Shown here: positions 1-64,000 of the stretch, one piece after another
Numbering within the stretch: position 1 is the first letter of the stretch
Layout: the number at the start of each line of letters is the position of its first letter
Source of the DNA: a bacterium
Lineage (GTDB): Bacteria; SAR324; NAC60-12
Length of the DNA: 64,000 nt
Direction of reading: 5' to 3'
NCBI GenBank assembly: GCA_965233585.1
Contig: CBDDTI010000746.1
Coordinates: 256,001-320,000, forward strand
Notes under the pieces: model-generated
Seen by the model: only the letters and a program-made list of their open reading frames with translations
The model's database searches: none
Told to the model about the DNA's origin: nothing
Made by a program: the position numbers and the translations under genes

Positions 1-1
1 A

Positions 2-139
2 TTTGCCATCTATTCCATCGGAGACAGAGTCATCATAGAAAACAATGAGTTTTTTGGAAATGAACTCACACCTGATGCTCAACAAGAGATTTCATTTGAA
101 AGCATTTGGATTCGTGTCGCTCTTTTATTGAAGTTTTAA
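2..139 (+). CDS. 3' end of a CDS entering from the left edge, possibly an outer-membrane protein
   Basis: Frame 2 is open from the window edge and reads ...FESIWIRVALLLKF-stop; the terminal Phe resembles a beta-barrel signal. Confidence 0.5.
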   Translation, partial: FAIYSIGDRVIIENNEFFGNELTPDAQQEISFESIWIRVALLLKF

Positions 140-177
140 TCTAACGTTTCCATTTTTGAAGTGTGATGATTCGTTCT

Positions 178-1248
178 TTAAGACAAGGCAAGATGGTTAT
201 CCCATTGATGGATTTGCAAAAACAACCGATTCATCATGGAACTTGTTTGATTGAAAGAATGATATTTCAAGACATCACCAAACCCTGACGAGACTAAAAA
301 TTGCCCTTGATGACTCATCTTTGCAATGCCACAGGCATCAAGAACGTCAATAGTATCCATGAATTGATGGTCTTTGAAGATGACAACAAGATTGCCTCTG
401 GGGCAGGAAACTGCTGTGTAGTGTCCTGAAACATCGTATGTAACCGAGCCACAATAGCCTTTCATGGCTTTCAGAACTTTTGGAGTAATCTGCAAAGGCA
501 TCAGATTCTCTTGACTTGAATGATAAAAAACGAGTGGTGCAAGTGAAAGTGGATTGCTTTGATCTTGTGCAACAAGGGTGATTTGGTTTTGAAAATTGAC
601 ATCCAGATGCCTCAATGAAAGTTTTTGATATTTAGACCCAAGATGATACTCTCCTAAAATTTGACCTGATGCGAAGTCTAAATAAAGTAAACAAGAGTTC
701 ATGGTTTCAAGATTGAGTTTCTTGCGACCTTTGGTTAAAATTCCCCCAACTGCAATCGCTGCAATAGTGCCTCCATACAATAATTTGACCTCATGCAAGC
801 CAATTCCTATGTTTGAAAACTCTTGCACCACCTCATTCCTTGCTCCCAAATCCCGAATGGTCAAAACTCCTTGACCGTTGAGTGTGTTTTGCTCAGTTGT
901 CAAAAGATACCTCCCATCGTGTGAAAAAACTCCATGCCCAGACATGACACGATTGGCTGATGGCTTGACCCATTGTTGCGTCATAGTTTGGCGGTCAATC
1001 AAAGCGATGTATTTGCCCGGTCTCCTTCCAAAAATAGCAATCGTTTTTTGAGAGGAGGCAATACCATGTCCACGATGAAGCAATGGCACTGAAAACACCT
1101 CATGCCCTTGTTCGTCAAAGCCAACCGCTAGATGTTCCTCACCCAGCTTAGCAGAAGAAACAAACACAGCAGAAGGAGTAGAGGCAGAAAAAGCGTTGTA
1201 TGGAAGGAATGCCCAAGCTGAACCTGCCAGAAAATGACGGCGGTTCAT
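178..1248 (-). CDS. DUF1513-family Tat-exported beta-propeller protein
   Basis: N-terminal RRHFL Tat motif, RGHG/GHG/GLHE motifs and C-terminal WDNHL; last gene of the imelysin operon; start set at MNRRH. Confidence 0.85.
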   Translation of the reverse strand: MNRRHFLAGSAWAFLPYNAFSASTPSAVFVSSAKLGEEHLAVGFDEQGHEVFSVPLLHRGHGIASSQKTIAIFGRRPGKYIALIDRQTMTQQWVKPSANRVMSGHGVFSHDGRYLLTTEQNTLNGQGVLTIRDLGARNEVVQEFSNIGIGLHEVKLLYGGTIAAIAVGGILTKGRKKLNLETMNSCLLYLDFASGQILGEYHLGSKYQKLSLRHLDVNFQNQITLVAQDQSNPLSLAPLVFYHSSQENLMPLQITPKVLKAMKGYCGSVTYDVSGHYTAVSCPRGNLVVIFKDHQFMDTIDVLDACGIAKMSHQGQFLVSSGFGDVLKYHSFNQTSSMMNRLFLQIHQWDNHLALS

Positions 1249-1252
1249 CAAT

Positions 1253-2293
1253 TTAGTCACCATCTAACGCATTGAATCCAATCGGGATTTCAAGACTTTC
1301 TGTAAGTGCTTTGGCTGTCATTTGATACAAAAGTCTTGCCTCAAGATAAAGCACTTTCACTTTGGCACGTGTGTCAGATTGAGAGACTGCCTGACGAAGC
1401 GACGTGTCAAAACGATTGATTTGTTCCAAAGTCTTATCAAACTGTTGCAATAATTTTTGAAGACGTGCTTGACCTAGTTTTTCCTCAATGATGGGTGCAT
1501 AGATGGTTGCAACCACTTTTTTTTGTGTCTTCAAATTCTGTTCAAGCACTTCAAAAGAAATTTGAGACAATGGGAACTGCACATAAAACGGCTTGCCCTT
1601 CTTCTTTTTTGGTGCATACGCAAGCCCAATTTGCCGAGACGCTGCAAGGTCTAATGCAAATAAATTGGCTTTCATCATCTCTGCAATAGACACTTTGGAG
1701 GCTTCTTGGTTATTTTCTTCAACACTATTGAAGGCATCTTTGTAAAACGTCTGCCATGCTTCCTTTGTGTTCTTAGCATGAAACTGAAAAAAATATGCTT
1801 GAGACTGAAGAAGTTGACAGTGATATTGAGAATTTAAGATGTTTTGTGTCTCTTTGAAAAGAAGATATTCCATAGCACCCAAACCTTGCACGGGAGGCGT
1901 CTCTTGACCTTCTTTGACCTCTTGGAGAACGTCAGGATTTTTGTCATTCAAAATGGTTCGTAATTTGCGTTGAGTGAAGCCTTTTTTGTCAGGGAAGAAC
2001 TGCATTTTGGCATATCCATCAAGGTATTGGATCGGACCAAAATTGATGTGCTGGATTCTGCCCCACGAAAGCACCATGTGTTTAAATGACTCTTGCACTT
2101 GGAGTAAGCGCCTGACAAGTCGCTTTTGACAAAACTGATTGACATCTTGTGCAAAATCTTGGGTTTTGCTTGCAAAGCCTTCATAAAGAGGAATGATGTG
2201 CCGTTCTGCAAGTTGATTGGACAACTTCATATAATCAGGAGTAGCCCATGCGATTTGAACAGGTAGAAAGCATAACAAAATGAGTCTTTTCAT
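1253..2293 (-). CDS. Imelysin-family (peptidase M75-like) periplasmic protein
   Basis: FFPDKKG, QGLGAMEYLLF and C-terminal GFNALDGD motifs. Confidence 0.85.
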   Translation of the reverse strand: MKRLILLCFLPVQIAWATPDYMKLSNQLAERHIIPLYEGFASKTQDFAQDVNQFCQKRLVRRLLQVQESFKHMVLSWGRIQHINFGPIQYLDGYAKMQFFPDKKGFTQRKLRTILNDKNPDVLQEVKEGQETPPVQGLGAMEYLLFKETQNILNSQYHCQLLQSQAYFFQFHAKNTKEAWQTFYKDAFNSVEENNQEASKVSIAEMMKANLFALDLAASRQIGLAYAPKKKKGKPFYVQFPLSQISFEVLEQNLKTQKKVVATIYAPIIEEKLGQARLQKLLQQFDKTLEQINRFDTSLRQAVSQSDTRAKVKVLYLEARLLYQMTAKALTESLEIPIGFNALDGD

Positions 2294-2303
2294 AAACGAG
2301 TTT

Positions 2304-3596
2304 TTAATGGTTTTTGACTGAGTGTTTTGGATTGGAATCTCCCCCAGTTGCAGAGAGAAACTGAATCAATGCTTGACGCTTTTTTGCAGAAAGATTGACA
2401 AATGTACTTTGAGACATTTCTGCCTCTCCTCCATGCCAAAGGATCGCCTCCTCAATGGTTTCAGCACGACCATCATGGAGAAAACGTGCTTTGGGAAACA
2501 CTTTTTTGGCATCACCAATCCCCCAAAGTGGAGCAGTACGCCATTGGCTGCCGCTGGCTTGTCCATCAATCAAACCATCGTCCAGTTGGTCTCCCATGTC
2601 GTGCAACAGTAAATCAGTGTAAGGAAAAATAGTTTGATTGCCAATTTGATAGCTTGGCACATGGCATGAGGCACAGCCAATTTGATGAAAAAGGGCTTGA
2701 CCTTGTTTGTTTGTAACCACGTGCTTTGGGGGAACAAGTGCTTTGAGATACGCCACCATTGGCTTAAAAAGAATGCTTGGAACTTCTAAATTTTCCATCT
2801 CTGGCGTGTTGCCATGTGGTGCATTGAGACACGCTTGTTGCTTGGCAGTGCAGTCTCCGTATCCTGAAGTGAAGACAGGATTACTCAAACCCATGTCATG
2901 GTGCAACGCAAGTGCAGATTGGAAGGCAACAGTTGGAGCAGAGGCTTTCCAGTTAAAACGACCAATTGCATTGCCCACATAATGAATGACGCCACGCACC
3001 CCATCGTTAATTTGAGCTTGTTGTTCTGCATTGGCAATGATTTGAGCATCTGTGATTTTTTCAAGCCAGCCTAGCCCAATCAAAGGGGGACTGAGCCTTG
3101 CAGAAAGCACATAACGCCGAGATGGCTGACCATATCCCCACTTTTTGATGTGAAAAATCGGTTTTTTTAACACGACAGATTGCCCATCAGGATACTGGAA
3201 TGGAATCTTTTGCCAGCTGACTTTAATGCGAGCTTCCCCTGCAAGACCTTGCACCGCACGTGGTTGCAGTTGCTTGCCATATTTAGGCAAAGGATTGCCT
3301 TGATCATCAGCAATTTTGAGTAATGTAGAAACGTGCAATGTGCCTTGATTGGTTTCTACTGTACCTCTGCCATTGTGGCGGTGGCATTCTATGCAACTTC
3401 TGGCATGATACAAAGGACCAAGCCCATCAGCAGCAAAAGTACGAGTTGGAGAAGCCACCCAAATTCTCTCAAAAATTGCTTGACCAATCGCCGTTTGCAT
3501 AGACCGCTTTGGTAAAACTTTAAAGAGTTTTCTGTGAGGTTTAGAATGAGCAATGCTTGCTTGAAAGAAAAGAAGCACTGCTACAAACAGAGGCAT
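2304..3596 (-). CDS. Di-haem oxidoreductase family (DUF1111/DHOR) protein
   Basis: DGLGPLY, two CxxCH motifs (CIECH, CASCH), TDLLLHDMG, WRTAPLWG, LHDGRA. Confidence 0.9.
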   Translation of the reverse strand: MPLFVAVLLFFQASIAHSKPHRKLFKVLPKRSMQTAIGQAIFERIWVASPTRTFAADGLGPLYHARSCIECHRHNGRGTVETNQGTLHVSTLLKIADDQGNPLPKYGKQLQPRAVQGLAGEARIKVSWQKIPFQYPDGQSVVLKKPIFHIKKWGYGQPSRRYVLSARLSPPLIGLGWLEKITDAQIIANAEQQAQINDGVRGVIHYVGNAIGRFNWKASAPTVAFQSALALHHDMGLSNPVFTSGYGDCTAKQQACLNAPHGNTPEMENLEVPSILFKPMVAYLKALVPPKHVVTNKQGQALFHQIGCASCHVPSYQIGNQTIFPYTDLLLHDMGDQLDDGLIDGQASGSQWRTAPLWGIGDAKKVFPKARFLHDGRAETIEEAILWHGGEAEMSQSTFVNLSAKKRQALIQFLSATGGDSNPKHSVKNH

Positions 3597-4847
3597 TTAC
3601 TCAATGGCTGATGGATTATCAAGGCTATCAGACCCCTCTAGTTCTGGCATTTTTAGGTCTAAGGCAACAAAGGCTTTTTCAATGCTTTTGGTCTGTGCAA
3701 CCAGTGCATCAACAAAGGCTTGTATTTTGGCATTGCCTGATTTGTTACCTTTGGCAATGAGTTGATCGTATGCTTCACCACGTTCGGTGCTTGTGACCAA
3801 AACCTTGCCTTTAGCAACAGATTTGGAGAGCTGCGATTTTAATCTGTCTGCCAGTGTTTTGTTTTCGCTTTTAAGCATCTTATAAACGGAGGCACCAGAA
3901 ATCTCGCTCCCATCAACTCTTTGATATTTGCCCAAAAACACATTTTGGATTCCTCTGGCATCGTAGTAGTGGCTTCGTGCAGTATTGTCAGAAAAACAAT
4001 CGTGTTCTTCCTCTGGGTCGTGAAGGATCAAACCAAGTTTTGTGCGCTCGCCTGCCAATTCTCCATAAGATAGAGACCCCATGCCCACCAAAATGGCAGC
4101 AAGTCCTTCTTTGGGATTTTGGAACAATGTGGCTCTTGCATCTCCTTCGGGCTTCCACGCTCGGACAATGTCACGTAAATCTTTAATGAGCAAATCTGTC
4201 ACAGCTACTAAGTAATCCACACGGCGATCGCAGTTGCCTCCTGTGCAACCTTGACCAATGACAAAGTCAGTGAAAGGACGATTTCCCGCCCCTGCGTTAG
4301 TACCATTTAAATCCTGCCCCCAAAGCAAGAACTCAATCGCATGATAGCCTTTGGCGACGTTAGCTTCTACTTCATCTATTTCATGTAATTGCTCAAGTAA
4401 ATTGGCATCAATGACAGAGGCATCAATGTTTTGCCCCGCAATAGAGAGCTTTTTGTTGGCAATGATGTTTGCAGTGTAGTAAGGGTTGGTCTGGCTGTCT
4501 TGTCCATAAGAATTGTCCACGTAGTCAATCAAACCTTCATCAAGAGGCCAAGCATTGACTTTGCCCTCCCAATCATCAACGATGGCATTGCCAAAGCGAT
4601 AGACTTCTGATTGCTGATAGGGAACACGTGCGGCAATCCATGCTTGCTTGGCATCTTGAAAATTTTTAGCTGAGGGTTCAACCAAAAACTTGTCAATGGC
4701 AAGCCTCATCATTGATGCAGATTTGAGAGAGTCCTCATACTTAGCTTGTGCAATGTCTGCATAGTTAGTCAGAACATCTTCAACAGAAGATGCAAGGGCG
4801 GCTGATGATGCACCAAGAATTGTGAGTGCAGTCAAAGTTTTTTTCAT
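3597..4847 (-). CDS. Imelysin / iron-regulated protein A (IrpA/IcmP-like)
   Basis: Signal peptide, NAWPLDEGLIDYV, GYHAIEFLLWGQD, EEEHDCFSDNT. Confidence 0.92.
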   Translation of the reverse strand: MKKTLTALTILGASSAALASSVEDVLTNYADIAQAKYEDSLKSASMMRLAIDKFLVEPSAKNFQDAKQAWIAARVPYQQSEVYRFGNAIVDDWEGKVNAWPLDEGLIDYVDNSYGQDSQTNPYYTANIIANKKLSIAGQNIDASVIDANLLEQLHEIDEVEANVAKGYHAIEFLLWGQDLNGTNAGAGNRPFTDFVIGQGCTGGNCDRRVDYLVAVTDLLIKDLRDIVRAWKPEGDARATLFQNPKEGLAAILVGMGSLSYGELAGERTKLGLILHDPEEEHDCFSDNTARSHYYDARGIQNVFLGKYQRVDGSEISGASVYKMLKSENKTLADRLKSQLSKSVAKGKVLVTSTERGEAYDQLIAKGNKSGNAKIQAFVDALVAQTKSIEKAFVALDLKMPELEGSDSLDNPSAIE

Positions 4848-4886
4848 TGGATACTCCTTTTAGTTATAAGTGTGAAAAAAGGAGTC

Positions 4887-4915
4887 ATTCTAGCCTATGC
4901 AAATAAAAAACTCAA
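4887..4915 (-). promoter_or_regulatory. Putative sigma70 promoter for the imelysin operon
   Basis: Minus strand TTGAGT-N17-TAGAAT about 40 nt upstream of the ATG, which has an AAGGAG RBS. Confidence 0.5.
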
Positions 4916-4980
4916 GTCTTATATAAAAATAATGTTGCTCACTGTGAAATGATATAATAGTTTTTTGATGCCCTTTCTCT

Positions 4981-5195
4981 GTCATTGCTTACTCAAACCT
5001 GCAATCTCCTCTTTTTCATTGTGTTGACATTCTTTTTTTGAGATTCCGCATCAAGTGCGGAATGACGACTACTGTCATTCCTGCGAAAGCAGGAATCCAT
5101 GCCTTGTTTAGGGTAGATTCCGCATCAAGTGCGGAATGACGGTTTGCTTTTTTTCTCATTCCCCCGTCATGGCTCACCTTGATTTGCCAGCTCTC
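4981..5195. repeat. Cluster of REP/RPE-like palindromes
   Basis: AGATTCCGCATCAAGTGCGGAATGAC twice, GTCATTCCTGCGAAAGCAGGAATCC, and GTCATTGC...GCAATCTC-type units. Confidence 0.85.
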
Positions 5196-5287
5196 TTTTC
5201 AGACTTCTCACTCTTCTGAACTTTCTTTTTCCATTTTGCCTTTAAATTTGTTATGATTCTGGTTTTGGCATTCTCACTCGTGAACTG

Positions 5288-5854
5288 ATGGAAACCGCAT
5301 TACTTTTTGACACACTCAAGACCTCTAAACACTTGCAAGCCGCAGGCTTTGAACAAGAGCAAGCAGAGGCATTGACCGAAGAATTTAAATTTGTTGTAGA
5401 AAGCAACTTTGCAAAACTTTCTACCAAAGACCAAGTCTCTAGTTTAGAGACCAGCCTTAATGAACAACTGGAGCAAAAAGCTACCAAAGAGCAAGTTTCT
5501 TACTTGCAAGAACAGCTGGAACAAAAAGCCACCAAAGAACAGTTTGTTCACTTACAAGAACAACTGGATCAGAAAGCCACCAAAGAGCAAGTAGCTCATT
5601 TACAAGAGCAACTGGATCAGAAAGCGACTAAAGACCAAGTTTCTAATTTAGAAGCCAATCTTAATGAGAAAATGTCTCACTTGGAAACGAATCTTAATGA
5701 AAAAATGTCTCATTTGGAAACCAATCTTAATGAGAAGATTGACAATAAATTTAAATTGTTGTCATGGATGGTCGGTTTTGGCATTTCTTTAAACCTGATG
5801 ACACTTGGGGTGGTGTTAGCCTTTTTGTTTGCTTTTCTTTCTCCTACCAACTAA
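5288..5854 (+). CDS. DUF1640/CCDC90-like coiled-coil protein with C-terminal TM anchor (paralog 1)
   Basis: FDT...LQAAGFEQEQAEAL N-terminus, 16-aa KATKEQ and 11-aa LETNLNEKMSH tandem repeats, hydrophobic C-terminus. Confidence 0.75.
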   Translation: METALLFDTLKTSKHLQAAGFEQEQAEALTEEFKFVVESNFAKLSTKDQVSSLETSLNEQLEQKATKEQVSYLQEQLEQKATKEQFVHLQEQLDQKATKEQVAHLQEQLDQKATKDQVSNLEANLNEKMSHLETNLNEKMSHLETNLNEKIDNKFKLLSWMVGFGISLNLMTLGVVLAFLFAFLSPTN

Positions 5855-5963
5855 AAAACACACCTCACCTTCTCTTAAGACGTTGGCAAATTCATTAGAA
5901 TTTGATGCAGTCGTTTCTGTCAATCAAAAAAAGAAAGGTCGCAAGGAGGAAAGAAAAAAGAGA

Positions 5964-6659
5964 TTAGACACTTTTTGCATCTTTTCCCCAGATGACTTTA
6001 TGAAGTTGTGTTTGTAGCCTGACTTGTAAATGGTCGTCTAAAATCCATTTTGCTAAAAGTGCATGTTCTAAAACCTGATAAACAGGTGAGAACAGGATTT
6101 TTGTCCGTGTCTCTAGGGAGAATTGCTGGATAGTCCGCACAGCAAAGTCATAATCTTCACGATTGCCTATGACAAACTTGACTTCATCATCTTCTGTGAG
6201 ATAGTTTAGGTTTTTTAGCAAGTTCCGCTTTGTCATTTTTGAGGAGGGACATTTGATGTCAACGATTTTATGGACTCGGGTGTCTATTTTTTCAATGGGA
6301 CGATGCCCCCCTGTTTCTAGCAAAGTGGTCAGTCCTTGGTCACAAAGTAATTTTAGGAAGTCGTAAGAGGCAAGCTGGTCCAGTGGTTCGCCCCCTGTCA
6401 ATTCTACAAGTTGACATTGATGTGAATGAATCACTTGAAGAATTGCCTCAAATGACATCAAATCTCCTTTCCCAAACGCATAGTCAGTATCACACCATGA
6501 ACAACGAAGCGAACACCCCGAACACCTCACAAAAACGCATGGCAGTCCTGCAAATGAAGACTCCCCCTGAATGCTATAATAAATTTCTTGAATCCGAAGA
6601 GCATCAGTTTTTGATGATTCCGTTTTAAGTGCTTGAATCTTTGGTGATTGAGAACGCAT
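5964..6659 (-). CDS. queE: 7-carboxy-7-deazaguanine synthase (radical SAM)
   Basis: EIYYSIQGES, CSLRCSWCDT, LTGGEP, QTQLHK. Confidence 0.92.
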   Translation of the reverse strand: MRSQSPKIQALKTESSKTDALRIQEIYYSIQGESSFAGLPCVFVRCSGCSLRCSWCDTDYAFGKGDLMSFEAILQVIHSHQCQLVELTGGEPLDQLASYDFLKLLCDQGLTTLLETGGHRPIEKIDTRVHKIVDIKCPSSKMTKRNLLKNLNYLTEDDEVKFVIGNREDYDFAVRTIQQFSLETRTKILFSPVYQVLEHALLAKWILDDHLQVRLQTQLHKVIWGKDAKSV

Positions 6660-7947
6660 GGTTTTTTATTTAATCTTTTACAATCTGCTGATTCTGCCAG
6701 TTGTTTATTTGCTTTTGCATGTTTTGGGGTTGAAAAATTCTAAAATCCGAAGAGCCATCAAAGAACGTGAAGGCATTGGCAAGAGGTTCATGGCGGTCAA
6801 AGACAAAAGGGACTCTGCCAAGCCTTTGATTTGGTTTCATGTGGCAAGTGCGGGAGAGATGATGCAAGCACAACCTGTGATAGAACGATTTTTGCAAAAT
6901 CATTATGAATGCTTGCTAACTTTTTCATCACCGACTGGCAAGGATTGGATTAACCGCCTTCATTTGACCCAACATACAGGAGTTTTTTGTGACTACCTGC
7001 CTTGGGATTTTCTATGGTCTATGCACCGCCTTTTAAAACTCTTGTCTCCTTGTGCCATCGTGTCTGTGCATTCAGAACTGATGCCTAATTTGACATGGAT
7101 TGCCAAGTGGTTTCAAATTCCACAATTCTTGATTTCTGCGGTGTTGCGTCCTGATTCCCCGCGTGTGAAGTCATTGCCGATTCGTCATTTTTACCAAAAC
7201 TTGTATCAATGCCTTGCTGGAATCTTCACAGCATCACCAGCTGACCAACAACTGTTCTCTAAATTCTTACCTGAACATCAGCAGATTCAATATTTTGGAG
7301 AGACACGATTTGATGCAGTTCTTGACAGGAAAAGACGTCTTTCCAAACCTTTCATTCCCTTTTCCCTAGCAGACAAAGTTGTTTTTATTTTTGGCAGTTC
7401 GTGGCAACAAGATGAACAACACTACTTGCCTGCACTCAAAAAGATGTTAAGTCAACACGATGAGCTTTTTGCAATCATTGCCCCGCATGAAATAGATACA
7501 AATCACCTCGCACATCTTGAAGACACTTTGCAAGATTTTGGAGTGGTGCGTTTTTCTGATATGACCCCAGATGATGCCCCCCGTGTTTTATTGATTGACT
7601 GCATCGGCATTCTTTCAAGTTTATATCAAGTAGGGTCACTTGCATACGTTGGGGGTGGGTTTAGCACGGGTGTTCATAACATCATTGAACCTTGTGCTAT
7701 GGGATTACCTGTAATCTTTGGTCGGTTGTTCCAAAATTCTGCAGAAGCACGGAGCTTTGTCATGGAAGATTTTGCATGGAGCGTTGAAAATGAGCAACAA
7801 ATCCAAACTTTGTTTGAAAGGTTTTTGAGCCATCAACAAGAGCTTTCAAGGCTGGGAGCTAAGGCATTGGCAAGCGTTGAGGTTTTAAGCGGAGCGTCGC
7901 AGTCGTGTTTTGAAGAAATTCACAACTCTCTTACTCTGCATCTTTGA
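6658..7947 (+). CDS. waaA: 3-deoxy-D-manno-octulosonic acid transferase
   Basis: WFHVASAGE, YLPWD, GETRFD, AYVGGGF...HNIIEP. Confidence 0.88.
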   Translation: MVFYLIFYNLLILPVVYLLLHVLGLKNSKIRRAIKEREGIGKRFMAVKDKRDSAKPLIWFHVASAGEMMQAQPVIERFLQNHYECLLTFSSPTGKDWINRLHLTQHTGVFCDYLPWDFLWSMHRLLKLLSPCAIVSVHSELMPNLTWIAKWFQIPQFLISAVLRPDSPRVKSLPIRHFYQNLYQCLAGIFTASPADQQLFSKFLPEHQQIQYFGETRFDAVLDRKRRLSKPFIPFSLADKVVFIFGSSWQQDEQHYLPALKKMLSQHDELFAIIAPHEIDTNHLAHLEDTLQDFGVVRFSDMTPDDAPRVLLIDCIGILSSLYQVGSLAYVGGGFSTGVHNIIEPCAMGLPVIFGRLFQNSAEARSFVMEDFAWSVENEQQIQTLFERFLSHQQELSRLGAKALASVEVLSGASQSCFEEIHNSLTLHL

Positions 7948-9181
7948 GACATCTGAATCCAACCAAAAAAGAGCGAGTCCATTCTGCTAATGCTTCATGC
8001 TCACCCAGTTTTAGAAGATTTTTATTCAATTTACCTCCCCATGCCCCACCTTTTACCATACGCAAGGGATAATCTTGTTTTTGAGAGACTTGTCCTGTTG
8101 TCCACTCTGCAACATTTCCAAACATGTCAAAAATCCCCCAAGCATTTGGTTCTTTAGTGCCAACAGGTTGAGCCTCCCAAACTTGGTCTTTTGGAGACCA
8201 TGCCTGTTTTTGAAGCGATTCTTCTGTCAAATCTTTCAAAGTCCCTGCACTGGCGGCATAAATCCATTCTTGTTCTGTTGGCAGACGCTTGCTTGCCCAT
8301 TGACAATACTGCTTGGCATCATCAAAACTGACATACACCACAGGGGCATCTGCATTGTTTGACTCAAATTGACCTGTTCCTTTTTGACATTCTGTACATT
8401 TTTGGAACGCCTTTACTGTCACTTCTGTTTGGTCAATCCAAAAGTGCTGTCCTGATTCACGCCTAATCAAGACCATGTTTTCAGTTTTCAAAGACTCTGG
8501 AGTTTCTGGGGTCAACTCTGGTGCAAGGTCTTCTTCAAGCAAAGGTGGGACAGCTGTCTTGGATTTGGGTACTGTTTCTTGAAATGGTGAGATGGCAACA
8601 TCTAGCGTTTGCAAGTCATTGGAAGTAGCAATTTGGGGTTTTGGTAACTTTTCAGCAGTCTTTTGTTTTTCTGCAAAATCCCAATGGTATGTCTGATGCC
8701 AAGCTTGTTGAGAGATCAAAGCATTGTAAAGTTCTACCTTGACTTGTAGCTTGTCTGCCTCTTCTTGAGTGATAGACATAGCCACCACCAACTCTGCCCC
8801 AATGATACCTGAAATGTTAAGCCATAACTCTGGAGGTGAAGAATCTGGGAAGGCAAGCGTCCATTCTTCGTAAGCCATTGCGACATCATCAAAAGGAATC
8901 ACTTGTTCAGGAAACGTCTTTTGCAGTGCCTCTGTCAATGTACTTTGCAACGTGAATTGTTTTTTGGGGATTGCATCTTTCAGGTCTTGGAAAGAGACCT
9001 CAACGATGGCTATCGTTCCTTGAGATTCCGGGGAGTCTTTGATGATGTTGGCAAGGTCTCCTATGACTGATGTCCATTGCTTTTGAGTGAGTTTTTCAAG
9101 AATGGCTTCAGCTTGGACTGGTATAGCCAGAAAGAAAAGAAGGATTAGACAGACAAAGATTTTTTGAGTCGGGATAGGCAT
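7931..9181 (-). CDS. Secreted protein with C-terminal FGE-sulfatase (SUMF1-like) domain
   Basis: Signal peptide; EVT, KRLPTEQEW, PNAWGIFDMFGNVAEW, GFRC motifs. Confidence 0.8.
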   Translation of the reverse strand: MPIPTQKIFVCLILLFFLAIPVQAEAILEKLTQKQWTSVIGDLANIIKDSPESQGTIAIVEVSFQDLKDAIPKKQFTLQSTLTEALQKTFPEQVIPFDDVAMAYEEWTLAFPDSSPPELWLNISGIIGAELVVAMSITQEEADKLQVKVELYNALISQQAWHQTYHWDFAEKQKTAEKLPKPQIATSNDLQTLDVAISPFQETVPKSKTAVPPLLEEDLAPELTPETPESLKTENMVLIRRESGQHFWIDQTEVTVKAFQKCTECQKGTGQFESNNADAPVVYVSFDDAKQYCQWASKRLPTEQEWIYAASAGTLKDLTEESLQKQAWSPKDQVWEAQPVGTKEPNAWGIFDMFGNVAEWTTGQVSQKQDYPLRMVKGGAWGGKLNKNLLKLGEHEALAEWTRSFLVGFRCLKDAE

Positions 9182-10548
9182 TTTTCTTTTCCAAAAATTT
9201 CTGCAATCGCTTTCAGGTCTGGTCCGTGTTCTTCAAAAGTTAAGGCATAACGCAAGGGTAACCAAAACTCTTGACCTTTGATTTGAGTTGTTTTTTGGAC
9301 TTGTTTTGCAAGTTTTGAAAACGCCTCTCCAGAATAGGGGGCAAGCTCTGTCAGTTGTTCAATCAAGAGAGAAAGCATTTGTTTGGTTGTGGGTCTCTGC
9401 AGTAATTCTAACATTTTTGGTGCGTGTTGTGGAAAGTCATCTTCAAAGAAAGAAGCTAGCCTGTGCTGAATGTCTGACCCCGTTTTGAGACGACTTTGAA
9501 ACAACTGGCAAACCTTCATGACATCAGGTTCATTGGCGTATTGGGTTTGTTGAACAAAGGGCAAGATGTATGCTTCAAACTCTTCTTTGTCCAATCTTTG
9601 CAGATAGTGCTGATTCATCCAATCTAGTTTGTGCTTGTCAAAAACAGCCCCAGATTTACTGACCCGCTGCCAGCTAAATTCTTCAATCAATTCATCTATG
9701 CTAAAAAATTCTCTCTCATCTCCAGCAGACCAGCCTAACAAAGCTAAGAAGTTGATTAACGCTTGAGGCAAGTAACCTTGTGAGTAAAAGCCTTCAACTG
9801 ATGCAGAACCTGTGCGTTTGCTTAATTTAGAGCGGTCTTCATTGAGAATCAAAGGCAGGTGTACAAACTCTGGCATCTGCCATTGGAAATAACGGAACAG
9901 CAAGGCATGCTTAGGGTATGAAGGAAGCCATTCTTCACCACGCACGACGTGGGTGATGCCCATCAAGTGGTCATCAACAACCATTGCCAAGTGATAAGTT
10001 GGGAAGCCATCAGCTTTGATGAGGATTTGGTCTTCTAAATCTGCTGTGTTAAAGGTCAAGTTGCCACGAATGACATCTTGAAGTTGCAAAGTTTCTGGGA
10101 TTTGAGGCAATGCCAGACGAACAACAAAAGGCAAGTGTTGTTTTTTCGTAATTTCAGACCTTGACAGATGACGGCACGTGCCATCGTAGGCAGTGGGAAG
10201 CCCTTGTTCTTTTTGTCTCTGCCTTAAAGATTCAAGTCTCTTTGGTGAGCAAAAACAACGGTACGCATGACGCGACTCTAACAAAATTTGCACATGCTGC
10301 TGATAAATCGCTAATCGTTCTGATTGTCTGGTGACAGCATCATCAAAGCAAATCCCTGCACGATTTAACGCATTCAACAAATTTTGTTCAGCACCTTCTA
10401 CAAAACGGGTTCTGTCTGTATCTTCCAGACGAAAGAAGATTTTCCCTTGATGCTTTTTGGCATAAAGGTAGGAAAACAAAGCAGTTCGGAGACCTCCTAC
10501 ATGAAGCTCACCTGTGGGGCTAGGTGCAAATCGTAGTTGAACAGACAT
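9145..10548 (-). CDS. gltX: Glutamate--tRNA ligase
   Basis: RFAPSPTGELHVGG (HIGH-like) and KLSKR; start moved to MSVQLRF. Confidence 0.97.
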   Translation of the reverse strand: MSVQLRFAPSPTGELHVGGLRTALFSYLYAKKHQGKIFFRLEDTDRTRFVEGAEQNLLNALNRAGICFDDAVTRQSERLAIYQQHVQILLESRHAYRCFCSPKRLESLRQRQKEQGLPTAYDGTCRHLSRSEITKKQHLPFVVRLALPQIPETLQLQDVIRGNLTFNTADLEDQILIKADGFPTYHLAMVVDDHLMGITHVVRGEEWLPSYPKHALLFRYFQWQMPEFVHLPLILNEDRSKLSKRTGSASVEGFYSQGYLPQALINFLALLGWSAGDEREFFSIDELIEEFSWQRVSKSGAVFDKHKLDWMNQHYLQRLDKEEFEAYILPFVQQTQYANEPDVMKVCQLFQSRLKTGSDIQHRLASFFEDDFPQHAPKMLELLQRPTTKQMLSLLIEQLTELAPYSGEAFSKLAKQVQKTTQIKGQEFWLPLRYALTFEEHGPDLKAIAEIFGKEKCLSRLKKSLSV

Positions 10549-11117
10549 CAGTGAACAACAGGAGATGAAGCATTCAGCTGCTTGGCAACCCATGCTGGTT
10601 GTTGGCTCAGGTCAAACTCTTTTAAAGCATCTTTGGCAAGATGTTCAGGAAGTTTTTGAAGCACCTGATATGCGGCAAGACGAGAGTGAGCATGTTCACT
10701 TTTCAGCAGAAGAGAAGCAAGGTTTGCAAGACGTTGGGGATATTGTTCTTGAAAAGTAGAGGCAAATGCTTGGAAGGCTCTGCGCTGGTGAGAAAGGCTC
10801 GGGACAGATTGAGTGTAATTTTGTAAAAATGTTGCCACCTCCTCACTTGGAAACAACGTCAATGCCTTCAATGCCCTAAAATGATAATAGTTTAGCAAAG
10901 ACCGATCTTGGGCAATTTGCATCAAGACTTTTTCAGGATTTTGACCTAATTCAGAGACATCTGCCTCATCTAAAGACCATTCATACCCTGACAACCAGAA
11001 GTGAATTTGTTGATATTGCTCACTCTTTGCTTGTTCTTCTGCCAATGCAAAGTTGGCAATCATCAAACTTATCAAACTCATTAAACTTATTGTTAAAAAG
11101 AAACGTCTCAGCATCAT
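10548..11117 (-). CDS. Secreted helical (HEAT-like) hypothetical protein
   Basis: Signal peptide, helical repeat-like composition, in operon order. Confidence 0.6.
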   Translation of the reverse strand: MMLRRFFLTISLMSLISLMIANFALAEEQAKSEQYQQIHFWLSGYEWSLDEADVSELGQNPEKVLMQIAQDRSLLNYYHFRALKALTLFPSEEVATFLQNYTQSVPSLSHQRRAFQAFASTFQEQYPQRLANLASLLLKSEHAHSRLAAYQVLQKLPEHLAKDALKEFDLSQQPAWVAKQLNASSPVVH

Positions 11118-11137
11118 CTTATTCTTTGGAATGAAAA

Positions 11138-12262
11138 CTATCTTGCAATAGGGGAATATCTAAAAATGTGGATTTGCGAGGGAGAAAGCTGATTTTGGTC
11201 TGAAGTACTTTGCCAAAACATGATGTTCTTGACGCCTTGACTTTCATCACAAGTCCAGACTGATGCCTCATAAATAGGTTCATCACATTTTGGGGTATCA
11301 TCTAGGGGGTCAAACTTCCTTCCAGTTTTTTCTGTGGTATGAAACAAGCCAACTAAATGACCAATCTCATGAATGGTTGTGAGGGCAATGTTTTCATTTT
11401 TCAAGTCGTTTGTTCCCATCATGCTATGTTGTTCTAAGCTGACCATGACCATATTCAGGGGGTGTATTCCAAAGGTGCCGGGGATTCTGGCTGCAATTCC
11501 AAGGTTGAGGTCATCAAGGATTTCCTCAATGAAAAAAACATTAATGACGTTAGCGTCTCCAAACTCTGCCAGCCTTCTCACAGTGGGTGATTCAAAATCT
11601 GGCTTCACTGCCCTAAATTGAGAGTCTGTTACATGAAGAGTTGGAGACAAGGCGATTTGCAAACCATGAGAGTTCAAAACAGTAGCCAGTTCGGTCATTG
11701 CTCCTTCTATGTCATCAGAATCAAATCTTGTTCCTGTGAAGATGGGACGTATGGGCAAGATAGAGCGGACAGCCCCAGTGCGTAAGACCATTTTGACCGC
11801 TGTTGTGTTTTCAAAGTTGTAACTCCATGTCCCCTTTTCCATTGGCATACTTGGAATTAAAGGGTTGAGTAAGACAGTCGTACCTTGGGAAGCATGGATA
11901 AAACCGCCTTTTAACAAATCAGCAAAAACATGCCTGCCACTTGGGTCTTGCATACGAAAAACGATAGAACCTTCACTACTTTTGGAATAGGCAATAACAG
12001 CAAAAGAGACCGTGTTTTCGGGTAAAACAAACTCACCACGAATTGGCAGAGGATGGACATTGAATCCCACTTGGTCTGCAAATGAGGTGACTTCAACATC
12101 TTTCTCAGCCGCTTTGAGCGAACGACCTTCGTCAGGAGACCTTTTTTGACAACCCAGCAAAATCATCAACACCGTCGCACAAATCAATGTGAATGCTTTG
12201 TGAGTTTTTAAAGCGGTCATCACGTGTTCCAAAAAGTTTCCAAAGGTTTGAGAATTTAGCAT
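11138..12262 (-). CDS. Lipoprotein zinc metalloprotease (metzincin-like)
   Basis: Lipobox LLGC, HEIGHLVGLFHT motif, Met-turn-like NIMF; true start may be 12220. Confidence 0.8.
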   Translation of the reverse strand: MLNSQTFGNFLEHVMTALKTHKAFTLICATVLMILLGCQKRSPDEGRSLKAAEKDVEVTSFADQVGFNVHPLPIRGEFVLPENTVSFAVIAYSKSSEGSIVFRMQDPSGRHVFADLLKGGFIHASQGTTVLLNPLIPSMPMEKGTWSYNFENTTAVKMVLRTGAVRSILPIRPIFTGTRFDSDDIEGAMTELATVLNSHGLQIALSPTLHVTDSQFRAVKPDFESPTVRRLAEFGDANVINVFFIEEILDDLNLGIAARIPGTFGIHPLNMVMVSLEQHSMMGTNDLKNENIALTTIHEIGHLVGLFHTTEKTGRKFDPLDDTPKCDEPIYEASVWTCDESQGVKNIMFWQSTSDQNQLSPSQIHIFRYSPIAR

Positions 12263-13947
12263 AAGTCCAAGGCTTTTTGCAAGGCAGTTATCACAGGGGT
12301 TAGATCTTCTTCACAACCTACGGCAATTCTGACCAGATAGCGGGGCAACCCGATTTCCTGCAAAAAGTCATCAGTTTGATGATAGTAAGTGAGCAAAGTG
12401 TAAGGGCAAACTAGGGTTTCATTTGAGCCTAGAGTCGGGGCTTTGACCAGTTCTAAGGAGTCATAAAATTTTTTTAAAGTTTCCAGATGATTGGGGTCTA
12501 AAGTAAAGCTAATCATAGAGCCTCTACCTTGACAAAAATCATCAACTTGGTCTTGATAATACAGCTTCCCAACTTTAGGAGATTGGGACAGAAACTTTGC
12601 GACTTCTGATACATTTTTTTCAAAACGAACCATACGTTCTTTGAAATCTACAAGTTGAGATGACAAAACGTTGACCTCTAGCGGAGACATACCAAGAGCA
12701 TAGAGTTGTTGATAGTCTTTGAGACGTCTGGCTAGGACTAGGTCGTCTGCAAACAGGACACCCCCTGCGTGATCGTTACCTCCACTTAAATACTTGACAG
12801 TACTATGAATTGAAAAAGAAGCCCCCAGCTTGAGAGGTTGACAGTTGACAGGTGTGGCAAGTGTGTTGTCCACAATGAAAGGGACTTGGTGTGCTTGACA
12901 AATTTTTGCAATTTCAGGCAGGTTGATTTTTTGGTTCAGAGGATTGGTAATGGTTTCTGTAATCACTCCTGCAATCGTTTCGTCAAAAGAGTCTTCTAAA
13001 AGATGAAGCTCATCAGCTCCCAAAAAAAGATGCTGTGCTTTGTCCTCTAACAAATGAACATAAGTGTCTTTATACAGGACGCCAATGACAATGAACCGAT
13101 TTTTTTGTCCTGTCTTCAGAACTTCTTGAGCAGCAACGATGGCTTGCATTCCTGTACAAAATAAGATGCCATGATTAGCCCCTTCTAACTGACACAAGTT
13201 TCGTTGCAAGGCATCTTCGTCAGCATGAGGCATGGGGGCAGGGTCTTTTTTTGATAAAAAATCTGCATTGCGGGGAGAAAGGACACAACCAACCTCTGCA
13301 CGCCTTTTTGCTAAAACTTCCATTGGCAAATCTACTGAACTCAACACAGCACCACCTAAAACATTGGCTTGCTCATCTTTGAAGTCTGCGATGAAAAACT
13401 TGGCTTCTTGAGGAGGGAGTGATTCTAAATGGTCTGAAAGATAGGCAACCGATGCCCTTGCTTTTTGAGCTTGTTGCAAACAATCTTGTATTTTTAGATT
13501 GATTTGTTCAAAGGCAAAAACAACAGGTTGTTTTGCTTTAAAACTCATCTGAAATGACTGAAATACGGAAAACCTTCCCCCCAAAGCAGAGACAATTTGT
13601 GCTACCCATTCCCATTTTTTTAAATCATCAACCAATAAAAGAGGGGTCTGCTTAGAACACTTCACAAAGTAGTCAATCCATTCATAAAGTGCTGAATTGA
13701 CTGAGGCATAAAGCAACGCATGTCTGACTTCATAATGAGACTTTAAAGACTCTGTTATTCTGCGGGAAATTGGGGACTCTGTAATGCGATAATATCCATA
13801 AAATGGCTTCTGGTTGTCTTCTTGCCATTTTTTAATAAACTCTAAAGTGTCAGCTGTTCCTGTGATGGCATACTTCCCACCAACAGGCTGATTATTTGGG
13901 TGACCCAGTGCTTCTAAATCAATCAAAGGGAGGTCAGAAAGTTTCAT
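12256..13947 (-). CDS. PLP-dependent Cys/Met metabolism enzyme (cystathionine gamma-synthase-like) with long N-terminal extension
   Basis: ETITNP, VDNTLATP, HSTVKYLSG (PLP lysine), RIAVGCE; ATGA overlap with the upstream gene. Confidence 0.8.
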   Translation of the reverse strand: MKLSDLPLIDLEALGHPNNQPVGGKYAITGTADTLEFIKKWQEDNQKPFYGYYRITESPISRRITESLKSHYEVRHALLYASVNSALYEWIDYFVKCSKQTPLLLVDDLKKWEWVAQIVSALGGRFSVFQSFQMSFKAKQPVVFAFEQINLKIQDCLQQAQKARASVAYLSDHLESLPPQEAKFFIADFKDEQANVLGGAVLSSVDLPMEVLAKRRAEVGCVLSPRNADFLSKKDPAPMPHADEDALQRNLCQLEGANHGILFCTGMQAIVAAQEVLKTGQKNRFIVIGVLYKDTYVHLLEDKAQHLFLGADELHLLEDSFDETIAGVITETITNPLNQKINLPEIAKICQAHQVPFIVDNTLATPVNCQPLKLGASFSIHSTVKYLSGGNDHAGGVLFADDLVLARRLKDYQQLYALGMSPLEVNVLSSQLVDFKERMVRFEKNVSEVAKFLSQSPKVGKLYYQDQVDDFCQGRGSMISFTLDPNHLETLKKFYDSLELVKAPTLGSNETLVCPYTLLTYYHQTDDFLQEIGLPRYLVRIAVGCEEDLTPVITALQKALDLC

Positions 13948-14420
13948 TTTGCAGACCATTTTGCAATGTCAAACTCTTTAAGTTGAGCGTTGTACCCAGC
14001 AATAATCGCACCATCAGGCTTGGCTTGAGTAATTCCACACACCAGATAATCTACATTGGGGTAGCGGGGTTCTTCGTTCCAAAGAGCATCGTTCTTGTCT
14101 TGTTCTGAAAAATAAGCACCGACGTCAGGGTGCGAGTGAAAAATCAACTTGATGCAACGTTTTTGAGAGGCAAGCTGTTTTTCTGCTTTCACAAATTCCA
14201 GAGGCTCAATGAGATAGCCATCTAAGTTGGTGCGGGGAAAACGTTCAGGGTCTCGCTCATGGTAAAGTGTCATCACATTTTTCATTGGCAGAAGCTCTAA
14301 ATTTTGCGTTGAAGACTCTGCCTTCAAACCTGTAATCAATCCGCATGCTTCTTCAGGGTAGCACCTGATGCCTTCAGCAAAGCAGAGGTCTAAAATATTT
14401 TGGGGTAAATCAAAGTTCAT
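13944..14420 (-). CDS. JAB/M67 metallopeptidase (Mec-like)
   Basis: YPEEACG and FHSHPD...FSEQD JAMM motif. Confidence 0.88.
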   Translation of the reverse strand: MNFDLPQNILDLCFAEGIRCYPEEACGLITGLKAESSTQNLELLPMKNVMTLYHERDPERFPRTNLDGYLIEPLEFVKAEKQLASQKRCIKLIFHSHPDVGAYFSEQDKNDALWNEEPRYPNVDYLVCGITQAKPDGAIIAGYNAQLKEFDIAKWSAK

Positions 14421-15244
14421 GTTTTTTCATTGGTAATGTTCCTTTGGTTGCGATAGCGGACAGCTTGCAAATTACTTGGTTTGTTCAGTTGCAAACGGTC
14501 TAGTTCAAACAATTTTGCCTCCCTTAAAAAAGACGCATAGGCAGAAGTGATTGCCACAATCAAACCTGCTGTTCCATCTAAGAAGCCATGTTTCAGTAAA
14601 TACATTTCTAAGAACTTGATTGGGGGCTTCACCAGCATTCTGAACAAAGAGTAATTTTTGCCACGATTAAACTTTTCTAATGCAGAGATACTAGAGAAGG
14701 CATTACATGTCTTAGCATGGTCTGCAAGGTCTTGAAAGCTGTGATGAATTAAATCAGATTTGAGGGAAACACCTTGTCCTTGCAAAAAGATTTGGTCATG
14801 CGGATTTTCCCCTCCCCAAGAAGCATGTCCTTTGCGAAACAACCTGTAACGTGCATTTGGGTACCACCCCCCATGACGAATGTCCTTGCCTAAATGTTTA
14901 GTCAATCTTGGGAATTTTGCACCATGAACCAATGGGGTCTTTTGCAACCATTCTATCATCTCACATTGTAGCTCAGGGCTGACTCGTTCATCTGCATCAA
15001 TGCTTAAAATCCACTTTCCTTGAGCATAGTCAATCGCACGATTTTTTTGCTCAATATGACCATCAAACGCATGTTGAAAAAAACGAACCTTAGGAAATTG
15101 ACAACAGATGTCAGGCGTGGCATCTGTGCTATAAGAATCAATGACAACAATCTCATCAGCAAAATCCAATGACTTCAAACAATCAAAAATCATGTCTTCT
15201 TCATTGTAGCAAATCACGGTGGCAGACAGATTGACCGCAGTCAT
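14417..15244 (-). CDS. Glycosyltransferase family 2 (KdtX/WaaE-like, LPS)
   Basis: DSYSTD, WILSIDADER, GFLDG. Confidence 0.9.
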   Translation of the reverse strand: MTAVNLSATVICYNEEDMIFDCLKSLDFADEIVVIDSYSTDATPDICCQFPKVRFFQHAFDGHIEQKNRAIDYAQGKWILSIDADERVSPELQCEMIEWLQKTPLVHGAKFPRLTKHLGKDIRHGGWYPNARYRLFRKGHASWGGENPHDQIFLQGQGVSLKSDLIHHSFQDLADHAKTCNAFSSISALEKFNRGKNYSLFRMLVKPPIKFLEMYLLKHGFLDGTAGLIVAITSAYASFLREAKLFELDRLQLNKPSNLQAVRYRNQRNITNEKT

Positions 15245-15489
15245 TAGTTGACTTCTCTTTTTGCCTCAGAACTTTCAGAGTCTGTGAATTGTTGTTGCAA
15301 GAGTTGTAAAAGCTCCAGTGCTTTTTGGGGATTTAAGACAATTCTGCTTTGCAAAATCGCATTTTGATAGTTGCGATAAATGAAGTCCAACGTCATTTCA
15401 TTCTCATTGGAACTGACGACAAACATGTTGCTGTAACGACCTTTGGCAATATCTTGGTCAACGCTTAATTCTATGGATTCTTCTGACAT
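15244..15489 (-). CDS. DUF3467-like small protein
   Basis: GRYSN...E.TLDF...SRIVLNP pattern. Confidence 0.75.
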   Translation of the reverse strand: MSEESIELSVDQDIAKGRYSNMFVVSSNENEMTLDFIYRNYQNAILQSRIVLNPQKALELLQLLQQQFTDSESSEAKREVN

Positions 15490-15572
15490 ATTAGAGGATA
15501 GGGATAGGGTTATAAATTTTCAAAGTTTAGCATAATTGAATGGAAAGGCAAGAGCCACTTGAAAAAGAGCAG

Positions 15573-16214
15573 TCATTGCGCTGTTTCAAATGCTGATTTT
15601 AAAAAATCCTGAATTTTTTGGCAAAGTTGACCTTCCCTCAAAATAACAGGAGGGTCTTGCATCACACTCACAATCGTTGAGGGTTTCTCTCCAGCTGTTT
15701 GACCACTATCAATCAAAAAATCTGCTTGATGCTTTAAAGAAAGAGGAATGCTTTGGGGGCTGACATGAGGAGGCTCGTTGGCAAAGTTAGCACTTGTGCC
15801 AATCAAGGGCTGTCCTGCCAAATCTAACAAAGCAGACACCGTCTTGCAATCACTCTGTCTGACAGCAACAGAACCATCAGCAGCATGTAAAAAGGAAGGA
15901 ATCCATGGCGGGGCTGGAATCACAAGAGTCATTGCACCCGCCCAAAATTCCCGCGTTAAAGACTGACCTGTGGCAGAAAGCTGTGCTTGAACCTCGTCAG
16001 CCATACCTTGATTGATTAACAAGGGCAACGTTTTTGAAACATCTCTTTTTTTAATTTGAAAAATACGATGCACCGCTTGCTCATCAAAAGCACAGCAGCC
16101 AAGTGCATAAAAAGTTTCAGTGGCAAAAATCAACACCTTCCCAGCCTTCAAGGCATCAGACAAACGAATCTTGTCAGATTGGGAAAAAGGAAACCGAATG
16201 CTTGCAGTTGTCAT
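15573..16214 (-). CDS. tsaC: L-threonylcarbamoyladenylate synthase (YrdC/Sua5)
   Basis: TETFYALG, KKR, TSAN, PSTIV, ILREG. Confidence 0.92.
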   Translation of the reverse strand: MTTASIRFPFSQSDKIRLSDALKAGKVLIFATETFYALGCCAFDEQAVHRIFQIKKRDVSKTLPLLINQGMADEVQAQLSATGQSLTREFWAGAMTLVIPAPPWIPSFLHAADGSVAVRQSDCKTVSALLDLAGQPLIGTSANFANEPPHVSPQSIPLSLKHQADFLIDSGQTAGEKPSTIVSVMQDPPVILREGQLCQKIQDFLKSAFETAQ

Positions 16215-16217
16215 GGA

Positions 16218-17429
16218 TTACAACGCTTGGATCCAAGGAGAAATAAAAACAAATGAACCATTCTTGAGCTGTGCAATTCTCATGGAACGTACCCAATGCA
16301 ATGTCTTTGTTGCGTGAATCGGCGGGGCAATGGTGCTTGACTTGTGCTGGAAAGAATAAGCCTGTTTCAAAAAGGCTTGGCGATTCAAATCTCTGCCAAC
16401 CTGATGCAACAACGCAACCATAGACTCTGCAGCAACATGACCGTAAATTGTCCATTGATTCGGTTCGGTTTTGGGAAAATATGCCTGCAACAAGCGATGA
16501 TGCAACTGAATCCCTTTGTTTTCTAGGTGAGAGGCAAAGGGAAGATTGCCTAAAGTCAAAATCGTCTTAGCTGATGTGGTTTCAATAGGTTTGGGAAAGG
16601 TTGCATCATATCCAAGATAAATTTGAGAAGGTTTGTTTTTTTTGAGTTTGGAAATGATTTGATGAGAGACAGCAGGTGTTGAAAAAATGACTAAAATGTC
16701 TGCTTCAGCTTCCTCAATCTTGACAGATTCTGCATGAAATGTTTGCAAGAATTTTTCATGCGTCAACACTTGCACAGGAATTTGTCCCTTCTTAAGTTCT
16801 TTGACTAAAAGTCGGGTCAAAGTCTGGTGGTAATTGTCTTGACGAGACCAGATGAGAACGTTGCTTCTTGGAGATTGTGTAGCGAGGTATCGCCCCAGTA
16901 TTGCACTTTCTGTTTTGAGAGTTGGCATGAACGCAGAGGTCAACGGATATTTTAAAAACTCTGCTGTTCTTGAGACCAAAAACAAATTAGGGACTTCCAT
17001 CTGAGAAATCCACCCAGTCAATTCAGTGCCAACCCCTGACTCAACAGAGCCAAACATGGCAAACACTTGTTCATCTAAAACCAAACGAGAAACGACTTGC
17101 TTGGCAACTTCTGGCTGGAAACGGTCATCTTGGTACTGATAACGAATGAGACGCCCATGAACTCCCCCTTGTTCGTTGATATATTGAAAGTACGCATCTG
17201 CCCCTTTTGCCACATCTCCAACTGCTTGCAAGCCGCCACTCAAAGGAAGATGTCCACCTAGTAAAATCTCGCGCTGTCCAACCCCTTGTGCGAAAAGGGT
17301 TGTTACACTTAAAGGAACGATACAAATCCAAAGTAATCCTTTCAAAAACAACCTCAAAAATGCCTTGCCCAATTTCTGTAACACGCACAAATTGGCTTTG
17401 CAGAACAAACAAATCATCATCAACTTCAA
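16218..17429 (-). CDS. ABC substrate-binding protein, branched-chain amino acid type
   Basis: PLSG...INEQGGVHGRLI...DDRFQP; true start probably downstream of the ORF start. Confidence 0.8.
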   Translation of the reverse strand: MKLMMICLFCKANLCVLQKLGKAFLRLFLKGLLWICIVPLSVTTLFAQGVGQREILLGGHLPLSGGLQAVGDVAKGADAYFQYINEQGGVHGRLIRYQYQDDRFQPEVAKQVVSRLVLDEQVFAMFGSVESGVGTELTGWISQMEVPNLFLVSRTAEFLKYPLTSAFMPTLKTESAILGRYLATQSPRSNVLIWSRQDNYHQTLTRLLVKELKKGQIPVQVLTHEKFLQTFHAESVKIEEAEADILVIFSTPAVSHQIISKLKKNKPSQIYLGYDATFPKPIETTSAKTILTLGNLPFASHLENKGIQLHHRLLQAYFPKTEPNQWTIYGHVAAESMVALLHQVGRDLNRQAFLKQAYSFQHKSSTIAPPIHATKTLHWVRSMRIAQLKNGSFVFISPWIQAL

Positions 17430-17509
17430 AAAAATTTCAAAAATTCAAAGACGCACAACGTCAAATTTAACTGGTTTAGCTTTTGATAAAACCCCAAACG
17501 CTAGCTAAA

Positions 17510-18127
17510 TTACAGCTTGGTTTTACGGTTCACATATTTTAAAAAATAGCGAATCTTCAGAGTGACGGCTGTAATGACTTCTCCATCTGCTGTTTGAGTG
17601 ATGACAAAATGGTCTGGCTTGGTATAGTCAATCTCTACAAAAAAAGAATCGTCATCTTCAAGCGTCACTTGAACCTTAGCAAGGTTTGCAGGGACTCCAA
17701 CTGTAGGCACAGACGTCCTGCAACCTGCTGTGTGTTCAAGCACTTCTTCTCGCAAGCCATTGTCTGATAAAACAACCTGACTCTCGCTTGGGTGAGCGCA
17801 AAACAAATGAAGTTCATAGTCTATTGCTCCAATTTGAGTACGAACTTTTGCATCGCCAAATGTCGTAAAACGGAAGGTCTTGTCCCCAAGCCATTTCACC
17901 ATCATGCCATAATACCCTGGCGCTGCTTCTTGCGTATCAGGTGCTTGTTTTGCAATGGCATAGCTTGTTCCATTGTGAACAGCAGCACCTTCTACAAACT
18001 CCACACGATAACGTCCTTCCCTGACCTCAAAACCCGGCTTCTCTTCTTCAGACTTCTTGCTACAACCCAAAATGAGCATCATGCAAAAAAGACCCAAATG
18101 ATAGATAATGAATTGACTGCTTTTCAT
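17510..18127 (-). CDS. Hypothetical lipoprotein
   Basis: Lipobox ILGC followed by SKKSEE. Confidence 0.65.
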   Translation of the reverse strand: MKSSQFIIYHLGLFCMMLILGCSKKSEEEKPGFEVREGRYRVEFVEGAAVHNGTSYAIAKQAPDTQEAAPGYYGMMVKWLGDKTFRFTTFGDAKVRTQIGAIDYELHLFCAHPSESQVVLSDNGLREEVLEHTAGCRTSVPTVGVPANLAKVQVTLEDDDSFFVEIDYTKPDHFVITQTADGEVITAVTLKIRYFLKYVNRKTKL

Positions 18128-18164
18128 AATTTCTTGTATCGGCTCGTCTGGTGAAAACTAAACC

Positions 18165-19469
18165 ATGAAAAATAGAATCACCCACGATTTACACGTGCAT
18201 TTGTACGGCTGTTTAAGTGCATCTGACCTCTGGAAGTTAGCCAAATCCAAACAACACGATTTGGAGCGAGTGCATTTTTTTGAAAAGGAGTATCTTCAGC
18301 AATTTCAGCAGAATCCAAACCTACTGCAAGTGATTCAGCAAGATCACTTTGACGCCTTTCAAAAGATGTATCATCTTACAGCACCATGCACTTTTTTACA
18401 ATTTCAAGCAAAGTTTAATCTGATCATCGCCTTATGCCATTTGGATTCTCAACAAGAAGTTTCGCATTTAGTGCATCAAATCTGCCTTCAGCATCAGCAT
18501 TTAAAGCATGTAGAATATCGCATGCCGATTCCTTATCATTTGCCAAAAGACACCAGAAAAAAACTTTTGCTCACCATCTGCCAAGTCTTTCAAAAATTTC
18601 ATGGCATCTTCCAGCCTAAACTTTCTGTCAGCCTACCACGAGACCACACAGCCTTTGAACTCTATTTTGAAGTCAAGCAATTGATGAAACACTTCCCATC
18701 AGTCCAAAAGACTTTAGTCAGTGTAGATTTTTGCTTTGCAGAAGAAGGACACCCGCCAAAAGAAAGGCAAGCATTGTATGCAAAAATTTTAAAAGACAAC
18801 CTCCTTGAACCTTATCAAGCTCTGGCAATTTTAGACCATGTTGGCGAGGTGTTTAGCGATAAAAGCCTTGAAAGTGCCATCCGTTGGATTCACCAAAGTG
18901 CCATGTTTGGAACTCATCGTTTGGGGCATGCTTTGGCTCTTGGAATGAACCCCCAACAGTTGCTTGGCAAGCAATCTTGTGAAAGTGTTGCTGAACGGCT
19001 AGACCAAATTTGCTATGAGTTACAACAACTCCCTGACTGGAAGGATTGGGGAATTTCATGCGACAAAGAGGCTCTGCAAAAAGAGTATGACACCCTGCAA
19101 AAGAAACAGCCAAATGAAACAATTCTTTGGTATTATGACGAACCAAGGCTTGAAAGACTCCGCTTGATTCAAGATTTTGTGATGAACGAAATCAAAAAAC
19201 TAGGAAAATGTGTAGAGTCCTGCATCACTTCAAACCAAATGCTCAACCCTTATACTTTTGGTCAGCAACACCCTATTTTGCGATTTTTGAAGAATGAAGT
19301 CCCAGTCGTTTTGGGAAGTGACGACCCAGGACTTTTTCAAACTTCTCTGCAACAAGAAGAAAACAAACTTAAAAATCAATTCAAACTTTCAGAACAGGCA
19401 CTGGATTTGATAGAACACACAGCCCATCGGTTTCGGTCAGAAATCATTTCAAGTCAGCAGACAGGGTAA
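18165..19469 (+). CDS. Adenosine/AMP deaminase-family amidohydrolase
   Basis: DLHVHLYG, HVGE, RLGHAL, CITSN, GSDDPG. Confidence 0.8.
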   Translation: MKNRITHDLHVHLYGCLSASDLWKLAKSKQHDLERVHFFEKEYLQQFQQNPNLLQVIQQDHFDAFQKMYHLTAPCTFLQFQAKFNLIIALCHLDSQQEVSHLVHQICLQHQHLKHVEYRMPIPYHLPKDTRKKLLLTICQVFQKFHGIFQPKLSVSLPRDHTAFELYFEVKQLMKHFPSVQKTLVSVDFCFAEEGHPPKERQALYAKILKDNLLEPYQALAILDHVGEVFSDKSLESAIRWIHQSAMFGTHRLGHALALGMNPQQLLGKQSCESVAERLDQICYELQQLPDWKDWGISCDKEALQKEYDTLQKKQPNETILWYYDEPRLERLRLIQDFVMNEIKKLGKCVESCITSNQMLNPYTFGQQHPILRFLKNEVPVVLGSDDPGLFQTSLQQEENKLKNQFKLSEQALDLIEHTAHRFRSEIISSQQTG

Positions 19470-19528
19470 AAACACTTTTTTGAGATTATTCTAAAAAGAC
19501 CCTGTCAAATCCTTGTGAACTTGGCTCT

Positions 19529-19572
19529 TTTTATTTGGCAGGAGGAAAAAAAGAAAACAAAAAGGCTAACAC
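19529..19572 (-). pseudogene. Inverted remnant of the 3' end of a DUF1640-like gene
   Basis: 43/44 nt reverse-complement match to 20350-20393; reads VLAFLFSFFPPAK-stop. Confidence 0.8.
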
Positions 19573-19707
19573 CCCGTCCCTCTGTCATTGCTCACCTTGA
19601 CCCGCAATCTCTCTTTTGAGATTTCTCAATCTTCTCTCTTTTTTCTTTTTCCATTTTGGCTTTAAATTTGTTATGATTCTGGTTTTGACATTCTCACGAA
19701 TAGACTG

Positions 19708-20391
19708 ATGGAAACCGCATTACTTTTTGACACACTTAAAACCTCTAAACACTTGCAAGCCGCAGGCTTTGAACAAGAGCAAGCAGAGGCATTGACAGAG
19801 GAATTTAAATTTGTCGTAGAAAGCAACTTTGCCAAACTTTCTACCAAAGACCAAGTCTCTGGTTTAGAGACAAACCTTAATGGGAAAATCTCTAGTTTAG
19901 AGGAAGAACTGGAGCAAAAAGCAACCAAGGAACAAGTAGCTCATTTACAAGAACAGCTGGAGCAAAAGGCAACCAAAGAGCAAGTCTCTGGTTTAGAGAC
20001 AAGCCTTAATGAAAAACTGGAGCAAAAAGCAACCAAAGAGCAAGTAGCTCATTTACAAGAACAGCTGGAGCAAAAAGCAACCAAGGAACAAGTAGCTCAT
20101 TTACAAGAACAGCTGGAGCAAAAAGCAACCAAGGAACAAGTTTCTAATTTAGAGAAAAATCTCAATGAGCAAGTAGCTCATTTACAAGAGCAGCTGGAGC
20201 AAAAAGCAACCAAAGAGCAGGTTTCTAATTTAGAGAAAAATCTCAATGAAAAAATGTCCCACTTAGAGACAAGCGTTGACAGCAAATTTAAATTGTTATC
20301 ATGGATGGTGGGCTTTGGCATTTCTTTAAACCTGATTACGCTTGGAGTCGTGTTAGCCTTTTTGTTTTCTTTTCTTCCTCCTGCCAAATAA
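19708..20391 (+). CDS. DUF1640/CCDC90-like coiled-coil protein (paralog 2)
   Basis: Near-identical N- and C-termini and upstream region to 5288-5854, with a different repeat number. Confidence 0.75.
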   Translation: METALLFDTLKTSKHLQAAGFEQEQAEALTEEFKFVVESNFAKLSTKDQVSGLETNLNGKISSLEEELEQKATKEQVAHLQEQLEQKATKEQVSGLETSLNEKLEQKATKEQVAHLQEQLEQKATKEQVAHLQEQLEQKATKEQVSNLEKNLNEQVAHLQEQLEQKATKEQVSNLEKNLNEKMSHLETSVDSKFKLLSWMVGFGISLNLITLGVVLAFLFSFLPPAK

Positions 20392-20515
20392 AACACCCCA
20401 TCTTGAAATGTTTTTTAGAAAAGAAAAACCAATAAACTCCTAGATTGTGGTAGTATCACTTGAATTTGAAACAAATTAGAAGAACTTCTACTGGCGTAGA
20501 TAAAGGGGGAGGGTT

Positions 20516-21661
20516 ATGTCAAACATAGGTGTATTAAATCAAGCGGATATTGGAGAGCAAAGGGTGGCATTAGTGCCTGCCAATGTTGTCAAGTTAGTTC
20601 AACGAGGTTTGCAAGTGTCTATTGCATCGGGTGCTGGGGTTGCTTCTGGTTATACTGATGTCGCTTATCAAGAATCTGGGGCTATGGTTATTGCTGATAA
20701 TAAAGCAGTGATGGCTGCGTCTGATGTGATTTTATTGGTCAATGCAAAATCTGATGTCCTTGAAACGTTGAAAAACCAAGTCAAGGATAAGATCATTATT
20801 GGCATGATGGACCCGCTAATGAATGTTGAGTATTTTACCTCTTTAACAGACAGCGGACTGACAACTTTAGCTTTGGAGTTGATCCCACGTATCACTCGTG
20901 CTCAAAGTATGGATGTTCTGTCTTCTATGGCAACGATTGCTGGCAACCAAGCAGTGCTGATTGGGGCATTGGAATCGCCCAAACTCTTTCCTTTGATGAT
21001 GACGGCTGCTGGTACTGTCAAACCTAGTCGTGTGTTTGTCATGGGTGCTGGTGTTGCGGGTTTGCAGGCATGTGCAACAGCCAAACGTTTGGGGGCTGTG
21101 GTGGAGGCTTATGACATTCGTCCGGCAGCTCGTGAGCAAATTTTATCGGTAGGGGCAACGCCAGTTGATTTGAATATTGAAACGGAAGACACTGAAACCA
21201 GCGGAGGCTACGCAAAGGAGCAATCTGCTGATTTTATTGCAAGACAACAAACGGCAATGGCAGCTGTTTTAGCCGAGCAAGATGTGGTGATAACTACTGC
21301 AGCAATTCCGGGTAAAAAAGCACCTATATTGATTACCGAAGAGATGGTCAAACAAATGCAGGCAGGATCAGTGATTGTGGATTTGGCTGCCGAAACTGGT
21401 GGAAATTGTGAATTGACCGAAGCAGGTCAAACGATTGAAAGGTATGGTGTAACCATTGTCGGTTCAGTTGATTTGCCTGCAAAGGCAGCTTATCATGCCA
21501 GCCAGATGTACGGGACTAATTTGCAGAATTTGTTGTCTTTGATGGTAGATGAAAATGGTCACTTGCAACTGGATATGAGCGATGAAGTCATCAAGGATAT
21601 TGTGCTAACTGAACAAGGGCAGTTAGTGAATGAACGTCTCAAAGGCTTACTTGCCACTTAG
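20516..21661 (+). CDS. pntAA: NAD(P) transhydrogenase alpha subunit part 1
   Basis: RITRAQSMDVLSS, GAGVAGLQA, GGYAKE, TTAAIPGKKAP. Confidence 0.95.
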   Translation: MSNIGVLNQADIGEQRVALVPANVVKLVQRGLQVSIASGAGVASGYTDVAYQESGAMVIADNKAVMAASDVILLVNAKSDVLETLKNQVKDKIIIGMMDPLMNVEYFTSLTDSGLTTLALELIPRITRAQSMDVLSSMATIAGNQAVLIGALESPKLFPLMMTAAGTVKPSRVFVMGAGVAGLQACATAKRLGAVVEAYDIRPAAREQILSVGATPVDLNIETEDTETSGGYAKEQSADFIARQQTAMAAVLAEQDVVITTAAIPGKKAPILITEEMVKQMQAGSVIVDLAAETGGNCELTEAGQTIERYGVTIVGSVDLPAKAAYHASQMYGTNLQNLLSLMVDENGHLQLDMSDEVIKDIVLTEQGQLVNERLKGLLAT

Positions 21662-21686
21662 CTATTTGTTTATAAGGAAACATACT

Positions 21687-21974
21687 ATGGAATTACTGTT
21701 ATTAATCACGCTTTTTGTCGTGGCAATCTTTTTAGGTATTGAACTCATTACTAAAGTACCCCCTACTTTGCATACACCTTTGATGTCTGGCTCTAATGCT
21801 ATCTCTGGAATCTCATTGGTTGGGGCGTTAATCGCCGCTGGTTCTGAACACTCTAATCAGTATGCTGAATTGGTGAACATCTTGGGTTTTGTGGCGGTGA
21901 CATTGGCAACTATCAATGTCATAGGTGGCTATTTAGTGACAAACCGAATGCTGGCAATGTTTAAGAGGAAGTAA
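21687..21974 (+). CDS. pntAB: NAD(P) transhydrogenase alpha subunit part 2
   Basis: VPPTLHTPLMSGSNAISG; start at MELLL after AAGGA. Confidence 0.95.
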   Translation: MELLLLITLFVVAIFLGIELITKVPPTLHTPLMSGSNAISGISLVGALIAAGSEHSNQYAELVNILGFVAVTLATINVIGGYLVTNRMLAMFKRK

Positions 21975-21977
21975 GTC

Positions 21978-23369
21978 ATGTTGAGTGATGAAATCGTTTA
22001 CATTGCTTATCTGGTTTCTGCCAGCTTGTTTATTTTGGGTCTTAAAGGTTTGACTAAGCCCCGTACTGCCGTACGTGGCAATCAATTATCTGCTTTGGGT
22101 ATGCTGATGGCAGTTGTCATGACCTTACTGAATAAGCAGATTGTTGACTATCAATGGATTGCGGCAGGTGTTGTAGTAGGTGGTGCGATTGGCAGTGTGA
22201 TGGCGTTAAAAATCAAGGTCACTGCCATGCCTCAGATGGTCGCTTTGCTGAATGGTTTTGGTGGAGGTGCTTCGTTGTTTATCGCTCTTGCTAGTTACCT
22301 TGGCGGGCTGGAAGATACTGATGCCTTAACCCTAGTGGCTTTGGTTTCTATCTGTGCCACTGTGGTCATTGGTGCGGTCACTTTATCAGGGTCTTTCGTA
22401 GCATTTGCCAAACTACAAGATCTGATTTCTGGACGCCCTATTCGTGTGCCGGGCAATACATTCCTTAATATTTTGCTACTGACTGCGATTGTGGTGTTAT
22501 CGGTGATGGTGGTGCAGAATCCTGAAAACCTCCAAATACAAATCGCATTGGTGATAGCGTCTCTGGCACTGGGAGTGTTTTTAGTCACCCCCATTGGAGG
22601 TGCTGATATGCCAGTAGTGATTTCTTTGCTCAATTCGTATTCAGGGATTGCTGCTGCGACTACGGGTTTTATCACAGGTAACACGGTGTTGATTATTGCC
22701 GGTTCTTTGGTGGGTGCATCAGGCATTATTTTGACTAACATCATGTGTAAGTCAATGAATAGAAGCCTGTTTAATGTGCTGTTTGGCGTGATGGCAAAAG
22801 TGGCTGAAAAGGTTGACCAAGATGAAGTATATGCTGGCAAAATCAAAACGTCCTCACCTGAAGAAGTTGCGATGATTTTGGAAACAGCTCGCAAAGTCAT
22901 TATTGTTCCAGGTTATGGCTTGGCACAAGCCCAAGCACAGCATGCAGTGCGTGATATGGCAAACACATTGATTGACAGAGGTTGTGAGGTGATCTACGGA
23001 ATCCATCCAGTCGCTGGCAGAATGCCCGGTCATATGAACGTCCTGCTAGCAGAGGCAGAAGTCCCCTATGACCAGTTACAAGAGATGGAATTAGTCAATC
23101 CACAATTTGAAGAAACCGATGTTGCTATCGTGATTGGTGCTAACGATGTAACTAACCCGATGGCAAGAGAAGACAAAGGTAGTCCCATTTACGGCATGCC
23201 CATTTTGAATGTGGATAAAAGCAAAACAGTCGTTGTAGTGAAACGTTCCTTGAGTCCGGGTTTTGCGGGTCTGCCTAATCCGTTGTTTGCCAAAGACAAT
23301 ACTCTGATGCTCTTTGGTGACGGCAAACAAGCCATTGTAGAATTGAACAAAAGCCTTGCAGAAGATTAA
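21978..23369 (+). CDS. pntB: NAD(P) transhydrogenase beta subunit
   Basis: PIGGADMPVVISLLNSYSG, HPVAGRMPGHMNVLLAEA. Confidence 0.97.
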   Translation: MLSDEIVYIAYLVSASLFILGLKGLTKPRTAVRGNQLSALGMLMAVVMTLLNKQIVDYQWIAAGVVVGGAIGSVMALKIKVTAMPQMVALLNGFGGGASLFIALASYLGGLEDTDALTLVALVSICATVVIGAVTLSGSFVAFAKLQDLISGRPIRVPGNTFLNILLLTAIVVLSVMVVQNPENLQIQIALVIASLALGVFLVTPIGGADMPVVISLLNSYSGIAAATTGFITGNTVLIIAGSLVGASGIILTNIMCKSMNRSLFNVLFGVMAKVAEKVDQDEVYAGKIKTSSPEEVAMILETARKVIIVPGYGLAQAQAQHAVRDMANTLIDRGCEVIYGIHPVAGRMPGHMNVLLAEAEVPYDQLQEMELVNPQFEETDVAIVIGANDVTNPMAREDKGSPIYGMPILNVDKSKTVVVVKRSLSPGFAGLPNPLFAKDNTLMLFGDGKQAIVELNKSLAED

Positions 23370-23429
23370 CTTAGGCTTTGCATCTAAAGGGTTCAATCAA
23401 TCAAAGAAGTTGTCTTTTTAAAGACACCC

Positions 23430-24281
23430 TTAACCAGCATTTAAGATGTTGGCATGGTAGCTAATATGTTCCCCGATAAAACTGGCAACAAAAAAATAAC
23501 TGTGGTCGTAGCCTGCATGCCTTCTCAAAGTGATTGGGTAAGAGGCATCATCACAGGCTTTTTGCAACAAATCAGGTTTGAGTTGCTCATGCAAAAAGTT
23601 ATCAGCCTCTCCTTGATCCACCAAAATAGGCAGGTGTTCGGTGGCTTGTTTGATCAATTCACAACTGTCGTATAATTGCCAATCTTGACGATCATTGCCC
23701 AAGTAAAGCCTAAGGGCTTTCTCACCCCATGCACAGTTTAAGGGCGAGCATATTGGAGCAAAAGCAGAAACACTGCGATATTGGTGCGGGTTTCTTAAGG
23801 CAATGGTCAAAGCCCCATGCCCCCCCATAGAATGCCCAGAAATAGAACAGGTGGAGGCATCAATGAGTGGTAGTTGTTCAGCAATGATTGCTGGTAGTTC
23901 CTTCACAATATAATCATACATTTGGTAGTGCTGTCGCCAAGGGTCTTGGGTTGCATTGACATAAAAGCCTGCCCCCAAGCCAAAATCCCATGCTTGGTTT
24001 TCATCATCAGGCACGCCTTCTCCTCTTGGGCTGGTGTCTGCTGCTACCAATGCAACACCATACTCAGCTGCATAACGTTGCGCCCCAGCTTTCTGTACAA
24101 AGTTTTCATCATTACAAGTAAGTCCAGACAACCAATAAATGACTGGTACCTTTGCAGTGGTTACTTGTGGTGGTAGATACACAGAAAAGTTCATCGCACA
24201 ATTTAGGCAGTCGGAGTGGTGTTGGAAACGTAATTGCTGACCACCAAAGCAATGACTCGTAGAAATTTGTTTACACGACAT
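23430..24281 (-). CDS. fghA: S-formylglutathione hydrolase
   Basis: WLSGLTC, GHSMGGHGA, YDHSYFF. Confidence 0.95.
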   Translation of the reverse strand: MSCKQISTSHCFGGQQLRFQHHSDCLNCAMNFSVYLPPQVTTAKVPVIYWLSGLTCNDENFVQKAGAQRYAAEYGVALVAADTSPRGEGVPDDENQAWDFGLGAGFYVNATQDPWRQHYQMYDYIVKELPAIIAEQLPLIDASTCSISGHSMGGHGALTIALRNPHQYRSVSAFAPICSPLNCAWGEKALRLYLGNDRQDWQLYDSCELIKQATEHLPILVDQGEADNFLHEQLKPDLLQKACDDASYPITLRRHAGYDHSYFFVASFIGEHISYHANILNAG

Positions 24282-24290
24282 AATCCGTCC

Positions 24291-25397
24291 TCAATATAGC
24301 ACCACAGAGCGAATACTCTTGCCTGCGTGCATTAAATCAAAAGCTTTGTTGATGTCTTCCAGTGGCATGGTATGAGTGATTAAATCATCTATGTTGATTT
24401 TATTGTCCATATACCAGTCAACAATTTTAGGTACATCTGTACGCCCCCTTGCACCGCCAAAGGCAGTGCCTTTCCAAGAACGTCCCGTCACTAACTGGAA
24501 GGGACGGGTGGCAATTTCCTGACCAGCACCCGCTACGCCAATGATGTAAGACTCACCCCAACCTTTGTGACAACACTCCAACGCCTGCCTCATGGTGTTC
24601 ACATTGCCAATACACTCAAAGCTATAATCTGCACCCCCATCGGTGAGTTGAATCACTGCGTCTACTGTGTTTTCTACTTGTTTAGGGTTAATGAAATCGG
24701 TCATGCCAAACTGTTTAGCTAAAGGGACTTTGTCTTCATTTAGGTCAATACCAACGATTTTGTTGGCGCCTGCAAGCTTTGCTCCTTGCACCACATTCAG
24801 ACCAATCCCACCCAAACCAAAGACTACCACGTTGGCACCCGGCTCCACTTTGGCTTCAAACACGACTGCCCCGACCCCCGTGGTCACTCCGCAACCGATG
24901 TAACAGGCTTTGTCAAAGGGGGCATCTTGCCGAATCTTTGCCACTGATATTTCAGGTAAGACTGTATGATTGGCAAAAGTTGAGCAACCCATGTAGTGCA
25001 TGATGGGTTTGCCATCAAGGCTAAAACGGCTGGTGCCATCAGGCATCACGCCAGCACCTTGAGTGGCACGCACTGCTTGACATAAATTAGTTTTAGGGTG
25101 CAAACAAAAATCGCAGTTGCGACATTCAGCAGTGTATAAAGGAATGACATGGTCACCGGGTTTGACGGAGCTAACACCAGCTCCAACTTCTTGAACAATA
25201 CCAGCGCCCTCATGCCCAAGTATGGCAGGAAAAACGCCTTCAGGGTCATCACCTGACAGAGTAAACGCATCAGTGTGACAGACACCAGTGGCTTTAATTT
25301 CTACTAGCACTTCGCCAGCTTGGGGTGCTTGTAAATCAACTTCCGCAATTTCAAGTGCAGTACCTGCCTTAAATGCGATTGCTGCCCGTGTTTTCAT
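24291..25397 (-). CDS. frmA: S-(hydroxymethyl)glutathione dehydrogenase / class III alcohol dehydrogenase
   Basis: [22 protein letters not shown]. Confidence 0.96.
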
Positions 25398-25460
25398 TGT
25401 TTAATTTCTTAGTGTGAGTGAAGAGTTAATAAGCGACAAGTATAAAAAAACATAGTAAAT

Positions 25461-25497
25461 GATTCAATCATTATCATTGATGGATAACGATTGAATC
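25461..25497. terminator. Inverted repeat between the agmatinase-family gene and frmA (terminator or operator)
   Basis: GATTCAATCATTATC...GATAACGATTGAATC near-perfect palindrome. Confidence 0.45.
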
Positions 25498-25536
25498 TCT
25501 TTTTTCTGGATTTGCTGTCACGCACCATAGCAAATC

Positions 25537-26490
25537 TTATCGGTTGTGCAAAATGCGTCCGATGAAGTTCATAAGAAGCTGTGCCGCTAGAATAGATGTG
25601 GTGCCTGTCAGGTCATAATCAGGAGCGACTTCCACAAGATCTAATCCAATGACCGTTCCCTGCTTCGTCAAACCGTCCAATAATTCCAAAATTTCGTAAT
25701 ACTGGAATCCCCCGTGACTGGGTGTGCCTGTACCTGGGGCAATAGACGGATCAAAACCATCTATGTCAATAGTGACATAATAACGTTCATTTTTCGGAAT
25801 GCGATTGAGCAGTCCATCAATCCCCATCGCTCGCACTTGCCGAACAGATTGAATGTCGGAACCCATTTTGCGTGCTTCGTCATACCCATCTTTAGCTGTG
25901 GAGGACACATTGCGGATACCGATTTGTGTCAAGCCCTTGACATAGGATTTTTCAGCCGCCCTCCGCATCGGGTTGCCATGTCCACACCTCACTCCGTGAC
26001 GTTCATCTACAAAATCCAAGTGAGCATCTATTTGTACCAGGTGGAAGGGGTCATGGTCGCTAAATGCGTTAATGCAAGGAATGTTCACAGAATGATCGCC
26101 CCCCATGACCACAGGTAACGCACCTGCTTTCAAAATTTTGCGTACTCCGTACTCAATGTTGGCATGGCTTTTGTCTGTATCCGTATGAACAATATCTGCA
26201 TCACCAATGTCAATAATTTTGACTTTGCTTGGGTCTAGGTATGTAATGTCATCTTCAGGGTCGTATGCCCCTGCGTGTCCAAAAGAAAACAATGTGGACG
26301 CTTCACGAATGCTGCGGGGTCCCATTCTAGCCCCCGAACGCCACTGACATCCAAAGTCAAAAGGCGCTCCCAATACCGCCACATCTGCATCAATGTTGTC
26401 CCAATCCTCAATATAGGGATATTTTCCAAAGGTGCATATCCCCACAAAGGGCAGATTTAATCGTCCGCTTTCGTATCCATGTTTTGCCAT
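25537..26490 (-). CDS. speB: Agmatinase / ureohydrolase family
   Basis: GGDHS, DAHLD, DIDGFDPSIAPGTGTP; substrate not certain. Confidence 0.85.
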   Translation of the reverse strand: MAKHGYESGRLNLPFVGICTFGKYPYIEDWDNIDADVAVLGAPFDFGCQWRSGARMGPRSIREASTLFSFGHAGAYDPEDDITYLDPSKVKIIDIGDADIVHTDTDKSHANIEYGVRKILKAGALPVVMGGDHSVNIPCINAFSDHDPFHLVQIDAHLDFVDERHGVRCGHGNPMRRAAEKSYVKGLTQIGIRNVSSTAKDGYDEARKMGSDIQSVRQVRAMGIDGLLNRIPKNERYYVTIDIDGFDPSIAPGTGTPSHGGFQYYEILELLDGLTKQGTVIGLDLVEVAPDYDLTGTTSILAAQLLMNFIGRILHNR

Positions 26491-26505
26491 TTTTAAAAGT
26501 CTCCT

Positions 26506-26553
26506 TTATGTAAGTAGGTTTAACCGTCCGTTTTCGTATCCATGTCTGACCAT
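26506..26553 (-). CDS. 15-aa mini-ORF duplicating the N-terminus of the downstream ureohydrolase
   Basis: AAGGAG RBS then MVRHGYENGRLNLLT-stop, versus MAKHGYESGRLNLPF. Confidence 0.55.
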   Translation of the reverse strand: MVRHGYENGRLNLLT

Positions 26554-26564
26554 GCTGATTCTCC

Positions 26565-27482
26565 TTATTTATATGTCACCTTGACTGCTTCTTCATATTG
26601 AGGCATCTTAACGACACGGGGTGAATATGCTCCATCATCGCTCATTTGTTTGACATGTCTGGCAATTTGCTCCATGGGAGCAAACCACACGTCCCCTCTG
26701 GAAAGCAGGCTTTCAATAAATTTTGCAACAACTTCCCACCGCGACAACCTACCAGTCACAAAGGGGTGGATCACTGGCACCCACAATCCATTGTGGCGAT
26801 AAGCAGCTTCAAATTCTTCTACAAAAATCTGCCAACCATTTTTTGGAGAACGGATAGGCATCATGTAATCCAAATCCATGGATTGTACATACTGGGGCCA
26901 ATCGTCAAGACCCCAATGCGAAGGTATTTCTACCAAAGACCCAGTTTTAGATTGAATAATGTAGGGGACGTCGTCGCCCATGAGGGAGGCATCGTACTCA
27001 AAACCCCGCTCTGCTAATAAGTCAGCAGTGTGATTGGAAAAATTATACAATGGAGCCCTGTATCCCCGCGGGGCGACTCCGCTCATTTTTTCAATCACCT
27101 TGAGTGATTTGTCTATCCAGCCTGCTTGTTCTTCCTGCGATGGCCCCACTGGATTTTCGTGTAAATACCCATGTTGTCCAATTTCGTGTCCGCCTTTTAA
27201 TATTTGTTCTACGGCTCGGGGATACTGTTCCATGCACCATGCGGGAATAAAAAAGGTCTGCTGAATGCCCAGCCGCTTATAAGTTTCTAAAATTCTTGGA
27301 ATGGCAACATGTGGTCCGTATTGCAACATGGAAATTGCCGATGTACGTTTGTATCCGTCTTTGGGGTGATCTACATGGATAAGGCTGTCTGAATCCATGT
27401 CAAAAGTAAGACAACATGCCACCTTTGCCCCATTAGGCCAAGGGACAGGATTTGCGATCATTTTTTGATTTTCAATGGACAT
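26565..27482 (-). CDS. Polysaccharide deacetylase family (CE4, PuuE/PgdA-like) hydrolase
   Basis: LTFDMD, TFFIP, HEIGQHGYLHE, GYRAP, LDDWP. Confidence 0.88.
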   Translation of the reverse strand: MSIENQKMIANPVPWPNGAKVACCLTFDMDSDSLIHVDHPKDGYKRTSAISMLQYGPHVAIPRILETYKRLGIQQTFFIPAWCMEQYPRAVEQILKGGHEIGQHGYLHENPVGPSQEEQAGWIDKSLKVIEKMSGVAPRGYRAPLYNFSNHTADLLAERGFEYDASLMGDDVPYIIQSKTGSLVEIPSHWGLDDWPQYVQSMDLDYMMPIRSPKNGWQIFVEEFEAAYRHNGLWVPVIHPFVTGRLSRWEVVAKFIESLLSRGDVWFAPMEQIARHVKQMSDDGAYSPRVVKMPQYEEAVKVTYK

Positions 27483-28424
27483 TTATTTTCCTCCTCTTCT
27501 GTATTTAATACCGATGGCTTTCGGTGGTTGGATACGTTTTGCCAAAAATATTAACGCTAGCAACGATGCCAAATAGGGCAGCATGGAAAAGATTTGATAA
27601 GGCACCTCTGGACTGTTAAATTGCAGTCGTAATTGCAATGCGTCCATCGCTCCAAACAACAATGCTGCCAATACTGCACGGGCAGGATTCCACCCCCCCA
27701 AGATTAAAGCTGCTAGTGCGATAAACCCCTTACCTGCGCTCATGTGTTCAGTGAATACAAAGACTTGGCTTAGTACTAGATAGCAACCACCCAGTCCAGC
27801 CATAGCACAGCTGGTCAAAGTAGCACAGACCCTCACCTTAGTGACATTGATGCCCGCACTGTCTGCAGCAACGGGATAATCACCGATTGCCCGCAAACTC
27901 AAGCCCCATGGCGTTTTATAAAACACCCACCAAGTGAACGGAATCACCGCATACATTCCATAGGTAATAGCATCTTGTTTAAACAACAATTCGCCGATAA
28001 TGGGAATACTAGACAACAGGGGAATCGCAACGGGATAAAATCCGGGTAACGTAGACGTTGCATCTGCCCCCAAGATTAAACGTGCCAAGTAAGAGGTTAA
28101 GCCCAGCATCAAAATATTGATGGCGATACCTGCCACAAGCTGATTAATAGCAAGTCCAACAGCCAACCCTGCCAGCACTACCCCCACCATCATGGCAACT
28201 GTAACCCCAAGTATTAACCCAAAAACTGGCGATGCTGTGACGTATGTGCCAACCGCAGCCCCAAACGCACCGCCTAAAATACAGCCTTCTAGGGAGATAT
28301 TAAACACGCCCGATTTTTCAGCAATAATCCCCCCAACCGAAGCAAAGATAAGCGGAATAGATAGTCGTAAGCTGGTGTTCAAGAACTCTAGCAACGCCTG
28401 TTGTTCAAATAAAAAATCAAACAT
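27483..28424 (-). CDS. ABC permease (nucleoside/simple sugar type)
   Basis: EKSGVFNISLEG, GKGFIALAA. Confidence 0.92.
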   Translation of the reverse strand: MFDFLFEQQALLEFLNTSLRLSIPLIFASVGGIIAEKSGVFNISLEGCILGGAFGAAVGTYVTASPVFGLILGVTVAMMVGVVLAGLAVGLAINQLVAGIAINILMLGLTSYLARLILGADATSTLPGFYPVAIPLLSSIPIIGELLFKQDAITYGMYAVIPFTWWVFYKTPWGLSLRAIGDYPVAADSAGINVTKVRVCATLTSCAMAGLGGCYLVLSQVFVFTEHMSAGKGFIALAALILGGWNPARAVLAALLFGAMDALQLRLQFNSPEVPYQIFSMLPYLASLLALIFLAKRIQPPKAIGIKYRRGGK

Positions 28425-29521
28425 TATTCTTTCCCTGCCACTTTGAAAGTATCACCTACTTCGTTGTCTAATATCTTTCGTCGGGATATGATTCTACTCC
28501 ATTTTTCTGCGTTAAATTTAAATCCGTAACTAGCCGCTACAAGGATAATGACAATGCCCTGTATAGCCTCTATGACTGTCGCTTCAATCCCTAGCGAACG
28601 TTGCATCGTCAATGCTCCTGCTTTTAATCCAGATAAGAAGAATGAAGAGATAGGGGCAATAATTGGGTTAATAGTTGCCATAAATGCGGCAACAATACCG
28701 TCAAATCCATACCCTGCAGAAAACAGATGATACAGGCGATACTTTAGACCCAAGACTTCAAAAGTTCCTGCAAGACCTCCAATAGCACCAGCAACAAACA
28801 TAGTTATCACTATACGGTATTTGACATTGATCCCTGCATATTTTGCGGCTTCAGCATTTTTCCCTATGGTCTCTAATGAAAACCCAAGTGTCGTGTATCT
28901 CAGTATGACAAACATGACAACAGCTAGTATGACCCCCACCAACACGCCAATATGCACATCAGTCATGGGCAGCAAAATAGGCATCAACAATTCTTGTTTG
29001 ATTTCTTCAGTATATGGGTAGGGTGCGCCTTCTTGCATCATGGGTCCACTTGTGACGTAGCTGACCAAATTAATCGCGATAAAGTTCATAAGAATCGTCA
29101 CGATGACCTCGTTAATGCCGTAGTATGCTTTTAGATGTCCCGGTATGAGTCCCCATATACCTCCACCAATGGCGCCAGCCCCAACAGCGATAGACATGTG
29201 TAAAAAAATCGGCATATCTGGCAACAACAACGCAGCCATGGCAGAAAACAATCCCCCCATGTAGATTTGTCCCTCAGCACCGATGTTTAACAGCCCTAAT
29301 CTGAGAGGCAATATCACTGCTAAGCTTGCCAGCAAGATAGGTGATGTTTTGACTAAGGTTTCCGATAATCCCCAGTAATCAAAGAACGCCCCTTTAAACA
29401 ATTCATAGTATGCATGAATAGGGTTTGCTCCACCAATGACGATTAAAATAGACCCCAAAAGTAATGCCAGTATCAATGCCCACAATGGCAACATGACGTA
29501 GAAAAACCTAATCGCTTTCAT
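28424..29521 (-). CDS. ABC permease (nucleoside/simple sugar type)
   Basis: NIGAEGQ, NEVIVTILMN, GYGFDGI. Confidence 0.92.
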   Translation of the reverse strand: MKAIRFFYVMLPLWALILALLLGSILIVIGGANPIHAYYELFKGAFFDYWGLSETLVKTSPILLASLAVILPLRLGLLNIGAEGQIYMGGLFSAMAALLLPDMPIFLHMSIAVGAGAIGGGIWGLIPGHLKAYYGINEVIVTILMNFIAINLVSYVTSGPMMQEGAPYPYTEEIKQELLMPILLPMTDVHIGVLVGVILAVVMFVILRYTTLGFSLETIGKNAEAAKYAGINVKYRIVITMFVAGAIGGLAGTFEVLGLKYRLYHLFSAGYGFDGIVAAFMATINPIIAPISSFFLSGLKAGALTMQRSLGIEATVIEAIQGIVIILVAASYGFKFNAEKWSRIISRRKILDNEVGDTFKVAGKE

Positions 29522-31062
29522 TGTGCCACCACACTTTCTTTAATGCCTCCCATCAATGCACCAATCTTTTCATCGGTGACTTCACTGGGGGATAATTCGC
29601 CAGTGATTTGCCCGCTGGACATCACTGCAATTCGGTCGGCAACGGTCATAATGTCGTCTAATTCTGTGGAGATGTACAATATGGCTTTGCCATTGTCACG
29701 GGCATCTAAGATGGTTTGCTGTACTGCTTCTATCGCTCCCACATCCAACCCTTTGCAAGGTTGCATCACCACCAAAAGTTCTGGATTGCGTTCCACTTCT
29801 CGGGCAAAAATCAGTTTTTGCTGATTACCACCCGACAGAAACCGCACTTGTTGGTCAATACTCCGCATCCGCACATCGTATTTTTTAACCCATGCGGAAG
29901 CCCTCGTCCGAATGTTTTTAAAGTTTAATATTCCTTTGTTAGAAAATTTAGGAGTGTCAAAATCTCTGATAACGCTGTTTTGTGCGATGGTAAAGTCTAA
30001 TACCAAGCCTGTGTGATGGCGGTCTTCGGGTACGTAGGAAATTTTATGTCTATGGCATCGGTTGTACACGGATTCGTTGGTCATATCTGTATTGTGTAAC
30101 ACAATCTGCCCAGAATCCAATTTTAGCAATCCTACAATAGCACTTGCCAATTCCGCTTGCCCGTTACCATCTACGCCTGCAATCGCCAAGATTTCACCCG
30201 CACGGATTTCAATGCTCACATCTTTTAACGCCTGCACTCCCTGTGAGTTGTGTGCATTTAATCCCTTTGCTGTGAACACGATGGGATTTTTTGCAACGTT
30301 GGAAGGGGGTGCCGATTTTTTTAATTGTGTGTGGGAGACGTCTCGCCCCACCATTAAAGTTGCCAGTTCCTTGACATTCGTCTCTGCTACATTCAAATTG
30401 CTTCGTACTTTACCATGTTGCATAATGGTGACCGTATCGGCAATCGCCATGACTTCGTCCAACTTATGGGTGATGAATATCACTGTTTTTCCCGTTTCTT
30501 TTAGACGTCTCATGCCGTCCAAAAAACTATTAATTTCGTTCGGAGTGAGTACACTGGTTGGCTCGTCCAGAATGATAATGCTTGCATTGCGAATCAAGAC
30601 TTTCAGAATCTCAATGCGTTGGCGCATACCGATTGACAACTTCCATACATATTCGTATAGATTGACATCAAAATTGTATTCTTGGCACAGAGATTCTAAC
30701 TCCTGTGCAATTTTTTCCAATTTCAATGTGATGCCTTGATGGGGCAAACCTAACGCTACGTTTTCCAAAGTAGTCAATGAATCTACCAACATAAAGTGTT
30801 GATGAATCATGCCGATACCCATTTGCATTGCTTTTTGAGGGGAGGCAATTTTGACTTTCTTGCCGTGTAATTGAATGCCTCCCTCTTCGGGTTGATACAG
30901 TCCAAACAACACATTCATCAGCGTCGTCTTTCCCGCACCATTTTCCCCCAAGATAGCATGAATGGTGCCCGATTGAATTTCTATATCTACAGAATCCAGT
31001 GCATAGAATCCATCAAAGACTTTTGACACCCCCTTTAATGTAATTGCGGATTCTGACGCCAT
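29518..31062 (-). CDS. ABC ATP-binding protein with two ATPase domains
   Basis: GENGAGKTT, LDEPT, LSGGNQQK; start set at MASES. Confidence 0.93.
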   Translation of the reverse strand: MASESAITLKGVSKVFDGFYALDSVDIEIQSGTIHAILGENGAGKTTLMNVLFGLYQPEEGGIQLHGKKVKIASPQKAMQMGIGMIHQHFMLVDSLTTLENVALGLPHQGITLKLEKIAQELESLCQEYNFDVNLYEYVWKLSIGMRQRIEILKVLIRNASIIILDEPTSVLTPNEINSFLDGMRRLKETGKTVIFITHKLDEVMAIADTVTIMQHGKVRSNLNVAETNVKELATLMVGRDVSHTQLKKSAPPSNVAKNPIVFTAKGLNAHNSQGVQALKDVSIEIRAGEILAIAGVDGNGQAELASAIVGLLKLDSGQIVLHNTDMTNESVYNRCHRHKISYVPEDRHHTGLVLDFTIAQNSVIRDFDTPKFSNKGILNFKNIRTRASAWVKKYDVRMRSIDQQVRFLSGGNQQKLIFAREVERNPELLVVMQPCKGLDVGAIEAVQQTILDARDNGKAILYISTELDDIMTVADRIAVMSSGQITGELSPSEVTDEKIGALMGGIKESVVAQ

Positions 31063-31075
31063 TTGATCAGAATAG

Positions 31076-32023
31076 TTATTGGATTTTAAGTTTACCCGAT
31101 TTGATATTGTCAAGGATGCGATTGACCTCAGATTCTACGCTACTAGGCACGCGGTCAGAATATGACCCGATACGTGTTGCCTCTGGTGTTTCAAACCCAA
31201 AGGTATAGACTTTGCCTTCCAGTGTACCTGCCTTCGCTTCAGCGATAATCACACCCAATGCACTACGCATGTCTAAGATAGCGGATTGAATCACTGTTTT
31301 GGGCCAGTCAACTTTTGCATCGTAATAGATTCCAATGCCCATGATGCCTTTTTCGCGCGCTGCTTGCAGGCTTCCTACGACGCCATTGTCCATAGATGGA
31401 AAGACCACATCAACGCCTTCGCTAATCATATTCAATGCAGCTTCTTTACCTTTTGCAACGTCGTCCCAATCGTTTGTCCATGCGGTGTAAACCGTCCCAT
31501 CTGGATTCGCCTCTTTGAATCCTTTTTCAAAGCCTTCGCCAAGCTGTACATAAAACTTCAATTTTTGGGCGCCAATGTATCCCCCTTTGCCTGTTTTAGA
31601 GGACTTACCAGAGATGTATCCCATGACATACCCCATGCTTGGAAAGTCAAAGCTCATGGTGGCAACATTTGTGTCGGCTTCTACGCCGTTAACAATCAAG
31701 AATTGTGTCTTTGGAAATCTGTTTGCTACACGGCTGATAGATTCTTGAAACTCTCCTCCGTGTCCAATGACCAAATCATAGCCACGACGGGCATAATCTG
31801 CCAATGCTTGTGGTTGGTCGGGTTGTGCAGTTTTTTCGGAGTAAGCAAATTCAATACTCAATTTTTCAGATGCCCGTTTGACTCCCTCGTAACCTGCTTG
31901 GTTAAAGGATTTATCTGTAATCACGCCCGGTAATACAATCGCCACTTTAAAATCACCAGCAAAAGCGAAGCTGGAAGCAGATACGACACCTGCCATAATC
32001 AACGTTTTAATGAAGTTTTTCAT
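31076..32023 (-). CDS. BMP-family ABC substrate-binding protein
   Basis: Signal peptide, DKSFNQAGYEG, GYDLVIGHG. Confidence 0.9.
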   Translation of the reverse strand: MKNFIKTLIMAGVVSASSFAFAGDFKVAIVLPGVITDKSFNQAGYEGVKRASEKLSIEFAYSEKTAQPDQPQALADYARRGYDLVIGHGGEFQESISRVANRFPKTQFLIVNGVEADTNVATMSFDFPSMGYVMGYISGKSSKTGKGGYIGAQKLKFYVQLGEGFEKGFKEANPDGTVYTAWTNDWDDVAKGKEAALNMISEGVDVVFPSMDNGVVGSLQAAREKGIMGIGIYYDAKVDWPKTVIQSAILDMRSALGVIIAEAKAGTLEGKVYTFGFETPEATRIGSYSDRVPSSVESEVNRILDNIKSGKLKIQ

Positions 32024-32229
32024 ATGTTTATAGCCATTCATAAAAGGTTAGGAAAACAACTTGTTAACTTTTTTCAAACCTTGCAAATTTTTCCAAAAAG
32101 TCAACAAAGTGGGTGCAGTCTAAAGCAGGAAAAAAGATAAGTCAAGTTATTTTTTTGCAAAAAAGGGGGCAATTCTGCTCCCTTTGTCTTGCCTTTGTCT
32201 TCAAGCACAACTTCCATCTTCGTTGCCTT

Positions 32230-32561
32230 TTCGTCACCTGCGGGCTTGTGTTTAAGTCATTGTGGGTTTGTTTTTTGTCATTGCTCATCTTGACCCGCAA
32301 TCTCTCTTTTTTTCTCATTCCTCACTTTCTCACCTGTGGGCTTGTTTTTTGGTCGTGGCTCACCTTGTTCCGCAATCTCATTCTTGTTTTTGAGATTTGG
32401 TGTCAAGCCTGCAAACTTCTCCTGTCATTCCTGCGAAAGCAGGAATCCAATCATGTAGGAATCTGTGCTTTGTTTAAGATAGATTCCGTGTCAAGCACGG
32501 AATGACGTCAGGATTTTGCTCATCTTGAGAACTGTCATTGCTCACCTTGACCCGCAATCTC
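32230..32561. repeat. Cluster of REP/RPE-like palindromes
   Basis: GTCATTCCTGCGAAAGCAGGAATCC, GATTCCGTGTCAAGCACGGAATGAC and several GTCATTGCTCA(C/T)CTTGACCCGCAATCTC copies. Confidence 0.85.
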
Positions 32562-32735
32562 AAATTTCCATTTTTTCAAAAACTAACCCGCTTGTTTCTT
32601 TGACTTTTTGCTCAACTCATCAAAAATAATTAAAAAAGACGATTTTCCAGTTGCATTTGTTTTGAGCAGTCTGCTAGAATCATCAACTTATTTTTTGTTC
32701 GTTCTCATTTAACCAAATCATTTAGGAGTTTTTTT

Positions 32736-33440
32736 ATATTAGAACAAATCAAATCCATTCAAATCCTTTTTGTCAGGTGCGGGTCTTTTTATGACAAGAT
32801 AATTGTTTTCCTGACACTGCTGGTCTTGGCAGGTTGCACACCGCCTGCTGAAGAAAACGAGGGGGAAGCCACCCAAAATCAAGCCACTTGCGAGGTCACC
32901 TCTGGCAGTTCTTTGGCAACGGGTCAAGAATTGGTTGCAGACTTAACATGCGCTGTATCAAACATTTATCAAGGCAAACGGTTAAGCATCACTTACGATG
33001 AAAGTTTGACGTCTTTGAAGCTGGTTGTGTCAGGGGACAAAGCAGTCGGACAGATTGGAGGGGAGACAGTTGGACAGAGTGGAACGTTAAACTACAAATT
33101 ACCTAGAAAAAAAGAGTTTCAAGCCAAGCTGAAGTTGGCAGGAGTCGCAGCAGGCAAGGGACAACTCAAGTTCAAAATCTTGAGAAAAAAATCAAATTGG
33201 GATTTTACAGTGGTCAATGGAGGTTCTAACTCATCGTCAGGTTCCAGTGGGGGAAGTAAGGCATTGACTCTGGGTGCTGCGGTCACGTCAACTGCTTTTA
33301 CCAAAATGCAGGACACATCAGGCAAAGTCAATGAACGCGAAATTCCAGTCTTGTGTCGGCTTGATACGCCTGTGGAAATTCATTATTACAAAAATGGTGG
33401 AATCCTCCACACTGTCCTACGTAGCTTCATGCAAAGCTGA
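32736..33440 (+). pseudogene. Chimeric remnant: lipoprotein 5' part fused to an aconitase A C-terminus
   Basis: AGGAG then ATA in place of ATG, lipobox LAGC, and final ~35 aa [25 protein letters not shown] typical of the AcnA C-terminus. Confidence 0.7.
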
Positions 33441-33555
33441 CTTGATTTGAACTCAGACCAATCCTGTTTGAAAGTAACATTTTTGATGAATATCCTGCAG
33501 AAGAAAGCAAGTGGGAAAGTCTTTAAACTCCAAAAATCCCTTGTCCCTAGCTGAC

Positions 33556-36500
33556 TTAAATCTCTCCACCAACACCTTTGAATTTGTCAACGAAGGCAGA
33601 GATTTTATCAAAAACGGTTTGTTTTTTCGTGTGATATTGCGGATTAAGGGGACTCATTTTGGGTAGTGCTTCGTTGAGTTCTGTGCCATTTTTGCTGGCA
33701 AATTTTCGTTCCAGTGATTTTTTGATGTAACGTTTTGCCGCTGCATCGTTTAGCTCTTCTTCTTTTATCAGTTCGGTTGCTTCTCTTTGCTGTTCTTGTC
33801 GTGCAAAAGTAAAAAATGCTTCAATCATGCTGGCTTTGTCCTCAAATGTTGCAAAATCAGCCTGATGAATGAAGTCAAGTAACAATCCTTCCTTTGATCT
33901 GTGGTCTAGGCTGGAGCTTATCATGCGTTTGACATCTTCAATCAAAGTGTCTTTGCTTTTGGTCTTTTGGTTTTTCTCAAAAATAAGCTCCAAAATATAA
34001 TCAAGGTCAATTTCTTGGGATTTGAGCAAGTCCACTTCAAACACCACATCGTCCCAATCTATCTTAGACTCGTCTTGTTTCTCTGATGCTCTTTCTTTGA
34101 TGAGCCAATCGCGAATGTCGTTATATGTAGAACGATAGTCTTGAATGGTGCGTTCTGACGGCATTTCTATTGTTTGTATGGTGGCAAAATCGTCATCGCT
34201 TAGATGGTGTTGTTTTTTAAATTCTTCTATCTCATCGGGGTTTTTTGTGTCAAGATTTTGCAAGGTTTTAAGGGTAGTAAACTCATCATAATTTTGCAGC
34301 ACATTTTCTAGCCGTAAGTACTCACCAAATAACTTGACAAATTCTTTTTTATCATCTTCTTTGTCAATTTTAGCAGGGTTAGGAAATCGTTCTTGCAAGT
34401 CCTTCACAACGTCTTTAAAACCTCGTGTCACTTGACCTGTTGCAATGTCTTTAAAGCCTTCCATGTATTCCTGATAGCTTTTCTCCAAGATGACTTGCTC
34501 GGTATGACTCCCACTTTTGCCAAATAATTTGATGGCATCTTTCGTGGCTGGTTCTAGGTTGCGAAAGGTGACAATATTGCCAAAGGTTTTGGTGGCATCA
34601 TAAATGCGGTTGGTGCGGGAAAAGGCTTGAATCAAGCCATGAAAACGCAAATTTTTATCTACAAATAAGGTGTTCAAAGTAGGAGCATCAAAGCCTGTTA
34701 AAAACATTCCTACCACGATTAACAAATCCACTTCTTGAGCCTTCACCCGCTTTGCCAAATCGCGATAATAGTTTTGAAATGCTTGGCTCTCTACACTGAA
34801 GCTAGTTTTAAAATATTCGTTATAATCAGCAATGACTTTGCCTAAAAATTCTTTTGCGGTTTGGTCCCTGGTGATTGTCTCAAAGTCCTCATCTGCAATC
34901 TCACCGATGGCATGTTGTTCTTCGTTGGCAGCAAAGGAAAAGATGGTCGCAATTTTTAGTTTCTTATCGCTGTGTTCTTGCAATGTTTGAAAGGTTTCAT
35001 AATACGATTTGGCGGCATCTATACTGCTGACGGCAAACATGGCATTAAAACCTTTGTTATTGCTTTGCAAGCGGTGCGTCTTGTGATGAAAGTTGTTGAG
35101 GACATACTGCGCAATTTCCTTGATACGATTGGGGTGCAAGAATGCTTTTTTGTCCTCTTCTGCAAAAAATTTTTGCTCATCTTGTTCGGTTTCAATCGCT
35201 TTGAACTGGGGGCGGACATCATTGTAATCTACCTTGAATTTAAGCACTTTTTCATCACGAATAGCATCGGTGATGACATAAGAGTGTAGCTCGCAACCAA
35301 ACACGCTTTGTGTTGTCTCTGCACCTGAGGCGTTGTCAAGAAAAATTGGCGTCCCTGTAAAACCGAATTGATAAAATTGCTTAAACTTCTTTCTTAAGTT
35401 TTTCTGTGCCTCACCAAATTGGCTGCGGTGGCATTCGTCAAAAATAAACACCACTTGCTGATTGTACACGGGCAAGCCTGTTTCACCTTTCATCAGGTTG
35501 TTGAGTTTTTGAATGGTGGTGACGATGATTTTATTGTCATCTTTGCTTAAATTGCGTTTGAGTGCAGCAGTGCTGCTTGAACCGTTGACGCTATCAGGTG
35601 AGAATTTTTGATACTCTTTCATAGTCTGATAATCAAGGTCTTTTCTATCCACCACAAAAAACACCTTGTCAATAAAATTTAATGCTGTTGCCAAACGTGC
35701 GGTCTTAAAGCTGGTTAAGGTTTTTCCTGAACCTGTGGTGTGCCAAATGTAGCCTCCACTTCCTGGCTTACAACTATTTTTTGCTTGATACGAGCTTTGA
35801 ATCTTCCACAAAATGCGTTCAGTCGCAGCGATTTGATAGGGACGCATGACAAGCAAAGTTTCGTTTGCATCAAATACCGAATATTTTAATAACACATGAA
35901 GCAGGGTGTTTTTTTGCAAAAAAGTAGCAGTAAAGTCTTTGAGGTCTTTAATCAAAGTATTGTCAGCCCTTGCCCAATTCATGGTAAAGTCAAAGCTGTT
36001 TTTGTCCCGTTTGGTGGTGTTAGCAAAATAGCGGGTATCCGTGCCGTTGGAGATGACAAAAATTTGCAAATACTTATACAAAGAATTGTCGCTGTTGAAA
36101 CTTTCTTTGCTGTAACGATGGACTTGATTAAAGGCTTCGCGAATGGCAACGCCACGTCTTTTTAGCTCCAAATGCACCAAAGGCAAGCCATTAATCAAAA
36201 TCGTCACATCATAGCGGTTGGCATGGCTACCTGTTTGCTCAAATTGTCCAATCACTTGCAACTTATTCTTAGCGAGATTCTTTTTGTCTAGCAAATAAAT
36301 ATTTTTAATATGTCCGTCATCAAAGACAAAATCATAAATATAGTTATCGTGAATTTTACGTGATTTTTCCTCCAAAATATCGCTGGCTTTATCCAGATAT
36401 TGCTCCACAAATCGTTGCCATTCATCATTAGAAAACTGAACGTCATTTAAGTTTTGTAATTGTGTGCGGACATTGGCAAGCATCGCATCAGGGCTTTTGA

Positions 36501-36657
36501 TATTTTTGCAATACTCATAACCTTGATTTTGCAAATCCTGTATCAATTCACGTTCTAAATCTGCCTCAGTTTGATAACTTGTTGACTGTTCTAGTTCGTC
36601 ATATTTATCCAGAACAATAAAATTATTAGATTCTATGATGGGTTTGTAATGATTCAT
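33556..36657 (-). CDS. hsdR: Type I restriction endonuclease R subunit (EcoR124-like, type IC)
   Basis: [50 protein letters not shown]; start MNHYK after GGAG. Confidence 0.96.
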
Positions 36658-36678
36658 AAGATGATCTCCAGTATTTTT

Positions 36679-36820
36679 AACCACAGATAAACACAGATAA
36701 ACACAGATAAGCTTCACAAAAAACACTATTTAATCTGTGTTCATCGTGTTCATCTGTGGTTTATTCTTAATGTTTTATTACATCTTTTTGACCACAGATG
36801 CACTCAAATTAACACAGACA
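36679..36820. repeat. CCACAGAT palindromic unit plus the left arm of the GxxExxY element
   Basis: AACCACAGATAAACACAGATAAACACAGAT...ATCTGTGTTCATCGTGTTCATCTGTGGTT, then a spacer and ACCACAGATGCACTCAAATTAACACAGAC. Confidence 0.9.
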
Positions 36821-36825
36821 GGTTT

Positions 36826-37203
36826 TCACAGAACCATTCTTTTAATCTGTATTTTAGGTGTGCCAAAGTTAATGATTAATCCCAAAGGGAGTTTTGTTGC
36901 TTTAAGATAGTTGAGAAGCTGGGCTTGATGGATATTGTTCAGAGTTTGTACTGCCTTGATTTCAAGAATCACCTGTTGATTGACCAGAATATCAGCAAAG
37001 TATTCACCAACTACTTGACCTTTGTAGGCAATAGTCATCATCTTTTCTTTTTCTGCTTTTAACCCTGCATCTGCTAATTCAATCATCATGGCATTTTGAT
37101 AGACTTTTTCCAAAAAACCTGCTCCAAGCGTGTTTGATACAGTAAAAGCACAACCAATTACCTCCCCCGAAATATCATTTAATCTGTGTTGTTCTGTATT
37201 CAT
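36826..37203 (-). CDS. GxxExxY protein (PD-(D/E)XK nuclease family)
   Basis: LGAGFLEKVY, ADILV...ILEIK, AQLLNYLK...GLIINFG; 125 aa. Confidence 0.95.
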   Translation of the reverse strand: MNTEQHRLNDISGEVIGCAFTVSNTLGAGFLEKVYQNAMMIELADAGLKAEKEKMMTIAYKGQVVGEYFADILVNQQVILEIKAVQTLNNIHQAQLLNYLKATKLPLGLIINFGTPKIQIKRMVL

Positions 37204-37396
37204 CTTTGTTCTTTTTCAATACTTTTTAATCCGTGTTCATCTGTGGTTTATTCTTAATGTTTTATTACGTCTTTTTAACCACAGATGGACTCAGATCAAC
37301 ACAGATAATGTATCACAGAATCTTCTTTTAATCTGCGTTTATCAGTGTTTATCTGTGGTTTTTTCAATACTATTTCATCTGTACTCATTTGTGGTT
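37180..37396. repeat. CCACAGAT palindromic arms: right arm of the GxxExxY element, a miniature unit and extra half-arms
   Basis: Arms at 37180-37210, 37227-37248, 37277-37360 (full hairpin) and 37376-37396. Confidence 0.9.
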
Positions 37397-37404
37397 CTTT
37401 TCAA

Positions 37405-37875
37405 TTAAATAGTAATAAAATTAAGCCGATGATTTTCTTGAATCAAGGATTTCATTGAATGTAAGGCTTGGTCAAATGCTTTTTTGTTTTGCAAAAGGCG
37501 TTGCTGATTGATGGTGTAGCCAGCCACCAAATGCTGTTTAAGAATGCCTGTTGCCCATTGGCGAAACTGCACACCACGTTGAGATTTCACACGATAACCA
37601 ACTGAAATAATCACATCAAGATTGTAATAATCTACTTGGTATATTTTGCCATCTTTGGCAGTTGTTGCATTTTTTGCAACAACTGCGGAACGTTCTAATT
37701 CTTGCTCATTAAGCAGATTTCGCAGATGACGGGATATGACTGATTTATCGTGTTCAAATAATTGCGACATCTGGTCTAGGCTAAGCCATACGGTCTCATT
37801 GTCTAGGGTAACTTTTAGCTCAAGTTGCCCGTCCTTAGATTGATAGATTTGGATTTGTTGTAGGTGGCTAGACAT
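37405..37875 (-). CDS. RhuM-like DNA-binding domain protein, probably 3'-truncated
   Basis: ETVWLS..QM..LF, YNLDVIISVGYRVKSQRGVQFRQWA; ends next to the repeat cluster. Confidence 0.85.
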   Translation of the reverse strand: MSSHLQQIQIYQSKDGQLELKVTLDNETVWLSLDQMSQLFEHDKSVISRHLRNLLNEQELERSAVVAKNATTAKDGKIYQVDYYNLDVIISVGYRVKSQRGVQFRQWATGILKQHLVAGYTINQQRLLQNKKAFDQALHSMKSLIQENHRLNFITI

Positions 37876-37878
37876 GGA

Positions 37879-39444
37879 TTATTTCACTTGGTTGCTGATT
37901 TTGAAATCTAAAAAAGATATATTCTTGCTTTTGAGTTCTTTTAGATATTCTTGACCCTCAGGGATGTTTGATTTGTCACTAGCATGCTCGTATAAAAACA
38001 GCCAAAAGCGATCTTGTTCTCGCTTATCACTTGTTTTTATTTCTTCTACTTTACAGTCAAAAAGACGTGATTTTAATCTAAACTTTTTGGTGTACTTCCA
38101 TGCCAATAGGATAGAGATACAATCATTATATTCTATAACCTTTTCTCTCCATTTCTTAGAAAGTTTACTAATTTTCACTCCATATTTAATTGCAAAATAA
38201 AAACAAAAAGACAAAGCATCAGTCTGTCCCCTTTCTATGGACTGACGAAACAATAAGGGTAGGAAAACTTTGATTGACTGTTGTTGATTGCTAGCAAAAA
38301 TCAAAACAAACCCTTCTAGTAATGGAATCAAATACGGATACAATAAAGACAAAGAAAGGATTTTCTTAACATATAATTTTTTCGCTCTGTCGGACAGACT
38401 CTTTTTAGAGATAACTTTAATGGCGTAATTAACTGGGGCAAAGTCATCATAGTCTTTGGCTATTGAGATAGCTAAGTTTAAGTAAGCATTTATTGAATTA
38501 AAACCTATTTTCTCTTTATCTGGAAAATTAAATTGATTGAGTTTTTGAGTCCATACACTCTCGTGATATTCAATAAGAGTGCAAATTGAAGTTTTCTTTT
38601 GGTTAAGTAGTAACTCATACTCCTTTAAAGCTAACTCCAATGTTTTAAGAAAGTTGTTAGCATTGTTCTCATCTTCAGCAAAATAAGTATAGTCATCAAT
38701 ATAGCGAATAACTTTTTTAAACCCCTTTTCTTGTAAGATATAATCTACAGAAGTTAGGATTATTTCAGAAACAATATTTGACGTGTGAGGGCCGATTAAA
38801 AGCCCATTAGTCTGTGAGTCGTTACAGTTTCTCACATCTCTATCCAAATTATTTGACCAGTGTGATTTTTCATCTTTGTTTTTTCTATTAGTTGGAAATC
38901 GTTTTTCTTTAGCTTCGTCTTTTCCTTGTATTGCCCAAGGAATTGAGTGGGTATAAATACTTGGAAAGCAAGTTGAAATATCTGCCTTCACTACATATTC
39001 GCAACCTAAGCAATAATCTTGTTCACACTCTTCTTTTTTCCACTTTTCCCACCCTTCATAACTCATTTCAAAAATATGCTTCTTACCTTTAATTTTTCTA
39101 ACATGGCAAAAATTGAATTTAGTTTTTGGCTTGCCTATGTGTTCATTAATAGATGTCCAATATTTTTCAATTGTTTTACACAAGTGCATGTGAGATTCTG
39201 GGTGAGGTATTGCTAATTGTCTGGAAATGCCTTTATTTCTGGTTGCCATATATGAAATGCTTGCATGCGCACAACGTTTAGAACCATTAGTCTTAAAATC
39301 AAAATCTAGTAAAAAATTTGATGAAAAACAGGGGGGTAGTTTATCGGCAAACATACCATATCCTAGCAATGCTGTATAGACATCTTCGGCATCTATAAGA
39401 TCAATATATGCTAGAGAGAAAATACTTATACCTTTATAGTTCAT
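37879..39444 (-). CDS. Reverse transcriptase, Abi/UG (DRT-like, candidate DRT4) with helical C-terminal domain
   Basis: [42 protein letters not shown], catalytic RYIDD, LNQKKT; visibly AT-richer than the flanks. Confidence 0.9.
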
Positions 39445-39519
39445 TAATAAATTACGATAATATTCATATTGCTTTTGTCTTAGCTCAATCTCACGCGGTA
39501 GCCCTTCGCTGATGCTATT
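39442..39519 (-). pseudogene. Duplicated hsdS 3' segment, in frame with the RT
   Basis: Reads [26 protein letters not shown], the same as the HsdS C-terminus at about 39698-39775. Confidence 0.9.
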
Positions 39520-39520
39520 T

Positions 39521-39674
39521 TTGTTTATCTGTGGCTTTTTCCTAATGCTTTATTACGTCTTTTTGACCACAGATAAACACAAAAAACACAGATGATGCGT
39601 CACAGAATCTTTTTTAATCAGTGTTCATCTATGTTCATCGGTGGTTAAAAAATCATCTACTTTCATCTGTGGTT
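39521..39674. repeat. CCACAGAT palindromic arms between hsdS and the RT
   Basis: Half-arm 39521-39535, hairpin 39566-39646, half-arm 39654-39674 overlapping the hsdS stop. Confidence 0.9.
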
Positions 39675-40912
39675 ACTTCCTCTGGTTTTGGAAAGCTCAT
39701 CAATAAATTACGATAATATTCATATTGCTTTTGACGCAATTCAATCTCACGCGGTAGTCCTTCGCTGATGCTATTGCTCAAAGTGTCAAATCGGTCAAGA
39801 ATGTCAACAATCTTTTGCTGAATTTGCAACGATTTTTCTGGGTTGTCGGGGCAGGGGATTGGAAATTTAGTATCTTTAATCATCGGTTTAGTGAGCTGGG
39901 GAATGCCCGCCTCTGGCACCTTATAATTTTTCTCAATAGTTTTCATAAAATAATAAGCATACTTCAAATTTATGTTGATTTTTGGAGTTAGCACTAACAA
40001 ACGAATTATTGGAAAAATAGGATAATCTCTGTAACTTGTCCAACCTATCGTACCTCTAGCTGATATAGTTAAACTTGGCTCATTCAACTTTGCTTCTTTT
40101 GTCCATCCATATAATGATTTCTCACCTATTCCGTTAGATAAAATAGGCACATTAAACTGCTCTGTTTCTATATCTGAAAATGCGTCTTTTGGTTTATCGC
40201 CACCAGCAAAGATACTAAAAACCTCCCCCAATGTTTTCCATTCTACCCTTGCACCGTCTAGTAGTTTTTGTAAAAAGGGTATCTGTGTTAATCCGTGTTT
40301 ATTTGTGGTTGAAAAATCTAATAATCTATCGCGATAATAACTATACTGCTTTTTACGTGCTGTAAGCTCTGCTGTAAGCTCTGCTGTAAGCTCTGCTGTA
40401 AGCGTAGTGAACTTATCCAAAATGTCAACTATTTTTTGCTGAATTTGTAAAGATTTTTCTGGATTTTCTGGGCAGGGAATTGGGATTTTTATTTTTTCTA
40501 CCTGATGGCTCATCAATTTTGGATTACCCATTCCAGAATAAACATGTTTTTGTGCTTCAATTGAAAGCCAGTAGAACAAAAATTTATAATTTAAAATAGA
40601 GATACTATCAATCTTTATTAAACCACAGACATTTGTAATAGAAAATTTTTCATTGCGGTAAAAAACAGTTCCTGCGTTTGCTCCATCCGTTGTCCATGTT
40701 ACAAATTCACCTTCGAAATCAAATGTGTTAATTTTACCTATCATTCCATTATTTGCTGTTTGTGAACTATAAACAGGATAGTTACCAGCATTATCAGTTA
40801 AATAACTTTTTGACATTACACGCCCCCTTTTTAAATCACAAACCTCTCCCAATGTTTTCCATTCTACCTTTGCGCCGTTGAGTAGGTTTTGTAAAAAGAT
40901 TTGTTTATTCAT
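39653..40912 (-). CDS. hsdS: Type I R-M specificity subunit (type IC)
   Basis: Two TRDs each starting [13 protein letters not shown] repeats, [17 protein letters not shown]. Confidence 0.95.
40359..40403. repeat. 12-bp tandem repeat encoding TAEL in hsdS
   Basis: GCTGTAAGCTCT three times plus a partial copy. Confidence 0.95.
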
Positions 40913-41894
40913 CGTGATTGATATTGTGTTTTTGCATGATGATAGATGCCATTAATTCTTCTTCAGTAGGTAAAATAGTTTGGTATTTTGAAGCGAATAG
41001 TTGTTTATTTTCTTTCAGTATAGAGTATTTAACGATGGTTTCGTCTTTACTGGCACATAGTATGATTCCAATACTTGGATTATCATCTTTGTTTCTTTTT
41101 AAGTCATCAAACATGCGTACATACATGTCCATTTGCCCAATATCTTGGTGAGTAAGTTTGGTTGTTTTAAGGTCTATCACAACAAAGCATTTTAACAAAT
41201 AATTGTAAAACACAAGGTCAATATAAAAGTGAGATGTTTCGGTGCTAATTCTCATTTGTTGAGCAACAAAAGAAAATCCTTTGCCCATTTCAAGTAAAAA
41301 CTCTTTTAGTTCATCAATAATGGCTTGTTCCAATGCGGATTCTTGCAGTTTTATCTGTTCAGGTAATTGCAAAAATTCCAAGACATAAGGGTCTTTGATA
41401 AAATCAAGTAGCTGTTCGTTTTTAGAAGATTTTTTTACTTTCTGTGTTGAAAGCAGTCGGGCGTAATAATTTGATTTGATATTGCGTTCTAGTTGGCGAA
41501 CGCTCCAATTTTCTGTGCGGCTTTCTTTGCAATAATATTCAACGGTTTTCGCATCATCTATACGCATAATTAACCTGAGGTGGCTCCAACTTAATTCTCT
41601 ACACAGTGTGTAGAGTTTTTCTTGGTGTGGAAATTTGAGGTAAAACTGTCTGCAATTATAAAGATTTGCATAAGAAAACCCCTTGCCAAAATCAAATTTC
41701 AAAGCACTTGAAAGCTCTTCCATAAGCCGTTTGCCATACTTTGCCTTGCTTTCACCATTTTGCTCTTCTACTACTATCCTTTTGCCTATTAACCAATACG
41801 CTTCAACCATAGCAGCATTGATAGCCGAACGCGTTTTGGATCTTGCATTTTGCAAAATACTTTTTATATCAGCGTAAAAATCTTTATTGATCAT
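40905..41894 (-). CDS. YhcG/DUF1016 PD-(D/E)XK nuclease-domain protein
   Basis: [48 protein letters not shown]. Confidence 0.93.
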
Positions 41895-41896
41895 GT

Positions 41897-42048
41897 TTAA
41901 AGCTCCTGTGTTTTAAATTCGCTGTAGCCTTCATAGTAATAGCTGACGTCAATGCCTTTCATAAAGAGGTTTCGGTCATGGATTTGGTTGGTGAGTGCAT
42001 CTTTGAGCAGTGTTTTGATTTCAAGGTCTTTGACGGGGCTTCGTTGCA
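41897..42048 (-). pseudogene. 3' remnant of a Fic-family (adenylyltransferase-like) gene cut by IS1
   Basis: QRSPVKDLEIKTLLKDALT...FMKGIDVSYYYEGY resembles the C-terminus of Fic proteins found in type I R-M loci; abuts the IS end. Confidence 0.7.
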
Positions 42049-42056
42049 GGCAGTGT

Positions 42057-42444
42057 TCACTTGATATTGTCATGATATTTTTCAAACCTTTTATAGTCAA
42101 AGAAGAGTTGTAGAGAGTGTTCCAGCATGTCAAAAGTTTTGGAATGTCGTTTAGATTTTCTCATCAAGCGAGCTAGGTTATCTCTGATGGAAGAATTAGA
42201 AGATTCAATGAGATGAGTGTTGTCTTTGCCTATCTGATGCTTTTGTGGAATTTGGAGTTGTGCAAATGCCACTTGATAGCATGAGTTGGCATCTGTATAA
42301 ATCGTTTCAATTCTAGCTCGTTGTGCTTTGACTAGTGCATACAGCTGCTTTGCTGCTGCTAATCCTTTGCCTATCACAAAGGCAATCACACATTGTTCTT
42401 GACGAGAATAGGCTGTCCAAACAGCTACTCTTTGGCTTTTTTTT
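42057..42444 (-). CDS. insB: IS1 InsB-like DDE ORF reached by -1 frameshift
   Basis: A8 slippery run at 42437-42444; the -1 frame reads VWTAYSR...IYTD...THLIESSNSSIR. Confidence 0.85.
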
Positions 42445-42772
42445 GAACAAAAGTGTAGATCTCATCCATCTCTATACTATCTACTTGTGCATGGAAACTT
42501 GGTGCGTCTTTTGGAAGTTGAGACACTCTAGCTTTTTTGATCCAGTTGACAATTGAAGCGGGAGACACCTGCAAAAAACGAGCGATCTTTCTGATGCCTA
42601 CACTATTGACATACATCTCTGAGGCTTGACGCTTGGTCTCTAGTGGGATTCTCAAACCATTTGAGGTGAATGCTCTCTGACATGACTTGCAACGATACCT
42701 CTGAACCCCTTTGTAACTTCCATTCTTGATATAAGTCTGACTCCCACAATGATGACAACTTCTCATTTCCAT
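42425..42772 (-). CDS. insA: IS1 InsA-like ORF (zinc finger plus HTH)
   Basis: CHHC...KNG...QRYRCKSC, GIRKIAR, EMDEIYTFV. Confidence 0.9.
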   Translation of the reverse strand: MEMRSCHHCGSQTYIKNGSYKGVQRYRCKSCQRAFTSNGLRIPLETKRQASEMYVNSVGIRKIARFLQVSPASIVNWIKKARVSQLPKDAPSFHAQVDSIEMDEIYTFVQKKAKE

Positions 42773-42859
42773 TCCTCAAATTCACTCTCACATGCAATGA
42801 CAATACCAACTAAACACTGCCCTGCTAAGGGGGGTCAAGTGAAGAAATTAGGAAAAAAG

Positions 42860-42975
42860 AGAGGTTGCGTGGCAAATCTGCAATGACGGGAAAAACGGGT
42901 AGGAATTGGAACACCTCGTCTTTCGGCTTGTTGCTGGCTTACCTCTGGTCATTGCGGGTATTGACCCGCAATCTC
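42860..42975. repeat. REP-like palindromes
   Basis: GTCATTGCGGGTATTGACCCGCAATCTC and an inverted degenerate copy. Confidence 0.7.
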
Positions 42976-43054
42976 TCTTTTCTTTTTTAATTTTTGTCCC
43001 CTGCTTGCTCACAAAAACACCCTCAGCGTGAGAATTGAAACACTTCAAGTGCTG

Positions 43055-43798
43055 TCATTTGAGTTTTTGAGCAATTTTGAAATACAAGAAGTTGGGTAGG
43101 AGTTTGAGGAGTTTGAGGAAAAAGGTGAATCTTTTGGGAAAATGAATTTCAAAATGCTTTTGTTGTAGTTGTGTTGCAATGATGGTAGCTGCTTCTTGGG
43201 TTGAGAGTTGAGCAGGCATTTTGAAGTCATTTTTGGCAGTCAGGCGGGTTTCTACAAATCCGGGATTGATCAATTTGACATCTAAAAACTCTCCATATTC
43301 CGCGTTTAAACTTTCAGCAAGATTGATCAAAGCGGCTTTGGTGCAAGCATAAGGCTGTGCTTTTGCCAAACCCCGATACCCTGCCACGCTGCCACAAATC
43401 GCAATTTGTCCATGCCTTCCATTCACAAATGACGGAAGCACGGTTTGAATTGCATAAAACGCTCCCATCAAATTGACTTGAATTGTCTGCTCTATGTTCT
43501 GTTGAGTGACTTCTAGCAAAGGGCTTGGTTCATAAATTCCTGCCATGAAGACTAAACTGTCCAAAGTTTGCCAATGGGATTCAATAGTCTTCCATGCCTT
43601 CACAAGTTGCGAGGGCTGGGTGATGTCTAATTCTAATGCCAGATGTTTTTCAATTCCAATTTGCTGATGAATTTGAGCTAAAGCGGCTTGACTTCTGCCA
43701 GAAAGTGCCACTTGATGACCCTGCTGGGCAAGTTTTAAGGCAAGGGCATGTCCAATGCCATGACTTGCCCCGATGATCCAGAATTTTTTTGAAACCAT
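43055..43798 (-). CDS. SDR-family oxidoreductase
   Basis: GASHGIG and YACTK. Confidence 0.92.
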   Translation of the reverse strand: MVSKKFWIIGASHGIGHALALKLAQQGHQVALSGRSQAALAQIHQQIGIEKHLALELDITQPSQLVKAWKTIESHWQTLDSLVFMAGIYEPSPLLEVTQQNIEQTIQVNLMGAFYAIQTVLPSFVNGRHGQIAICGSVAGYRGLAKAQPYACTKAALINLAESLNAEYGEFLDVKLINPGFVETRLTAKNDFKMPAQLSTQEAATIIATQLQQKHFEIHFPKRFTFFLKLLKLLPNFLYFKIAQKLK

Positions 43799-43846
43799 GA
43801 TTCAGATGATTCAATAGATAGCAATGATTGAATAGACAACTATACT

Positions 43847-45076
43847 TTAGAAAGGTTGCAAGATGAGGAATGTCTTTGACGTGCCTTCTTCAGAAAATCC
43901 AACATCAAAACGAATGACGACACTGGACATGATAGCACGGATGCCCACTCCATAATTAGTTTTTAAATTGTCCCACAGTTTTTCATAAAATTGCTCAACA
44001 TTGCCTTCTTCGTAAAAGTAGACAAATTGTAAAGCCTCCAAAGCATCATTAGAAAGTGCAAAGCCGTCCCCTGAAAGCCCAAAATCACCAATCCAAGAAT
44101 ATCGGTATTCTGCGGCATAATAAAGTGTGTGGAGGTCAGTAAACCGACGGTTTGGGTAGCCTCTCATTTGAATTGCCCCGCCCAAAGAGTTCCCCTCTCT
44201 TCTGCTGACAGGGACGTCTTCATTTTTGTTGATGACGGTAGAAAGGTAGTAGTTCATCGCTAATGTATGATTGCTATCTTCACTCCAAAACACAGGCAGG
44301 AATAAGCTGACTTCACGGCTGAAGATGTCAAATGACTCATCAGTTTCGTTTTTGTGCATAAAATTTCCACTTGGACGACGTTGGCTTAAAATGGTGATGG
44401 TTCTCAAGCCAAAACGGGAGTCAAAGCGGTCATCAGTTAAGTCAAGCTCAAAACGATAACGATACCCTGCGGCTTCTGTGATTGTGTCAGCTTCCGGAGA
44501 AGCCGGACCAGAACTGTCTGCTTGATTGCGAAGTTCTTCTTGAACACTTGGAATGTCTGCGGCTTCTTCGGGGGCAACACGGATATGATCGTTTGTGTAA
44601 TAAGTTTCATAAGAAAGTTTTGCGCGATCTACTCCAAAACGCATCTGTGTTTGGTACGCAATCAGTTTGAGTTCTCCATTGACGGGAAAGGGGTCATTGG
44701 GGGAGTCTGTGCCAACATCATAGACATCTAATTCTTTGAGGGCAATGTCTGTTCCTCCTCCAGATAACGTCATAGAAAACCAGCTTTCTTTGTCTCCTAA
44801 TAGAAAAATATCGTTAACAGCAACACCTTTGATGTGAAAATTCCCATTTTGAAAGCTGATGCCTGCTATGTCTGTTCCTGAATCAAAAATATTGGCAACA
44901 CCAAACACCCCCCCATATAACTCACCGATTCCTTCAACGAACACAAACCAAGGTAAAATATAATAAGCATTCGCTCTGCTTCCTTCTTGCTCTCTCCTTC
45001 TTTCAATGGTGTAAGGATTAGCAAAAACTGAATCCACAATCAAAAACGAAATGATGAAATAAAATATCTTTTTCAT
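43847..45076 (-). CDS. Omp85/BamA-TamA-like outer-membrane barrel protein without evident POTRA domains
   Basis: Signal peptide, LGG..MRGYPNRRF, GVGIR, C-terminal QPF. Confidence 0.7.
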   Translation of the reverse strand: MKKIFYFIISFLIVDSVFANPYTIERRREQEGSRANAYYILPWFVFVEGIGELYGGVFGVANIFDSGTDIAGISFQNGNFHIKGVAVNDIFLLGDKESWFSMTLSGGGTDIALKELDVYDVGTDSPNDPFPVNGELKLIAYQTQMRFGVDRAKLSYETYYTNDHIRVAPEEAADIPSVQEELRNQADSSGPASPEADTITEAAGYRYRFELDLTDDRFDSRFGLRTITILSQRRPSGNFMHKNETDESFDIFSREVSLFLPVFWSEDSNHTLAMNYYLSTVINKNEDVPVSRREGNSLGGAIQMRGYPNRRFTDLHTLYYAAEYRYSWIGDFGLSGDGFALSNDALEALQFVYFYEEGNVEQFYEKLWDNLKTNYGVGIRAIMSSVVIRFDVGFSEEGTSKTFLILQPF

Positions 45077-45183
45077 AAAATTTACCTGCCTTTGACGAAT
45101 GATTAAAAAAGACTTTATATTTTAAAATAAAAAGAAAAAGGCTGTCAAATAAAAACAAATAAAAATATTTTTGATAGAAATTT

Positions 45184-45915
45184 TTAGGAGTGCTGTGATT
45201 TGGTGCTTTGTTTCTTTCCCCAATGAATGACGCCTGCACCGAACCAAAATTTTTGAACCTTCACTTGACAAAGTCCCATTTGGTTTAAGAGAGCAGATAC
45301 TTTTTTGGGAGGGGGGAAATCTTTGGCGGAGTGTGGAAGATAGCGAAATGCCTCATTTTTTGAACCCAGCAATTTTCCAAGCAGGGGGGCAAAGGTAAAA
45401 AAGACAACATGTGCAACTTGCTTGAAAAGAGGCCAAGTGACCTGACCTGTTTCAAGTGAGACAAATGTGCCATGAGGTTTCAGCACTCTGAGAATCTCGT
45501 AGAGTCCTGTTTGAAGGTTGGCAAAGTTACGTAAGCCATAACTGACTGTCACAACGTCAAAGGTTTGGTCTGCAAAAGGGAGCTGAAGGGCATCACCTTG
45601 TAGCCAGCAGATTTGCTGATTTGTTGCCTTGCGTTGATTGGCGTGCCAAAGCATTTGAGCAGAAAAGTCAAGGGCGTACACTTTAGAAAAATGTTGGCTC
45701 AATGAAAAAGCCACGTCGCCTGTCCCACAACATAAATCAAGGCATGTTGCATCTTGAGCAGGCAGACACTTTTTGACCAGCATGTACTTCCAATAACGAT
45801 GAATGCCCAACGTCAACCAATCGTTAAACCGATCATAAATGGGAGCAATCTGGTCAAATTGTTGATGGACGTAGCGAGCTTTTTGCTCTTGGGAGGGGAG
45901 CTGGTAGCGGCTCAT
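45184..45915 (-). CDS. ubiE: Ubiquinone/menaquinone biosynthesis methyltransferase
   Basis: FDQIAPIYDRFN, LDLCCGTGD, GDALQLPF, YGLRN. Confidence 0.9.
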   Translation of the reverse strand: MSRYQLPSQEQKARYVHQQFDQIAPIYDRFNDWLTLGIHRYWKYMLVKKCLPAQDATCLDLCCGTGDVAFSLSQHFSKVYALDFSAQMLWHANQRKATNQQICWLQGDALQLPFADQTFDVVTVSYGLRNFANLQTGLYEILRVLKPHGTFVSLETGQVTWPLFKQVAHVVFFTFAPLLGKLLGSKNEAFRYLPHSAKDFPPPKKVSALLNQMGLCQVKVQKFWFGAGVIHWGKKQSTKSQHS

Positions 45916-45924
45916 TGACCCAAC

Positions 45925-46971
45925 TTAAAACTGATTTTCAGGTCGTAATTTTCTCAACTGACGACCTGCTTGCCACATTTCTTGATTGTTGATTTCTTCA
46001 AGTTCTTTTTGCAGTCTTTCATGGTAGTCTGGTCTTGAATTTGACTGAATAGCAGCTTGGGCTTCTTTGCCTTCTACAACACTTTTGTAGCATTCTTGGA
46101 CGACTGGCTTAATGGCTTGGTGAAATTTTGGCGCCCAGTCCAATGCCCCACGCCTCGCTGTTGTTGAGCAGTTCGCATACATCCAGTCCATACCTTGTTG
46201 GGAAATGAGAGGATAAAGACTTTCTAGCGCCTCCTCAATCGTTTCGTTATATGCTTCAGAGGGGGAATGTCCATTTTCTCGTAATACTTCATATTGAGCT
46301 AAAAATGCACCTTGAATCATTCCCATCAAAACGCATCGCTCACCTGTCAAATCGCTGTGGACTTCACGTTCAAAAGTGGTTTCAAACAAATGTCCTGACC
46401 CAATGGCAAACGCCATGGCAAGAGTGCGTTCTTTGGCACGACCCGTAAAGTCTTGATGCACCGCCCATGAAGAATTAATGCCACGACCTTCCTCAAAATG
46501 AGTGCGTACGGTTAAACCACTGCCTTTGGGAGCAACCAAAATGACGTCAACATTTTCAGGGGGAATGATGCCAGTGTGTTCGTGAAAGACCACGCCAAAA
46601 CCATGTGAAAAATACAAAGCATCACCTTCGTTCAAACATTTTTTAATTTCAGACCATGCCTCAATTTGTCCTGCATCGGAAAGCAAGAATTGAACGATGG
46701 TTGCTCCGCGTGCCGCCTCCTCTATTTCAAACAAGGTCTCTCCTTCTACCCAGCCTTCTTCTTTGGCTTTTTCCCAGCTACGACCTTGACGTGTTCCAAC
46801 AATCACTTTGACTCCTTGGTCCCGTAAATTCAAGGCTTGACCTCTGCCTTGAGAACCATACCCCAAAACAGCTGTTGTCTCGTCTTGCAGAATCGCTTTA
46901 CAACGGTCTAGTGGATAGTCTGATCTTTCAATGATGATTTCTTCAGAGTGATTGATTGTGACCTTTTTCAT
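45925..46971 (-). CDS. ilvC: Ketol-acid reductoisomerase
   Basis: GYGSQG, SHGF, VAPKG, SDLTGER, NCSTTARRGALDW; start at MKKVT. Confidence 0.95.
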   Translation of the reverse strand: MKKVTINHSEEIIIERSDYPLDRCKAILQDETTAVLGYGSQGRGQALNLRDQGVKVIVGTRQGRSWEKAKEEGWVEGETLFEIEEAARGATIVQFLLSDAGQIEAWSEIKKCLNEGDALYFSHGFGVVFHEHTGIIPPENVDVILVAPKGSGLTVRTHFEEGRGINSSWAVHQDFTGRAKERTLAMAFAIGSGHLFETTFEREVHSDLTGERCVLMGMIQGAFLAQYEVLRENGHSPSEAYNETIEEALESLYPLISQQGMDWMYANCSTTARRGALDWAPKFHQAIKPVVQECYKSVVEGKEAQAAIQSNSRPDYHERLQKELEEINNQEMWQAGRQLRKLRPENQF

Positions 46972-47243
46972 AACTTGTTCCTTTGGTGAATAGATAATCA
47001 AACGCCTAAATTCATAAAATTCAGGCAAAGCCTGCCATTATATCCTATATTCCTGTTTTGAAACAAATTGAAAACAAAATCCTGTTCGTTTTAGGTCGTT
47101 TTTTTAGAATACCAAACTTATCACGCACCCATGAGGACTCTACTTACAAACCTAAAGGCAGAAATTTTTTAATTACTTTAAATTTGCGTTAGCAATAATC
47201 TCTTGTGCCTTTCGCCTTTCCAACTCATCGGCAATCAAGGTAT

Positions 47244-47436
47244 GGATTCGGAGCTTTCGCAGGAATGACTAAGAAGGGGACAAGAATGACCAAACACAAC
47301 CCAGCAAACTCTCCTGTCATTCCCCACTTGATGCGGAATCCATCAGCAGTTAGAGGATAGATTCCTGCTTCCGCAGGAATGACCAAATGCAACACAGCCA
47401 AACCCTCCTGTCATTCCGTGCTTGACACGGAATCTC
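47244..47436. repeat. Cluster of REP/RPE-like palindromes
   Basis: GTCATTCCCCACTTGATGCGGAATCC, GATTCCTGCTTCCGCAGGAATGAC, GTCATTCCGTGCTTGACACGGAATCTC. Confidence 0.85.
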
Positions 47437-47444
47437 AAAAAACA

Positions 47445-48839
47445 CTACTTCCCAAACCTGATTAGAAACATGTCATTTTCTCCTGAATTGGCGTGTCCAT
47501 CAAAGTTGCCATAAGAGCTTCCTGTGACATAAACACTTCCCGCGGAATCCACACTCACTGCGTATCCGTCATCCTTATTGATGCTACCAAACAATTTAGA
47601 CCACTTCTTGTTGCCAGAACCATCATACTTGACTAAAAACATGTCTCTTTCTCCTGAATTGATGTGTCCATCAAAATCTGCCCAAGAGCCTCCTGTGACA
47701 TAGATATTTCCTGCAGAATCCACACTCACATCATTTCCCCAATCGTTGTTGCTAGTGCCGAGCCGTTTAAACCACTGCTTGATGCCTGAGCTGTCATACT
47801 TCAGCAAAAACATGTCTCCTCCTCCTGATTTGCTGTATCCAAAGAGTCCTGTGACATAGATATTTCCTGCAGAATCCACACTTATTCCTTCCCCTCCATC
47901 GTAACCTCCACTGCCAAGCAGTTGAGACCACTGCTTCACTCCTGAAGAAGAATACTTGACTAAAAACATGTCTCTTTCTCCTGAGTTGGTGTGTCCATCA
48001 AAATTTCCATAAGAGCTTCCTGTGACGTAAACATTCCCTGTAGAATCCACACTTACATCTTTTCCCCAATCATCACTGCTAGTGCCAAGCAGTTGAGACC
48101 ATTGCTGGTTGCCAGAGCTATCATACTTGACTAAAAACATGTTGCCACCATACTGTCCTGTGACGTGAACATTTCCAGCTGAACCTACACTCACTCCGTA
48201 TCCTACATCAGAACTGTCAGTGCCAAGCAGTTGAGACCACTGCTTATTGCCTGAACTGTCATACTTGACTAAAAACACGTCATGTTCTCCCGAATTGGTG
48301 TACCCATCAAAGTCTCCACCAAAGTATCCTGCGACGTAAACATTCCCTGCAGAATCCACACTTATTCCTTCCCCTTCATCGTAACCTCCACTGCCAAGCA
48401 GTTGAGACCACTGCTTCACTCCTGAGGAAGAGTACTTAATCAAAAACATGTCGCCATATCCTGAATTGACGTGTTTATCAAAATCTCCTTCAGAAGTTCC
48501 CGTGACGTAAACATTCCCTGCAGAATCCACACCTACATCGTCTCCCCAATCGTTGTTGCTAGTGCCAAGCAACTTAGACCATTTTTTGGTGAGCGGAACA
48601 TCATCTTTGTTTTCTTCTTCGTTGTCAGAAGAACTCCCACCACCAGACGAGCTACCATCATTTGCACAAGCAGAAATCACAAAAAATGTCAGCGGAATCA
48701 GAAAAATTTTGAGGGGGTGAGATTTGATTATGCGAAGAAAATTTTTGACAAAAAAGCAAAAAATTTGTGATTTTTGCGTTGATTTTTGAAAAAGCTGATT
48801 TAGCCTATATGGGTTGCGGATTGCGGATAAATTTTCCAT
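47445..48839 (-). CDS. SBBP beta-propeller repeat lipoprotein
   Basis: Seven repeats of VDSAGNVYVTG...DMFLVKYDSSG..W; lipobox-like ISAC. Confidence 0.9.
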   Translation of the reverse strand: MENLSAIRNPYRLNQLFQKSTQKSQIFCFFVKNFLRIIKSHPLKIFLIPLTFFVISACANDGSSSGGGSSSDNEEENKDDVPLTKKWSKLLGTSNNDWGDDVGVDSAGNVYVTGTSEGDFDKHVNSGYGDMFLIKYSSSGVKQWSQLLGSGGYDEGEGISVDSAGNVYVAGYFGGDFDGYTNSGEHDVFLVKYDSSGNKQWSQLLGTDSSDVGYGVSVGSAGNVHVTGQYGGNMFLVKYDSSGNQQWSQLLGTSSDDWGKDVSVDSTGNVYVTGSSYGNFDGHTNSGERDMFLVKYSSSGVKQWSQLLGSGGYDGGEGISVDSAGNIYVTGLFGYSKSGGGDMFLLKYDSSGIKQWFKRLGTSNNDWGNDVSVDSAGNIYVTGGSWADFDGHINSGERDMFLVKYDGSGNKKWSKLFGSINKDDGYAVSVDSAGSVYVTGSSYGNFDGHANSGENDMFLIRFGK

Positions 48840-49171
48840 GTTGTTACCTTTTTTAGAGTTCATAAAAAGATGCTATTTAGACCATCATCTCAAATAGCTA
48901 GAAAAGAAGTGAGGGATTTTAGCTGAGTCAAAAATGAAATGCAAGCACTTTTTTACAAAATTCATAAAAAATGGAGTGATTGAAAAAATTGCAATGGCAT
49001 TGGTCTGAATGCTGTTTTCTGACAAAGGTTGCAGAGGTTTCTACTTGAAAACCAAGAAGCACGAGTTTTTCCAATGCTTGAATTTGTCTGGATTTTTGTT
49101 GCATTTATGATAGCCTAATGGGTTTTGTCCAGTTTTAGACGAGTTGGACAAAGCAGAACTTTTGATAATTT

Positions 49172-50953
49172 ATGAAAGAAATTAGAAACATTGCAATCAT
49201 CGCACACGTAGATCACGGAAAAACGACATTAGTTGACCAAATGTTCCGTCAAAGTGGTGTGTTTAGACAAAACCAAACTATTGATGAACGTGTCATGGAT
49301 TCTATGGATTTGGAACGAGAACGTGGAATCACCATTGCGGCAAAAAACTGTTCCGTCAGTTGGCAAAGCGTCAAGATTAACATTCTTGACACTCCCGGAC
49401 ATGCAGATTTTGGGGGAGAAGTAGAACGTGCATTGATGATGGTAGATGGTGCTATCTTGCTAGTAGATGCCTCTGAAGGTCCTTTGCCCCAAACACGCTT
49501 TGTCTTGAAAAAAGCACTTGAGCAAAAATTAAGCATCATTGTTGTCATCAATAAAATAGACAGGTCTGATGCACAAATCCAGCATGTCTTAAATCAAGTT
49601 TATGACTTGTTCATTGACCTTGATGCAACAGAAGAACAACTGGAGTTCCCAGTCCTCTACGCCATTGGACGACATGGCGTTGCGAAACATGAGATTGACA
49701 GTGAGTCTGAAAACTTGATTCCTCTGTTTGAAACGATTTTGCAAGCCATTCCTGCACCACAACATGACCCCAGTGAACCCTTTCAAATGCTGGTGACCGA
49801 TTTGGATTATTCTGATTATCTTGGACAGCTTGCCATTGGTCGGGTCTCTCATGGTTCTGTTCAAAAAAATGAAAACCTGATTCGTGTTGACGAACATCAG
49901 CAAAGCCACACCTTGCGGGCAACTAAACTGCAGGTTTATCAAGGTTTGGATATGGCAGAAGTAGAAAGAGTCAGCCCGGGAGATATTTTGATTCTTGCAG
50001 GACTTCAGAGTGTCAAAATTGGGGACACCATTTGCACCAAAGAAAACCCAAAAATTTTAGAACGAGTTGTCGTTGATGAGCCAACAATTTCCATGTGCAT
50101 TTATACAAATACTTCCCCCCTAGCAGGACGAGAAGGCTCAATCGTGCAAGGTAATAAGATCAAAGACAGGCTGTTTAAAGAGACGTTAAGCAACGTGGCA
50201 TTACAGGTGGAAGAGACAGACAACTCCGAACGTTTCATTGTCAAAGGTCGTGGTGAGCTTCAAATGGCTGTCTTGGTAGAAACGATGAGGCGTGAGGGAT
50301 TTGAGCTTGCAGTAGGACGCCCTGAAGTGATTTTTAAAAATGAAAATGGCATCACACTAGAACCAATAGAATCCGTTTATATTGATTGTGAAGAGGGGTT
50401 TTTGGGTGTGATTTCAGAAAAACTGGCACAGCGGAAAGGGAAAATGGTCAACTTAGTCAATCATGGTACAGGACGCATCAATGCAGAATTTAACGTCCCC
50501 TCTCGTGGACTGATAGGCTATCGCAACGAATTTTTAACAGACACAAGAGGCACAGGGATTCTCAACGCTTCTCTTTTAGGATATGAGCCGTATCGTGGTG
50601 ATTTCCCTTCACGTTTCACAGGGTCTATTGTTGCAGACCGTCAAGGGTCAGCTGTGGCTTATGCGTTGTTTAACTTGTTGCCAAGAGGGGCATTGTTTAT
50701 TTCACCGGGCGAGCAAGTCTATCAAGGCATGGTCGTTGGAGAACATAACCGAGACTCTGATTTGTCAGTCAACCCTTGCAAGGAAAAAAAGCTCTCCAAC
50801 GTCCGTGCTTCTGGTAAAGATGAGGCAGTGACGCTCACCCCTGTTGTACCGATGACTCTGGAACGTGCGATTGAATTTATACGTGAGGGAGAGATTGTTG
50901 AGGTAACCCCTAAAAACATCAGGATTAGAAAAATGGTGTTAAAAGCCAGTTAG
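49172..50953 (+). CDS. typA: Translational GTPase TypA/BipA
   Basis: AHVDHGKTT, DTPGHADFGGEVER, GRGELQ, EVTP. Confidence 0.97.
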   Translation: MKEIRNIAIIAHVDHGKTTLVDQMFRQSGVFRQNQTIDERVMDSMDLERERGITIAAKNCSVSWQSVKINILDTPGHADFGGEVERALMMVDGAILLVDASEGPLPQTRFVLKKALEQKLSIIVVINKIDRSDAQIQHVLNQVYDLFIDLDATEEQLEFPVLYAIGRHGVAKHEIDSESENLIPLFETILQAIPAPQHDPSEPFQMLVTDLDYSDYLGQLAIGRVSHGSVQKNENLIRVDEHQQSHTLRATKLQVYQGLDMAEVERVSPGDILILAGLQSVKIGDTICTKENPKILERVVVDEPTISMCIYTNTSPLAGREGSIVQGNKIKDRLFKETLSNVALQVEETDNSERFIVKGRGELQMAVLVETMRREGFELAVGRPEVIFKNENGITLEPIESVYIDCEEGFLGVISEKLAQRKGKMVNLVNHGTGRINAEFNVPSRGLIGYRNEFLTDTRGTGILNASLLGYEPYRGDFPSRFTGSIVADRQGSAVAYALFNLLPRGALFISPGEQVYQGMVVGEHNRDSDLSVNPCKEKKLSNVRASGKDEAVTLTPVVPMTLERAIEFIREGEIVEVTPKNIRIRKMVLKAS

Positions 50954-51558
50954 AACTTTAGCACTTCATCAAACATGGCATTGTCCAACGATGTTGGTGC
51001 AAAGACAACCAATGTCTTGAATGGACTAGGAAAGCATTTTTGAAGAAAATTGATGGCGGGGCAAGCTAAATGCGGGGCAAGTGTGGAGTCAAGCAAAACC
51101 AAATCCACCTTTGCCAACGCCAATGCCAAGACCAAAAAATCGTGAAGATTTTCCCTTGAAAGCATTTTAAGTTTTTGTTTTTGAATTACAGGGGTCAGTT
51201 GGAGATGTTCCATCAGAAGACGTTGAGAACAGAGACGACCCCCGAACCAGACTTTGCTTTGAAATAAAAGTGATTGCAAATGGTCTTTCATCGTGTTTTC
51301 AAAATCTAAACGTTGGTAGATTTGAGTGTTTGAAATGGTTGACACAAATTGCAGTTCTTCAATCCAACCGCTGGTGGGCTTCAACTCCCTTAAAAATATC
51401 TTTTGTAAAACTCTTATCTGTTCAGGATTTGCAGAAAGTAAGAGGCACTGCCCCCGTTTAACAGACAGGTCAAAGGCAGGAAATTCGTCTTGTTCCAAAC
51501 CATACGTCACATGATGAAATGTCAACAAATTTTTCACTAAAGTTTGAAGTTCGGTCAT
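50950..51558 (-). CDS. Hypothetical protein, possibly a degenerate ABC-ATPase-like fold
   Basis: KPTSG and LVLLD-like segments, no intact Walker A; start uncertain. Confidence 0.45.
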   Translation of the reverse strand: MTELQTLVKNLLTFHHVTYGLEQDEFPAFDLSVKRGQCLLLSANPEQIRVLQKIFLRELKPTSGWIEELQFVSTISNTQIYQRLDFENTMKDHLQSLLFQSKVWFGGRLCSQRLLMEHLQLTPVIQKQKLKMLSRENLHDFLVLALALAKVDLVLLDSTLAPHLACPAINFLQKCFPSPFKTLVVFAPTSLDNAMFDEVLKF

Positions 51559-52004
51559 TAGAGCAAACTGCACAAATTGGATATGCAATAGGTCAAGCAT
51601 TGTTTGGTGGGTCTGCCATTGCTTTATCTGGTGAGATGGGGTCTGGCAAGACAACACTTTGTAAAAGCATTTGTCATGGTTTAGGAGTCAATCCTGATGA
51701 TGTGATTTCTCCAACTTACACTTTGGTCAATGCTTACTCTGGTCAACTGCCGATTTTGCATGTTGACCTTTACAGAATAGAATTGCAAGAAGATTTGTCT
51801 GCTTACGATTTAGAAGATTTGATTTGCTTTGATGGGGTGACATTGGTGGAGTGGGCAGATTTTCTACTTGATGAACTAGAAGAATTGGCATTGCTACATC
51901 TCCAAATTGCCGCTTCCTCCGAAATGCAACGAACTTTGATTTGTTCTACAACAAATCAAGACATGCAAAAGGTTTTACAAGCTCTGCAAAAGATTCATTT
52001 TTAA
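51519..52004 (+). CDS. tsaE: t6A biosynthesis ATPase
   Basis: GEMGSGKTT, SPTYTL, HVDLYR, VEW. Confidence 0.93.
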   Translation: MSTNFSLKFEVRSLEQTAQIGYAIGQALFGGSAIALSGEMGSGKTTLCKSICHGLGVNPDDVISPTYTLVNAYSGQLPILHVDLYRIELQEDLSAYDLEDLICFDGVTLVEWADFLLDELEELALLHLQIAASSEMQRTLICSTTNQDMQKVLQALQKIHF

Positions 52005-52007
52005 ACG

Positions 52008-52673
52008 ATGCTGTCTGCTTTTCTGCTGAACTCTGCCTTGGGATTCATTCACATTGTGCTAGTCAAGCATGACCAAGTGGTTTGGAGTGAACAGCAACCG
52101 AGTACCAAAGAAACCGACCGATTGATTTTTCATCAAATTGATGAGGCTTTAAGGCAAAGCCAGTTGACTTTGCAAGACTTTGATTATTATGCGGTGGTAC
52201 AAGGGCCGGGTTCGTATGCAGGGATTCGGATTGGGTTTTCAGTCATCAAAACCTTTGCCATGATGTTCCAAAAACCTTTGATAGGCTTGCAATCCCTTGA
52301 CTTGTTGGCATCACATTATCAAGAATCCTCGTTTGATGTGCTATTAAATTGTGCAAGGTCGGAAGTGTTTCATGCCAAGTATCAACAACATGACGGGCAG
52401 GCAGTTGCTATGTCTCAAACACAAATGACCACTCTTGAAAAACTTCCTTGCGAACTATTAGAAAATCCTGTTGCACTGTACCGCATGCCTTCTGCCTCTC
52501 GGCGATTTGACTCCCTTTTTAACTCCGTTGTCTCGCTGACGCCTCATCAAACCATCACTAACGATCAACTTTTTTTCAAACTGGCACAAGCAACTTATGA
52601 CCAAGCCAAGCAAGTAGGCTTTCCTGACATTCAACCGATTTATTTGAAAAAAGAAGTAGATTGGAAAAAATGA
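52008..52673 (+). CDS. tsaB: t6A biosynthesis protein
   Basis: GPGSYAGIRIG, PIYL; follows tsaE. Confidence 0.88.
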   Translation: MLSAFLLNSALGFIHIVLVKHDQVVWSEQQPSTKETDRLIFHQIDEALRQSQLTLQDFDYYAVVQGPGSYAGIRIGFSVIKTFAMMFQKPLIGLQSLDLLASHYQESSFDVLLNCARSEVFHAKYQQHDGQAVAMSQTQMTTLEKLPCELLENPVALYRMPSASRRFDSLFNSVVSLTPHQTITNDQLFFKLAQATYDQAKQVGFPDIQPIYLKKEVDWKK

Positions 52674-52694
52674 TGATGAGGCGTGGGCAGTCGT

Positions 52695-53540
52695 TTAACG
52701 AAGAACAAGCGTGCCAATGCCTTGGTCAGTAAACAATTCGCTGATGATAGAATGCTGGTCAGAACCATTGATGATATGGGCTGATTTCACACCAGATTGA
52801 ATAGCAAGCAAAGCAGATTCTGTTTTGGGCAACATACCCCCAGAGATGACCCCATCTGCAATGAACGACTGGATTTGTGACAAATTGAGTTCTTGTTGCA
52901 ACTTGCCATCAATCAAGATGCCATTGACATCGGTCATAAAAATCAACTTGTTGGCTTGCATAGCAATAGCAATGTGCGAGGCGGCGAGGTCTGCATTGAC
53001 ATTATATGTCTTACCTTCCTTTGAATTAAAACCGATTGGGGACACCACAGGCAAGAACCCTGAATCTAATAGCACTTTTAACACTTCAGGATTGATTTGT
53101 CTGACTTCCCCAACATAGCCAAGGTCAATGTGCTGTTTGTGTAATTTTTTCTGCACCTCAATCAGCTGTCCATCTTTACCACTCAAACCAACAGCTTTGC
53201 CTCCAAATGAATGAAGATGAGCAATGATTTCTTTGTTGACCTTGCCTGAAAGAGCCATCTCTACAATCGGCATATCCTCTTGGGAGGTCATTCGCATGCC
53301 ATCAATAAATTGGGTTTCTTGTCCCATCTGTTGCAAAGCCTTGCTGATCTCAGGTCCCCCTCCATGAACAATGACCAGTCTCAACCCCAAAGACTGAAGC
53401 AGGACAATATCTTGGGCAAAACTTTGTTTAAGCTGTTCCTCCACCATTGCAGCACCTCCATATTTGATGACAATGGTTTGACCTTGAAATTTTTTGATGT
53501 AAGAGAGTGCCTCAATCAGAAGGTCTCTTTTAGATTGCAT
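52695..53540 (-). CDS. argB: Acetylglutamate kinase
   Basis: IKYGGAAM, VHGGGP, NVNAD, GGMLPK; start uncertain. Confidence 0.95.
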   Translation of the reverse strand: MQSKRDLLIEALSYIKKFQGQTIVIKYGGAAMVEEQLKQSFAQDIVLLQSLGLRLVIVHGGGPEISKALQQMGQETQFIDGMRMTSQEDMPIVEMALSGKVNKEIIAHLHSFGGKAVGLSGKDGQLIEVQKKLHKQHIDLGYVGEVRQINPEVLKVLLDSGFLPVVSPIGFNSKEGKTYNVNADLAASHIAIAMQANKLIFMTDVNGILIDGKLQQELNLSQIQSFIADGVISGGMLPKTESALLAIQSGVKSAHIINGSDQHSIISELFTDQGIGTLVLR

Positions 53541-55176
53541 GTTGTGAGGAGATGGCATGTCTGCTTCTTGCTTGTAATGCAACGCTCATTTTGTAAACTC
53601 TGAATTTAAGAAAGTATCCGTTCAAAGAGATTTCATCACCTTCTCGCAAATAACGATAATCTACTCTTCTACGATTGACATAAATATTTTCATTAGAGTT
53701 GACATTTTGCAATTTGTATTGAGTGCCAACCTTTTGGATTTTTGCATGATAGAGAGACAGGTTTGGTGCAAAAATCGTCAGGTCGTTTTCTTCAGACTGT
53801 CCAATGAAGGTGATGTTTTTAGTGAGAGGATATTCTTGTTTGGTTCTTTGATTAATCAGCAATCCTGTTCCAAAAGGAAGGGGGTGTTTTGTGGGTCTAA
53901 ACTTCATCAAAGGAACAGCTTGAGCCGTTCTGGGCTTGGGCTGTTCTTTCTGTTCTTGGTCAGAAAGAAAAATGAAGAACACATCACCAATATCAAACAC
54001 ATCTCCTGACCTGATTGAGCGTCTGCGAATCCTCCTGCGGTTGATAAGCAAGGCATTTTTGACGTTGGTGTCTTCCAGAAAGACTTCACCTTTGTCATGG
54101 TTGATGTGAACTTTATTCAAATTGGCAGAAAGACGTATTCCTTTTTTTAAAGGCATTTGGTTCAAGAAGTCCAAAGACTGATGCTCGCTTGTCATAGGAA
54201 CAAAAGAAATCTTCATGTGAGGGCTGACAGCCATAAACCCTTTTTGATTGGCTGGAGTTTTAGGCTTCGGCTTCAATGTCAGCAAAATCAGGGCTACACC
54301 CACGATGAAAGCCGCACCCCACTCAAGATGAGATAAAGATTTGAGTCCAGAGATAGAGGGAGGTTGAAGCATGACCTCAATGGGCTGGCTTCCTAAATCT
54401 TGCCAGTGTATGAAAAAATTGAGCGAATGCCCGCCATACATGAACGGAGGAATGCGATAGAGCAATGCGACTTCTTTTTTGGCACGTTCTTGAAGTGCCA
54501 GTATTTTGTCAGCAAGGTTCTGATTTCCTTTGGCAAATTGAATTGGGAAAAAAGGATGCTGTTGGAGTTCTTGGTTTAAATTGGCTTCAAGTGCAATCAT
54601 CTGCCATGATTGACTTTCTTCAGATGACGCCTCTAGTAAATCTGCATGGATTTGGTTTGTCACAAATGCCACCCACAGTCTTTGGTAGACTGCTTCTTTT
54701 GACCTCTGACTTTGAAAACGTTTTTGCTTTTTGACTCGTTGCACAAAATCTCTCAACCCTTCTCCATCATGTTCTGTTCCGATTGCCTGTTGCCAGTCTG
54801 AATCTTTTGGCAGCACCAAAACTTCAGGAACACCACGTACAATTAATCGCAGTGAGGTTTGCTCTGCTAATTCTTGGAGTGTTGGAAGAAGCTGTTGTAA
54901 TGTTTGACTTTCAGGGACGTGGTTGACAGCTAAAACGATGGCGTTGTCTGTTGAGGGTAAGCGAATAGCTTCGGGAAGGATAGGCTTCCCATTGACTGAT
55001 AACGCAGAAATCTGGCTCAGCTTCAGGTCAGTCTTTTTTGCATTCTGCAGTGGCGTGAAAAACAAGTAACTTGGACCAAACAATGACACTCTGGCAGAAA
55101 ATCCGTTGACTTGAACGGTTTGTGAAAAGGCAAGAGTGGCAATGTGAAATACAAGAAAAGTAAGAATACTTTTCAT
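53530..55176 (-). CDS. Membrane protein with two C-terminal FHA-like domains
   Basis: Signal peptide, one TM, IGQSEENDL...HAKI...YVN...LREGDEI. Confidence 0.75.
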   Translation of the reverse strand: MKSILTFLVFHIATLAFSQTVQVNGFSARVSLFGPSYLFFTPLQNAKKTDLKLSQISALSVNGKPILPEAIRLPSTDNAIVLAVNHVPESQTLQQLLPTLQELAEQTSLRLIVRGVPEVLVLPKDSDWQQAIGTEHDGEGLRDFVQRVKKQKRFQSQRSKEAVYQRLWVAFVTNQIHADLLEASSEESQSWQMIALEANLNQELQQHPFFPIQFAKGNQNLADKILALQERAKKEVALLYRIPPFMYGGHSLNFFIHWQDLGSQPIEVMLQPPSISGLKSLSHLEWGAAFIVGVALILLTLKPKPKTPANQKGFMAVSPHMKISFVPMTSEHQSLDFLNQMPLKKGIRLSANLNKVHINHDKGEVFLEDTNVKNALLINRRRIRRRSIRSGDVFDIGDVFFIFLSDQEQKEQPKPRTAQAVPLMKFRPTKHPLPFGTGLLINQRTKQEYPLTKNITFIGQSEENDLTIFAPNLSLYHAKIQKVGTQYKLQNVNSNENIYVNRRRVDYRYLREGDEISLNGYFLKFRVYKMSVALQARSRHAISSQHAI

Positions 55177-56030
55177 TTTTCTTCCCAATACTGCAAGACA
55201 GCTGAACCAATTTTGATAATATCCCCAGAATTTAAAATGACTTCTTGAGTAGGGCGAAAGTTAATAAAAAGCTGAGCATCTTGGCGTGCGTTTAAAACCT
55301 GGTATTTTTGTTTTTGAGTTTTCACAATGTAAGCATGTGTTGGAAAGATTTCTGAATAAGACCTCAACGGAATATCATTGCTTTGGAGATACCCCAGAGA
55401 AGTTGATGTTTTTTCTAATGGAAAGGACTGCCAGATGTCAGAACCATTTAAGACTCTCAAATAGGAGTAATTAGACAAAAGAGACGGAATGTGGAGCGAA
55501 ATAAATAATAAAAACAGAGGAAAAATGGAACAAAAAATGGAGTATTCAAAATCTACCCTGAAAAATGAAAAGAACAAAGGACTCACAGAAGCACCCAAGG
55601 CTCCTTGTATGGCAGATTTCCAATTTGTTTTAAAGGAAAAAGGCTTGTTTAAAAAAAGACCAAGACCCGCACCAATCAAAAACCAACTCAAAGTTAATAA
55701 ATCATTGCTAGACAAAGCAAATGTGACAAAAGATAACCCTTGAGTGATTGAACCTGCAACAAATCCAACTCCCCCTCCAATCAATACGCCCCGAGACAAT
55801 CTGGGCATCAAAGAAAACCATTTTTTCTCAAAAAGGTTATACCTGATTTGGGAAAATCCTCCAATTAATACCCCAATCAAAATACGTTCATAAATGAAGG
55901 TGTCTAACAATGGGAACAAAGAGGATTTGACAAACAACGTCAGCCCTGTCAAACCCCAGTACAGAGAAGTTATTGCAAGAGCCAGCACAATGAGCCTACA
56001 AGTCAACTTCCATTTCATCAAGTTTATCAA
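55173..56030 (-). CDS. Polytopic membrane protein with C-terminal FHA domain
   Basis: Gly-rich TM helices, then LGY..SNDI...HA.I...FIN...LNSGDIIKIG. Confidence 0.75.
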   Translation of the reverse strand: MINLMKWKLTCRLIVLALAITSLYWGLTGLTLFVKSSLFPLLDTFIYERILIGVLIGGFSQIRYNLFEKKWFSLMPRLSRGVLIGGGVGFVAGSITQGLSFVTFALSSNDLLTLSWFLIGAGLGLFLNKPFSFKTNWKSAIQGALGASVSPLFFSFFRVDFEYSIFCSIFPLFLLFISLHIPSLLSNYSYLRVLNGSDIWQSFPLEKTSTSLGYLQSNDIPLRSYSEIFPTHAYIVKTQKQKYQVLNARQDAQLFINFRPTQEVILNSGDIIKIGSAVLQYWEEK

Positions 56031-57316
56031 ACTCCTGAAGGGTCTTCTTCTCTTCTAAGTGCGGCAGGCACTCTTTCTGTGAAAGAAGAGTTTTTTTCAT
56101 AATCAATATTATTTGAGAAGTATCGCTTTTTGACTGGGGGTTGTGCATCTTGGACTTGCTCCTCTTGACAATTTGCAAGATTGGTCTCAGTTGACTCTGA
56201 TGGCAAACTTGCTTGGGGAGAAAAAACGTTGACTTTAGGAGGAGGTGGGTTTTTTTTAGGCGTCCCAGAGTATTTACGTTGAGAGTATTTTTTTTCTTTT
56301 TTTTGAGAATTTTGCCCTCTTTCAAGCCTACTCGGATTGTCTTCAAAGCCTGATGCAATGACAATCATTTGAATATCATCGTCTTTTGGATCAGTTTTAT
56401 AACCTAACCCAAATTTGATCTCTGCCCCAGGAGCCTGACTTGCCAAAGACCCGCCAGCTGCTTGGACTGCTTTCATGGAAGTCTCCTTTGGAACCGTTGC
56501 ATGGTAAATAACATGCTTTGCTCCTTTGATGTTATCCCTGCCTAGCAAGGGGCTGTTCAAAGCCTCTTGGATTGCTTCAAGTGCAGCATTTTCTCCAGAG
56601 GCAGAGCCAATACCCATGATGGCTAAACCTCCCTCTTTCAAGGCAACGACAAGGTCAGCATAATCCACATTAATCTTATGTGGATTATAAATCAAATCCA
56701 TCAATGCTTTGACAATATCACGCAAGACTCGGTCAGCATGATACAAGACCTCCTCAATAGGAGCGTTATGAGCTTGTTGTCTGTAAATAGAGAGCAAATC
56801 TTGATTGTGGACAACGACTAAGGTATCCACAAGTTTTTCCAATTCTTTCAAGCCAGCTACTGCATTGTCCCAACGTCTTTTCCCTTCAAAATGAAAAGGC
56901 AAGGTCACGACAGCAACAATGAGTATTCCTTTAGCTCGTGCAACTTCTGCAACAATAGGGGCTGAGCCTGAGCCAGTTCCTCCTCCCAAGGTCGCTGTCA
57001 GCACTAAGATGCTAGTACCTTCCAGATACTCTTCAATTTGGTCCCTAGACTCTAAAGTGGCGGCACGACCAACCTCAGGATTGGAACCTGCTCCCAAACC
57101 TTCAGTGATTCGGGGGCCCAGCTGAATTTTGCAAGCGTTAGGACAAGCCTGCAGATGTTGGGCATCAGTGTTAGCAGCAATGCAAGCCACTTTGTCCAAT
57201 ATATCTGCATCCATGGATTCATAAATCCGAATGATCGCATTGCAGCCTCCCCCACCGAGTCCGAGTAACTTCACAACCACCCCGTGCGGTGTCTTTTTTT
57301 TAAGATCTGAAAACAT
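56027..57316 (-). CDS. ftsZ: Cell division protein FtsZ
   Basis: GLGGGGCNA, NTD, GAGSNPEVG, GGGTGSG, PFHFEG, NVDYAD; start at MFSDL after AGGAGG. Confidence 0.95.
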   Translation of the reverse strand: MFSDLKKKTPHGVVVKLLGLGGGGCNAIIRIYESMDADILDKVACIAANTDAQHLQACPNACKIQLGPRITEGLGAGSNPEVGRAATLESRDQIEEYLEGTSILVLTATLGGGTGSGSAPIVAEVARAKGILIVAVVTLPFHFEGKRRWDNAVAGLKELEKLVDTLVVVHNQDLLSIYRQQAHNAPIEEVLYHADRVLRDIVKALMDLIYNPHKINVDYADLVVALKEGGLAIMGIGSASGENAALEAIQEALNSPLLGRDNIKGAKHVIYHATVPKETSMKAVQAAGGSLASQAPGAEIKFGLGYKTDPKDDDIQMIVIASGFEDNPSRLERGQNSQKKEKKYSQRKYSGTPKKNPPPPKVNVFSPQASLPSESTETNLANCQEEQVQDAQPPVKKRYFSNNIDYEKNSSFTERVPAALRREEDPSGV

Positions 57317-57523
57317 ATCCCCTCCTTTAATCATCAAATTGAAATTGAAACTTTGCGATTTCCCAAACTAAGCTAACCAAAAGGAAAGCCTCCTAAACTT
57401 TTGAAGTATGAAACTCTCAACTGATTCAAAATAGTCAAATACTTCTCTAACCGAAATATAGTTCCTCTCATATCATTGCTTGCCCTAAACTTTTGAAGTC
57501 AAACTCATTCAATTTTGGACACA

Positions 57524-58783
57524 TTAAAAAAGTTCATTTGCGATACCTTTGCATGTGACAAGAAGACGATGATACAACTTTAGTCCTCCTTCGCGGTAAG
57601 ACCCCCCGTAGGTAGGCAAATGATTCAGTCCATATTTGGCAAGTCCTACTGCCGTCGCAAATTCTTTGCCATAAACCTTCTCTATAATATCTTCGGATGC
57701 TACAACGAAGTCTGGTCCTCCGCATCTTACAGGACATTGAAAGAATTCGCTTGCCTGTGTGTCTATTCCAATTAGGTTAGATCCACCCCCTGTCAGTACT
57801 AAACCTGAACTCAGCTGAGCAAAGTCTTGATTAAAAAAATTTTTCAACCTATCCTCCACATTCTGAAAAATGTCAAACATGGTGGATTCTATGTTATAAA
57901 CTAGTTCCCGTCTGGAGATTTGACGATTATTCGTGCCTGTTAAACGAATCATTTGTTCTGGCTGTTGCAAAAGGCTTGTTAATGCAAGCCCGTGTTTGTG
58001 TTTCAGATCCTCCGCAAGCTTAAATCCAACATTAAGCATTCTTGCAATGTCCTGTGTCACAATTTTCCCACCGATTGGAATCACATCAGCCCTTTTGAGC
58101 TGACCATCTCTGTAAACAACAATGTCTGTTGTGCCTCCTCCAATGTCAATCAATGCAACCCCAGACTGTTTTTCATCTTCACTCAGCGTGGCAAGGCTTG
58201 AGGCAATAGGTTGTAGGACAATTTGTCCTACTTCTAAACCTGCAAGTAGGCAACATCCAACCATGTTTGAGATAGAGGCAATATCACCTGTGATGATGTT
58301 AAACTTGCCTGTCAGCTGTTTGCCCATCATTCCAACAGGATTGGTTATACCCGTGCGATCGTCCAAGGTGTATCCCTGTTCCATGTCGTGCAAAAAGTCT
58401 CTACTGCCTCCAACAATGTTAGTTTTTGCAAATTCTTTGACCCTCTGCTTGTCTCGTTCTGTGACAACACCACTGCTGATATTCATCACACCCTCACTAG
58501 GAGTCAACCTAATATGTTCTCCTGAAACCCCAACATAGACTTTTTTGACAGTCGTTCCACTCATAGAGGAACATTCAAACATCACTTTCTCAATGGCTTC
58601 TGTGACTTCTTTCATGTTTATGACATTTCCACTCTTCATGCCCCGTGATTCGGCAAGCCCAAAGCCAGAGACATGCATCTCTCCCTGCTGGGTTTGACTT
58701 GCGGCAACCATACATATTTTGGTTGTGCCAATATCCAATCCAAACACTGTGTTAGAATGTTGTCCAGAAGAATAAGAGTCCAT
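57524..58783 (-). CDS. ftsA: Cell division protein FtsA
   Basis: GLDIGTTKI, IDIGGGTTD, LTGGG, ATAVGL. Confidence 0.95.
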   Translation of the reverse strand: MDSYSSGQHSNTVFGLDIGTTKICMVAASQTQQGEMHVSGFGLAESRGMKSGNVINMKEVTEAIEKVMFECSSMSGTTVKKVYVGVSGEHIRLTPSEGVMNISSGVVTERDKQRVKEFAKTNIVGGSRDFLHDMEQGYTLDDRTGITNPVGMMGKQLTGKFNIITGDIASISNMVGCCLLAGLEVGQIVLQPIASSLATLSEDEKQSGVALIDIGGGTTDIVVYRDGQLKRADVIPIGGKIVTQDIARMLNVGFKLAEDLKHKHGLALTSLLQQPEQMIRLTGTNNRQISRRELVYNIESTMFDIFQNVEDRLKNFFNQDFAQLSSGLVLTGGGSNLIGIDTQASEFFQCPVRCGGPDFVVASEDIIEKVYGKEFATAVGLAKYGLNHLPTYGGSYREGGLKLYHRLLVTCKGIANELF

Positions 58784-58806
58784 GAGTTTTCTTCAAAGAT
58801 TTTTGG

Positions 58807-60483
58807 CTACCTTGTCAGTTTTGAGTGTCTGTGACGTGTTTCAGAATCTGAATGATTCTTTTTCCAGTATTGTTCGTAGTCAGAACAAGAGCCTTCCATG
58901 AAATAGGTGACTCCATCAGGCTCAAATGCTAAGATATGAGTGGCAACTCGGTCTAAAAACCAGCGATCGTGGCTAATGATGATAGCACTCCCTGCAAAAT
59001 TGTCCAATGCGTCTTCTAAGGCACGAATCGTGTTGACATCTAAATCATTTGTAGGTTCATCAAGCAGTAACACATTGGCTCCTGCCTTAATCACTCTGGC
59101 AAGATGCACACGATTTCTTTCTCCACCTGAAAGCACCCCAACCTTCTTTTGTTGGTCTGTCCCTGCAAAATTAAAACGAGAGACATAGGCTCTTGAGTTC
59201 ATTTCACGCTTGCCAAGTTGCAACACTTCTTGACCATCAGAAATGACCTCCCAAACCGTTTTGTCATTAGGTAACGCATCACGACTTTGATCTACATAGC
59301 CGAGTTGAACAGTATCACCCAACTTGATACTTCCTTCAGATGTTGGTTCTGCACCTGTCATCATTCTAAAAAGTGTTGTTTTACCTGCTCCATTTGGACC
59401 AATGACACCCACAATTCCCCCTGCGGGTAATGCAAAGGTCATGTCTTTGACCAGTGTTCGGACACCATACTTTTTGCTGACATTTGTCAATTCAACTACT
59501 AAGTTTCCCAGTCTGGGTCCCGGTGGGATATAAATTTCAGCATCTTTGATGGGTCTGTCACTTTGCTGGTTTAGCAAAGTTTCATAAGTTTTCAAACGTG
59601 CTTTAGATTTGCTTTGTCTGCCTTTAGGATTCATACGAATCCAGTCTAATTCATTGCTCAAAGTCTGTTGAAGCTGAAGCTCCTTTTTTTCTTCATCTTG
59701 CAATCGCTTTTGTTTCTGTTCCAGCCATGATGAATAATTCCCCTTCCAAGGAATCCCCTTGCCACGGTCTAACTCCAGAATCCACCCTGCTACATTGTCT
59801 AAGAAGTAGCGGTCGTGAGTAACGGCAATGATAGTCCCTTTGTACTGACTCAGATGATGTTCCAGCCAAGACACTGTCAGGGCGTCAAGGTGGTTGGTCG
59901 GTTCGTCAAGTAGCAAAATATCAGGTTCTTGCAAAAGTAATCTACACAGGGCAACTCTACGTTTTTCACCTCCTGACAGAATGTTGACTTTCGCATCAGG
60001 CGGGGGGCAATGAAGAGCCTGCATCGCCATTTCTAGCCTTGAATCCAAATCCCACGCATCGCGTGAGTCAATGATGTCTTGCAATTCTCCTTGTTTTGCA
60101 ATGAGTTCTGACATTTCGTCATCAGACAGCGGTTCAGAAAATTTTTCGCTAATTTGGTTAAATTCATCAATCAAACTGGCTGTCTCTGCAACACCTTCTC
60201 TCACAACCTCCATGACCGTTTTGTCAGAATCAATCAAGGGTTCTTGCTCCAAATAGCCAATGGTGTATCCTGAAGCACTGCTGATGTCTCCTTGAAATTC
60301 TGTATCTACCCCCGCCAAAATCTTCAAAAGCGTACTCTTACCAGAACCGTTCAGTCCCAATACCCCAATCTTTGCACCATAAAAGTACGAAAGCGTGATG
60401 TTTTTGAGAATGGTCTTTCCCTGATGAACTTTACTCACATGGCTCATGGAATAGATGACTTTGTTAGCAGAGTCTTGAGTCAT
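58807..60483 (-). CDS. ettA: Energy-dependent translational throttle protein (ABC-F)
   Basis: GAKIGVLGLNGSGKST, two ABC domains, KGRQSKSKAR linker. Confidence 0.95.
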   Translation of the reverse strand: MTQDSANKVIYSMSHVSKVHQGKTILKNITLSYFYGAKIGVLGLNGSGKSTLLKILAGVDTEFQGDISSASGYTIGYLEQEPLIDSDKTVMEVVREGVAETASLIDEFNQISEKFSEPLSDDEMSELIAKQGELQDIIDSRDAWDLDSRLEMAMQALHCPPPDAKVNILSGGEKRRVALCRLLLQEPDILLLDEPTNHLDALTVSWLEHHLSQYKGTIIAVTHDRYFLDNVAGWILELDRGKGIPWKGNYSSWLEQKQKRLQDEEKKELQLQQTLSNELDWIRMNPKGRQSKSKARLKTYETLLNQQSDRPIKDAEIYIPPGPRLGNLVVELTNVSKKYGVRTLVKDMTFALPAGGIVGVIGPNGAGKTTLFRMMTGAEPTSEGSIKLGDTVQLGYVDQSRDALPNDKTVWEVISDGQEVLQLGKREMNSRAYVSRFNFAGTDQQKKVGVLSGGERNRVHLARVIKAGANVLLLDEPTNDLDVNTIRALEDALDNFAGSAIIISHDRWFLDRVATHILAFEPDGVTYFMEGSCSDYEQYWKKNHSDSETRHRHSKLTR

Positions 60484-60667
60484 ACTCGGGAGTTACGAAA
60501 AATTGTTGAACGTCAAGAAAGGCGTACTAGCAGAAGAAAACTTTCGGACAGAAAGACACTAAATTCCTCACAAATGACAAGAGGAGTATTCTAACAAAAT
60601 TTTGAGAAAAAATGCAACCGCTTTTTTGTTATATGTTTAAAAAATTTTTTGTAAAAAAATCAAAGAG

Positions 60668-60892
60668 TTAGTCTAAAATATTCTTAATTTTAGACAGCAA
60701 TTTTGATTTTTGATTCCTCCTTTTGAAGATTTGAAATAAGAGGCGAAAATTGAGAATGATGAGGACAATCACACTTGAAGTTAAGATGAAAAAACTCCAT
60801 TGAGGATAGTTTTGAAGATTTTTTAAAAGTAGAGTGAGGAATTGGCTGTACTGCTCTAAAAGAACAGAGATGATGGAGTCCACTGAAGGCAT
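60668..60892 (-). CDS. Small hypothetical membrane protein
   Basis: 74 aa with one TM, starting 3 nt after the metA stop. Confidence 0.5.
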   Translation of the reverse strand: MPSVDSIISVLLEQYSQFLTLLLKNLQNYPQWSFFILTSSVIVLIILNFRLLFQIFKRRNQKSKLLSKIKNILD

Positions 60893-60895
60893 AGT

Positions 60896-61798
60896 CTAGT
60901 CATGGTCTTCTGGAGATGAGATGTTGGTATAGCAGTATTTAAGCCAATGTCCAAAGAAGACATTGCGTTGAGAACGCCATTGATTGATGGGTTTTTTAAG
61001 GTCAAAGTGGGCGGGAGGTTGGACATGAGATTTGGCAGAGTCTCTAGTCCATTCATCAACAATTCTGCTTGCATTGTATTCGGGGTGTCCCAAGTGCATG
61101 ATGTAACGATGGTCTACAGTTTCAAAGATGGTGTAACCGCAGTCATGCCCATAAGCCAACAGATTTAAAATACCTTTTTTTTCTGCTTGCTTGAGTTGTT
61201 CATCATTAATTCCTGCATGACGGCTTTGAGGACACCAAAACTCATCATCAAGCTCCCCTGTAATCAGGTGAGAAGGCACTAAATTAGAGGCAGGAAAGAC
61301 TCCAAATAATTTTTGATGATATGTAAATTTATCAATTCCTTCCAAATAAGCAAGGGCAAACCCTCCCCAGCAAATTCCAAGAGTACTGGGACACGTTTGT
61401 TTGGCATCAGTCAAGATGTCCTGAATCTCGTCCCAATACAAGACGTCTTCAAAGCGGATTTTTTCAACAGGCGCCCCTGTCACGATCAAGCCATCAAGGG
61501 GGCTTTGTATAATCGCCTCTTCATAAGAAATGTAGAGTTGATTGATGTGGTCTTGATTAGAACTTCTGTATTGATGACATTTGAGCTTCAGCCAGACAGG
61601 GTCCACTTGCAAAATAGACAAACCCAGAGGGTGCAGTAGATTGAACTCATAAGTTTGGCAAGATGGCATGATGTTCAAAATGCCTATCCGCATGGGGCGA
61701 ATGTCTTGACGCAAAGCCTGTTCTCTTGCAATACACTCTACACGATTGGCTTGCAGCAAGGACTTGGCATGATAGTTGTCAGGTAAAATAATTGTCAT
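60896..61798 (-). CDS. metA: Homoserine O-succinyl/acetyltransferase
   Basis: LNIMP, TGAPVE, ICWG, PQSRH, GHPEY. Confidence 0.93.
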   Translation of the reverse strand: MTIILPDNYHAKSLLQANRVECIAREQALRQDIRPMRIGILNIMPSCQTYEFNLLHPLGLSILQVDPVWLKLKCHQYRSSNQDHINQLYISYEEAIIQSPLDGLIVTGAPVEKIRFEDVLYWDEIQDILTDAKQTCPSTLGICWGGFALAYLEGIDKFTYHQKLFGVFPASNLVPSHLITGELDDEFWCPQSRHAGINDEQLKQAEKKGILNLLAYGHDCGYTIFETVDHRYIMHLGHPEYNASRIVDEWTRDSAKSHVQPPAHFDLKKPINQWRSQRNVFFGHWLKYCYTNISSPEDHD

Positions 61799-61844
61799 TT
61801 TGAGAAAAATCGGAAAAATGACAACAACTCTAATTGAGTGCTGT

Positions 61845-61996
61845 CAAACAAATCCTTGAAAATTGAGAAAAAATTGAAAAGTTTGTCATTTTTTGAAAAT
61901 CAACATTGGTTTTCTTATGCTTACTTATGCTTACCAAACAAACCCTTGAAAATGGAGAAAAATTGAAAAGTTTGCCATTTTTTGAAAATCAGCATT
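61845..61996. repeat. ~60-bp imperfect direct repeat upstream of metA
   Basis: CCTTGAAAAT(T/G)GAGAAAAA.TTGAAAAGTTTG.CATTTTTTGAAAATCA.CATT present twice. Confidence 0.8.
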
Positions 61997-63138
61997 CATG
62001 GTGCATTTTGTCGGACTTTTTCATAAAATGCCTCCCAGTTTCTTCCTGCTTGGTCATACCATTCTTGCATCTGTTCCACGTTTCCATGGTAACGTCTGAT
62101 GTTGATTAAATGAGCATTGTTGAGGTTCTGTGCAAAAAAGCCATCGTAGTTCAAGACATGAAACTCGTCTTTTCTCTGACGGTAAGTGTCTTTAAGTTCC
62201 TGAAAAATCTTGGCTTTTTGTGCCAGCTTCTCCTCATCGCTGGCATCTGATTTGTAAAGTGTTTTCAGCTTTTCCACAAAGCCCAAGACTAAATTGACAA
62301 AGAGTTGCCTGTCTTGCTGTCGGTCTAGGTAGTTTTGATAACGGCTTTGAGAGTCGTCTCCTTGCTGTTGTAAAAATTGACGCAGCCCCTCTTGCTCTAC
62401 AAAAGTTGCAAAGGATTCATTAAATGCAGTTTCTCCAGCAATGAAAATCTTTTGATGAGCCATTTCGTGAATGAGCGTGCCTATCAAGCTGGCTTCACTT
62501 CTATTCAAAAAGGTGTTGAGTAGTGGGTCTTTGAAGTAATCAGGAAGCCATGGATTGTTAAGCCAGCCCAAAGTAGAGTAAGCAGACACTCTCCCCACCT
62601 TCACGTCCCAGCCTTCTCGCTGGAGTTGTTCAGCAAGGTCATCAGCTTTTGCTTTGTCAAAATAACCTCTGTAAGACAAGTCTCCAACAAAGGGATACCA
62701 CCACGTTTTTGGCTCAAAATCCAGCTTTTTTGAGGCTGTGATGACTGCTGTGACGTAGGGTCTTTTGAGGTCAACATAAGAGACGTAGCTCCCCGATTGG
62801 GGCAATTTGAGATGAGAATTTGCAAAAGTGCGGATGGTTTGAATGAGTTTGAATTTGCTTTTGAGTTCATTAGGGGTCTGGTCTGACTCCAACAATTCAG
62901 TGATTTTTTGCTTTTTGTTGAGAATGTCAAGATGCCCTTGCACGACATGACTGTAATAATCTAAATCACTACATGCTGAGCCAACAAATACCAAAAATAT
63001 TAAAAAGCAACCTCTCAATCTTAAAACAGATTGACAGACTGATTGACAGGCAGACAGACAAACAGACAAGCAACTTACCTTGCCCAAAACATTCGTCTTC
63101 TTCTTTGGGGTCTTCAAAAGGAATCTCAAAGCAATCAA
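61996..63138 (-). CDS. Putative zinc aminopeptidase lipoprotein
   Basis: AYSTLGW..DP, IHEMAH...FNESFA; true start probably near 63020 (lipobox GSAC). Confidence 0.85.
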   Translation of the reverse strand: MIALRFLLKTPKKKTNVLGKVSCLSVCLSACQSVCQSVLRLRGCFLIFLVFVGSACSDLDYYSHVVQGHLDILNKKQKITELLESDQTPNELKSKFKLIQTIRTFANSHLKLPQSGSYVSYVDLKRPYVTAVITASKKLDFEPKTWWYPFVGDLSYRGYFDKAKADDLAEQLQREGWDVKVGRVSAYSTLGWLNNPWLPDYFKDPLLNTFLNRSEASLIGTLIHEMAHQKIFIAGETAFNESFATFVEQEGLRQFLQQQGDDSQSRYQNYLDRQQDRQLFVNLVLGFVEKLKTLYKSDASDEEKLAQKAKIFQELKDTYRQRKDEFHVLNYDGFFAQNLNNAHLINIRRYHGNVEQMQEWYDQAGRNWEAFYEKVRQNAP

Positions 63139-63148
63139 CGGCTTGAAC

Positions 63149-63859
63149 TTATTCAGCGATGTAAACGATGCGGAAGCAAAAGGGGCAACTGCGGTAAGAA
63201 TCAGGGTGTGTTCTCATCTCATTCAAAAGTTGGGGCAAAAGCTCAGTATTACAACCTGTGCAACTAGTGCCAGTGACTCTGGCAAAGACAGGGTAAAGCC
63301 CCCTTTCTAAACAACGGTTGTAAAATTGGAGCAATTTAGGTTCTAGTTGCGAAAGAATCTTGTCATAGTCTTTGGTATTCTTGGCAATCTGTTTCTTTAA
63401 GTGTTCAGATTGATTTTGCAGGTCGCCAACGGACTGTTCAAAAAAGTTGGTCTGTTCAGACACTTGAGTTTTGGCAGTGTCTAGGGTGGACTCTAAACCT
63501 TCTATTTTTTCTTCATATTCCAAATATTCATCTTCTAATTGTGAACACAACTTGCGAACGTCCTTGACCTGCATTTTACTGGCAATGAACTCTTTTTGAT
63601 TCCGAATTTGCATGACCTGCTTTTCCATCGTCTTCAGTCTTGAGGTGTTTTCTTCCAGCCTTTGCTTGACAGACTCAAAGGCTGTTTTGGCAGTCTGATA
63701 TTCTTCTTCTTTTTGTTGCATCTCTTGTTCTGCTTGGGTCAACGCATGACGCACTACGGCAATTTCTGCTTCTACATCGTTTAACTTACGTTTGTTGTGA
63801 TTGAGTTCACGTTCTGTATCATCTAGCAAAGCGAGTGTCTGAATTGAATCAAGACTCAT
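63149..63859 (-). CDS. Coiled-coil protein with C4 zinc ribbon (DUF164-like)
   Basis: Long coiled coil with CTGC...CPFCFRI; start at MSLDS after AGGAG. Confidence 0.88.
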   Translation of the reverse strand: MSLDSIQTLALLDDTERELNHNKRKLNDVEAEIAVVRHALTQAEQEMQQKEEEYQTAKTAFESVKQRLEENTSRLKTMEKQVMQIRNQKEFIASKMQVKDVRKLCSQLEDEYLEYEEKIEGLESTLDTAKTQVSEQTNFFEQSVGDLQNQSEHLKKQIAKNTKDYDKILSQLEPKLLQFYNRCLERGLYPVFARVTGTSCTGCNTELLPQLLNEMRTHPDSYRSCPFCFRIVYIAE

Positions 63860-64000
63860 AAAAAAACTCCTAAAGAAATGAGGTTTGCAAACAAAACAGA
63901 CCATTCTATCCTAACCTGCTGGAAAGTTTCAAATCTTCTACAAAGACGCCTACTTCCTCCTAAACAAACCAGACAGACCATGCTATCATTTTGACATGAA

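Follow-up and report, generated by a model that had tools for sequence, protein, structure and literature searches.

Introduction

REPINs, in the excerpts cited here, are doublets of REP sequences that go together with a REP-associated tyrosine transposase, RAYT (PMC3116915, PMC3337134), and a REP is defined as a repeat 20-40 nt long that carries a tag, GTAG or CGTC, on one of its ends (PMC3733652, likewise an excerpt). Another described system with an open reading frame between complementary ends is the IVS of 23S rRNA, which the excerpted text on Coxiella burnetii presents as a selfish ORF-bearing element that is excised by RNase III (PMC4990558).

The window analysed here is a stretch of 64,000 nucleotides from a bacterium of the SAR324 lineage (GenBank assembly GCA_965233585.1, contig CBDDTI010000746.1, positions 256,001 to 320,000), and positions below are those of the window. 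It contains a gene of the GxxExxY family framed by inverted arrays of short units, the arms; gene and arms together are called the cassette. The arrangement resembles the REPIN/RAYT systems in that a gene of one or few copies is flanked by inverted short palindromic repeats, the type of repeat goes with the copy of the gene, and dozens of gene-less inverted doublets lie in the intergenic DNA of some genomes. The combination of a low-copy gene with a dispersed gene-less repeat was found in three other genomes (G001, G002 and G005) but not in the genome of the window. Unlike in the REPIN/RAYT systems, the enzyme has a PD-(D/E)XK fold (PF13366) and is not a Y1 HUH transposase (PF01797), the arms are arrays in which three or four units of ~10 nt follow one another, with (A/G)(A/T/C)CCAC as their end and no GTAG or CGTC tag, and the gene lies inside the loop with its start codon often taken from the arm. 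By analogy, the gene-plus-arms family appears to be a hitherto undescribed counterpart to the repeat systems of the REPIN/RAYT type. A published description of GxxExxY genes paired with arms was not found in the open literature.

Our main reading, which we hold with a probability of roughly 0.55, is that the locus is one decayed member of a widespread class of hairpin-framed cassettes, that the nuclease encoded in them most likely uses the arms as its cis sites, and that in some lineages gene-less hairpins multiply in a REPIN-like manner.

The cassette lies in a type IC restriction-modification operon

All genes around the cassette are on the minus strand, as follows.

33556-36660, minus strand: hsdR, type IC, with HSDR_N, SWI2_SNF2, T1R_D3-like and EcoR124_C domains
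36826-37203, minus strand: GxxExxY / PD-(D/E)XK gene, 125 aa (PF13366, TIGR04256)
37405-37875, minus strand: RhuM-like fragment, between hairpins C and D (PF13310)
37879-39444, minus strand: Drt4-like reverse transcriptase gene, between hairpins C and D (PF00078; NF041749 at 383.7 bits, under its cut-off of 450)
39653-40912, minus strand: hsdS with a run of TAEL repeats (PF01420 in two stretches; translation)
40905-41894, minus strand: YhcG/DUF1016 nuclease gene

Hairpins made of CACNGAT words with a 10-nt period were found where the GxxExxY gene adjoins its neighbours, and also after the end of hsdS. The type IC operon that hosts the cassette is degenerating. Type I restriction-modification operons can embed accessory genes such as prrC and the rlo genes, and the closest relatives of the GxxExxY gene resemble these in lying inside hsd operons, although most of the scanned relatives do not.

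An arm at this locus is built of three ~10-nt units, each of them CAC-N-GAT plus 3 nt. The arms, hairpins and spacers are listed below, with the strand given where the arm words are coding.

36679-36761: gene-less hairpin A, directly 5' of the hsdR start at 36660 (inverted-repeat pairs I25 and I3; fold)
36762-36789: spacer copy 1, resembling the hsdR leader at 36652-36678 (direct-repeat families D1 and D4)
36790-36820: arm 3' of the gene's stop codon, the "left arm" of the initial annotation (inverted-repeat pairs I10 and I15)
37182-37211: degenerate arm over the start codon, coding for MNTEQHR (20/29 complementary to 36791-36819)
37212-37248: TTTTTCAATACT and then a second, better-kept arm 5' of the gene (direct-repeat family D2, pair I15; 31/37 identical to 37360-37396)
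37249-37276: spacer copy 2 (D1, 86% over 98 nt; colinear with unit B)
37277-37360: gene-less hairpin C, with the gene's stop codon and last codons retained in the loop (pair I4, 80% of 30; alignment A2)
37361-37396: lone arm behind hairpin C, counterpart of 37212-37248 (D2, 84%; 31/37 identical)
39513-39534: lone arm abutting a remnant of the hsdS 3' end, 39445-39520 (pairs I14 and I19)
39535-39565: spacer copy 3 (spacer and arm start 40/47 identical to 36762-36808)
39566-39646: gene-less hairpin D, decayed, just behind the hsdS stop codon, with a loop resembling the gene's 3' end (pairs I1, I2 and I5)
39655-39675, minus strand: arm words coding for the last residues of HsdS, VTTDESR* (pairs I17 and I18; ORF translation)
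40281-40310, minus strand: complete arm, in frame in hsdS between its two halves, coding for 10 residues

The initial annotation had described the gene as bracketed by arms, and its strings and coordinates were right at 36791 and 37182, where the pair that it named is the 20/29 complementary one of the list. The best bracket of the gene was formed by 36791-36812 and 37226-37247, with 18 of 22 positions complementary, and was equalled by 6 of 1000 shuffles. From these two figures we concluded that the gene-bearing copy has genuine, though decayed, arms. A pattern of two units, CRCNGATNNNCRCNGAT, occurred 6 times in the 64-kb window against 0 expected.

Both gene-less hairpins of that annotation (37277-37360 and 39566-39646) were found with the same arms, and the hairpin at 36679-36761 was present as well. 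Folded as DNA, hairpin A reached -19.6 kcal/mol with a z of -7.3, hairpin C had a z of -4.0, and hairpin D was weak with a z of -1.7. The similarity of the loops to the 3' end of the gene was also recovered. For loop C as well as loop D the best local match in the gene interval was 36826-36844, a stretch made up of the stop codon together with the final codons, and the score was reached by 1 of 1000 shuffles for C and by 27 of 1000 for D. Loop A compared with the same interval gave no significant match (253 of 1000 shuffles reached the score). The word TTTAATCTG, which had been reported from both gene ends, does occur there (36841 and 37178) but is not confined to them, as it is also present at 36729, at 37327 and at two other places in the window. 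The spacer is conserved as proposed, with copies at 36762, 37249 and 39537.

The words of the arm also enter the coding sequence of hsdS. The last residues of HsdS (VTTDESR*) are encoded by arm words and its middle linker by a complete arm in frame, and hsdS likewise ends within an arm in two of the relatives' loci (L001 and L002). Here the hairpins reshape a defence operon: they occupy each of the gene junctions, they encode the last residues of HsdS as well as its middle linker, and they mark the sites at which other defence genes are joined. The position of the cassette in a type IC restriction-modification operon, the arm words inside HsdS and the clear relics of the gene end in the miniatures are what the window contributes to the picture of the pairing.

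A reading of the arms as integron attC sites was set aside on inspection of the sequence, since they are made of three 10-nt units and not of R and L boxes, and their outer words fit RYYYAAC/GTTRRRY poorly.

Origin of the copies in the window

MITEs derive from parent IS elements, and the gene-less hairpins C and D are like them in resembling products of internal deletion in which the two ends and a piece of the gene are retained. Unlike in a MITE/IS pair, there is no DDE or other transposase in the cassette, and the copies in the window are tandem and local. A search of the cassette against Pfam detected no transposase domain.

The stretch 37249-37396 (unit C) is colinear with 36762-37248 (unit B) on either flank of the gene body, with 79 of 92 and 31 of 37 positions identical. 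The spacer and the leader of hsdR are alike (family D4). The duplicated unit thus spanned the hsdR junction, and a tandem duplication is indicated. In alignment A2 the last codons of the gene (AAATACAGATTAAAAGAATGGTTCTGTGA) aligned with the third arm unit and the loop of the miniatures, so the 3' end of the gene bears an arm-like unit. The initial annotation had derived the miniatures from a deletion between repeats at the two gene ends, and recombination of the arm-like unit at the 3' end with the unit in the first codons indeed yields exactly the miniature, so that the origin of the miniatures by deletion is supported.

When the 12-Mb assembly was searched by blastn-short with the three hairpin units, matches with E below 0.01 were obtained only at C746:292660-296315. 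Enrichment of the core words was likewise absent from the genome (ACCACAGAT occurred 112 times against 93 expected), and TIGR04256 matched once in the whole assembly of 12,006,139 bases in 747 contigs. The dispersed copies that the initial annotation implied for this genome were thus not found; all copies lie in one 3.7-kb stretch of one operon, with one gene. The matches being restricted to the locus and the gene being single, REPIN-like dispersal within the window's own genome was rejected.

Because every copy lies in one operon and the copies form tandem units that carry a copy of the hsdR leader, their arrangement looks like the product of tandem duplication and internal deletion rather than of transposition. 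Recombination between arm units would have duplicated the unit in tandem, with the copy of the hsdR leader included. The gene body would then have been deleted between the arm unit in the first codons and the arm-like unit in the last codons, which would have left the gene-less hairpins C and D behind, and probably hairpin A too. Population polymorphism at the locus was looked for in public runs, five of which contain it. In Logan contigs from four of them, compared with 36300-39800, neither joints nor insertions or deletions were seen, though such contigs are interrupted wherever the repeats lie and carry little weight here.

The GxxExxY protein

The ORF 36826-37203 matched TIGR04256 with 153 bits (cut-off 35) over profile positions 2-116 of 116, and PF13366 with an E value of 5.4e-43 and 146.5 bits (cut-off 22). 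Beyond PF13366, the one further Pfam match was a weak one to DUF7487, below the cut-off of that model. The motif G29-F-L-E32-K-V-Y35 and the residues D71, E81 and K83 were invariant among 17 homologues.

The AF2 model of the protein (pLDDT 78.7) has a PD-(D/E)XK fold with the elements H-H-E-E-E-H-E-E, and according to this model the protein is a compact restriction-endonuclease-like alpha/beta fold. The nearest solved chain found by Foldseek was Cas4 SSO0001 (4ic1) with an E value of 3e-4 and a TM of 0.50, and further matches with a TM of about 0.5 were Cas4 4r5q, lambda exonuclease, Bax1 and Hjc. By sequence, no relative was found in the PDB at E values up to 1.

The family is very large, as at least 7995 proteins were matched at E 0.001 in a search of 5.8 billion proteins. 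The 2012 survey of the PD-(D/E)XK superfamily lists PDDEXK_3, in the excerpt cited, as a family of unknown function with multiple transfers (PMC3424549).

The arms are visible in the homologous proteins as well. Homologues with 65-79% identity begin with M(N/D)(T/A)D(K/R)HRLN, which is encoded by the same arm words, and the string ICVYLCSSVV in mis-called N-terminal extensions of homologues is the translated opposite arm.

Matched arms frame the gene across relatives

We scanned contigs for relatives, confirmed 556, and used the best 80 loci. The gene was taken as framed when the best ungapped inverted repeat between its flanks scored higher than the maximum of 100 shuffles. Matched arms framed the gene in 57 of the 80 loci, and 51 loci scored 15 or more; at the level of the family, a bracketing of GxxExxY genes by arms is thus supported. 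Six of the 23 misses were inspected. Four of them do have arms, which lie outside the search frame or are made of variant units (L016, L017, L034 and L046), one has merely scattered units (L036), and one is flanked by a different repeat (L033).

The loci came from Proteobacteria, Bacteroidota, Acidobacteriota, Planctomycetota, Verrucomicrobiota, Chloroflexota and Methanosarcinales. The arm words are lineage-specific yet complementary within each locus; examples are CACAGATGAA, CACGGATT, CGCAGATGA, AGGGAT, CAGGATTTA and CGCTGA. A genome from the family of the window (G058) has four paralogues, each with its own matched type of arm, and a single BREX operon has three of the four cassettes between its genes. 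A second paralogue of G005 also has different arms. G058 further contains a related type IC operon in which two tandem gene-less hairpins occupy the boundary of hsdS and hsdR; their loops keep AAAAGAATGTTCT, a relic of the gene end.

Neighbouring genes were scanned with Pfam at 40 of the 80 loci (L001-L040), which comprised 134 of the 264 flanking ORFs. A location in a type I restriction-modification operon was found for 6 of the 40 scanned loci, namely the closest relatives (L001-L005 and L013), in which the gene lies between hsdS or hsdM and hsdR and near genes for YhcG, Fic and RhuM. The other 34 had no hsd neighbour, and the more distant relatives are flanked by housekeeping genes; in seven zetaproteobacterial or allied loci the cassette lies between a nitroreductase gene and cobQ. 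As 34 of 40 scanned loci lack an hsd neighbour, we concluded that the link to restriction-modification is a trait of a sub-lineage and not of the family.

The neighbours of the cassette tend to share its orientation (upstream 51 of 69 loci, downstream 56 of 70, both sides 39 of 62), the fit between the genes is tight, and the stop codon of the host gene often falls within an arm. Such an arrangement, like the three cassettes inside one BREX operon, would be expected of an IVS-like hitch-hiker in RNA, whose arms pair in the transcript of the operon so that RNase III cuts the stem and frees or silences the GxxExxY message; the gene-less hairpins would then be RNA-processing, stabilising or terminator elements. 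The IVS of Coxiella, as described in the excerpt cited, gives a precedent for a selfish ORF-bearing element that is excised by RNase III (PMC4990558). The cassette is like this IVS in having a small ORF within complementary ends in a host transcription unit, and the excerpt's account of an element that is horizontally acquired and tolerated by its host, with an ORF prone to decay, extends the likeness. The sites and the ORF are different. Over the 40 loci scanned, the host sites of the cassette are junctions between protein genes and not helix 45 or 25 of the 23S rRNA, and the ORF encodes a GxxExxY protein and not an S23p four-helix-bundle protein. Leptospira also has an ORF-bearing IVS in its 23S rRNA.

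The arms could pair in RNA, but evidence from the arms themselves argues against selection for such pairing. Among 1787 arm positions at 51 loci, mismatches compatible with a G-U pair numbered 59 in the sense and 59 in the antisense orientation, so there is no sign of selection for a stem in the sense-strand RNA, and the central base of the unit was unpaired about as often as by chance. The observed co-orientation, moreover, is near that of ordinary bacterial gene order. A permissive Rfam search over 36400-40000 detected no rRNA match and no family at threshold, and returned only sub-threshold hairpin look-alikes, among them miRNA models that scored 32 bits where 99 are required; a known RNA family was therefore rejected. 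Weighing both sides, we consider the RNA hitch-hiker a reasonable but rather unlikely alternative and prefer the reading of the arms as DNA sites of the nuclease.

Gene-less hairpins are dispersed in some other genomes

Arms were counted with a three-unit pattern, for which the reversed pattern as a control gave 0 in all of the five genomes listed below. The figures for TIGR04256 are places matched, some of which are fragments or halves of one copy.

G001, 2.7 Mb: 48 arms; 1 place matching TIGR04256
G002, 3.4 Mb: 90 arms; 2 places matching TIGR04256
G003, 5.3 Mb: 1 arm; 5 places matching TIGR04256
G004, 12.2 Mb: 3 arms; 7 places matching TIGR04256
G005, 7.2 Mb: 94 arms; 4 places matching TIGR04256, two of them halves of one broken copy

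The arms of G001, G002 and G005 are scattered along the contigs. G003 and G004 have the genes and few arms of this pattern, which counts against the main reading. The loop is filled exactly by the gene in G005, where the ATG falls within one arm's last unit and the TGA overlaps the first unit of the other arm. The 18 hairpins retrieved from this genome have the same arms around unrelated loops of 4-110 nt; in some of them the arm begins right after an apparent stop codon, and by eye no target-site duplication was evident at any of the 18. The arms of G001 lie in many cases inside larger mosaic repeats, with some full hairpins, and were found in none of the five other genomes of its order (six genomes in total).

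Among 88 genomes of the class to which the window's genome belongs, 17 had arms and the gene, 4 arms only, 7 the gene only and 60 neither; these genomes are related and do not count as independent, and at low counts co-occurrence is inevitable, every gene coming with a pair of arms of its own. Of the eight genomes in this class with at least 10 arms, seven had the gene. Arms without a gene above the cut-off were found in G032 and G027 (1 arm each), G049 (6 arms; a genome in a single contig) and G026 (11 arms). The number of arms also varied within genera, with 2 in G013 against 33 in G014 and 0 in G028 against 79 in G029.

Empty and filled sites were compared between the congeners G014 and G013. 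At both of the two orthologous intergenic sites for which the flanks were located, the hairpin is present in G014 and absent in G013, and the gap in G013 is filled by a different repeat. The check for presence or absence in relatives that the initial annotation had called for thus gave a difference at 2 of 2 sites. Its proposal of an autonomous and a non-autonomous element in the manner of RAYT and REPIN is partly supported, namely at the level of the family, with 57 of 80 loci framed, scattered hairpins and co-occurrence of arms and gene; it is not supported for the genome of the window, where all copies are local.

Could the gene be a passenger in an independent REP-like family, whose arms are spread by another enzyme or by host recombination? 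The gene is missing in 4 of the 21 arm-bearing genomes, many arms of G001 belong to larger mosaic repeats, and matches to the Y1 transposase exist in G005, G002, G020 and G029, all of which would fit this explanation. G001, however, has 48 arms without any match to the Y1 transposase (PF01797), and when the lists for G005 were compared by eye, none of the listed Y1 places adjoined any of the listed arm places. The type of arm follows the individual paralogue within a genome, which is not expected of a passenger in a common repeat, and the pairing of gene and arms persists across phyla despite very different arm words. On this evidence we regard a passenger gene as quite improbable, and the arms as belonging to the nuclease remain our preferred reading.

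What the arms may do

The 18 hairpins of G005 were also compared unit by unit. CAC and GAT are near-invariant. The intervening base is free, and the fraction of the 18 in which it is matched from one arm to the other is only 0.3-0.6. Because the words are kept while the middle base is free and often unmatched, the pattern points to the arms being a recognised sequence with two half-sites per helical turn, rather than to stem stability alone.

From this recognition pattern, the catalytic E/D/E/K residues, the model of a PD-(D/E)XK fold and the lack of a Y1 match in G001, we infer that the nuclease has its cis sites in the arms, so that the GxxExxY protein would recognise the units and take part in their spread, and the gene-less hairpins would depend on it in the way that REPINs depend on RAYTs. 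A cassette of the family is a gene for a ~125-aa PD-(D/E)XK nuclease with an array of three or four ~10-nt units on each side, the two arrays being inverted relative to each other, and throughout the family the arms would most likely serve as cis sites of the encoded enzyme. In some lineages gene-less hairpins would build up intergenic populations of dozens, much like REPINs in the presence of a RAYT gene. We know of no strand-joining activity of a PD-(D/E)XK nuclease alone, unlike for the HUH enzyme of RAYT, and this counts against mobilisation by the protein.

A protein that binds the arms could also use them as operator or iteron sites for its own regulation and for control of the restriction-modification operon, with the scattered copies as an immobile regulon or as elements of chromosome structure. 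The ~10-nt period of the conserved half-sites does suggest binding on one face of the duplex, and start codons are overlapped by arms. The catalytic residues of the nuclease are nevertheless invariant, the number of arms differs widely within genera and their presence differs between orthologous sites (G013, G014, G028 and G029, above), and by eye the hairpins lie behind stop codons and not at promoters. Purely regulatory sites are thus very improbable in our judgement, and recognition by a nuclease would account better for the arms.

The unit arrays, by which almost all genes of this branch are framed, are a specific and testable candidate for the DNA partner of the protein, and they give the GxxExxY family a concrete hypothesis. 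Should the protein act on the arms, bacteria and archaea would have a second replicator of repeats within genomes, driven by an enzyme unrelated to RAYT, and many unexplained intergenic hairpins would be accounted for.

As a tentative extension of the nuclease reading, GxxExxY proteins might be the nucleases of REPIN-like replicators that are independent of HUH enzymes. Each paralogue would recognise its own array of CAC-N-GAT-type units, and nicking or resolving of the extruded hairpin would seed gene-less copies at gene junctions. Arms that land in hsdS, as at 40281-40310 and at the end of the gene, would remodel the length and the pairing of the specificity subunit.

Arms and probable recombination at the hsdS gene

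In the type IC R-M operon of the window, an arm lies inside the hsdS gene (39653-40912, minus strand) and part of hsdS is found a second time.

40281-40310, minus strand: complete three-unit arm, in frame within hsdS and coding for 10 residues
39438-39520: extra copy of the hsdS 3' end, its reading frame continuous with the start codon (ATG) of the Drt4-like reverse transcriptase

The in-frame arm is positioned exactly at the boundary of the two half-hsdS repeats, and the related hsdS of G058, a genome of the same family, has no counterpart of this insert. The 10 residues could alter the spacing between the two target-recognition domains of HsdS.

The two copies of the hsdS 3' end (39438-39464 and 39694-39720) are 93% identical. 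Because the second copy runs in frame into the start codon of the reverse transcriptase, the block of reverse transcriptase and RhuM-like fragment looks to have been joined in by recombination at an hsdS end that adjoins an arm. The reverse transcriptase (37879-39444, minus strand) scored 383.7 bits with the Drt4 model, under the curated value of 450, and Drt3b also matched weakly; it is an antiviral reverse transcriptase of the Drt4-like kind, its class being uncertain.

State of the R-M operon

Directly upstream of YhcG the following element was located.

ca. 42060-42830, within 41897-43050: IS1-like element

None of the larger ORFs in 41800-48900 was recognised as hsdM; for 27000-33556 the survey consisted of an ORF listing. 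It is possible that the R-M operon is in decay and no longer has its methylase.

Cassettes, arms and repeats at other loci

Three GxxExxY cassettes were found between the genes of a BREX operon in G058 (L126, G058:C437:1-19900), which encodes BrxB, a large protein, a PglX-like methylase and BrxL. Each cassette has its own matched arm type, namely CACGAA, CACGGAAA/CACTGAAAA and CGCAAAT. In the arm units of genome G005 (L102-L119) the base between CAC and GAT is hypervariable and its complementarity across the arms is not kept, while the remainder of the unit is nearly invariant.

Tandem copies were observed in records from relatives. In Halothiobacillus and Sulfuriferula (L001 3330-3700, L002 3330-3540) the arm 3' of the GxxExxY gene is repeated in tandem, the copies being separated by remnants of the LGLLIN codons of the gene, and in a Bacteroidales record (L005 1-820) the entire cassette is duplicated in tandem.

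The 31-nt arm of the gene-less hairpin A (window 36673-36710) was also detected, with 1-2 differences and unrelated flanks, on other Logan contigs of the sequencing runs X1, X2, X3 and X5, contigs that may or may not stem from the window's organism; one of these copies is part of a longer unit array.

Two sites that carry arm hairpins in G014 are occupied in its congener G013 (L140 1269-1541 and L143 2328-2568) by another kind of intergenic repeat, in which the words GTCATTCCG...GGAATC occur. A repeat similar to the latter was noticed in the window's own genome (contig C295, 1-1000).

Follow-up and report, generated by a model that had tools for sequence, protein, structure and literature searches.

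The reverse transcriptase (RT) gene drt4 of the bacterial locus analysed here is preceded, in its own reading frame, by a 78-nt relic of hsdS, and this relic is probably a recombination scar, the remnant of a copy of the lineage's own type IC hsdS that once adjoined drt4, rather than a component of a programmed switch. The relic now forms the presumably untranslated 5' leader of drt4 and possibly provides its start codon. The window, i.e. the whole stretch of DNA that was analysed, comprises 64,000 nt from a bacterium (GCA_965233585.1 CBDDTI010000746.1:256001-320000). The locus lies on the minus strand in the order yhcG-hsdS-(relic)-drt4-rhuM'-GxxExxY-hsdR and contains the following features:

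42821-42049, minus strand: IS1-family element, which parts this half-operon from hsdM
42048-41897, minus strand: fic, 3' fragment, interrupted by IS1
41894-40905, minus strand: yhcG (DUF1016/PDDEXK), 5' of hsdS
40912-39653, minus strand: hsdS, type IC, 419 aa
39694-39775, minus strand: hsdS-internal copy of the 82-nt repeat, in the second conserved region of the intact hsdS
39652-39520, minus strand: element A, 133 nt, a decayed GxxExxY cassette with two hairpins
39555-39550, minus strand: in-frame TAA TAA that closes the RT frame 5' of the relic
39519-39442, minus strand: hsdS relic, 78 nt, corresponding to hsdS codons 380-405 (NSISEG...YYRNLLM)
39444-37879, minus strand: drt4 (DRT4/UG15-type RT), 521 aa from ATG 39444
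39421-39441, minus strand: RT codons 2-8, from sequence and comparison; a start read here would be putative
37875-37405, minus strand: rhuM', N-terminal 156 aa only (full-length relatives have ~330-350 aa)
37404-37204, minus strand: element B, a second decayed GxxExxY cassette with a double hairpin
37203-36826, minus strand: intact GxxExxY (PD-(D/E)XK) gene, the only copy in the genome
36825-36658, minus strand: 3' hairpin of the intact cassette and partial cassette C2, reaching the hsdR ribosome-binding site
36657-33556, minus strand: hsdR, type IC (EcoR124_C domain), likely start ATG 36657

A repeat search identified an 82-nt direct repeat (39438-39519 and 39694-39775) whose copies are 90% identical and 256 nt apart, in agreement with the original prediction of two direct repeats of ~78 bp whose recombination could delete ~255 bp; the longest identical run between the two copies is 32 nt. 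The relic block (39519-39442) and hsdS codons 380-405 (39775-39698) encode an identical 26-residue peptide, and all seven base differences between them are synonymous, as expected from the earlier description of a 26-codon block that matches the HsdS C-terminus with synonymous differences only. In simulations with seven random substitutions (200,000 trials), a fully synonymous outcome was obtained with a frequency of 1e-5, or 7.5e-5 when a transition bias was included. However, five of the seven differences sit in three adjacent codons (GAG CTA AGA in the relic and GAA TTG CGT in hsdS), and if these five are counted as one conversion event, about three events are left, which makes the argument for selection much weaker. 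The final codon of the relic, ATG 39444-39442, is the first ATG of the 521-aa RT ORF, so the prediction that the Met of 'LLM' in HsdS doubles as the first Met of the RT holds, and no in-frame ATG, GTG or TTG is present between this codon and the TAA TAA at 39555-39550. Both the in-frame TAA TAA and the position of the block right after a repeat arm had also been described correctly, the arm GCCACAGATAAAC (39535-39523) adjoining the relic on its upstream side. The hsdS and RT frames are offset by one base, so read-through of the hsdS stop codon does not reach the RT.

The RT matches the PADLOC Drt4 profile at 8.6e-155 (residues 12-516, aligned to positions 7-504 of the 506 in the profile) and the chains of the solved UG15/DRT4 structures at 4.5e-49 (residues 22-512 of 521). 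The alignments to the profile and to the structure chain run near full length, and the alpha-repeat C-terminal domain is thus continuous with the RT. The score against the NCBIfam Drt4 family is 383.7 bits, under the equivalog cut-off of 450, yet Drt4 is by far the best family for this protein in both NCBIfam and PADLOC; it is therefore named a DRT4-type RT and not an equivalog of the E. coli protein. By these comparisons it is a predicted defence RT of the DRT4/UG15 type. No close Drt4 was found on plasmids, where the best full-length match is 25% identical. An alignment of 51 sequences showed that D155, H166, D201, D250 and D251 are invariant and that Y129 is nearly so. The YxDD motif (VIRYIDDY, residues 245-252) and the catalytic Asp upstream of it align with the segments ryiddyt and adisgcf of a UG15 structure chain, and Y129 (in EMSYEG) is placed opposite the Tyr of iiMNYed from chain 9vdo_A. 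For the studied DRT4, the available text of the sources lists catalytic Asp149, YxDD Asp240/241, priming Tyr125 and an RNase HD pair, H160/D192 (PMC12783706; bioRxiv 10.64898/2026.10.21.760695). Mapped through the structure-chain alignment, Y129 would be the counterpart of priming Tyr125, and the catalytic residues as well as the His and Asp at the places of H160/D192 likewise have putative counterparts.

The surrounding genes place the locus among type IC (EcoR124-like) restriction-modification (R-M) systems, as judged from the sequences of HsdS and HsdR. HsdR contains an EcoR124 C-terminal domain (PF12008, 4.6e-66 in the domain scan), and the alignment of HsdS with EcoR124II HsdS (E 4.2e-51) includes both protein ends and reaches residue 403 of 404 of the chain. 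The end of that chain (...YYRDLLFSFPKPETVS) pairs with a stretch of 16 residues of HsdS here, and the resident tail MSFPKPEEV is aligned to the extreme end of EcoR124II HsdS (LLFSFPKPETVS). The central region of HsdS contains a TAEL repeat encoded by a 12-bp tandem repeat, which we take to be the spacer-length hallmark of type IC. Based on the alignment, the tail (MSFPKPEEV/SFPKPEEV) is native to the type IC family, so the relic has neither its native tail nor a stop codon, and the point at which it meets drt4 is no longer the original one. The final residues of HsdS, TTDESR-stop, are encoded by the 5' end of a GxxExxY cassette. A similar arrangement is present in locus L148, where the end of hsdS and an intact GxxExxY gene (73% identity with the copy described here) overlap by 13 nt, the HsdS tail being ...DEGTTDERR-stop.

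The operon is split, and hsdM is absent from the 64-kb window. The best hsdM of the genome is located ~65 kb away on the opposite strand. Behind it come a full rhuM, a small ORF and the 5' portion of fic, where a second IS1 cuts the gene. At like IS1 ends, the two fic halves have the 9-bp sequence TGCAACGAA in common, inversely oriented, and the same holds for CCTTAGCAG at the remaining two IS1 ends. Inverting the ~67-kb stretch that lies between the two IS1 copies would re-create the order hsdM-rhuM-X-fic-yhcG-hsdS-...-hsdR; judged from these joints, the hsd operon was evidently once whole. The observed IS1 arrangement could not be derived from one standard event. Scans of 36600-40000 returned 12 promoter-like sites (13.4 expected) and one terminator-like site (1.4 expected), none of which was usable.

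Small cassettes border the relic as well as other genes of the locus. Elements A, B and C2 can be aligned to one another as well as to the two ends of the intact GxxExxY gene, and correspond to cassettes minus the ORF between two ACAGATTAAA repeats, retaining the 5' leader (AACCACAGATGAAC...) and the 3' hairpin. In element A, the 5' end of the cassette is joined to the 3' end, with the ORF gone, and the element is cut off right after GCCACAGATAAAC. All three fold as two adjacent hairpins (z-scores of -4.7, -6.2 and -4.5 for A, B and C2), and no Rfam family matched them at gathering score. The exact 13-mer occurs five times in the 12-Mb assembly, all five in this locus. A dispersed repeat (REP or MITE) was rejected as an explanation for the elements, with one-mismatch 13-mer counts of 24 + 36 against 20 + 25 for the control, and the 26-nt hairpin-loop pattern had no match in the contigs of the genome. 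Integron-like cassette sites were also considered: the arms (GTTYATCTGTGG/CCACAGATRAAC) misfit the attC core by eye, an integrase is absent, and the idea was dropped because the elements proved to be GxxExxY genes minus the ORF. Intact or decayed cassettes of this kind are found behind type IC hsdS in L148, L155 and G007. The last of these, from the same family, has related remnants after two type IC hsdS genes, and genome G038 contains a GxxExxY homolog with the same flank motif. In our locus, the relic begins directly after the truncated cassette arm, and rhuM' ends shortly before the next cassette.

The parentage of the relic is indicated by the residue that follows YYRNLL. This residue is Met in both the relic and the resident HsdS. 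In 79 type IC HsdS tails from other species, the position after YYRxLL is occupied by Leu in 70 cases and by Phe in nine, with no instance of Met; the relic is therefore either a sister of the resident gene or a stretch that has been exchanged with it by conversion. A DNA comparison with 40 relatives revealed no closer relative of the locus.

To place the junction in context, one genome per species was scanned by alignment, which gave 80 Drt4 loci, and a metagenome scan added four (at most 52% identity). Analysis was performed for 83 loci, i.e. the 80 and three of the four metagenome loci, L106 being left out as it contains the C-terminal end only. An upstream neighbor, defined as an ORF of at least 80 aa that ends within 900 nt of the Drt4 match, was present in 78 of the 83, and in 23 of these 78 it was a co-oriented hsdS (L025 and L105 among the 23 are one contig, and L088 and L089 are near-identical). 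The first in-frame drt4 start, assigned mechanically, falls between -23 and +10 nt relative to the stop of hsdS in 22 of the 23 loci, with a 4-nt overlap (ATGA or GTGA) in seven, and from such touching or overlapping junctions the translation of hsdS and drt4 is probably coupled. The downstream neighbor was hsdR in 15 of the 22 loci scanned for it, L070 being without a downstream ORF. Other upstream neighbors were often R-M or defence genes as well: Eco57I/TaqI_C (6), MmeI (2), GmrSD (2) and DUF499 (3). We found no discussion of hsdS-drt4 adjacency in the article texts searched: the words 'restriction', 'hsd' and 'type I' are absent from the text of PMC12783706 and bioRxiv 10.64898/2026.10.21.760695, and 'hsdS' is absent from that of PMC9226505.

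The hsdS genes next to drt4 elsewhere belong to other type I families, and none has the QYEYYR tail. Conversely, no Drt4 homolog was present within 3 kb of the 3' ends of the 80 best type IC hsdS genes from other species, so the present locus is the only one to show a lasting junction of type IC hsdS with drt4. The slot between hsdS and hsdR is usually occupied in these loci, since the gap from the hsdS stop to hsdR is at least 900 nt in 56 of the 80; a RhuM relative is present in 24, in some 5' of hsdS and in others in the hsdS-hsdR slot, and GxxExxY lies downstream of hsdS in two. The nearest Drt4 loci for which DNA is available are only ~52% identical, and no intermediate stage can thus be observed. 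The closest homolog by protein, P0002 (61% identical, 574 aa), has an in-frame N-terminal extension that ends in KQKRGLMQKLLTGEWRI, similar to the HsdS C-terminus beside the Drt4 of L103 (KTQKRGLMQKMLTGEWRV), and is joined straight to ...LEYPDL; the earlier part of the extension has a weak HSDR_N match (E 0.016). From its sequence, this extension looks like a second, independent scar of a similar kind.

Given that hsdS lies directly upstream in 23 of 78 loci, nearly touching drt4 in 22 of them, the relic is best read as the remains of an hsdS that adjoined drt4. This supports the part of the original prediction that derived the RT from an ancestral hsdS-RT junction, as does the rare Met shared with the resident hsdS. 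The sequence of events could have been as follows. A second copy of the locus's own type IC hsdS would once have stood directly in front of drt4. Illegitimate recombination would have put an intact hsdS, with its native tail and GxxExxY cassette, ahead of it and cut the older hsdS to 26 codons. A small deletion of ~16 nt (the SFPKPE codons) would then have brought the remnant into the frame of drt4, whereby its Met codon would have become the first ATG of the RT frame. In the +1 frame, RT codons 2 onward read ACT ATA AAG GTA TAA (TIKV-stop), and hsdS tails elsewhere end in ...PKPETV-stop (L114) and ...PKEEV-stop (L172). TIKV-stop may be the end of the old hsdS tail, in which case the loss of 16 nt would give the exact sequence and frame shift that are observed; the deletion is proposed from these four codons (TIKV-stop) and a general similarity of tails. 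The order of events, the 16-nt deletion and the translation start codon are the parts of this account that we infer. Reading the relic as a scar is weakened by the lack of drt4 at all 80 type IC loci, by the distance of the nearest Drt4 loci and by the ability of repeats with a 32-nt identical run to recombine.

The borrowed ATG may not be the codon that is used. Alignment of the RT with its 59 best relatives, 57 of which include the N-terminus, revealed a conserved N-terminal motif, (L/A)(G/A)YPDL. The number of residues before the conserved Tyr is 4-12 in 43 of the 57 relatives and most often exactly 5 (20 of 57), and it is 12 in the RT described here. Such an alignment had been proposed as a way to locate the native start. 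No canonical start occurs between ATG 39444 and the motif, which leaves the relic ATG as the sole standard start, but the modal start position of the homologs falls exactly on codon 8, which is ATT (39423-39421). Translation could begin at this ATT, as the ancestral position, with the in-frame ATG being accidental. The spacing would then have the modal value of 5 residues before the Tyr. Upstream of the ATT are AAAGG (39435-39431, 7 nt away) and the +1-frame TAA (39428-39426) followed by 2 nt, whereas ATG 39444 is not preceded by a purine-rich stretch or Shine-Dalgarno sequence, and the TAA-NN-start arrangement matches the TAA-NN-ATG form of the hsdS-stop/drt4-start junctions in L059, L083 and L103. 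ATT, however, is a rare and weak start codon, ATG 39444 is the only canonical one, and 14 of the 57 homologs have more than 12 residues before the Tyr, which indicates that a longer N-terminus is tolerated. On balance, we consider initiation at codon 8 somewhat unlikely, though a serious candidate.

Two other origins or roles of the relic have to be weighed. It could have arrived together with drt4 and rhuM' as one ~2.1-kb fragment of a foreign type IC locus in which hsdS and drt4 were already neighbors. The divergence is exclusively synonymous and includes double changes in the codons for Leu and Arg, which points to two functional alleles separated for some time, and rhuM', with only 43% identity to the complete rhuM adjacent to hsdM, is thus foreign to the other rhuM of the operon. 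Furthermore, a search for the HsdS C-terminus in 64 genomes of the order gave matches only in the genome itself and in G007, and this presence of type IC hsdS in 2 of 64 genomes points to mobility of the locus as a whole. Import of such a fragment is nevertheless improbable, as the Met after YYRNLL is shared with the resident gene and with none of the 79 other type IC tails, and a donor of this kind is not represented among the 80 type IC loci; the first of these points is weakened by the fact that gene conversion between the repeats could have copied the Met in either direction. In the other alternative, the direct repeats form a working switch, in which RecA-type recombination removes the 256 bp and thereby joins residues 1-405 of HsdS to Drt4 in one reading frame. 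The repeats are indeed direct and in the right register, the 32-nt identical run is able to recombine, the HsdS-Drt4 fusion would be in frame, and hsdS and drt4 are closely linked in many genomes. However, no fusion was found among relatives. The precomputed Pfam annotation of 16 longer Drt4 relatives (917-947 aa) lists PF00078 only and no Methylase_S, and in all 11 of the longer relatives that were scanned the RT is at residues ~143-287, i.e. at the N-terminus, so their extra length is C-terminal. When the stop-to-stop ORF (relic and RT, 556 aa, with the Met at 36) was compared with 1.84 billion representatives, 3925 matches were obtained, and in the best 150 of these no alignment extended to the relic part, the matches starting at query position 41 or later. 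The search for HsdS-RT fusions thus revealed only short in-frame remnants, here and in P0002.

Sequencing data also gave no indication of the deletion allele that the original prediction proposed to look for in reads. Five runs from two studies contain the stretch, all as assembled contigs, and four were examined (X1, X2, X3 and X5); no RNA dataset was found to contain it. The 284-nt unitig between the repeats has an even depth (6.0, with flanks at 6.2 and 5.9; 3.9, with flanks at 3.3 and 3.7), unitigs break at the 32-nt identical run, as expected, and no joint across the 256 nt is present in the contigs of the four runs from both studies; at a depth of 2-6x, and with contigs dropping rare variants, this excludes only a major deletion allele. 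A separate joint, from 39859 to 40350 inside hsdS between its internal repeats, was observed in one X1 contig (depth 3, side 30). No recombinase domain was detected in the eight ORFs scanned between 33.5 and 42.8 kb, inverted hsdS copies are also absent, and hsdM lies ~65 kb off, which means that the operon is already disrupted. A working switch is therefore highly improbable, and the claim that a deletion between the repeats creates an HsdS-RT fusion or switch finds no support. We give equally little credence to its supposed outcome, an RT tethered to the methyltransferase/restriction complex or an HsdS that is turned off. One could speculate that the relic persists in frame owing to occasional recombination between the repeats that gives rise to an HsdS(1-405)-Drt4 fusion, and that drt4 behind hsdS guards type I restriction in the manner of PrrC, but the likelihood of this seems very slight. 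If it were true, the fusion would recruit the RT to the type I methyltransferase/restriction complex, and a guardian role would explain the frequent translational coupling of hsdS and drt4.

Read as a scar, the relic belongs to ordinary genome archaeology and is a clear example of the shuffling of defence genes in type I restriction operons. The joints of this shuffling would be the conserved 3' end of hsdS and small repeated cassettes, and a gene may borrow its start codon from the wreck of a neighbor. The survey of genomic contexts is more useful: about three in ten Drt4 loci have hsdS directly upstream, and most of these then have hsdR. If the link between drt4 and type I restriction is a regular one, it would raise the testable question of a possible cooperation between the two, like that of PrrC with EcoprrI.

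The RT is ~30% identical to the studied DRT4 (UG15) proteins and shares with them the YIDD motif, the palm Asp, the Tyr aligned with that of MNY and the His and Asp at the HD places. DRT4 is presented, in the available parts of the sources, as a single-gene system, whereas drt4 here is located inside a type IC hsd operon and, in contrast to known DRT4, takes its first ATG from an hsdS remnant. The resident HsdS resembles EcoR124I/II HsdS through the C-terminal tail and in its TAEL repeat, but here a 26-codon fragment is stranded outside the gene, ahead of a different one. Shuffling of modules within type IC hsdS has reportedly been seen before, in work attributed to Gubler (1992) and Abadjieva (1993); in the known form of such shuffling, target-recognition domains are swapped between whole genes, unlike the fragment described here. 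Phase-variable hsdS invertons and shufflons, which according to the available text of PMC7672463 combine inverted repeats with a site-specific recombinase, similarly have a partial extra hsdS copy beside the active hsdS. The repeats in our locus, however, are direct, 82 nt long and without a target-recognition domain, with no recombinase gene nearby. The closest parallels in gene order are prrC, a defence gene in the type IC locus ecoprrI (PMC12707154), and tgvAB, located inside a type I operon of the Vibrio cholerae island VPI-2 (PMC11411939), as far as the accessible parts of these papers go. The R-M complex restrains PrrC, which is an anticodon nuclease, and no such link is known for Drt4. 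As in both of these loci, a non-R-M defence gene is situated between the hsd genes of one operon, and, in a feature that the same parts of the two papers do not describe for prrC and tgvAB, the embedded drt4 is fused to a leftover end of hsdS.

A co-oriented hsdS gene is the direct upstream neighbor of the reverse transcriptase gene in 23 of the 78 loci encoding Drt4 homologs (L019–L105; window, 37879–40912), and this adjacency spans several type I families. The spacing of the two genes is tight, with the drt4 start located between −23 and +10 nt from the hsdS stop in 22 of the 23 hsdS-adjoining loci and a 4-nt overlap of the two genes in seven of them. In 15/22 hsdS-adjoining loci, hsdR is the next gene after drt4. 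In the portions of the DRT4 literature available to us, no discussion of this adjacency was found, and DRT4 is described there as a single-gene system.

The closest relative of the window Drt4, P0002 (61% identical), contains an 80-residue stretch ahead of the conserved tyrosine. In this relative, known from its protein alone, the stretch reads as an N-terminal fragment of HsdR followed by a C-terminal fragment of HsdS, in frame with the RT. A different extension is present in the Drt4-like proteins P0121–P0136 (917–947 aa, 31–37% identical), in which the RT is located at the N-terminus and is followed by about 400 further residues that gave no Pfam match.

The locus contains repeated and mobile elements at the following window positions (IS1 copy 2 lies elsewhere in the same genome):

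36589–36777, ACAGATAAAC repeats 5′ of hsdR
36658–36825, GxxExxY cassette-related stretch
37204–37404, GxxExxY cassette-related stretch
39520–39652, GxxExxY cassette-related stretch
40266–40315, stretch inside hsdS resembling the GxxExxY cassette 5′ motif
40358–40403, tandem array of the 12-bp unit TGCTGTAAGCTC, with three copies listed in 12-nt steps
42049–42821, IS1 copy 1
G000:C746:365596–366367 (L102, 7597–8368), IS1 copy 2, in the hsdM region

The two IS1 copies, ∼67 kb apart, split fic and part hsdM-rhuM-X-fic′ from ′fic-yhcG-hsdS...hsdR. At each pair of like IS1 ends, the 9-bp target is the same but inverted (TGCAACGAA; CCTTAGCAG), despite which both copies have the same orientation in the contig, and this arrangement is unexplained by any single standard event. 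At the ACAGATAAAC repeats, the depth of contigs assembled from runs X1, X3, and X5 is 2–10 times higher, and loose contig ends in the same runs bear other ACAGATAAAC-rich sequence, indicating that these samples contain similar repeats in further sequence contexts.

The GxxExxY gene cassette is present at this locus in three to four copies, only one of which has kept its ORF. In the others, the ORF was lost between two ACAGATTAAA repeats, leaving remnant double-hairpin elements. The cassette 5′ motif, AACCACAGATGAAC, also supplies the hsdS tail, and the linker that joins the two hsdS halves resembles it. In an unrelated genome (L148; 73% protein identity), this cassette and the hsdS stop overlap, and decayed copies are located 3′ of hsdS in a genome of the same family (G007).

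The TGCTGTAAGCTC repeat encodes a 15-residue segment of the HsdS central conserved region. The recognition-site spacer of EcoR124-type enzymes is determined by how many TAEL units they contain. In the alignment, EcoR124II HsdS has one TAEL unit fewer than the window HsdS. The window gene looks like two half-hsdS units joined via a cassette-like linker: relative to EcoR124II, its product carries ∼20 extra residues between its halves (40219–40330 against 40840–40912), composed of an 11-residue sequence and a second copy of a 19-residue N-terminal sequence.

Follow-up and report, generated by a model that had tools for sequence, protein, structure and literature searches.

The gene cluster around the reverse transcriptase

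The window, by which we mean the whole stretch of 64,000 nucleotides analysed here, comes from an uncultured, IS-rich bacterium with a 12-Mb genome. It contains an island with a GC content of 0.33–0.36, compared with 0.40–0.44 in its flanks, and the flanks themselves are of a housekeeping kind (one side carries an ABC transporter and a Bmp-type binding protein; the other, an SDR, UbiE, and a ketol-acid reductoisomerase). Based on Pfam, PADLOC, and NCBIfam, the island encodes six genes in the order yhcG-hsdS-RT-rhuM-GxxExxY-hsdR, all on the minus strand, where RT denotes the reverse transcriptase that is the subject of this report. The features are given below in order of position, with the source of each assignment in brackets.

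33556–36726, minus strand: hsdR, EcoR124-type (type IC-like), with HSDR_N, an SF2 motor and EcoR124_C; TIGR00348, 662 bits (Pfam, PADLOC, NCBIfam)
36671–36842, no strand: palindromic repeat copy 3, in the GxxExxY-hsdR spacer, with a long predicted hairpin (motif search, folding)
36826–37203, minus strand: GxxExxY / PDDEXK_3 protein, 125 aa (Pfam, NCBIfam)
37215–37365, no strand: palindromic repeat copy 2, in the spacer between the short rhuM (rhuM') and the GxxExxY gene (motif search)
37405–37875, minus strand: short RhuM-family protein, 156 aa, N-terminal part only (Pfam, PADLOC PDC-S05/S23)
37879–39444, minus strand: RT of the DRT4/UG15 family, 521 aa (ORF, Pfam, PADLOC, phmmer against PDB, NCBIfam, AlphaFold2, Foldseek)
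39441–39519, minus strand: remnant of an hsdS 3' end, 79 nt, which includes the RT start codon (sequence comparison)
39520–39651, no strand: palindromic repeat copy 1, in the hsdS-RT spacer (motif search)
39653–40912, minus strand: hsdS, with two target-recognition domains (Pfam, PADLOC)
40905–41894, minus strand: YhcG/DUF1016 PD-(D/E)XK protein, PADLOC candidate PDC-S02, overlapping hsdS by 8 nt (Pfam, PADLOC)
41897–42047, minus strand: 3' remnant of a class III-type fic, 151 nt, NmFic positions 138–177 of 177, E 1.9e-15 (profile search)
42048–42823, no strand: IS1-family insertion sequence, ~776 bp (Pfam, IS comparison)

The domain content of HsdR and HsdS identifies this type I restriction-modification (R-M) system as EcoR124-like (IC). 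The hsdR gene likely starts at the ATG at 36657, behind a GGAG, and the listed GTG at 36726 lies within the repeat. The RT is an intact, ATG-started open reading frame with no stop or frameshift, and the short rhuM begins 3 nt past its stop codon. This RhuM covers only positions 1–86 of the 252 in the Pfam model, and several short PADLOC PDC-S05 models are matched end to end. A perfect 12-bp tandem repeat of 3.8 units occurs inside hsdS (40358–40403).

No hsdM adjoins this cluster. The sole strong type I hsdM of the genome is found on the plus strand at C746:362150-363613, ~65 kb from hsdS (TIGR00497, 587 bits); behind it come a full-length rhuM, an open reading frame of 110 aa, and a fic gene leading into an IS1-family element. 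The two insertion sequences, one on the hsdM side and one at 42048–42823, align over 777 nt with 99.5% identity. The fic 5' part beside hsdM corresponds to NmFic profile positions 2–141 of 177; the two fic pieces share a 7-nt duplication located at the IS joints, and the reading frame continues across them. From the split fic and its matching joints we reconstruct an ancestral operon hsdM-rhuM-orf110-fic-yhcG-hsdS-RT-rhuM'-GxxExxY-hsdR. A single IS insertion followed by one recombination was rejected as the cause of the split, since both fic halves adjoin the same IS end and the IS copies are co-oriented, so that more than one event is required. The co-oriented gene order given in a preliminary description of this DNA thus stands, with corrections: hsdM is ~65 kb away, the ‘rhuM’ is a short form, and an IS1-family element bounds the cluster upstream.

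The history of the RT itself is recorded in the 79-nt remnant at its 5' end. The remnant is 91% identical to the 3' end of the resident hsdS (7 mismatches) and is in frame with the RT, with stops preceding. Because it adjoins the RT start, the RT must earlier have abutted another hsdS allele. To judge from the sequence, the remnant would fit an exchange through recombination in the conserved 3' region of hsdS.

A scan for promoters and terminators yielded 29 sites against 27.4 expected from shuffling, which is equal to chance. With the upstream part of the operon lost to the IS, a promoter for the RT is not assured. The gene could be regarded as a silent relic, intact as a reading frame but part of a decaying island, and neither expressed nor useful in this host. 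Decay would agree with the IS1-family element that splits the operon, with the position of hsdM, the full-length rhuM, and the fic 5' part 65 kb off on the other strand, and with the 27 further near-full-length copies of the element found across the genome. We nonetheless give this reading only a slim chance. The RT frame is free of stops and frameshifts and keeps every catalytic residue (see below); hsdS, hsdR, and yhcG are full length too; and the RT recurs without any differing letter in Logan contigs from 3 samples in 2 studies, one of which samples may itself be the source of the assembly. The Logan contigs stop at local repeats and at the IS.

A DRT4/UG15 reverse transcriptase

The RT translation carries an 18-residue motif at residues 154–171, GLLIGP at 214–219, and RYIDDY at 247–252, and the VTG motif is absent from it. 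RVT_1 is the sole Pfam match (E 4e-11, residues 143–294), with no maturase or endonuclease domain, and the C-terminal half is helical in an AlphaFold2 model. The motifs, the missing VTG, maturase and endonuclease features, and the helical half, along with the intact 521-aa frame, had been read from the letters in the preliminary description, which left the (minus) strand unstated, and each is borne out here.

Several comparisons place the RT in the DRT4/UG15 family. The best PADLOC model is the Drt4 model PDLC02178 (E 8.6e-155, 514.5 bits), which is matched along its full length (residues 12–516 against model positions 7–504 of 506); the best PADLOC model of another kind is Drt6, with 336.6 bits. 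When the PDB is searched with phmmer, DRT4/UG15 chains lead with E-values of 4.5e-49 to 6.8e-49 (query 34–512 against chain 28–503), followed by DRT6 (3.3e-28), Drt3b, Abi-P2, and AbiK (5e-14). The NCBIfam Drt4 equivalog (NF041749) also ranks first, at 383.7 bits, which is under its 450-bit cut-off. Since NF041749 is confined to proteins close to the E. coli type, we file the RT in the family as PADLOC and UG15 draw it.

The predicted fold leads to the same assignment. An AlphaFold2 model built on 40 homologues (pLDDT 88.8, pTM 0.88) retrieves UG15/DRT4 structures first in Foldseek (9l9s, 9vdo, and 9vdv; E ~3e-27, TM 0.77–0.82, 28–29% identity), then DRT6, then AbiK and Abi-P2. For group II intron and retron RTs, the TM normalised to the query does not exceed 0.5, and neither the fold comparison nor the family models group the RT with them, an outcome that would have overturned the earlier suggestion of a DRT4-like enzyme. 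With agreement among the best model, the fold, and every known catalytic residue, the RT is a member of the DRT4/UG15 family and not a group II intron or retron RT.

The family is best characterized in E. coli, where DRT4 is reported to form a dimer-of-trimers hexamer (PMC12783706; 2026 bioRxiv preprints), to prime on Tyr125, and to make untemplated ssDNA via D149, D240, and D241 (PMC12783706; 10.64898/2026.10.21.760695). The DRT4 papers name phage SSB-like proteins and dNTPs as triggers. An RNase site has been assigned to H160 and D192 (10.64898/2026.10.21.760695), and dNTPs are described as taking part in the activation of this RNase (10.64898/2026.10.27.754916). We mapped these residues from the PDB phmmer alignment with the numbering of PMC12783706 and 10.64898/2026.10.21.760695: E. 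coli Y125 corresponds to Y129 in the window RT, D149 to D155, H160/D192 to H166/D201, and Y238/D240/D241 to Y248/D250/D251. In an alignment of the window RT with those of 81 related loci, D155, H166, D201, D250, and D251 are kept in all 82 RTs and Y129 in 80 of them, and none of the six varies among 40 database homologues. Y129 falls in a low-confidence loop of the AlphaFold2 model (residues 128–130). The Tyr of YxDD, although present in the window RT, is found in just 5 of the 82, and is mostly His or Asn in relatives.

Conservation of the RNase pair bears on whether the enzyme might be a Class 1 UG/Abi polymerase whose DNA product suffices for its action, with no RNase step, which is how DRT4, DRT6, and AbiK were first proposed to work. 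Toxic ssDNA accumulation was put forward as the killing step of DRT4 (PMC12783706), and the DRT6 model and structure also match the window RT well: DRT6/UG12 (PDB 9wy8) shares the overall fold (TM 0.81–0.85) and belongs to the same hexamer-forming class. Its scores are lower, however, with Drt4 far ahead of Drt6 in PADLOC and ~5e-49 against 3.3e-28 in the PDB search, and H166 and D201 would hardly be retained in 82 of 82 relatives were the pair idle. We consider a mode of action without the RNase very improbable.

The window RT thus shares with E. coli DRT4/UG15 (PDB 9vdo, 9vdv, 9l9s, 21ou) an RT palm with an alpha-helical-repeat fold, a palm priming Tyr, an Asp triad, a His/Asp RNase pair, and a single gene of ~520–540 aa. 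It differs in its 28–29% identity, its sub-cut-off equivalog score, its location inside a type I R-M operon, and two structural features. The finger loop that contains Q23–S26 in E. coli is six residues shorter in the window RT (phmmer alignment), and the protein ends 9 residues past the equivalent of E. coli residue 503, leaving no counterpart of the flexible C-terminal subdomain 508–540. In E. coli this subdomain is reported to be needed for recognising one SSB and to be required for defence (10.64898/2026.10.21.760695), the latter point being made also by a 38-aa C-terminal deletion in Mestre et al. Past this position the tails of the 82 relatives measure between 0 and 37 aa, most of them being short, so the subdomain characterises the E. 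coli type and is not a family-wide trait. Given its absence from the window RT, trigger recognition probably differs in detail from that of E. coli DRT4. The C-terminal sensor known from E. coli is missing from most members of the family, in which trigger recognition may thus vary.

Recurrence of DRT4 between hsdS and hsdR

The preliminary description had proposed a survey of homologue neighbourhoods for hsd genes. An alignment-query scan of metagenome contigs identified at least 427 relatives among at least 591 candidate stretches; the best 80 were kept and, together with two genome-contig loci from a single-protein scan, make up a set of 82 loci. Hsd genes were called with purpose-built HMMs, and 77 of the 81 candidates were checked with Pfam, the other four being three candidates at locus L050 that duplicate those of L049 and one frame that is the partial RT itself. 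Pfam confirmed all but six of the 77. Four large ‘HsdM’ calls were in fact methyltransferases of the Eco57I/MmeI type. Searching for remnants with tblastn brought in an hsdS remnant at L074 and, at L034 and L054, the same large methyltransferase. The arrangements are as follows.

17 of 82 loci (best 80 of at least 427 relatives, plus 2): RT co-oriented between hsdS/hsdM and hsdR
6 of 82 loci: hsdS/hsdM upstream (one a remnant), with the downstream flank too short or unverified
1 of 82 loci: hsdR downstream alone
7 of 82 loci: another arrangement with type I genes
6 of 82 loci: large Eco57I/MmeI-type methyltransferase directly upstream of the RT
1 of 82 loci: RT after a type III mod-res pair
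44 of 82 loci: no R-M gene seen, many of the contigs being short

The linkage to hsd genes is real. Within this set, the RT is embedded in 14 of the 39 loci that have at least 1.5 kb on both sides and, after clustering at 90% identity, in 11 of 30 clusters. In about a third of the informative DRT4 loci of the sample, the RT thus forms part of a type I R-M operon, where it is usually the gene immediately preceding hsdR. The junctions are tight: in 16 of the 17 embedded loci, no more than 25 nt separate the RT stop from the hsdR start, or the two overlap, and the same holds for the hsdS-RT junction in 11 of the 17. The partner HsdR proteins belong to three families (EcoEI_R_C, T1RH-like_C, and EcoR124_C). 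PDLC02178 was the best PADLOC model for each of 15 sampled RTs from metagenome loci.

The linkage is not universal. A quick maximum-likelihood tree of 62 dereplicated RTs, with SH-aLRT support only, implies at least 7 changes of the embedded state over well-supported branches, a count inflated by short contigs labelled ‘none’, and groups the window RT (97% support) with four RTs that lack hsd linkage. Fourteen loci without R-M genes were inspected. Their RTs lie in polysaccharide-synthesis clusters, near a Tn7-like element, or in housekeeping surroundings, and other neighbours include OLD/UvrD, GmrSD, AbiEii, or Schlafen-type genes. Near-full-length Drt4 matches were found in 4 of 401 Bacteroidota genomes, with hsd genes nearby in none of the four; a further match in this sample (G192) is UG14, not DRT4, and was excluded. 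A tblastn search of annotated plasmids returned a single record covered to 80% or more, with 25% identity, and so supplied no context. No full-length copy of the RT was detected among 60 relatives of the host, which contain one other, partial, model match.

Taken as a whole, the survey shows that DRT4 repeatedly occupies the hsdS-hsdR slot, which is not special to the window. The earlier characterization of the RT as a ‘DRT4-like or new’ stand-alone anti-phage enzyme carried as type I R-M cargo is accordingly upheld in its DRT4-like and cargo parts and fails in its novelty, for PADLOC already models the short form and the slot recurs. That description had also held that placement in canonical DRT4 with no hsd linkage would remove the novelty; the RT is DRT4, and the linkage is real and so widespread as to be ordinary. 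The RT adds one more member to a known family, and its embedding among hsd genes is an ordinary case.

Two other proteins of the window, YhcG and RhuM, match PADLOC candidates PDC-S02, PDC-S05, and PDC-S23, which we take to be products of an embedding screen. Published precedents exist for the slot itself: DarTG2 in EPEC is embedded between hsdS and hsdR at a site called a potential recombination hotspot (PMC12255303), TgvAB occupies the same slot in VPI-2 of V. cholerae (PMC11411939), and the ‘guilt by embedding’ of defence genes has been described in general (Payne et al. 2024, bioRxiv 10.1101/2024.01.29.577857). Mestre et al. treated ‘operonization with a type I R-M system’ as an indication that a gene serves in defence. 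The window resembles these cases in its slot and its stacked, co-inherited defences, and differs in that the cargo is a DRT4 RT; DRT4 is not named as a frequent cargo in the main texts. Our literature search, made in main texts, found no work naming DRT4 together with hsd genes and no stated frequency of DRT4 in type I R-M operons, and the word ‘restriction’ is absent from three E. coli DRT4 papers.

Proposed function

The evidence leads us to favour, with good though not full confidence, a stand-alone DRT4/UG15 abortive-infection enzyme that is carried as swappable cargo in an acquired EcoR124-like operon and is stacked with restriction but not mechanistically dependent on it. By analogy with E. 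coli DRT4, the RT would prime DNA synthesis on its own Tyr129, and D155, D250, and D251 of the palm would make untemplated ssDNA. Phage infection, through phage SSB on the ssDNA and a rise in dNTPs, would switch on the RNase site at H166/D201, and the RNase would then stop the infected cell. The gene would sit in the hsdS-hsdR gap of a horizontally acquired operon, beside YhcG, the short RhuM, and the GxxExxY protein, with the R-M system and the RT probably co-inherited and neither relying on the other to work. Expression of the RT in the host is likewise presumed.

We read the RT as cargo because of the low GC content of the island, the single partial match among 60 host relatives, the 17 of 82 loci that share the slot, the three HsdR families, and the hsdS remnant. 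Points that weigh against our favoured reading are the score of 383.7 bits where NF041749 demands 450, the missing counterpart of the E. coli 508–540 subdomain, and the shorter finger loop.

Independence from the R-M enzyme may be weighed against a known system. The prrC gene occupies the hsdS-hsdR slot of EcoprrI, a type Ic locus, and its product, an anticodon nuclease, is reportedly silenced by the R-M complex and freed by phage anti-restriction proteins. In a comparable arrangement, the R-M complex of the window would keep the RT silent until phage anti-restriction proteins released it. The two systems are alike in that an abortive-infection RNase is encoded between hsdS and hsdR, and they have no sequence or domain relationship, RVT_1 being the only Pfam domain of the RT. 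PrrC is almost exclusively embedded in type I R-M systems (Payne et al. 2024, 10.1101/2024.01.29.577857), and DRT4, like PrrC, is an RNase whose activation involves dNTPs (10.64898/2026.10.27.754916). A functional tie would likewise agree with the recurrence of the arrangement with three HsdR families and with the close RT-hsdR spacing seen in 16 of the 17 embedded loci, and a short form without the SSB-recognising subdomain makes another sensor conceivable. Against this, the host of the phage plaque screen with E. coli DRT4 was deleted for R-M (10.64898/2026.10.21.760695); many close relatives reside far from hsd genes, whether within polysaccharide loci, next to Gabija-like or GmrSD genes, or in housekeeping surroundings; and, in the window, the RT and hsdR have two genes between them, with hsdM 65 kb off. 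The backup or guard for restriction suggested in the preliminary description draws its support from position; a guard role for the RT is unlikely, and we would assign it little weight. The embedded loci provide a ready natural set in which to ask whether restriction and an abortive RT stack or cooperate.

All three cargo spacers of the window contain a palindromic unit of ~100–150 nt made of a 16-nt motif in both orientations. The motif has 10 matches in the window, against 0.08 expected, and nine of the ten lie inside the three spacers. The unit was not found in the rest of the 12-Mb genome, in 123 other loci, or in 87 other genomes of the phylum. One copy lies upstream of the RT; the other two spacers with the repeat are not adjacent to the RT. 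The units may be recombination joints, operators, or RNA-processing hairpins. One could go further and imagine that DRT4 enzymes which dwell in the slot and lack the C-terminal subdomain are coupled to the type I enzyme as PrrC is to EcoprrI, the R-M complex or its inhibition gating the RNase, with these private repeats as cassette joints or control units; such a combination strikes us as far-fetched. Compared with it, the independent, stacked cargo enzyme remains our preferred account.

A looser form of the repeat pattern gave 22 matches in viral contigs and was set aside, this number being about that expected by chance on a rough estimate (19 specified bases, 31-step gap). Rfam returned no family at threshold for the spacer hairpin, its sub-threshold matches being to miRNA hairpins. 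One copy of the repeat folds at -55.4 kcal/mol (z -6.6).

Repeats and remnants within the restriction operon

The three spacers that separate the cargo genes of the type I restriction-modification operon (hsdS|RT, rhuM'|GxxExxY and GxxExxY|hsdR) are all occupied by copies of one palindromic repeat unit, and no copy was found outside them, either in the rest of the genome or in all other DNA searched. Two further features, listed with the repeat copies, involve hsdS.

36671-36842, palindromic repeat unit
37215-37365, palindromic repeat unit
39520-39651, palindromic repeat unit
39441-39519, remnant 3′ end of another hsdS, sharing 91% identity with that of the resident gene
40358-40403, perfect tandem repeat (12 bp × 3.8) in the central region of hsdS

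The hsdR reading frame as listed begins with a GTG at 36726, within the palindromic repeat; the start is more likely the ATG at 36657, which is preceded by GGAG and would give a product of ~1033 aa. Immediately 5′ of this likely ribosome-binding site, the palindromic repeat carries three copies of ACACAGATAA at 10-bp spacing. The start codon of the RT, the DRT4-family reverse transcriptase, is fused to this hsdS remnant. In the resident hsdS, the tandem repeat encodes repeated TAEL; in EcoR124-type enzymes, the copy number of this repeat determines how long the spacer in the recognition site is.

Contigs from public runs depart from the window sequence at 33465-33509, 35361 and 41637, in each case as loose ends of at most 255 nt that recur in two or three of the runs. 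This pattern suggests that parts of hsdR and yhcG exist as paralogous copies or are joined in alternative ways.

A fic gene split by an IS1-family element

A class III-type fic gene lies in two pieces, one in the window and one in L010, a second stretch of the same genome ~65 kb away, each beside a copy of the same element.

Window 41897-42047, fic 3′ remnant
Window 42048-42823, IS1-family element, ~776 bp
L010 13128-13595, fic 5′ part
L010 13596-14372, second copy of the element

The element splits the gene with a 7-nt duplication, and the joint is in frame. It contains two ORFs (115 and 110 aa), recurs across the genome in 27 further copies that are near full length and 85-100% identical, and has a contig depth ~20-fold that of its flanks. 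The 5′ part retains the catalytic motif HPFREGNGRTTR, and an SxxxEG motif, the auto-inhibitory helix of class III-type Fic, is found in the 3′ remnant; the catalytic core is thus now apart from its presumed inhibitor.

DRT4-family reverse transcriptases at other loci

A large Eco57I/MmeI-type methyltransferase gene (product ~800-1250 aa) lies directly 5′ of a DRT4-family RT, in the same orientation, at six loci (L032, L034, L039, L054, L072 and L076), and is a second recurring partner of this family. Gut-type DRT4 RTs at L011, L058, L060, L077 and L079 are situated within polysaccharide-biosynthesis clusters with glycosyltransferases, a DegT aminotransferase and a flippase; at L011, a 1058-aa SIR2_2 protein adjoins the RT. 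Two matches to the PADLOC Drt4 model in other genomes contain in-frame stops (TAA in G279:C1:948498-950021; TAG in the partial match G020:C77:154-894) and are probably decayed copies.
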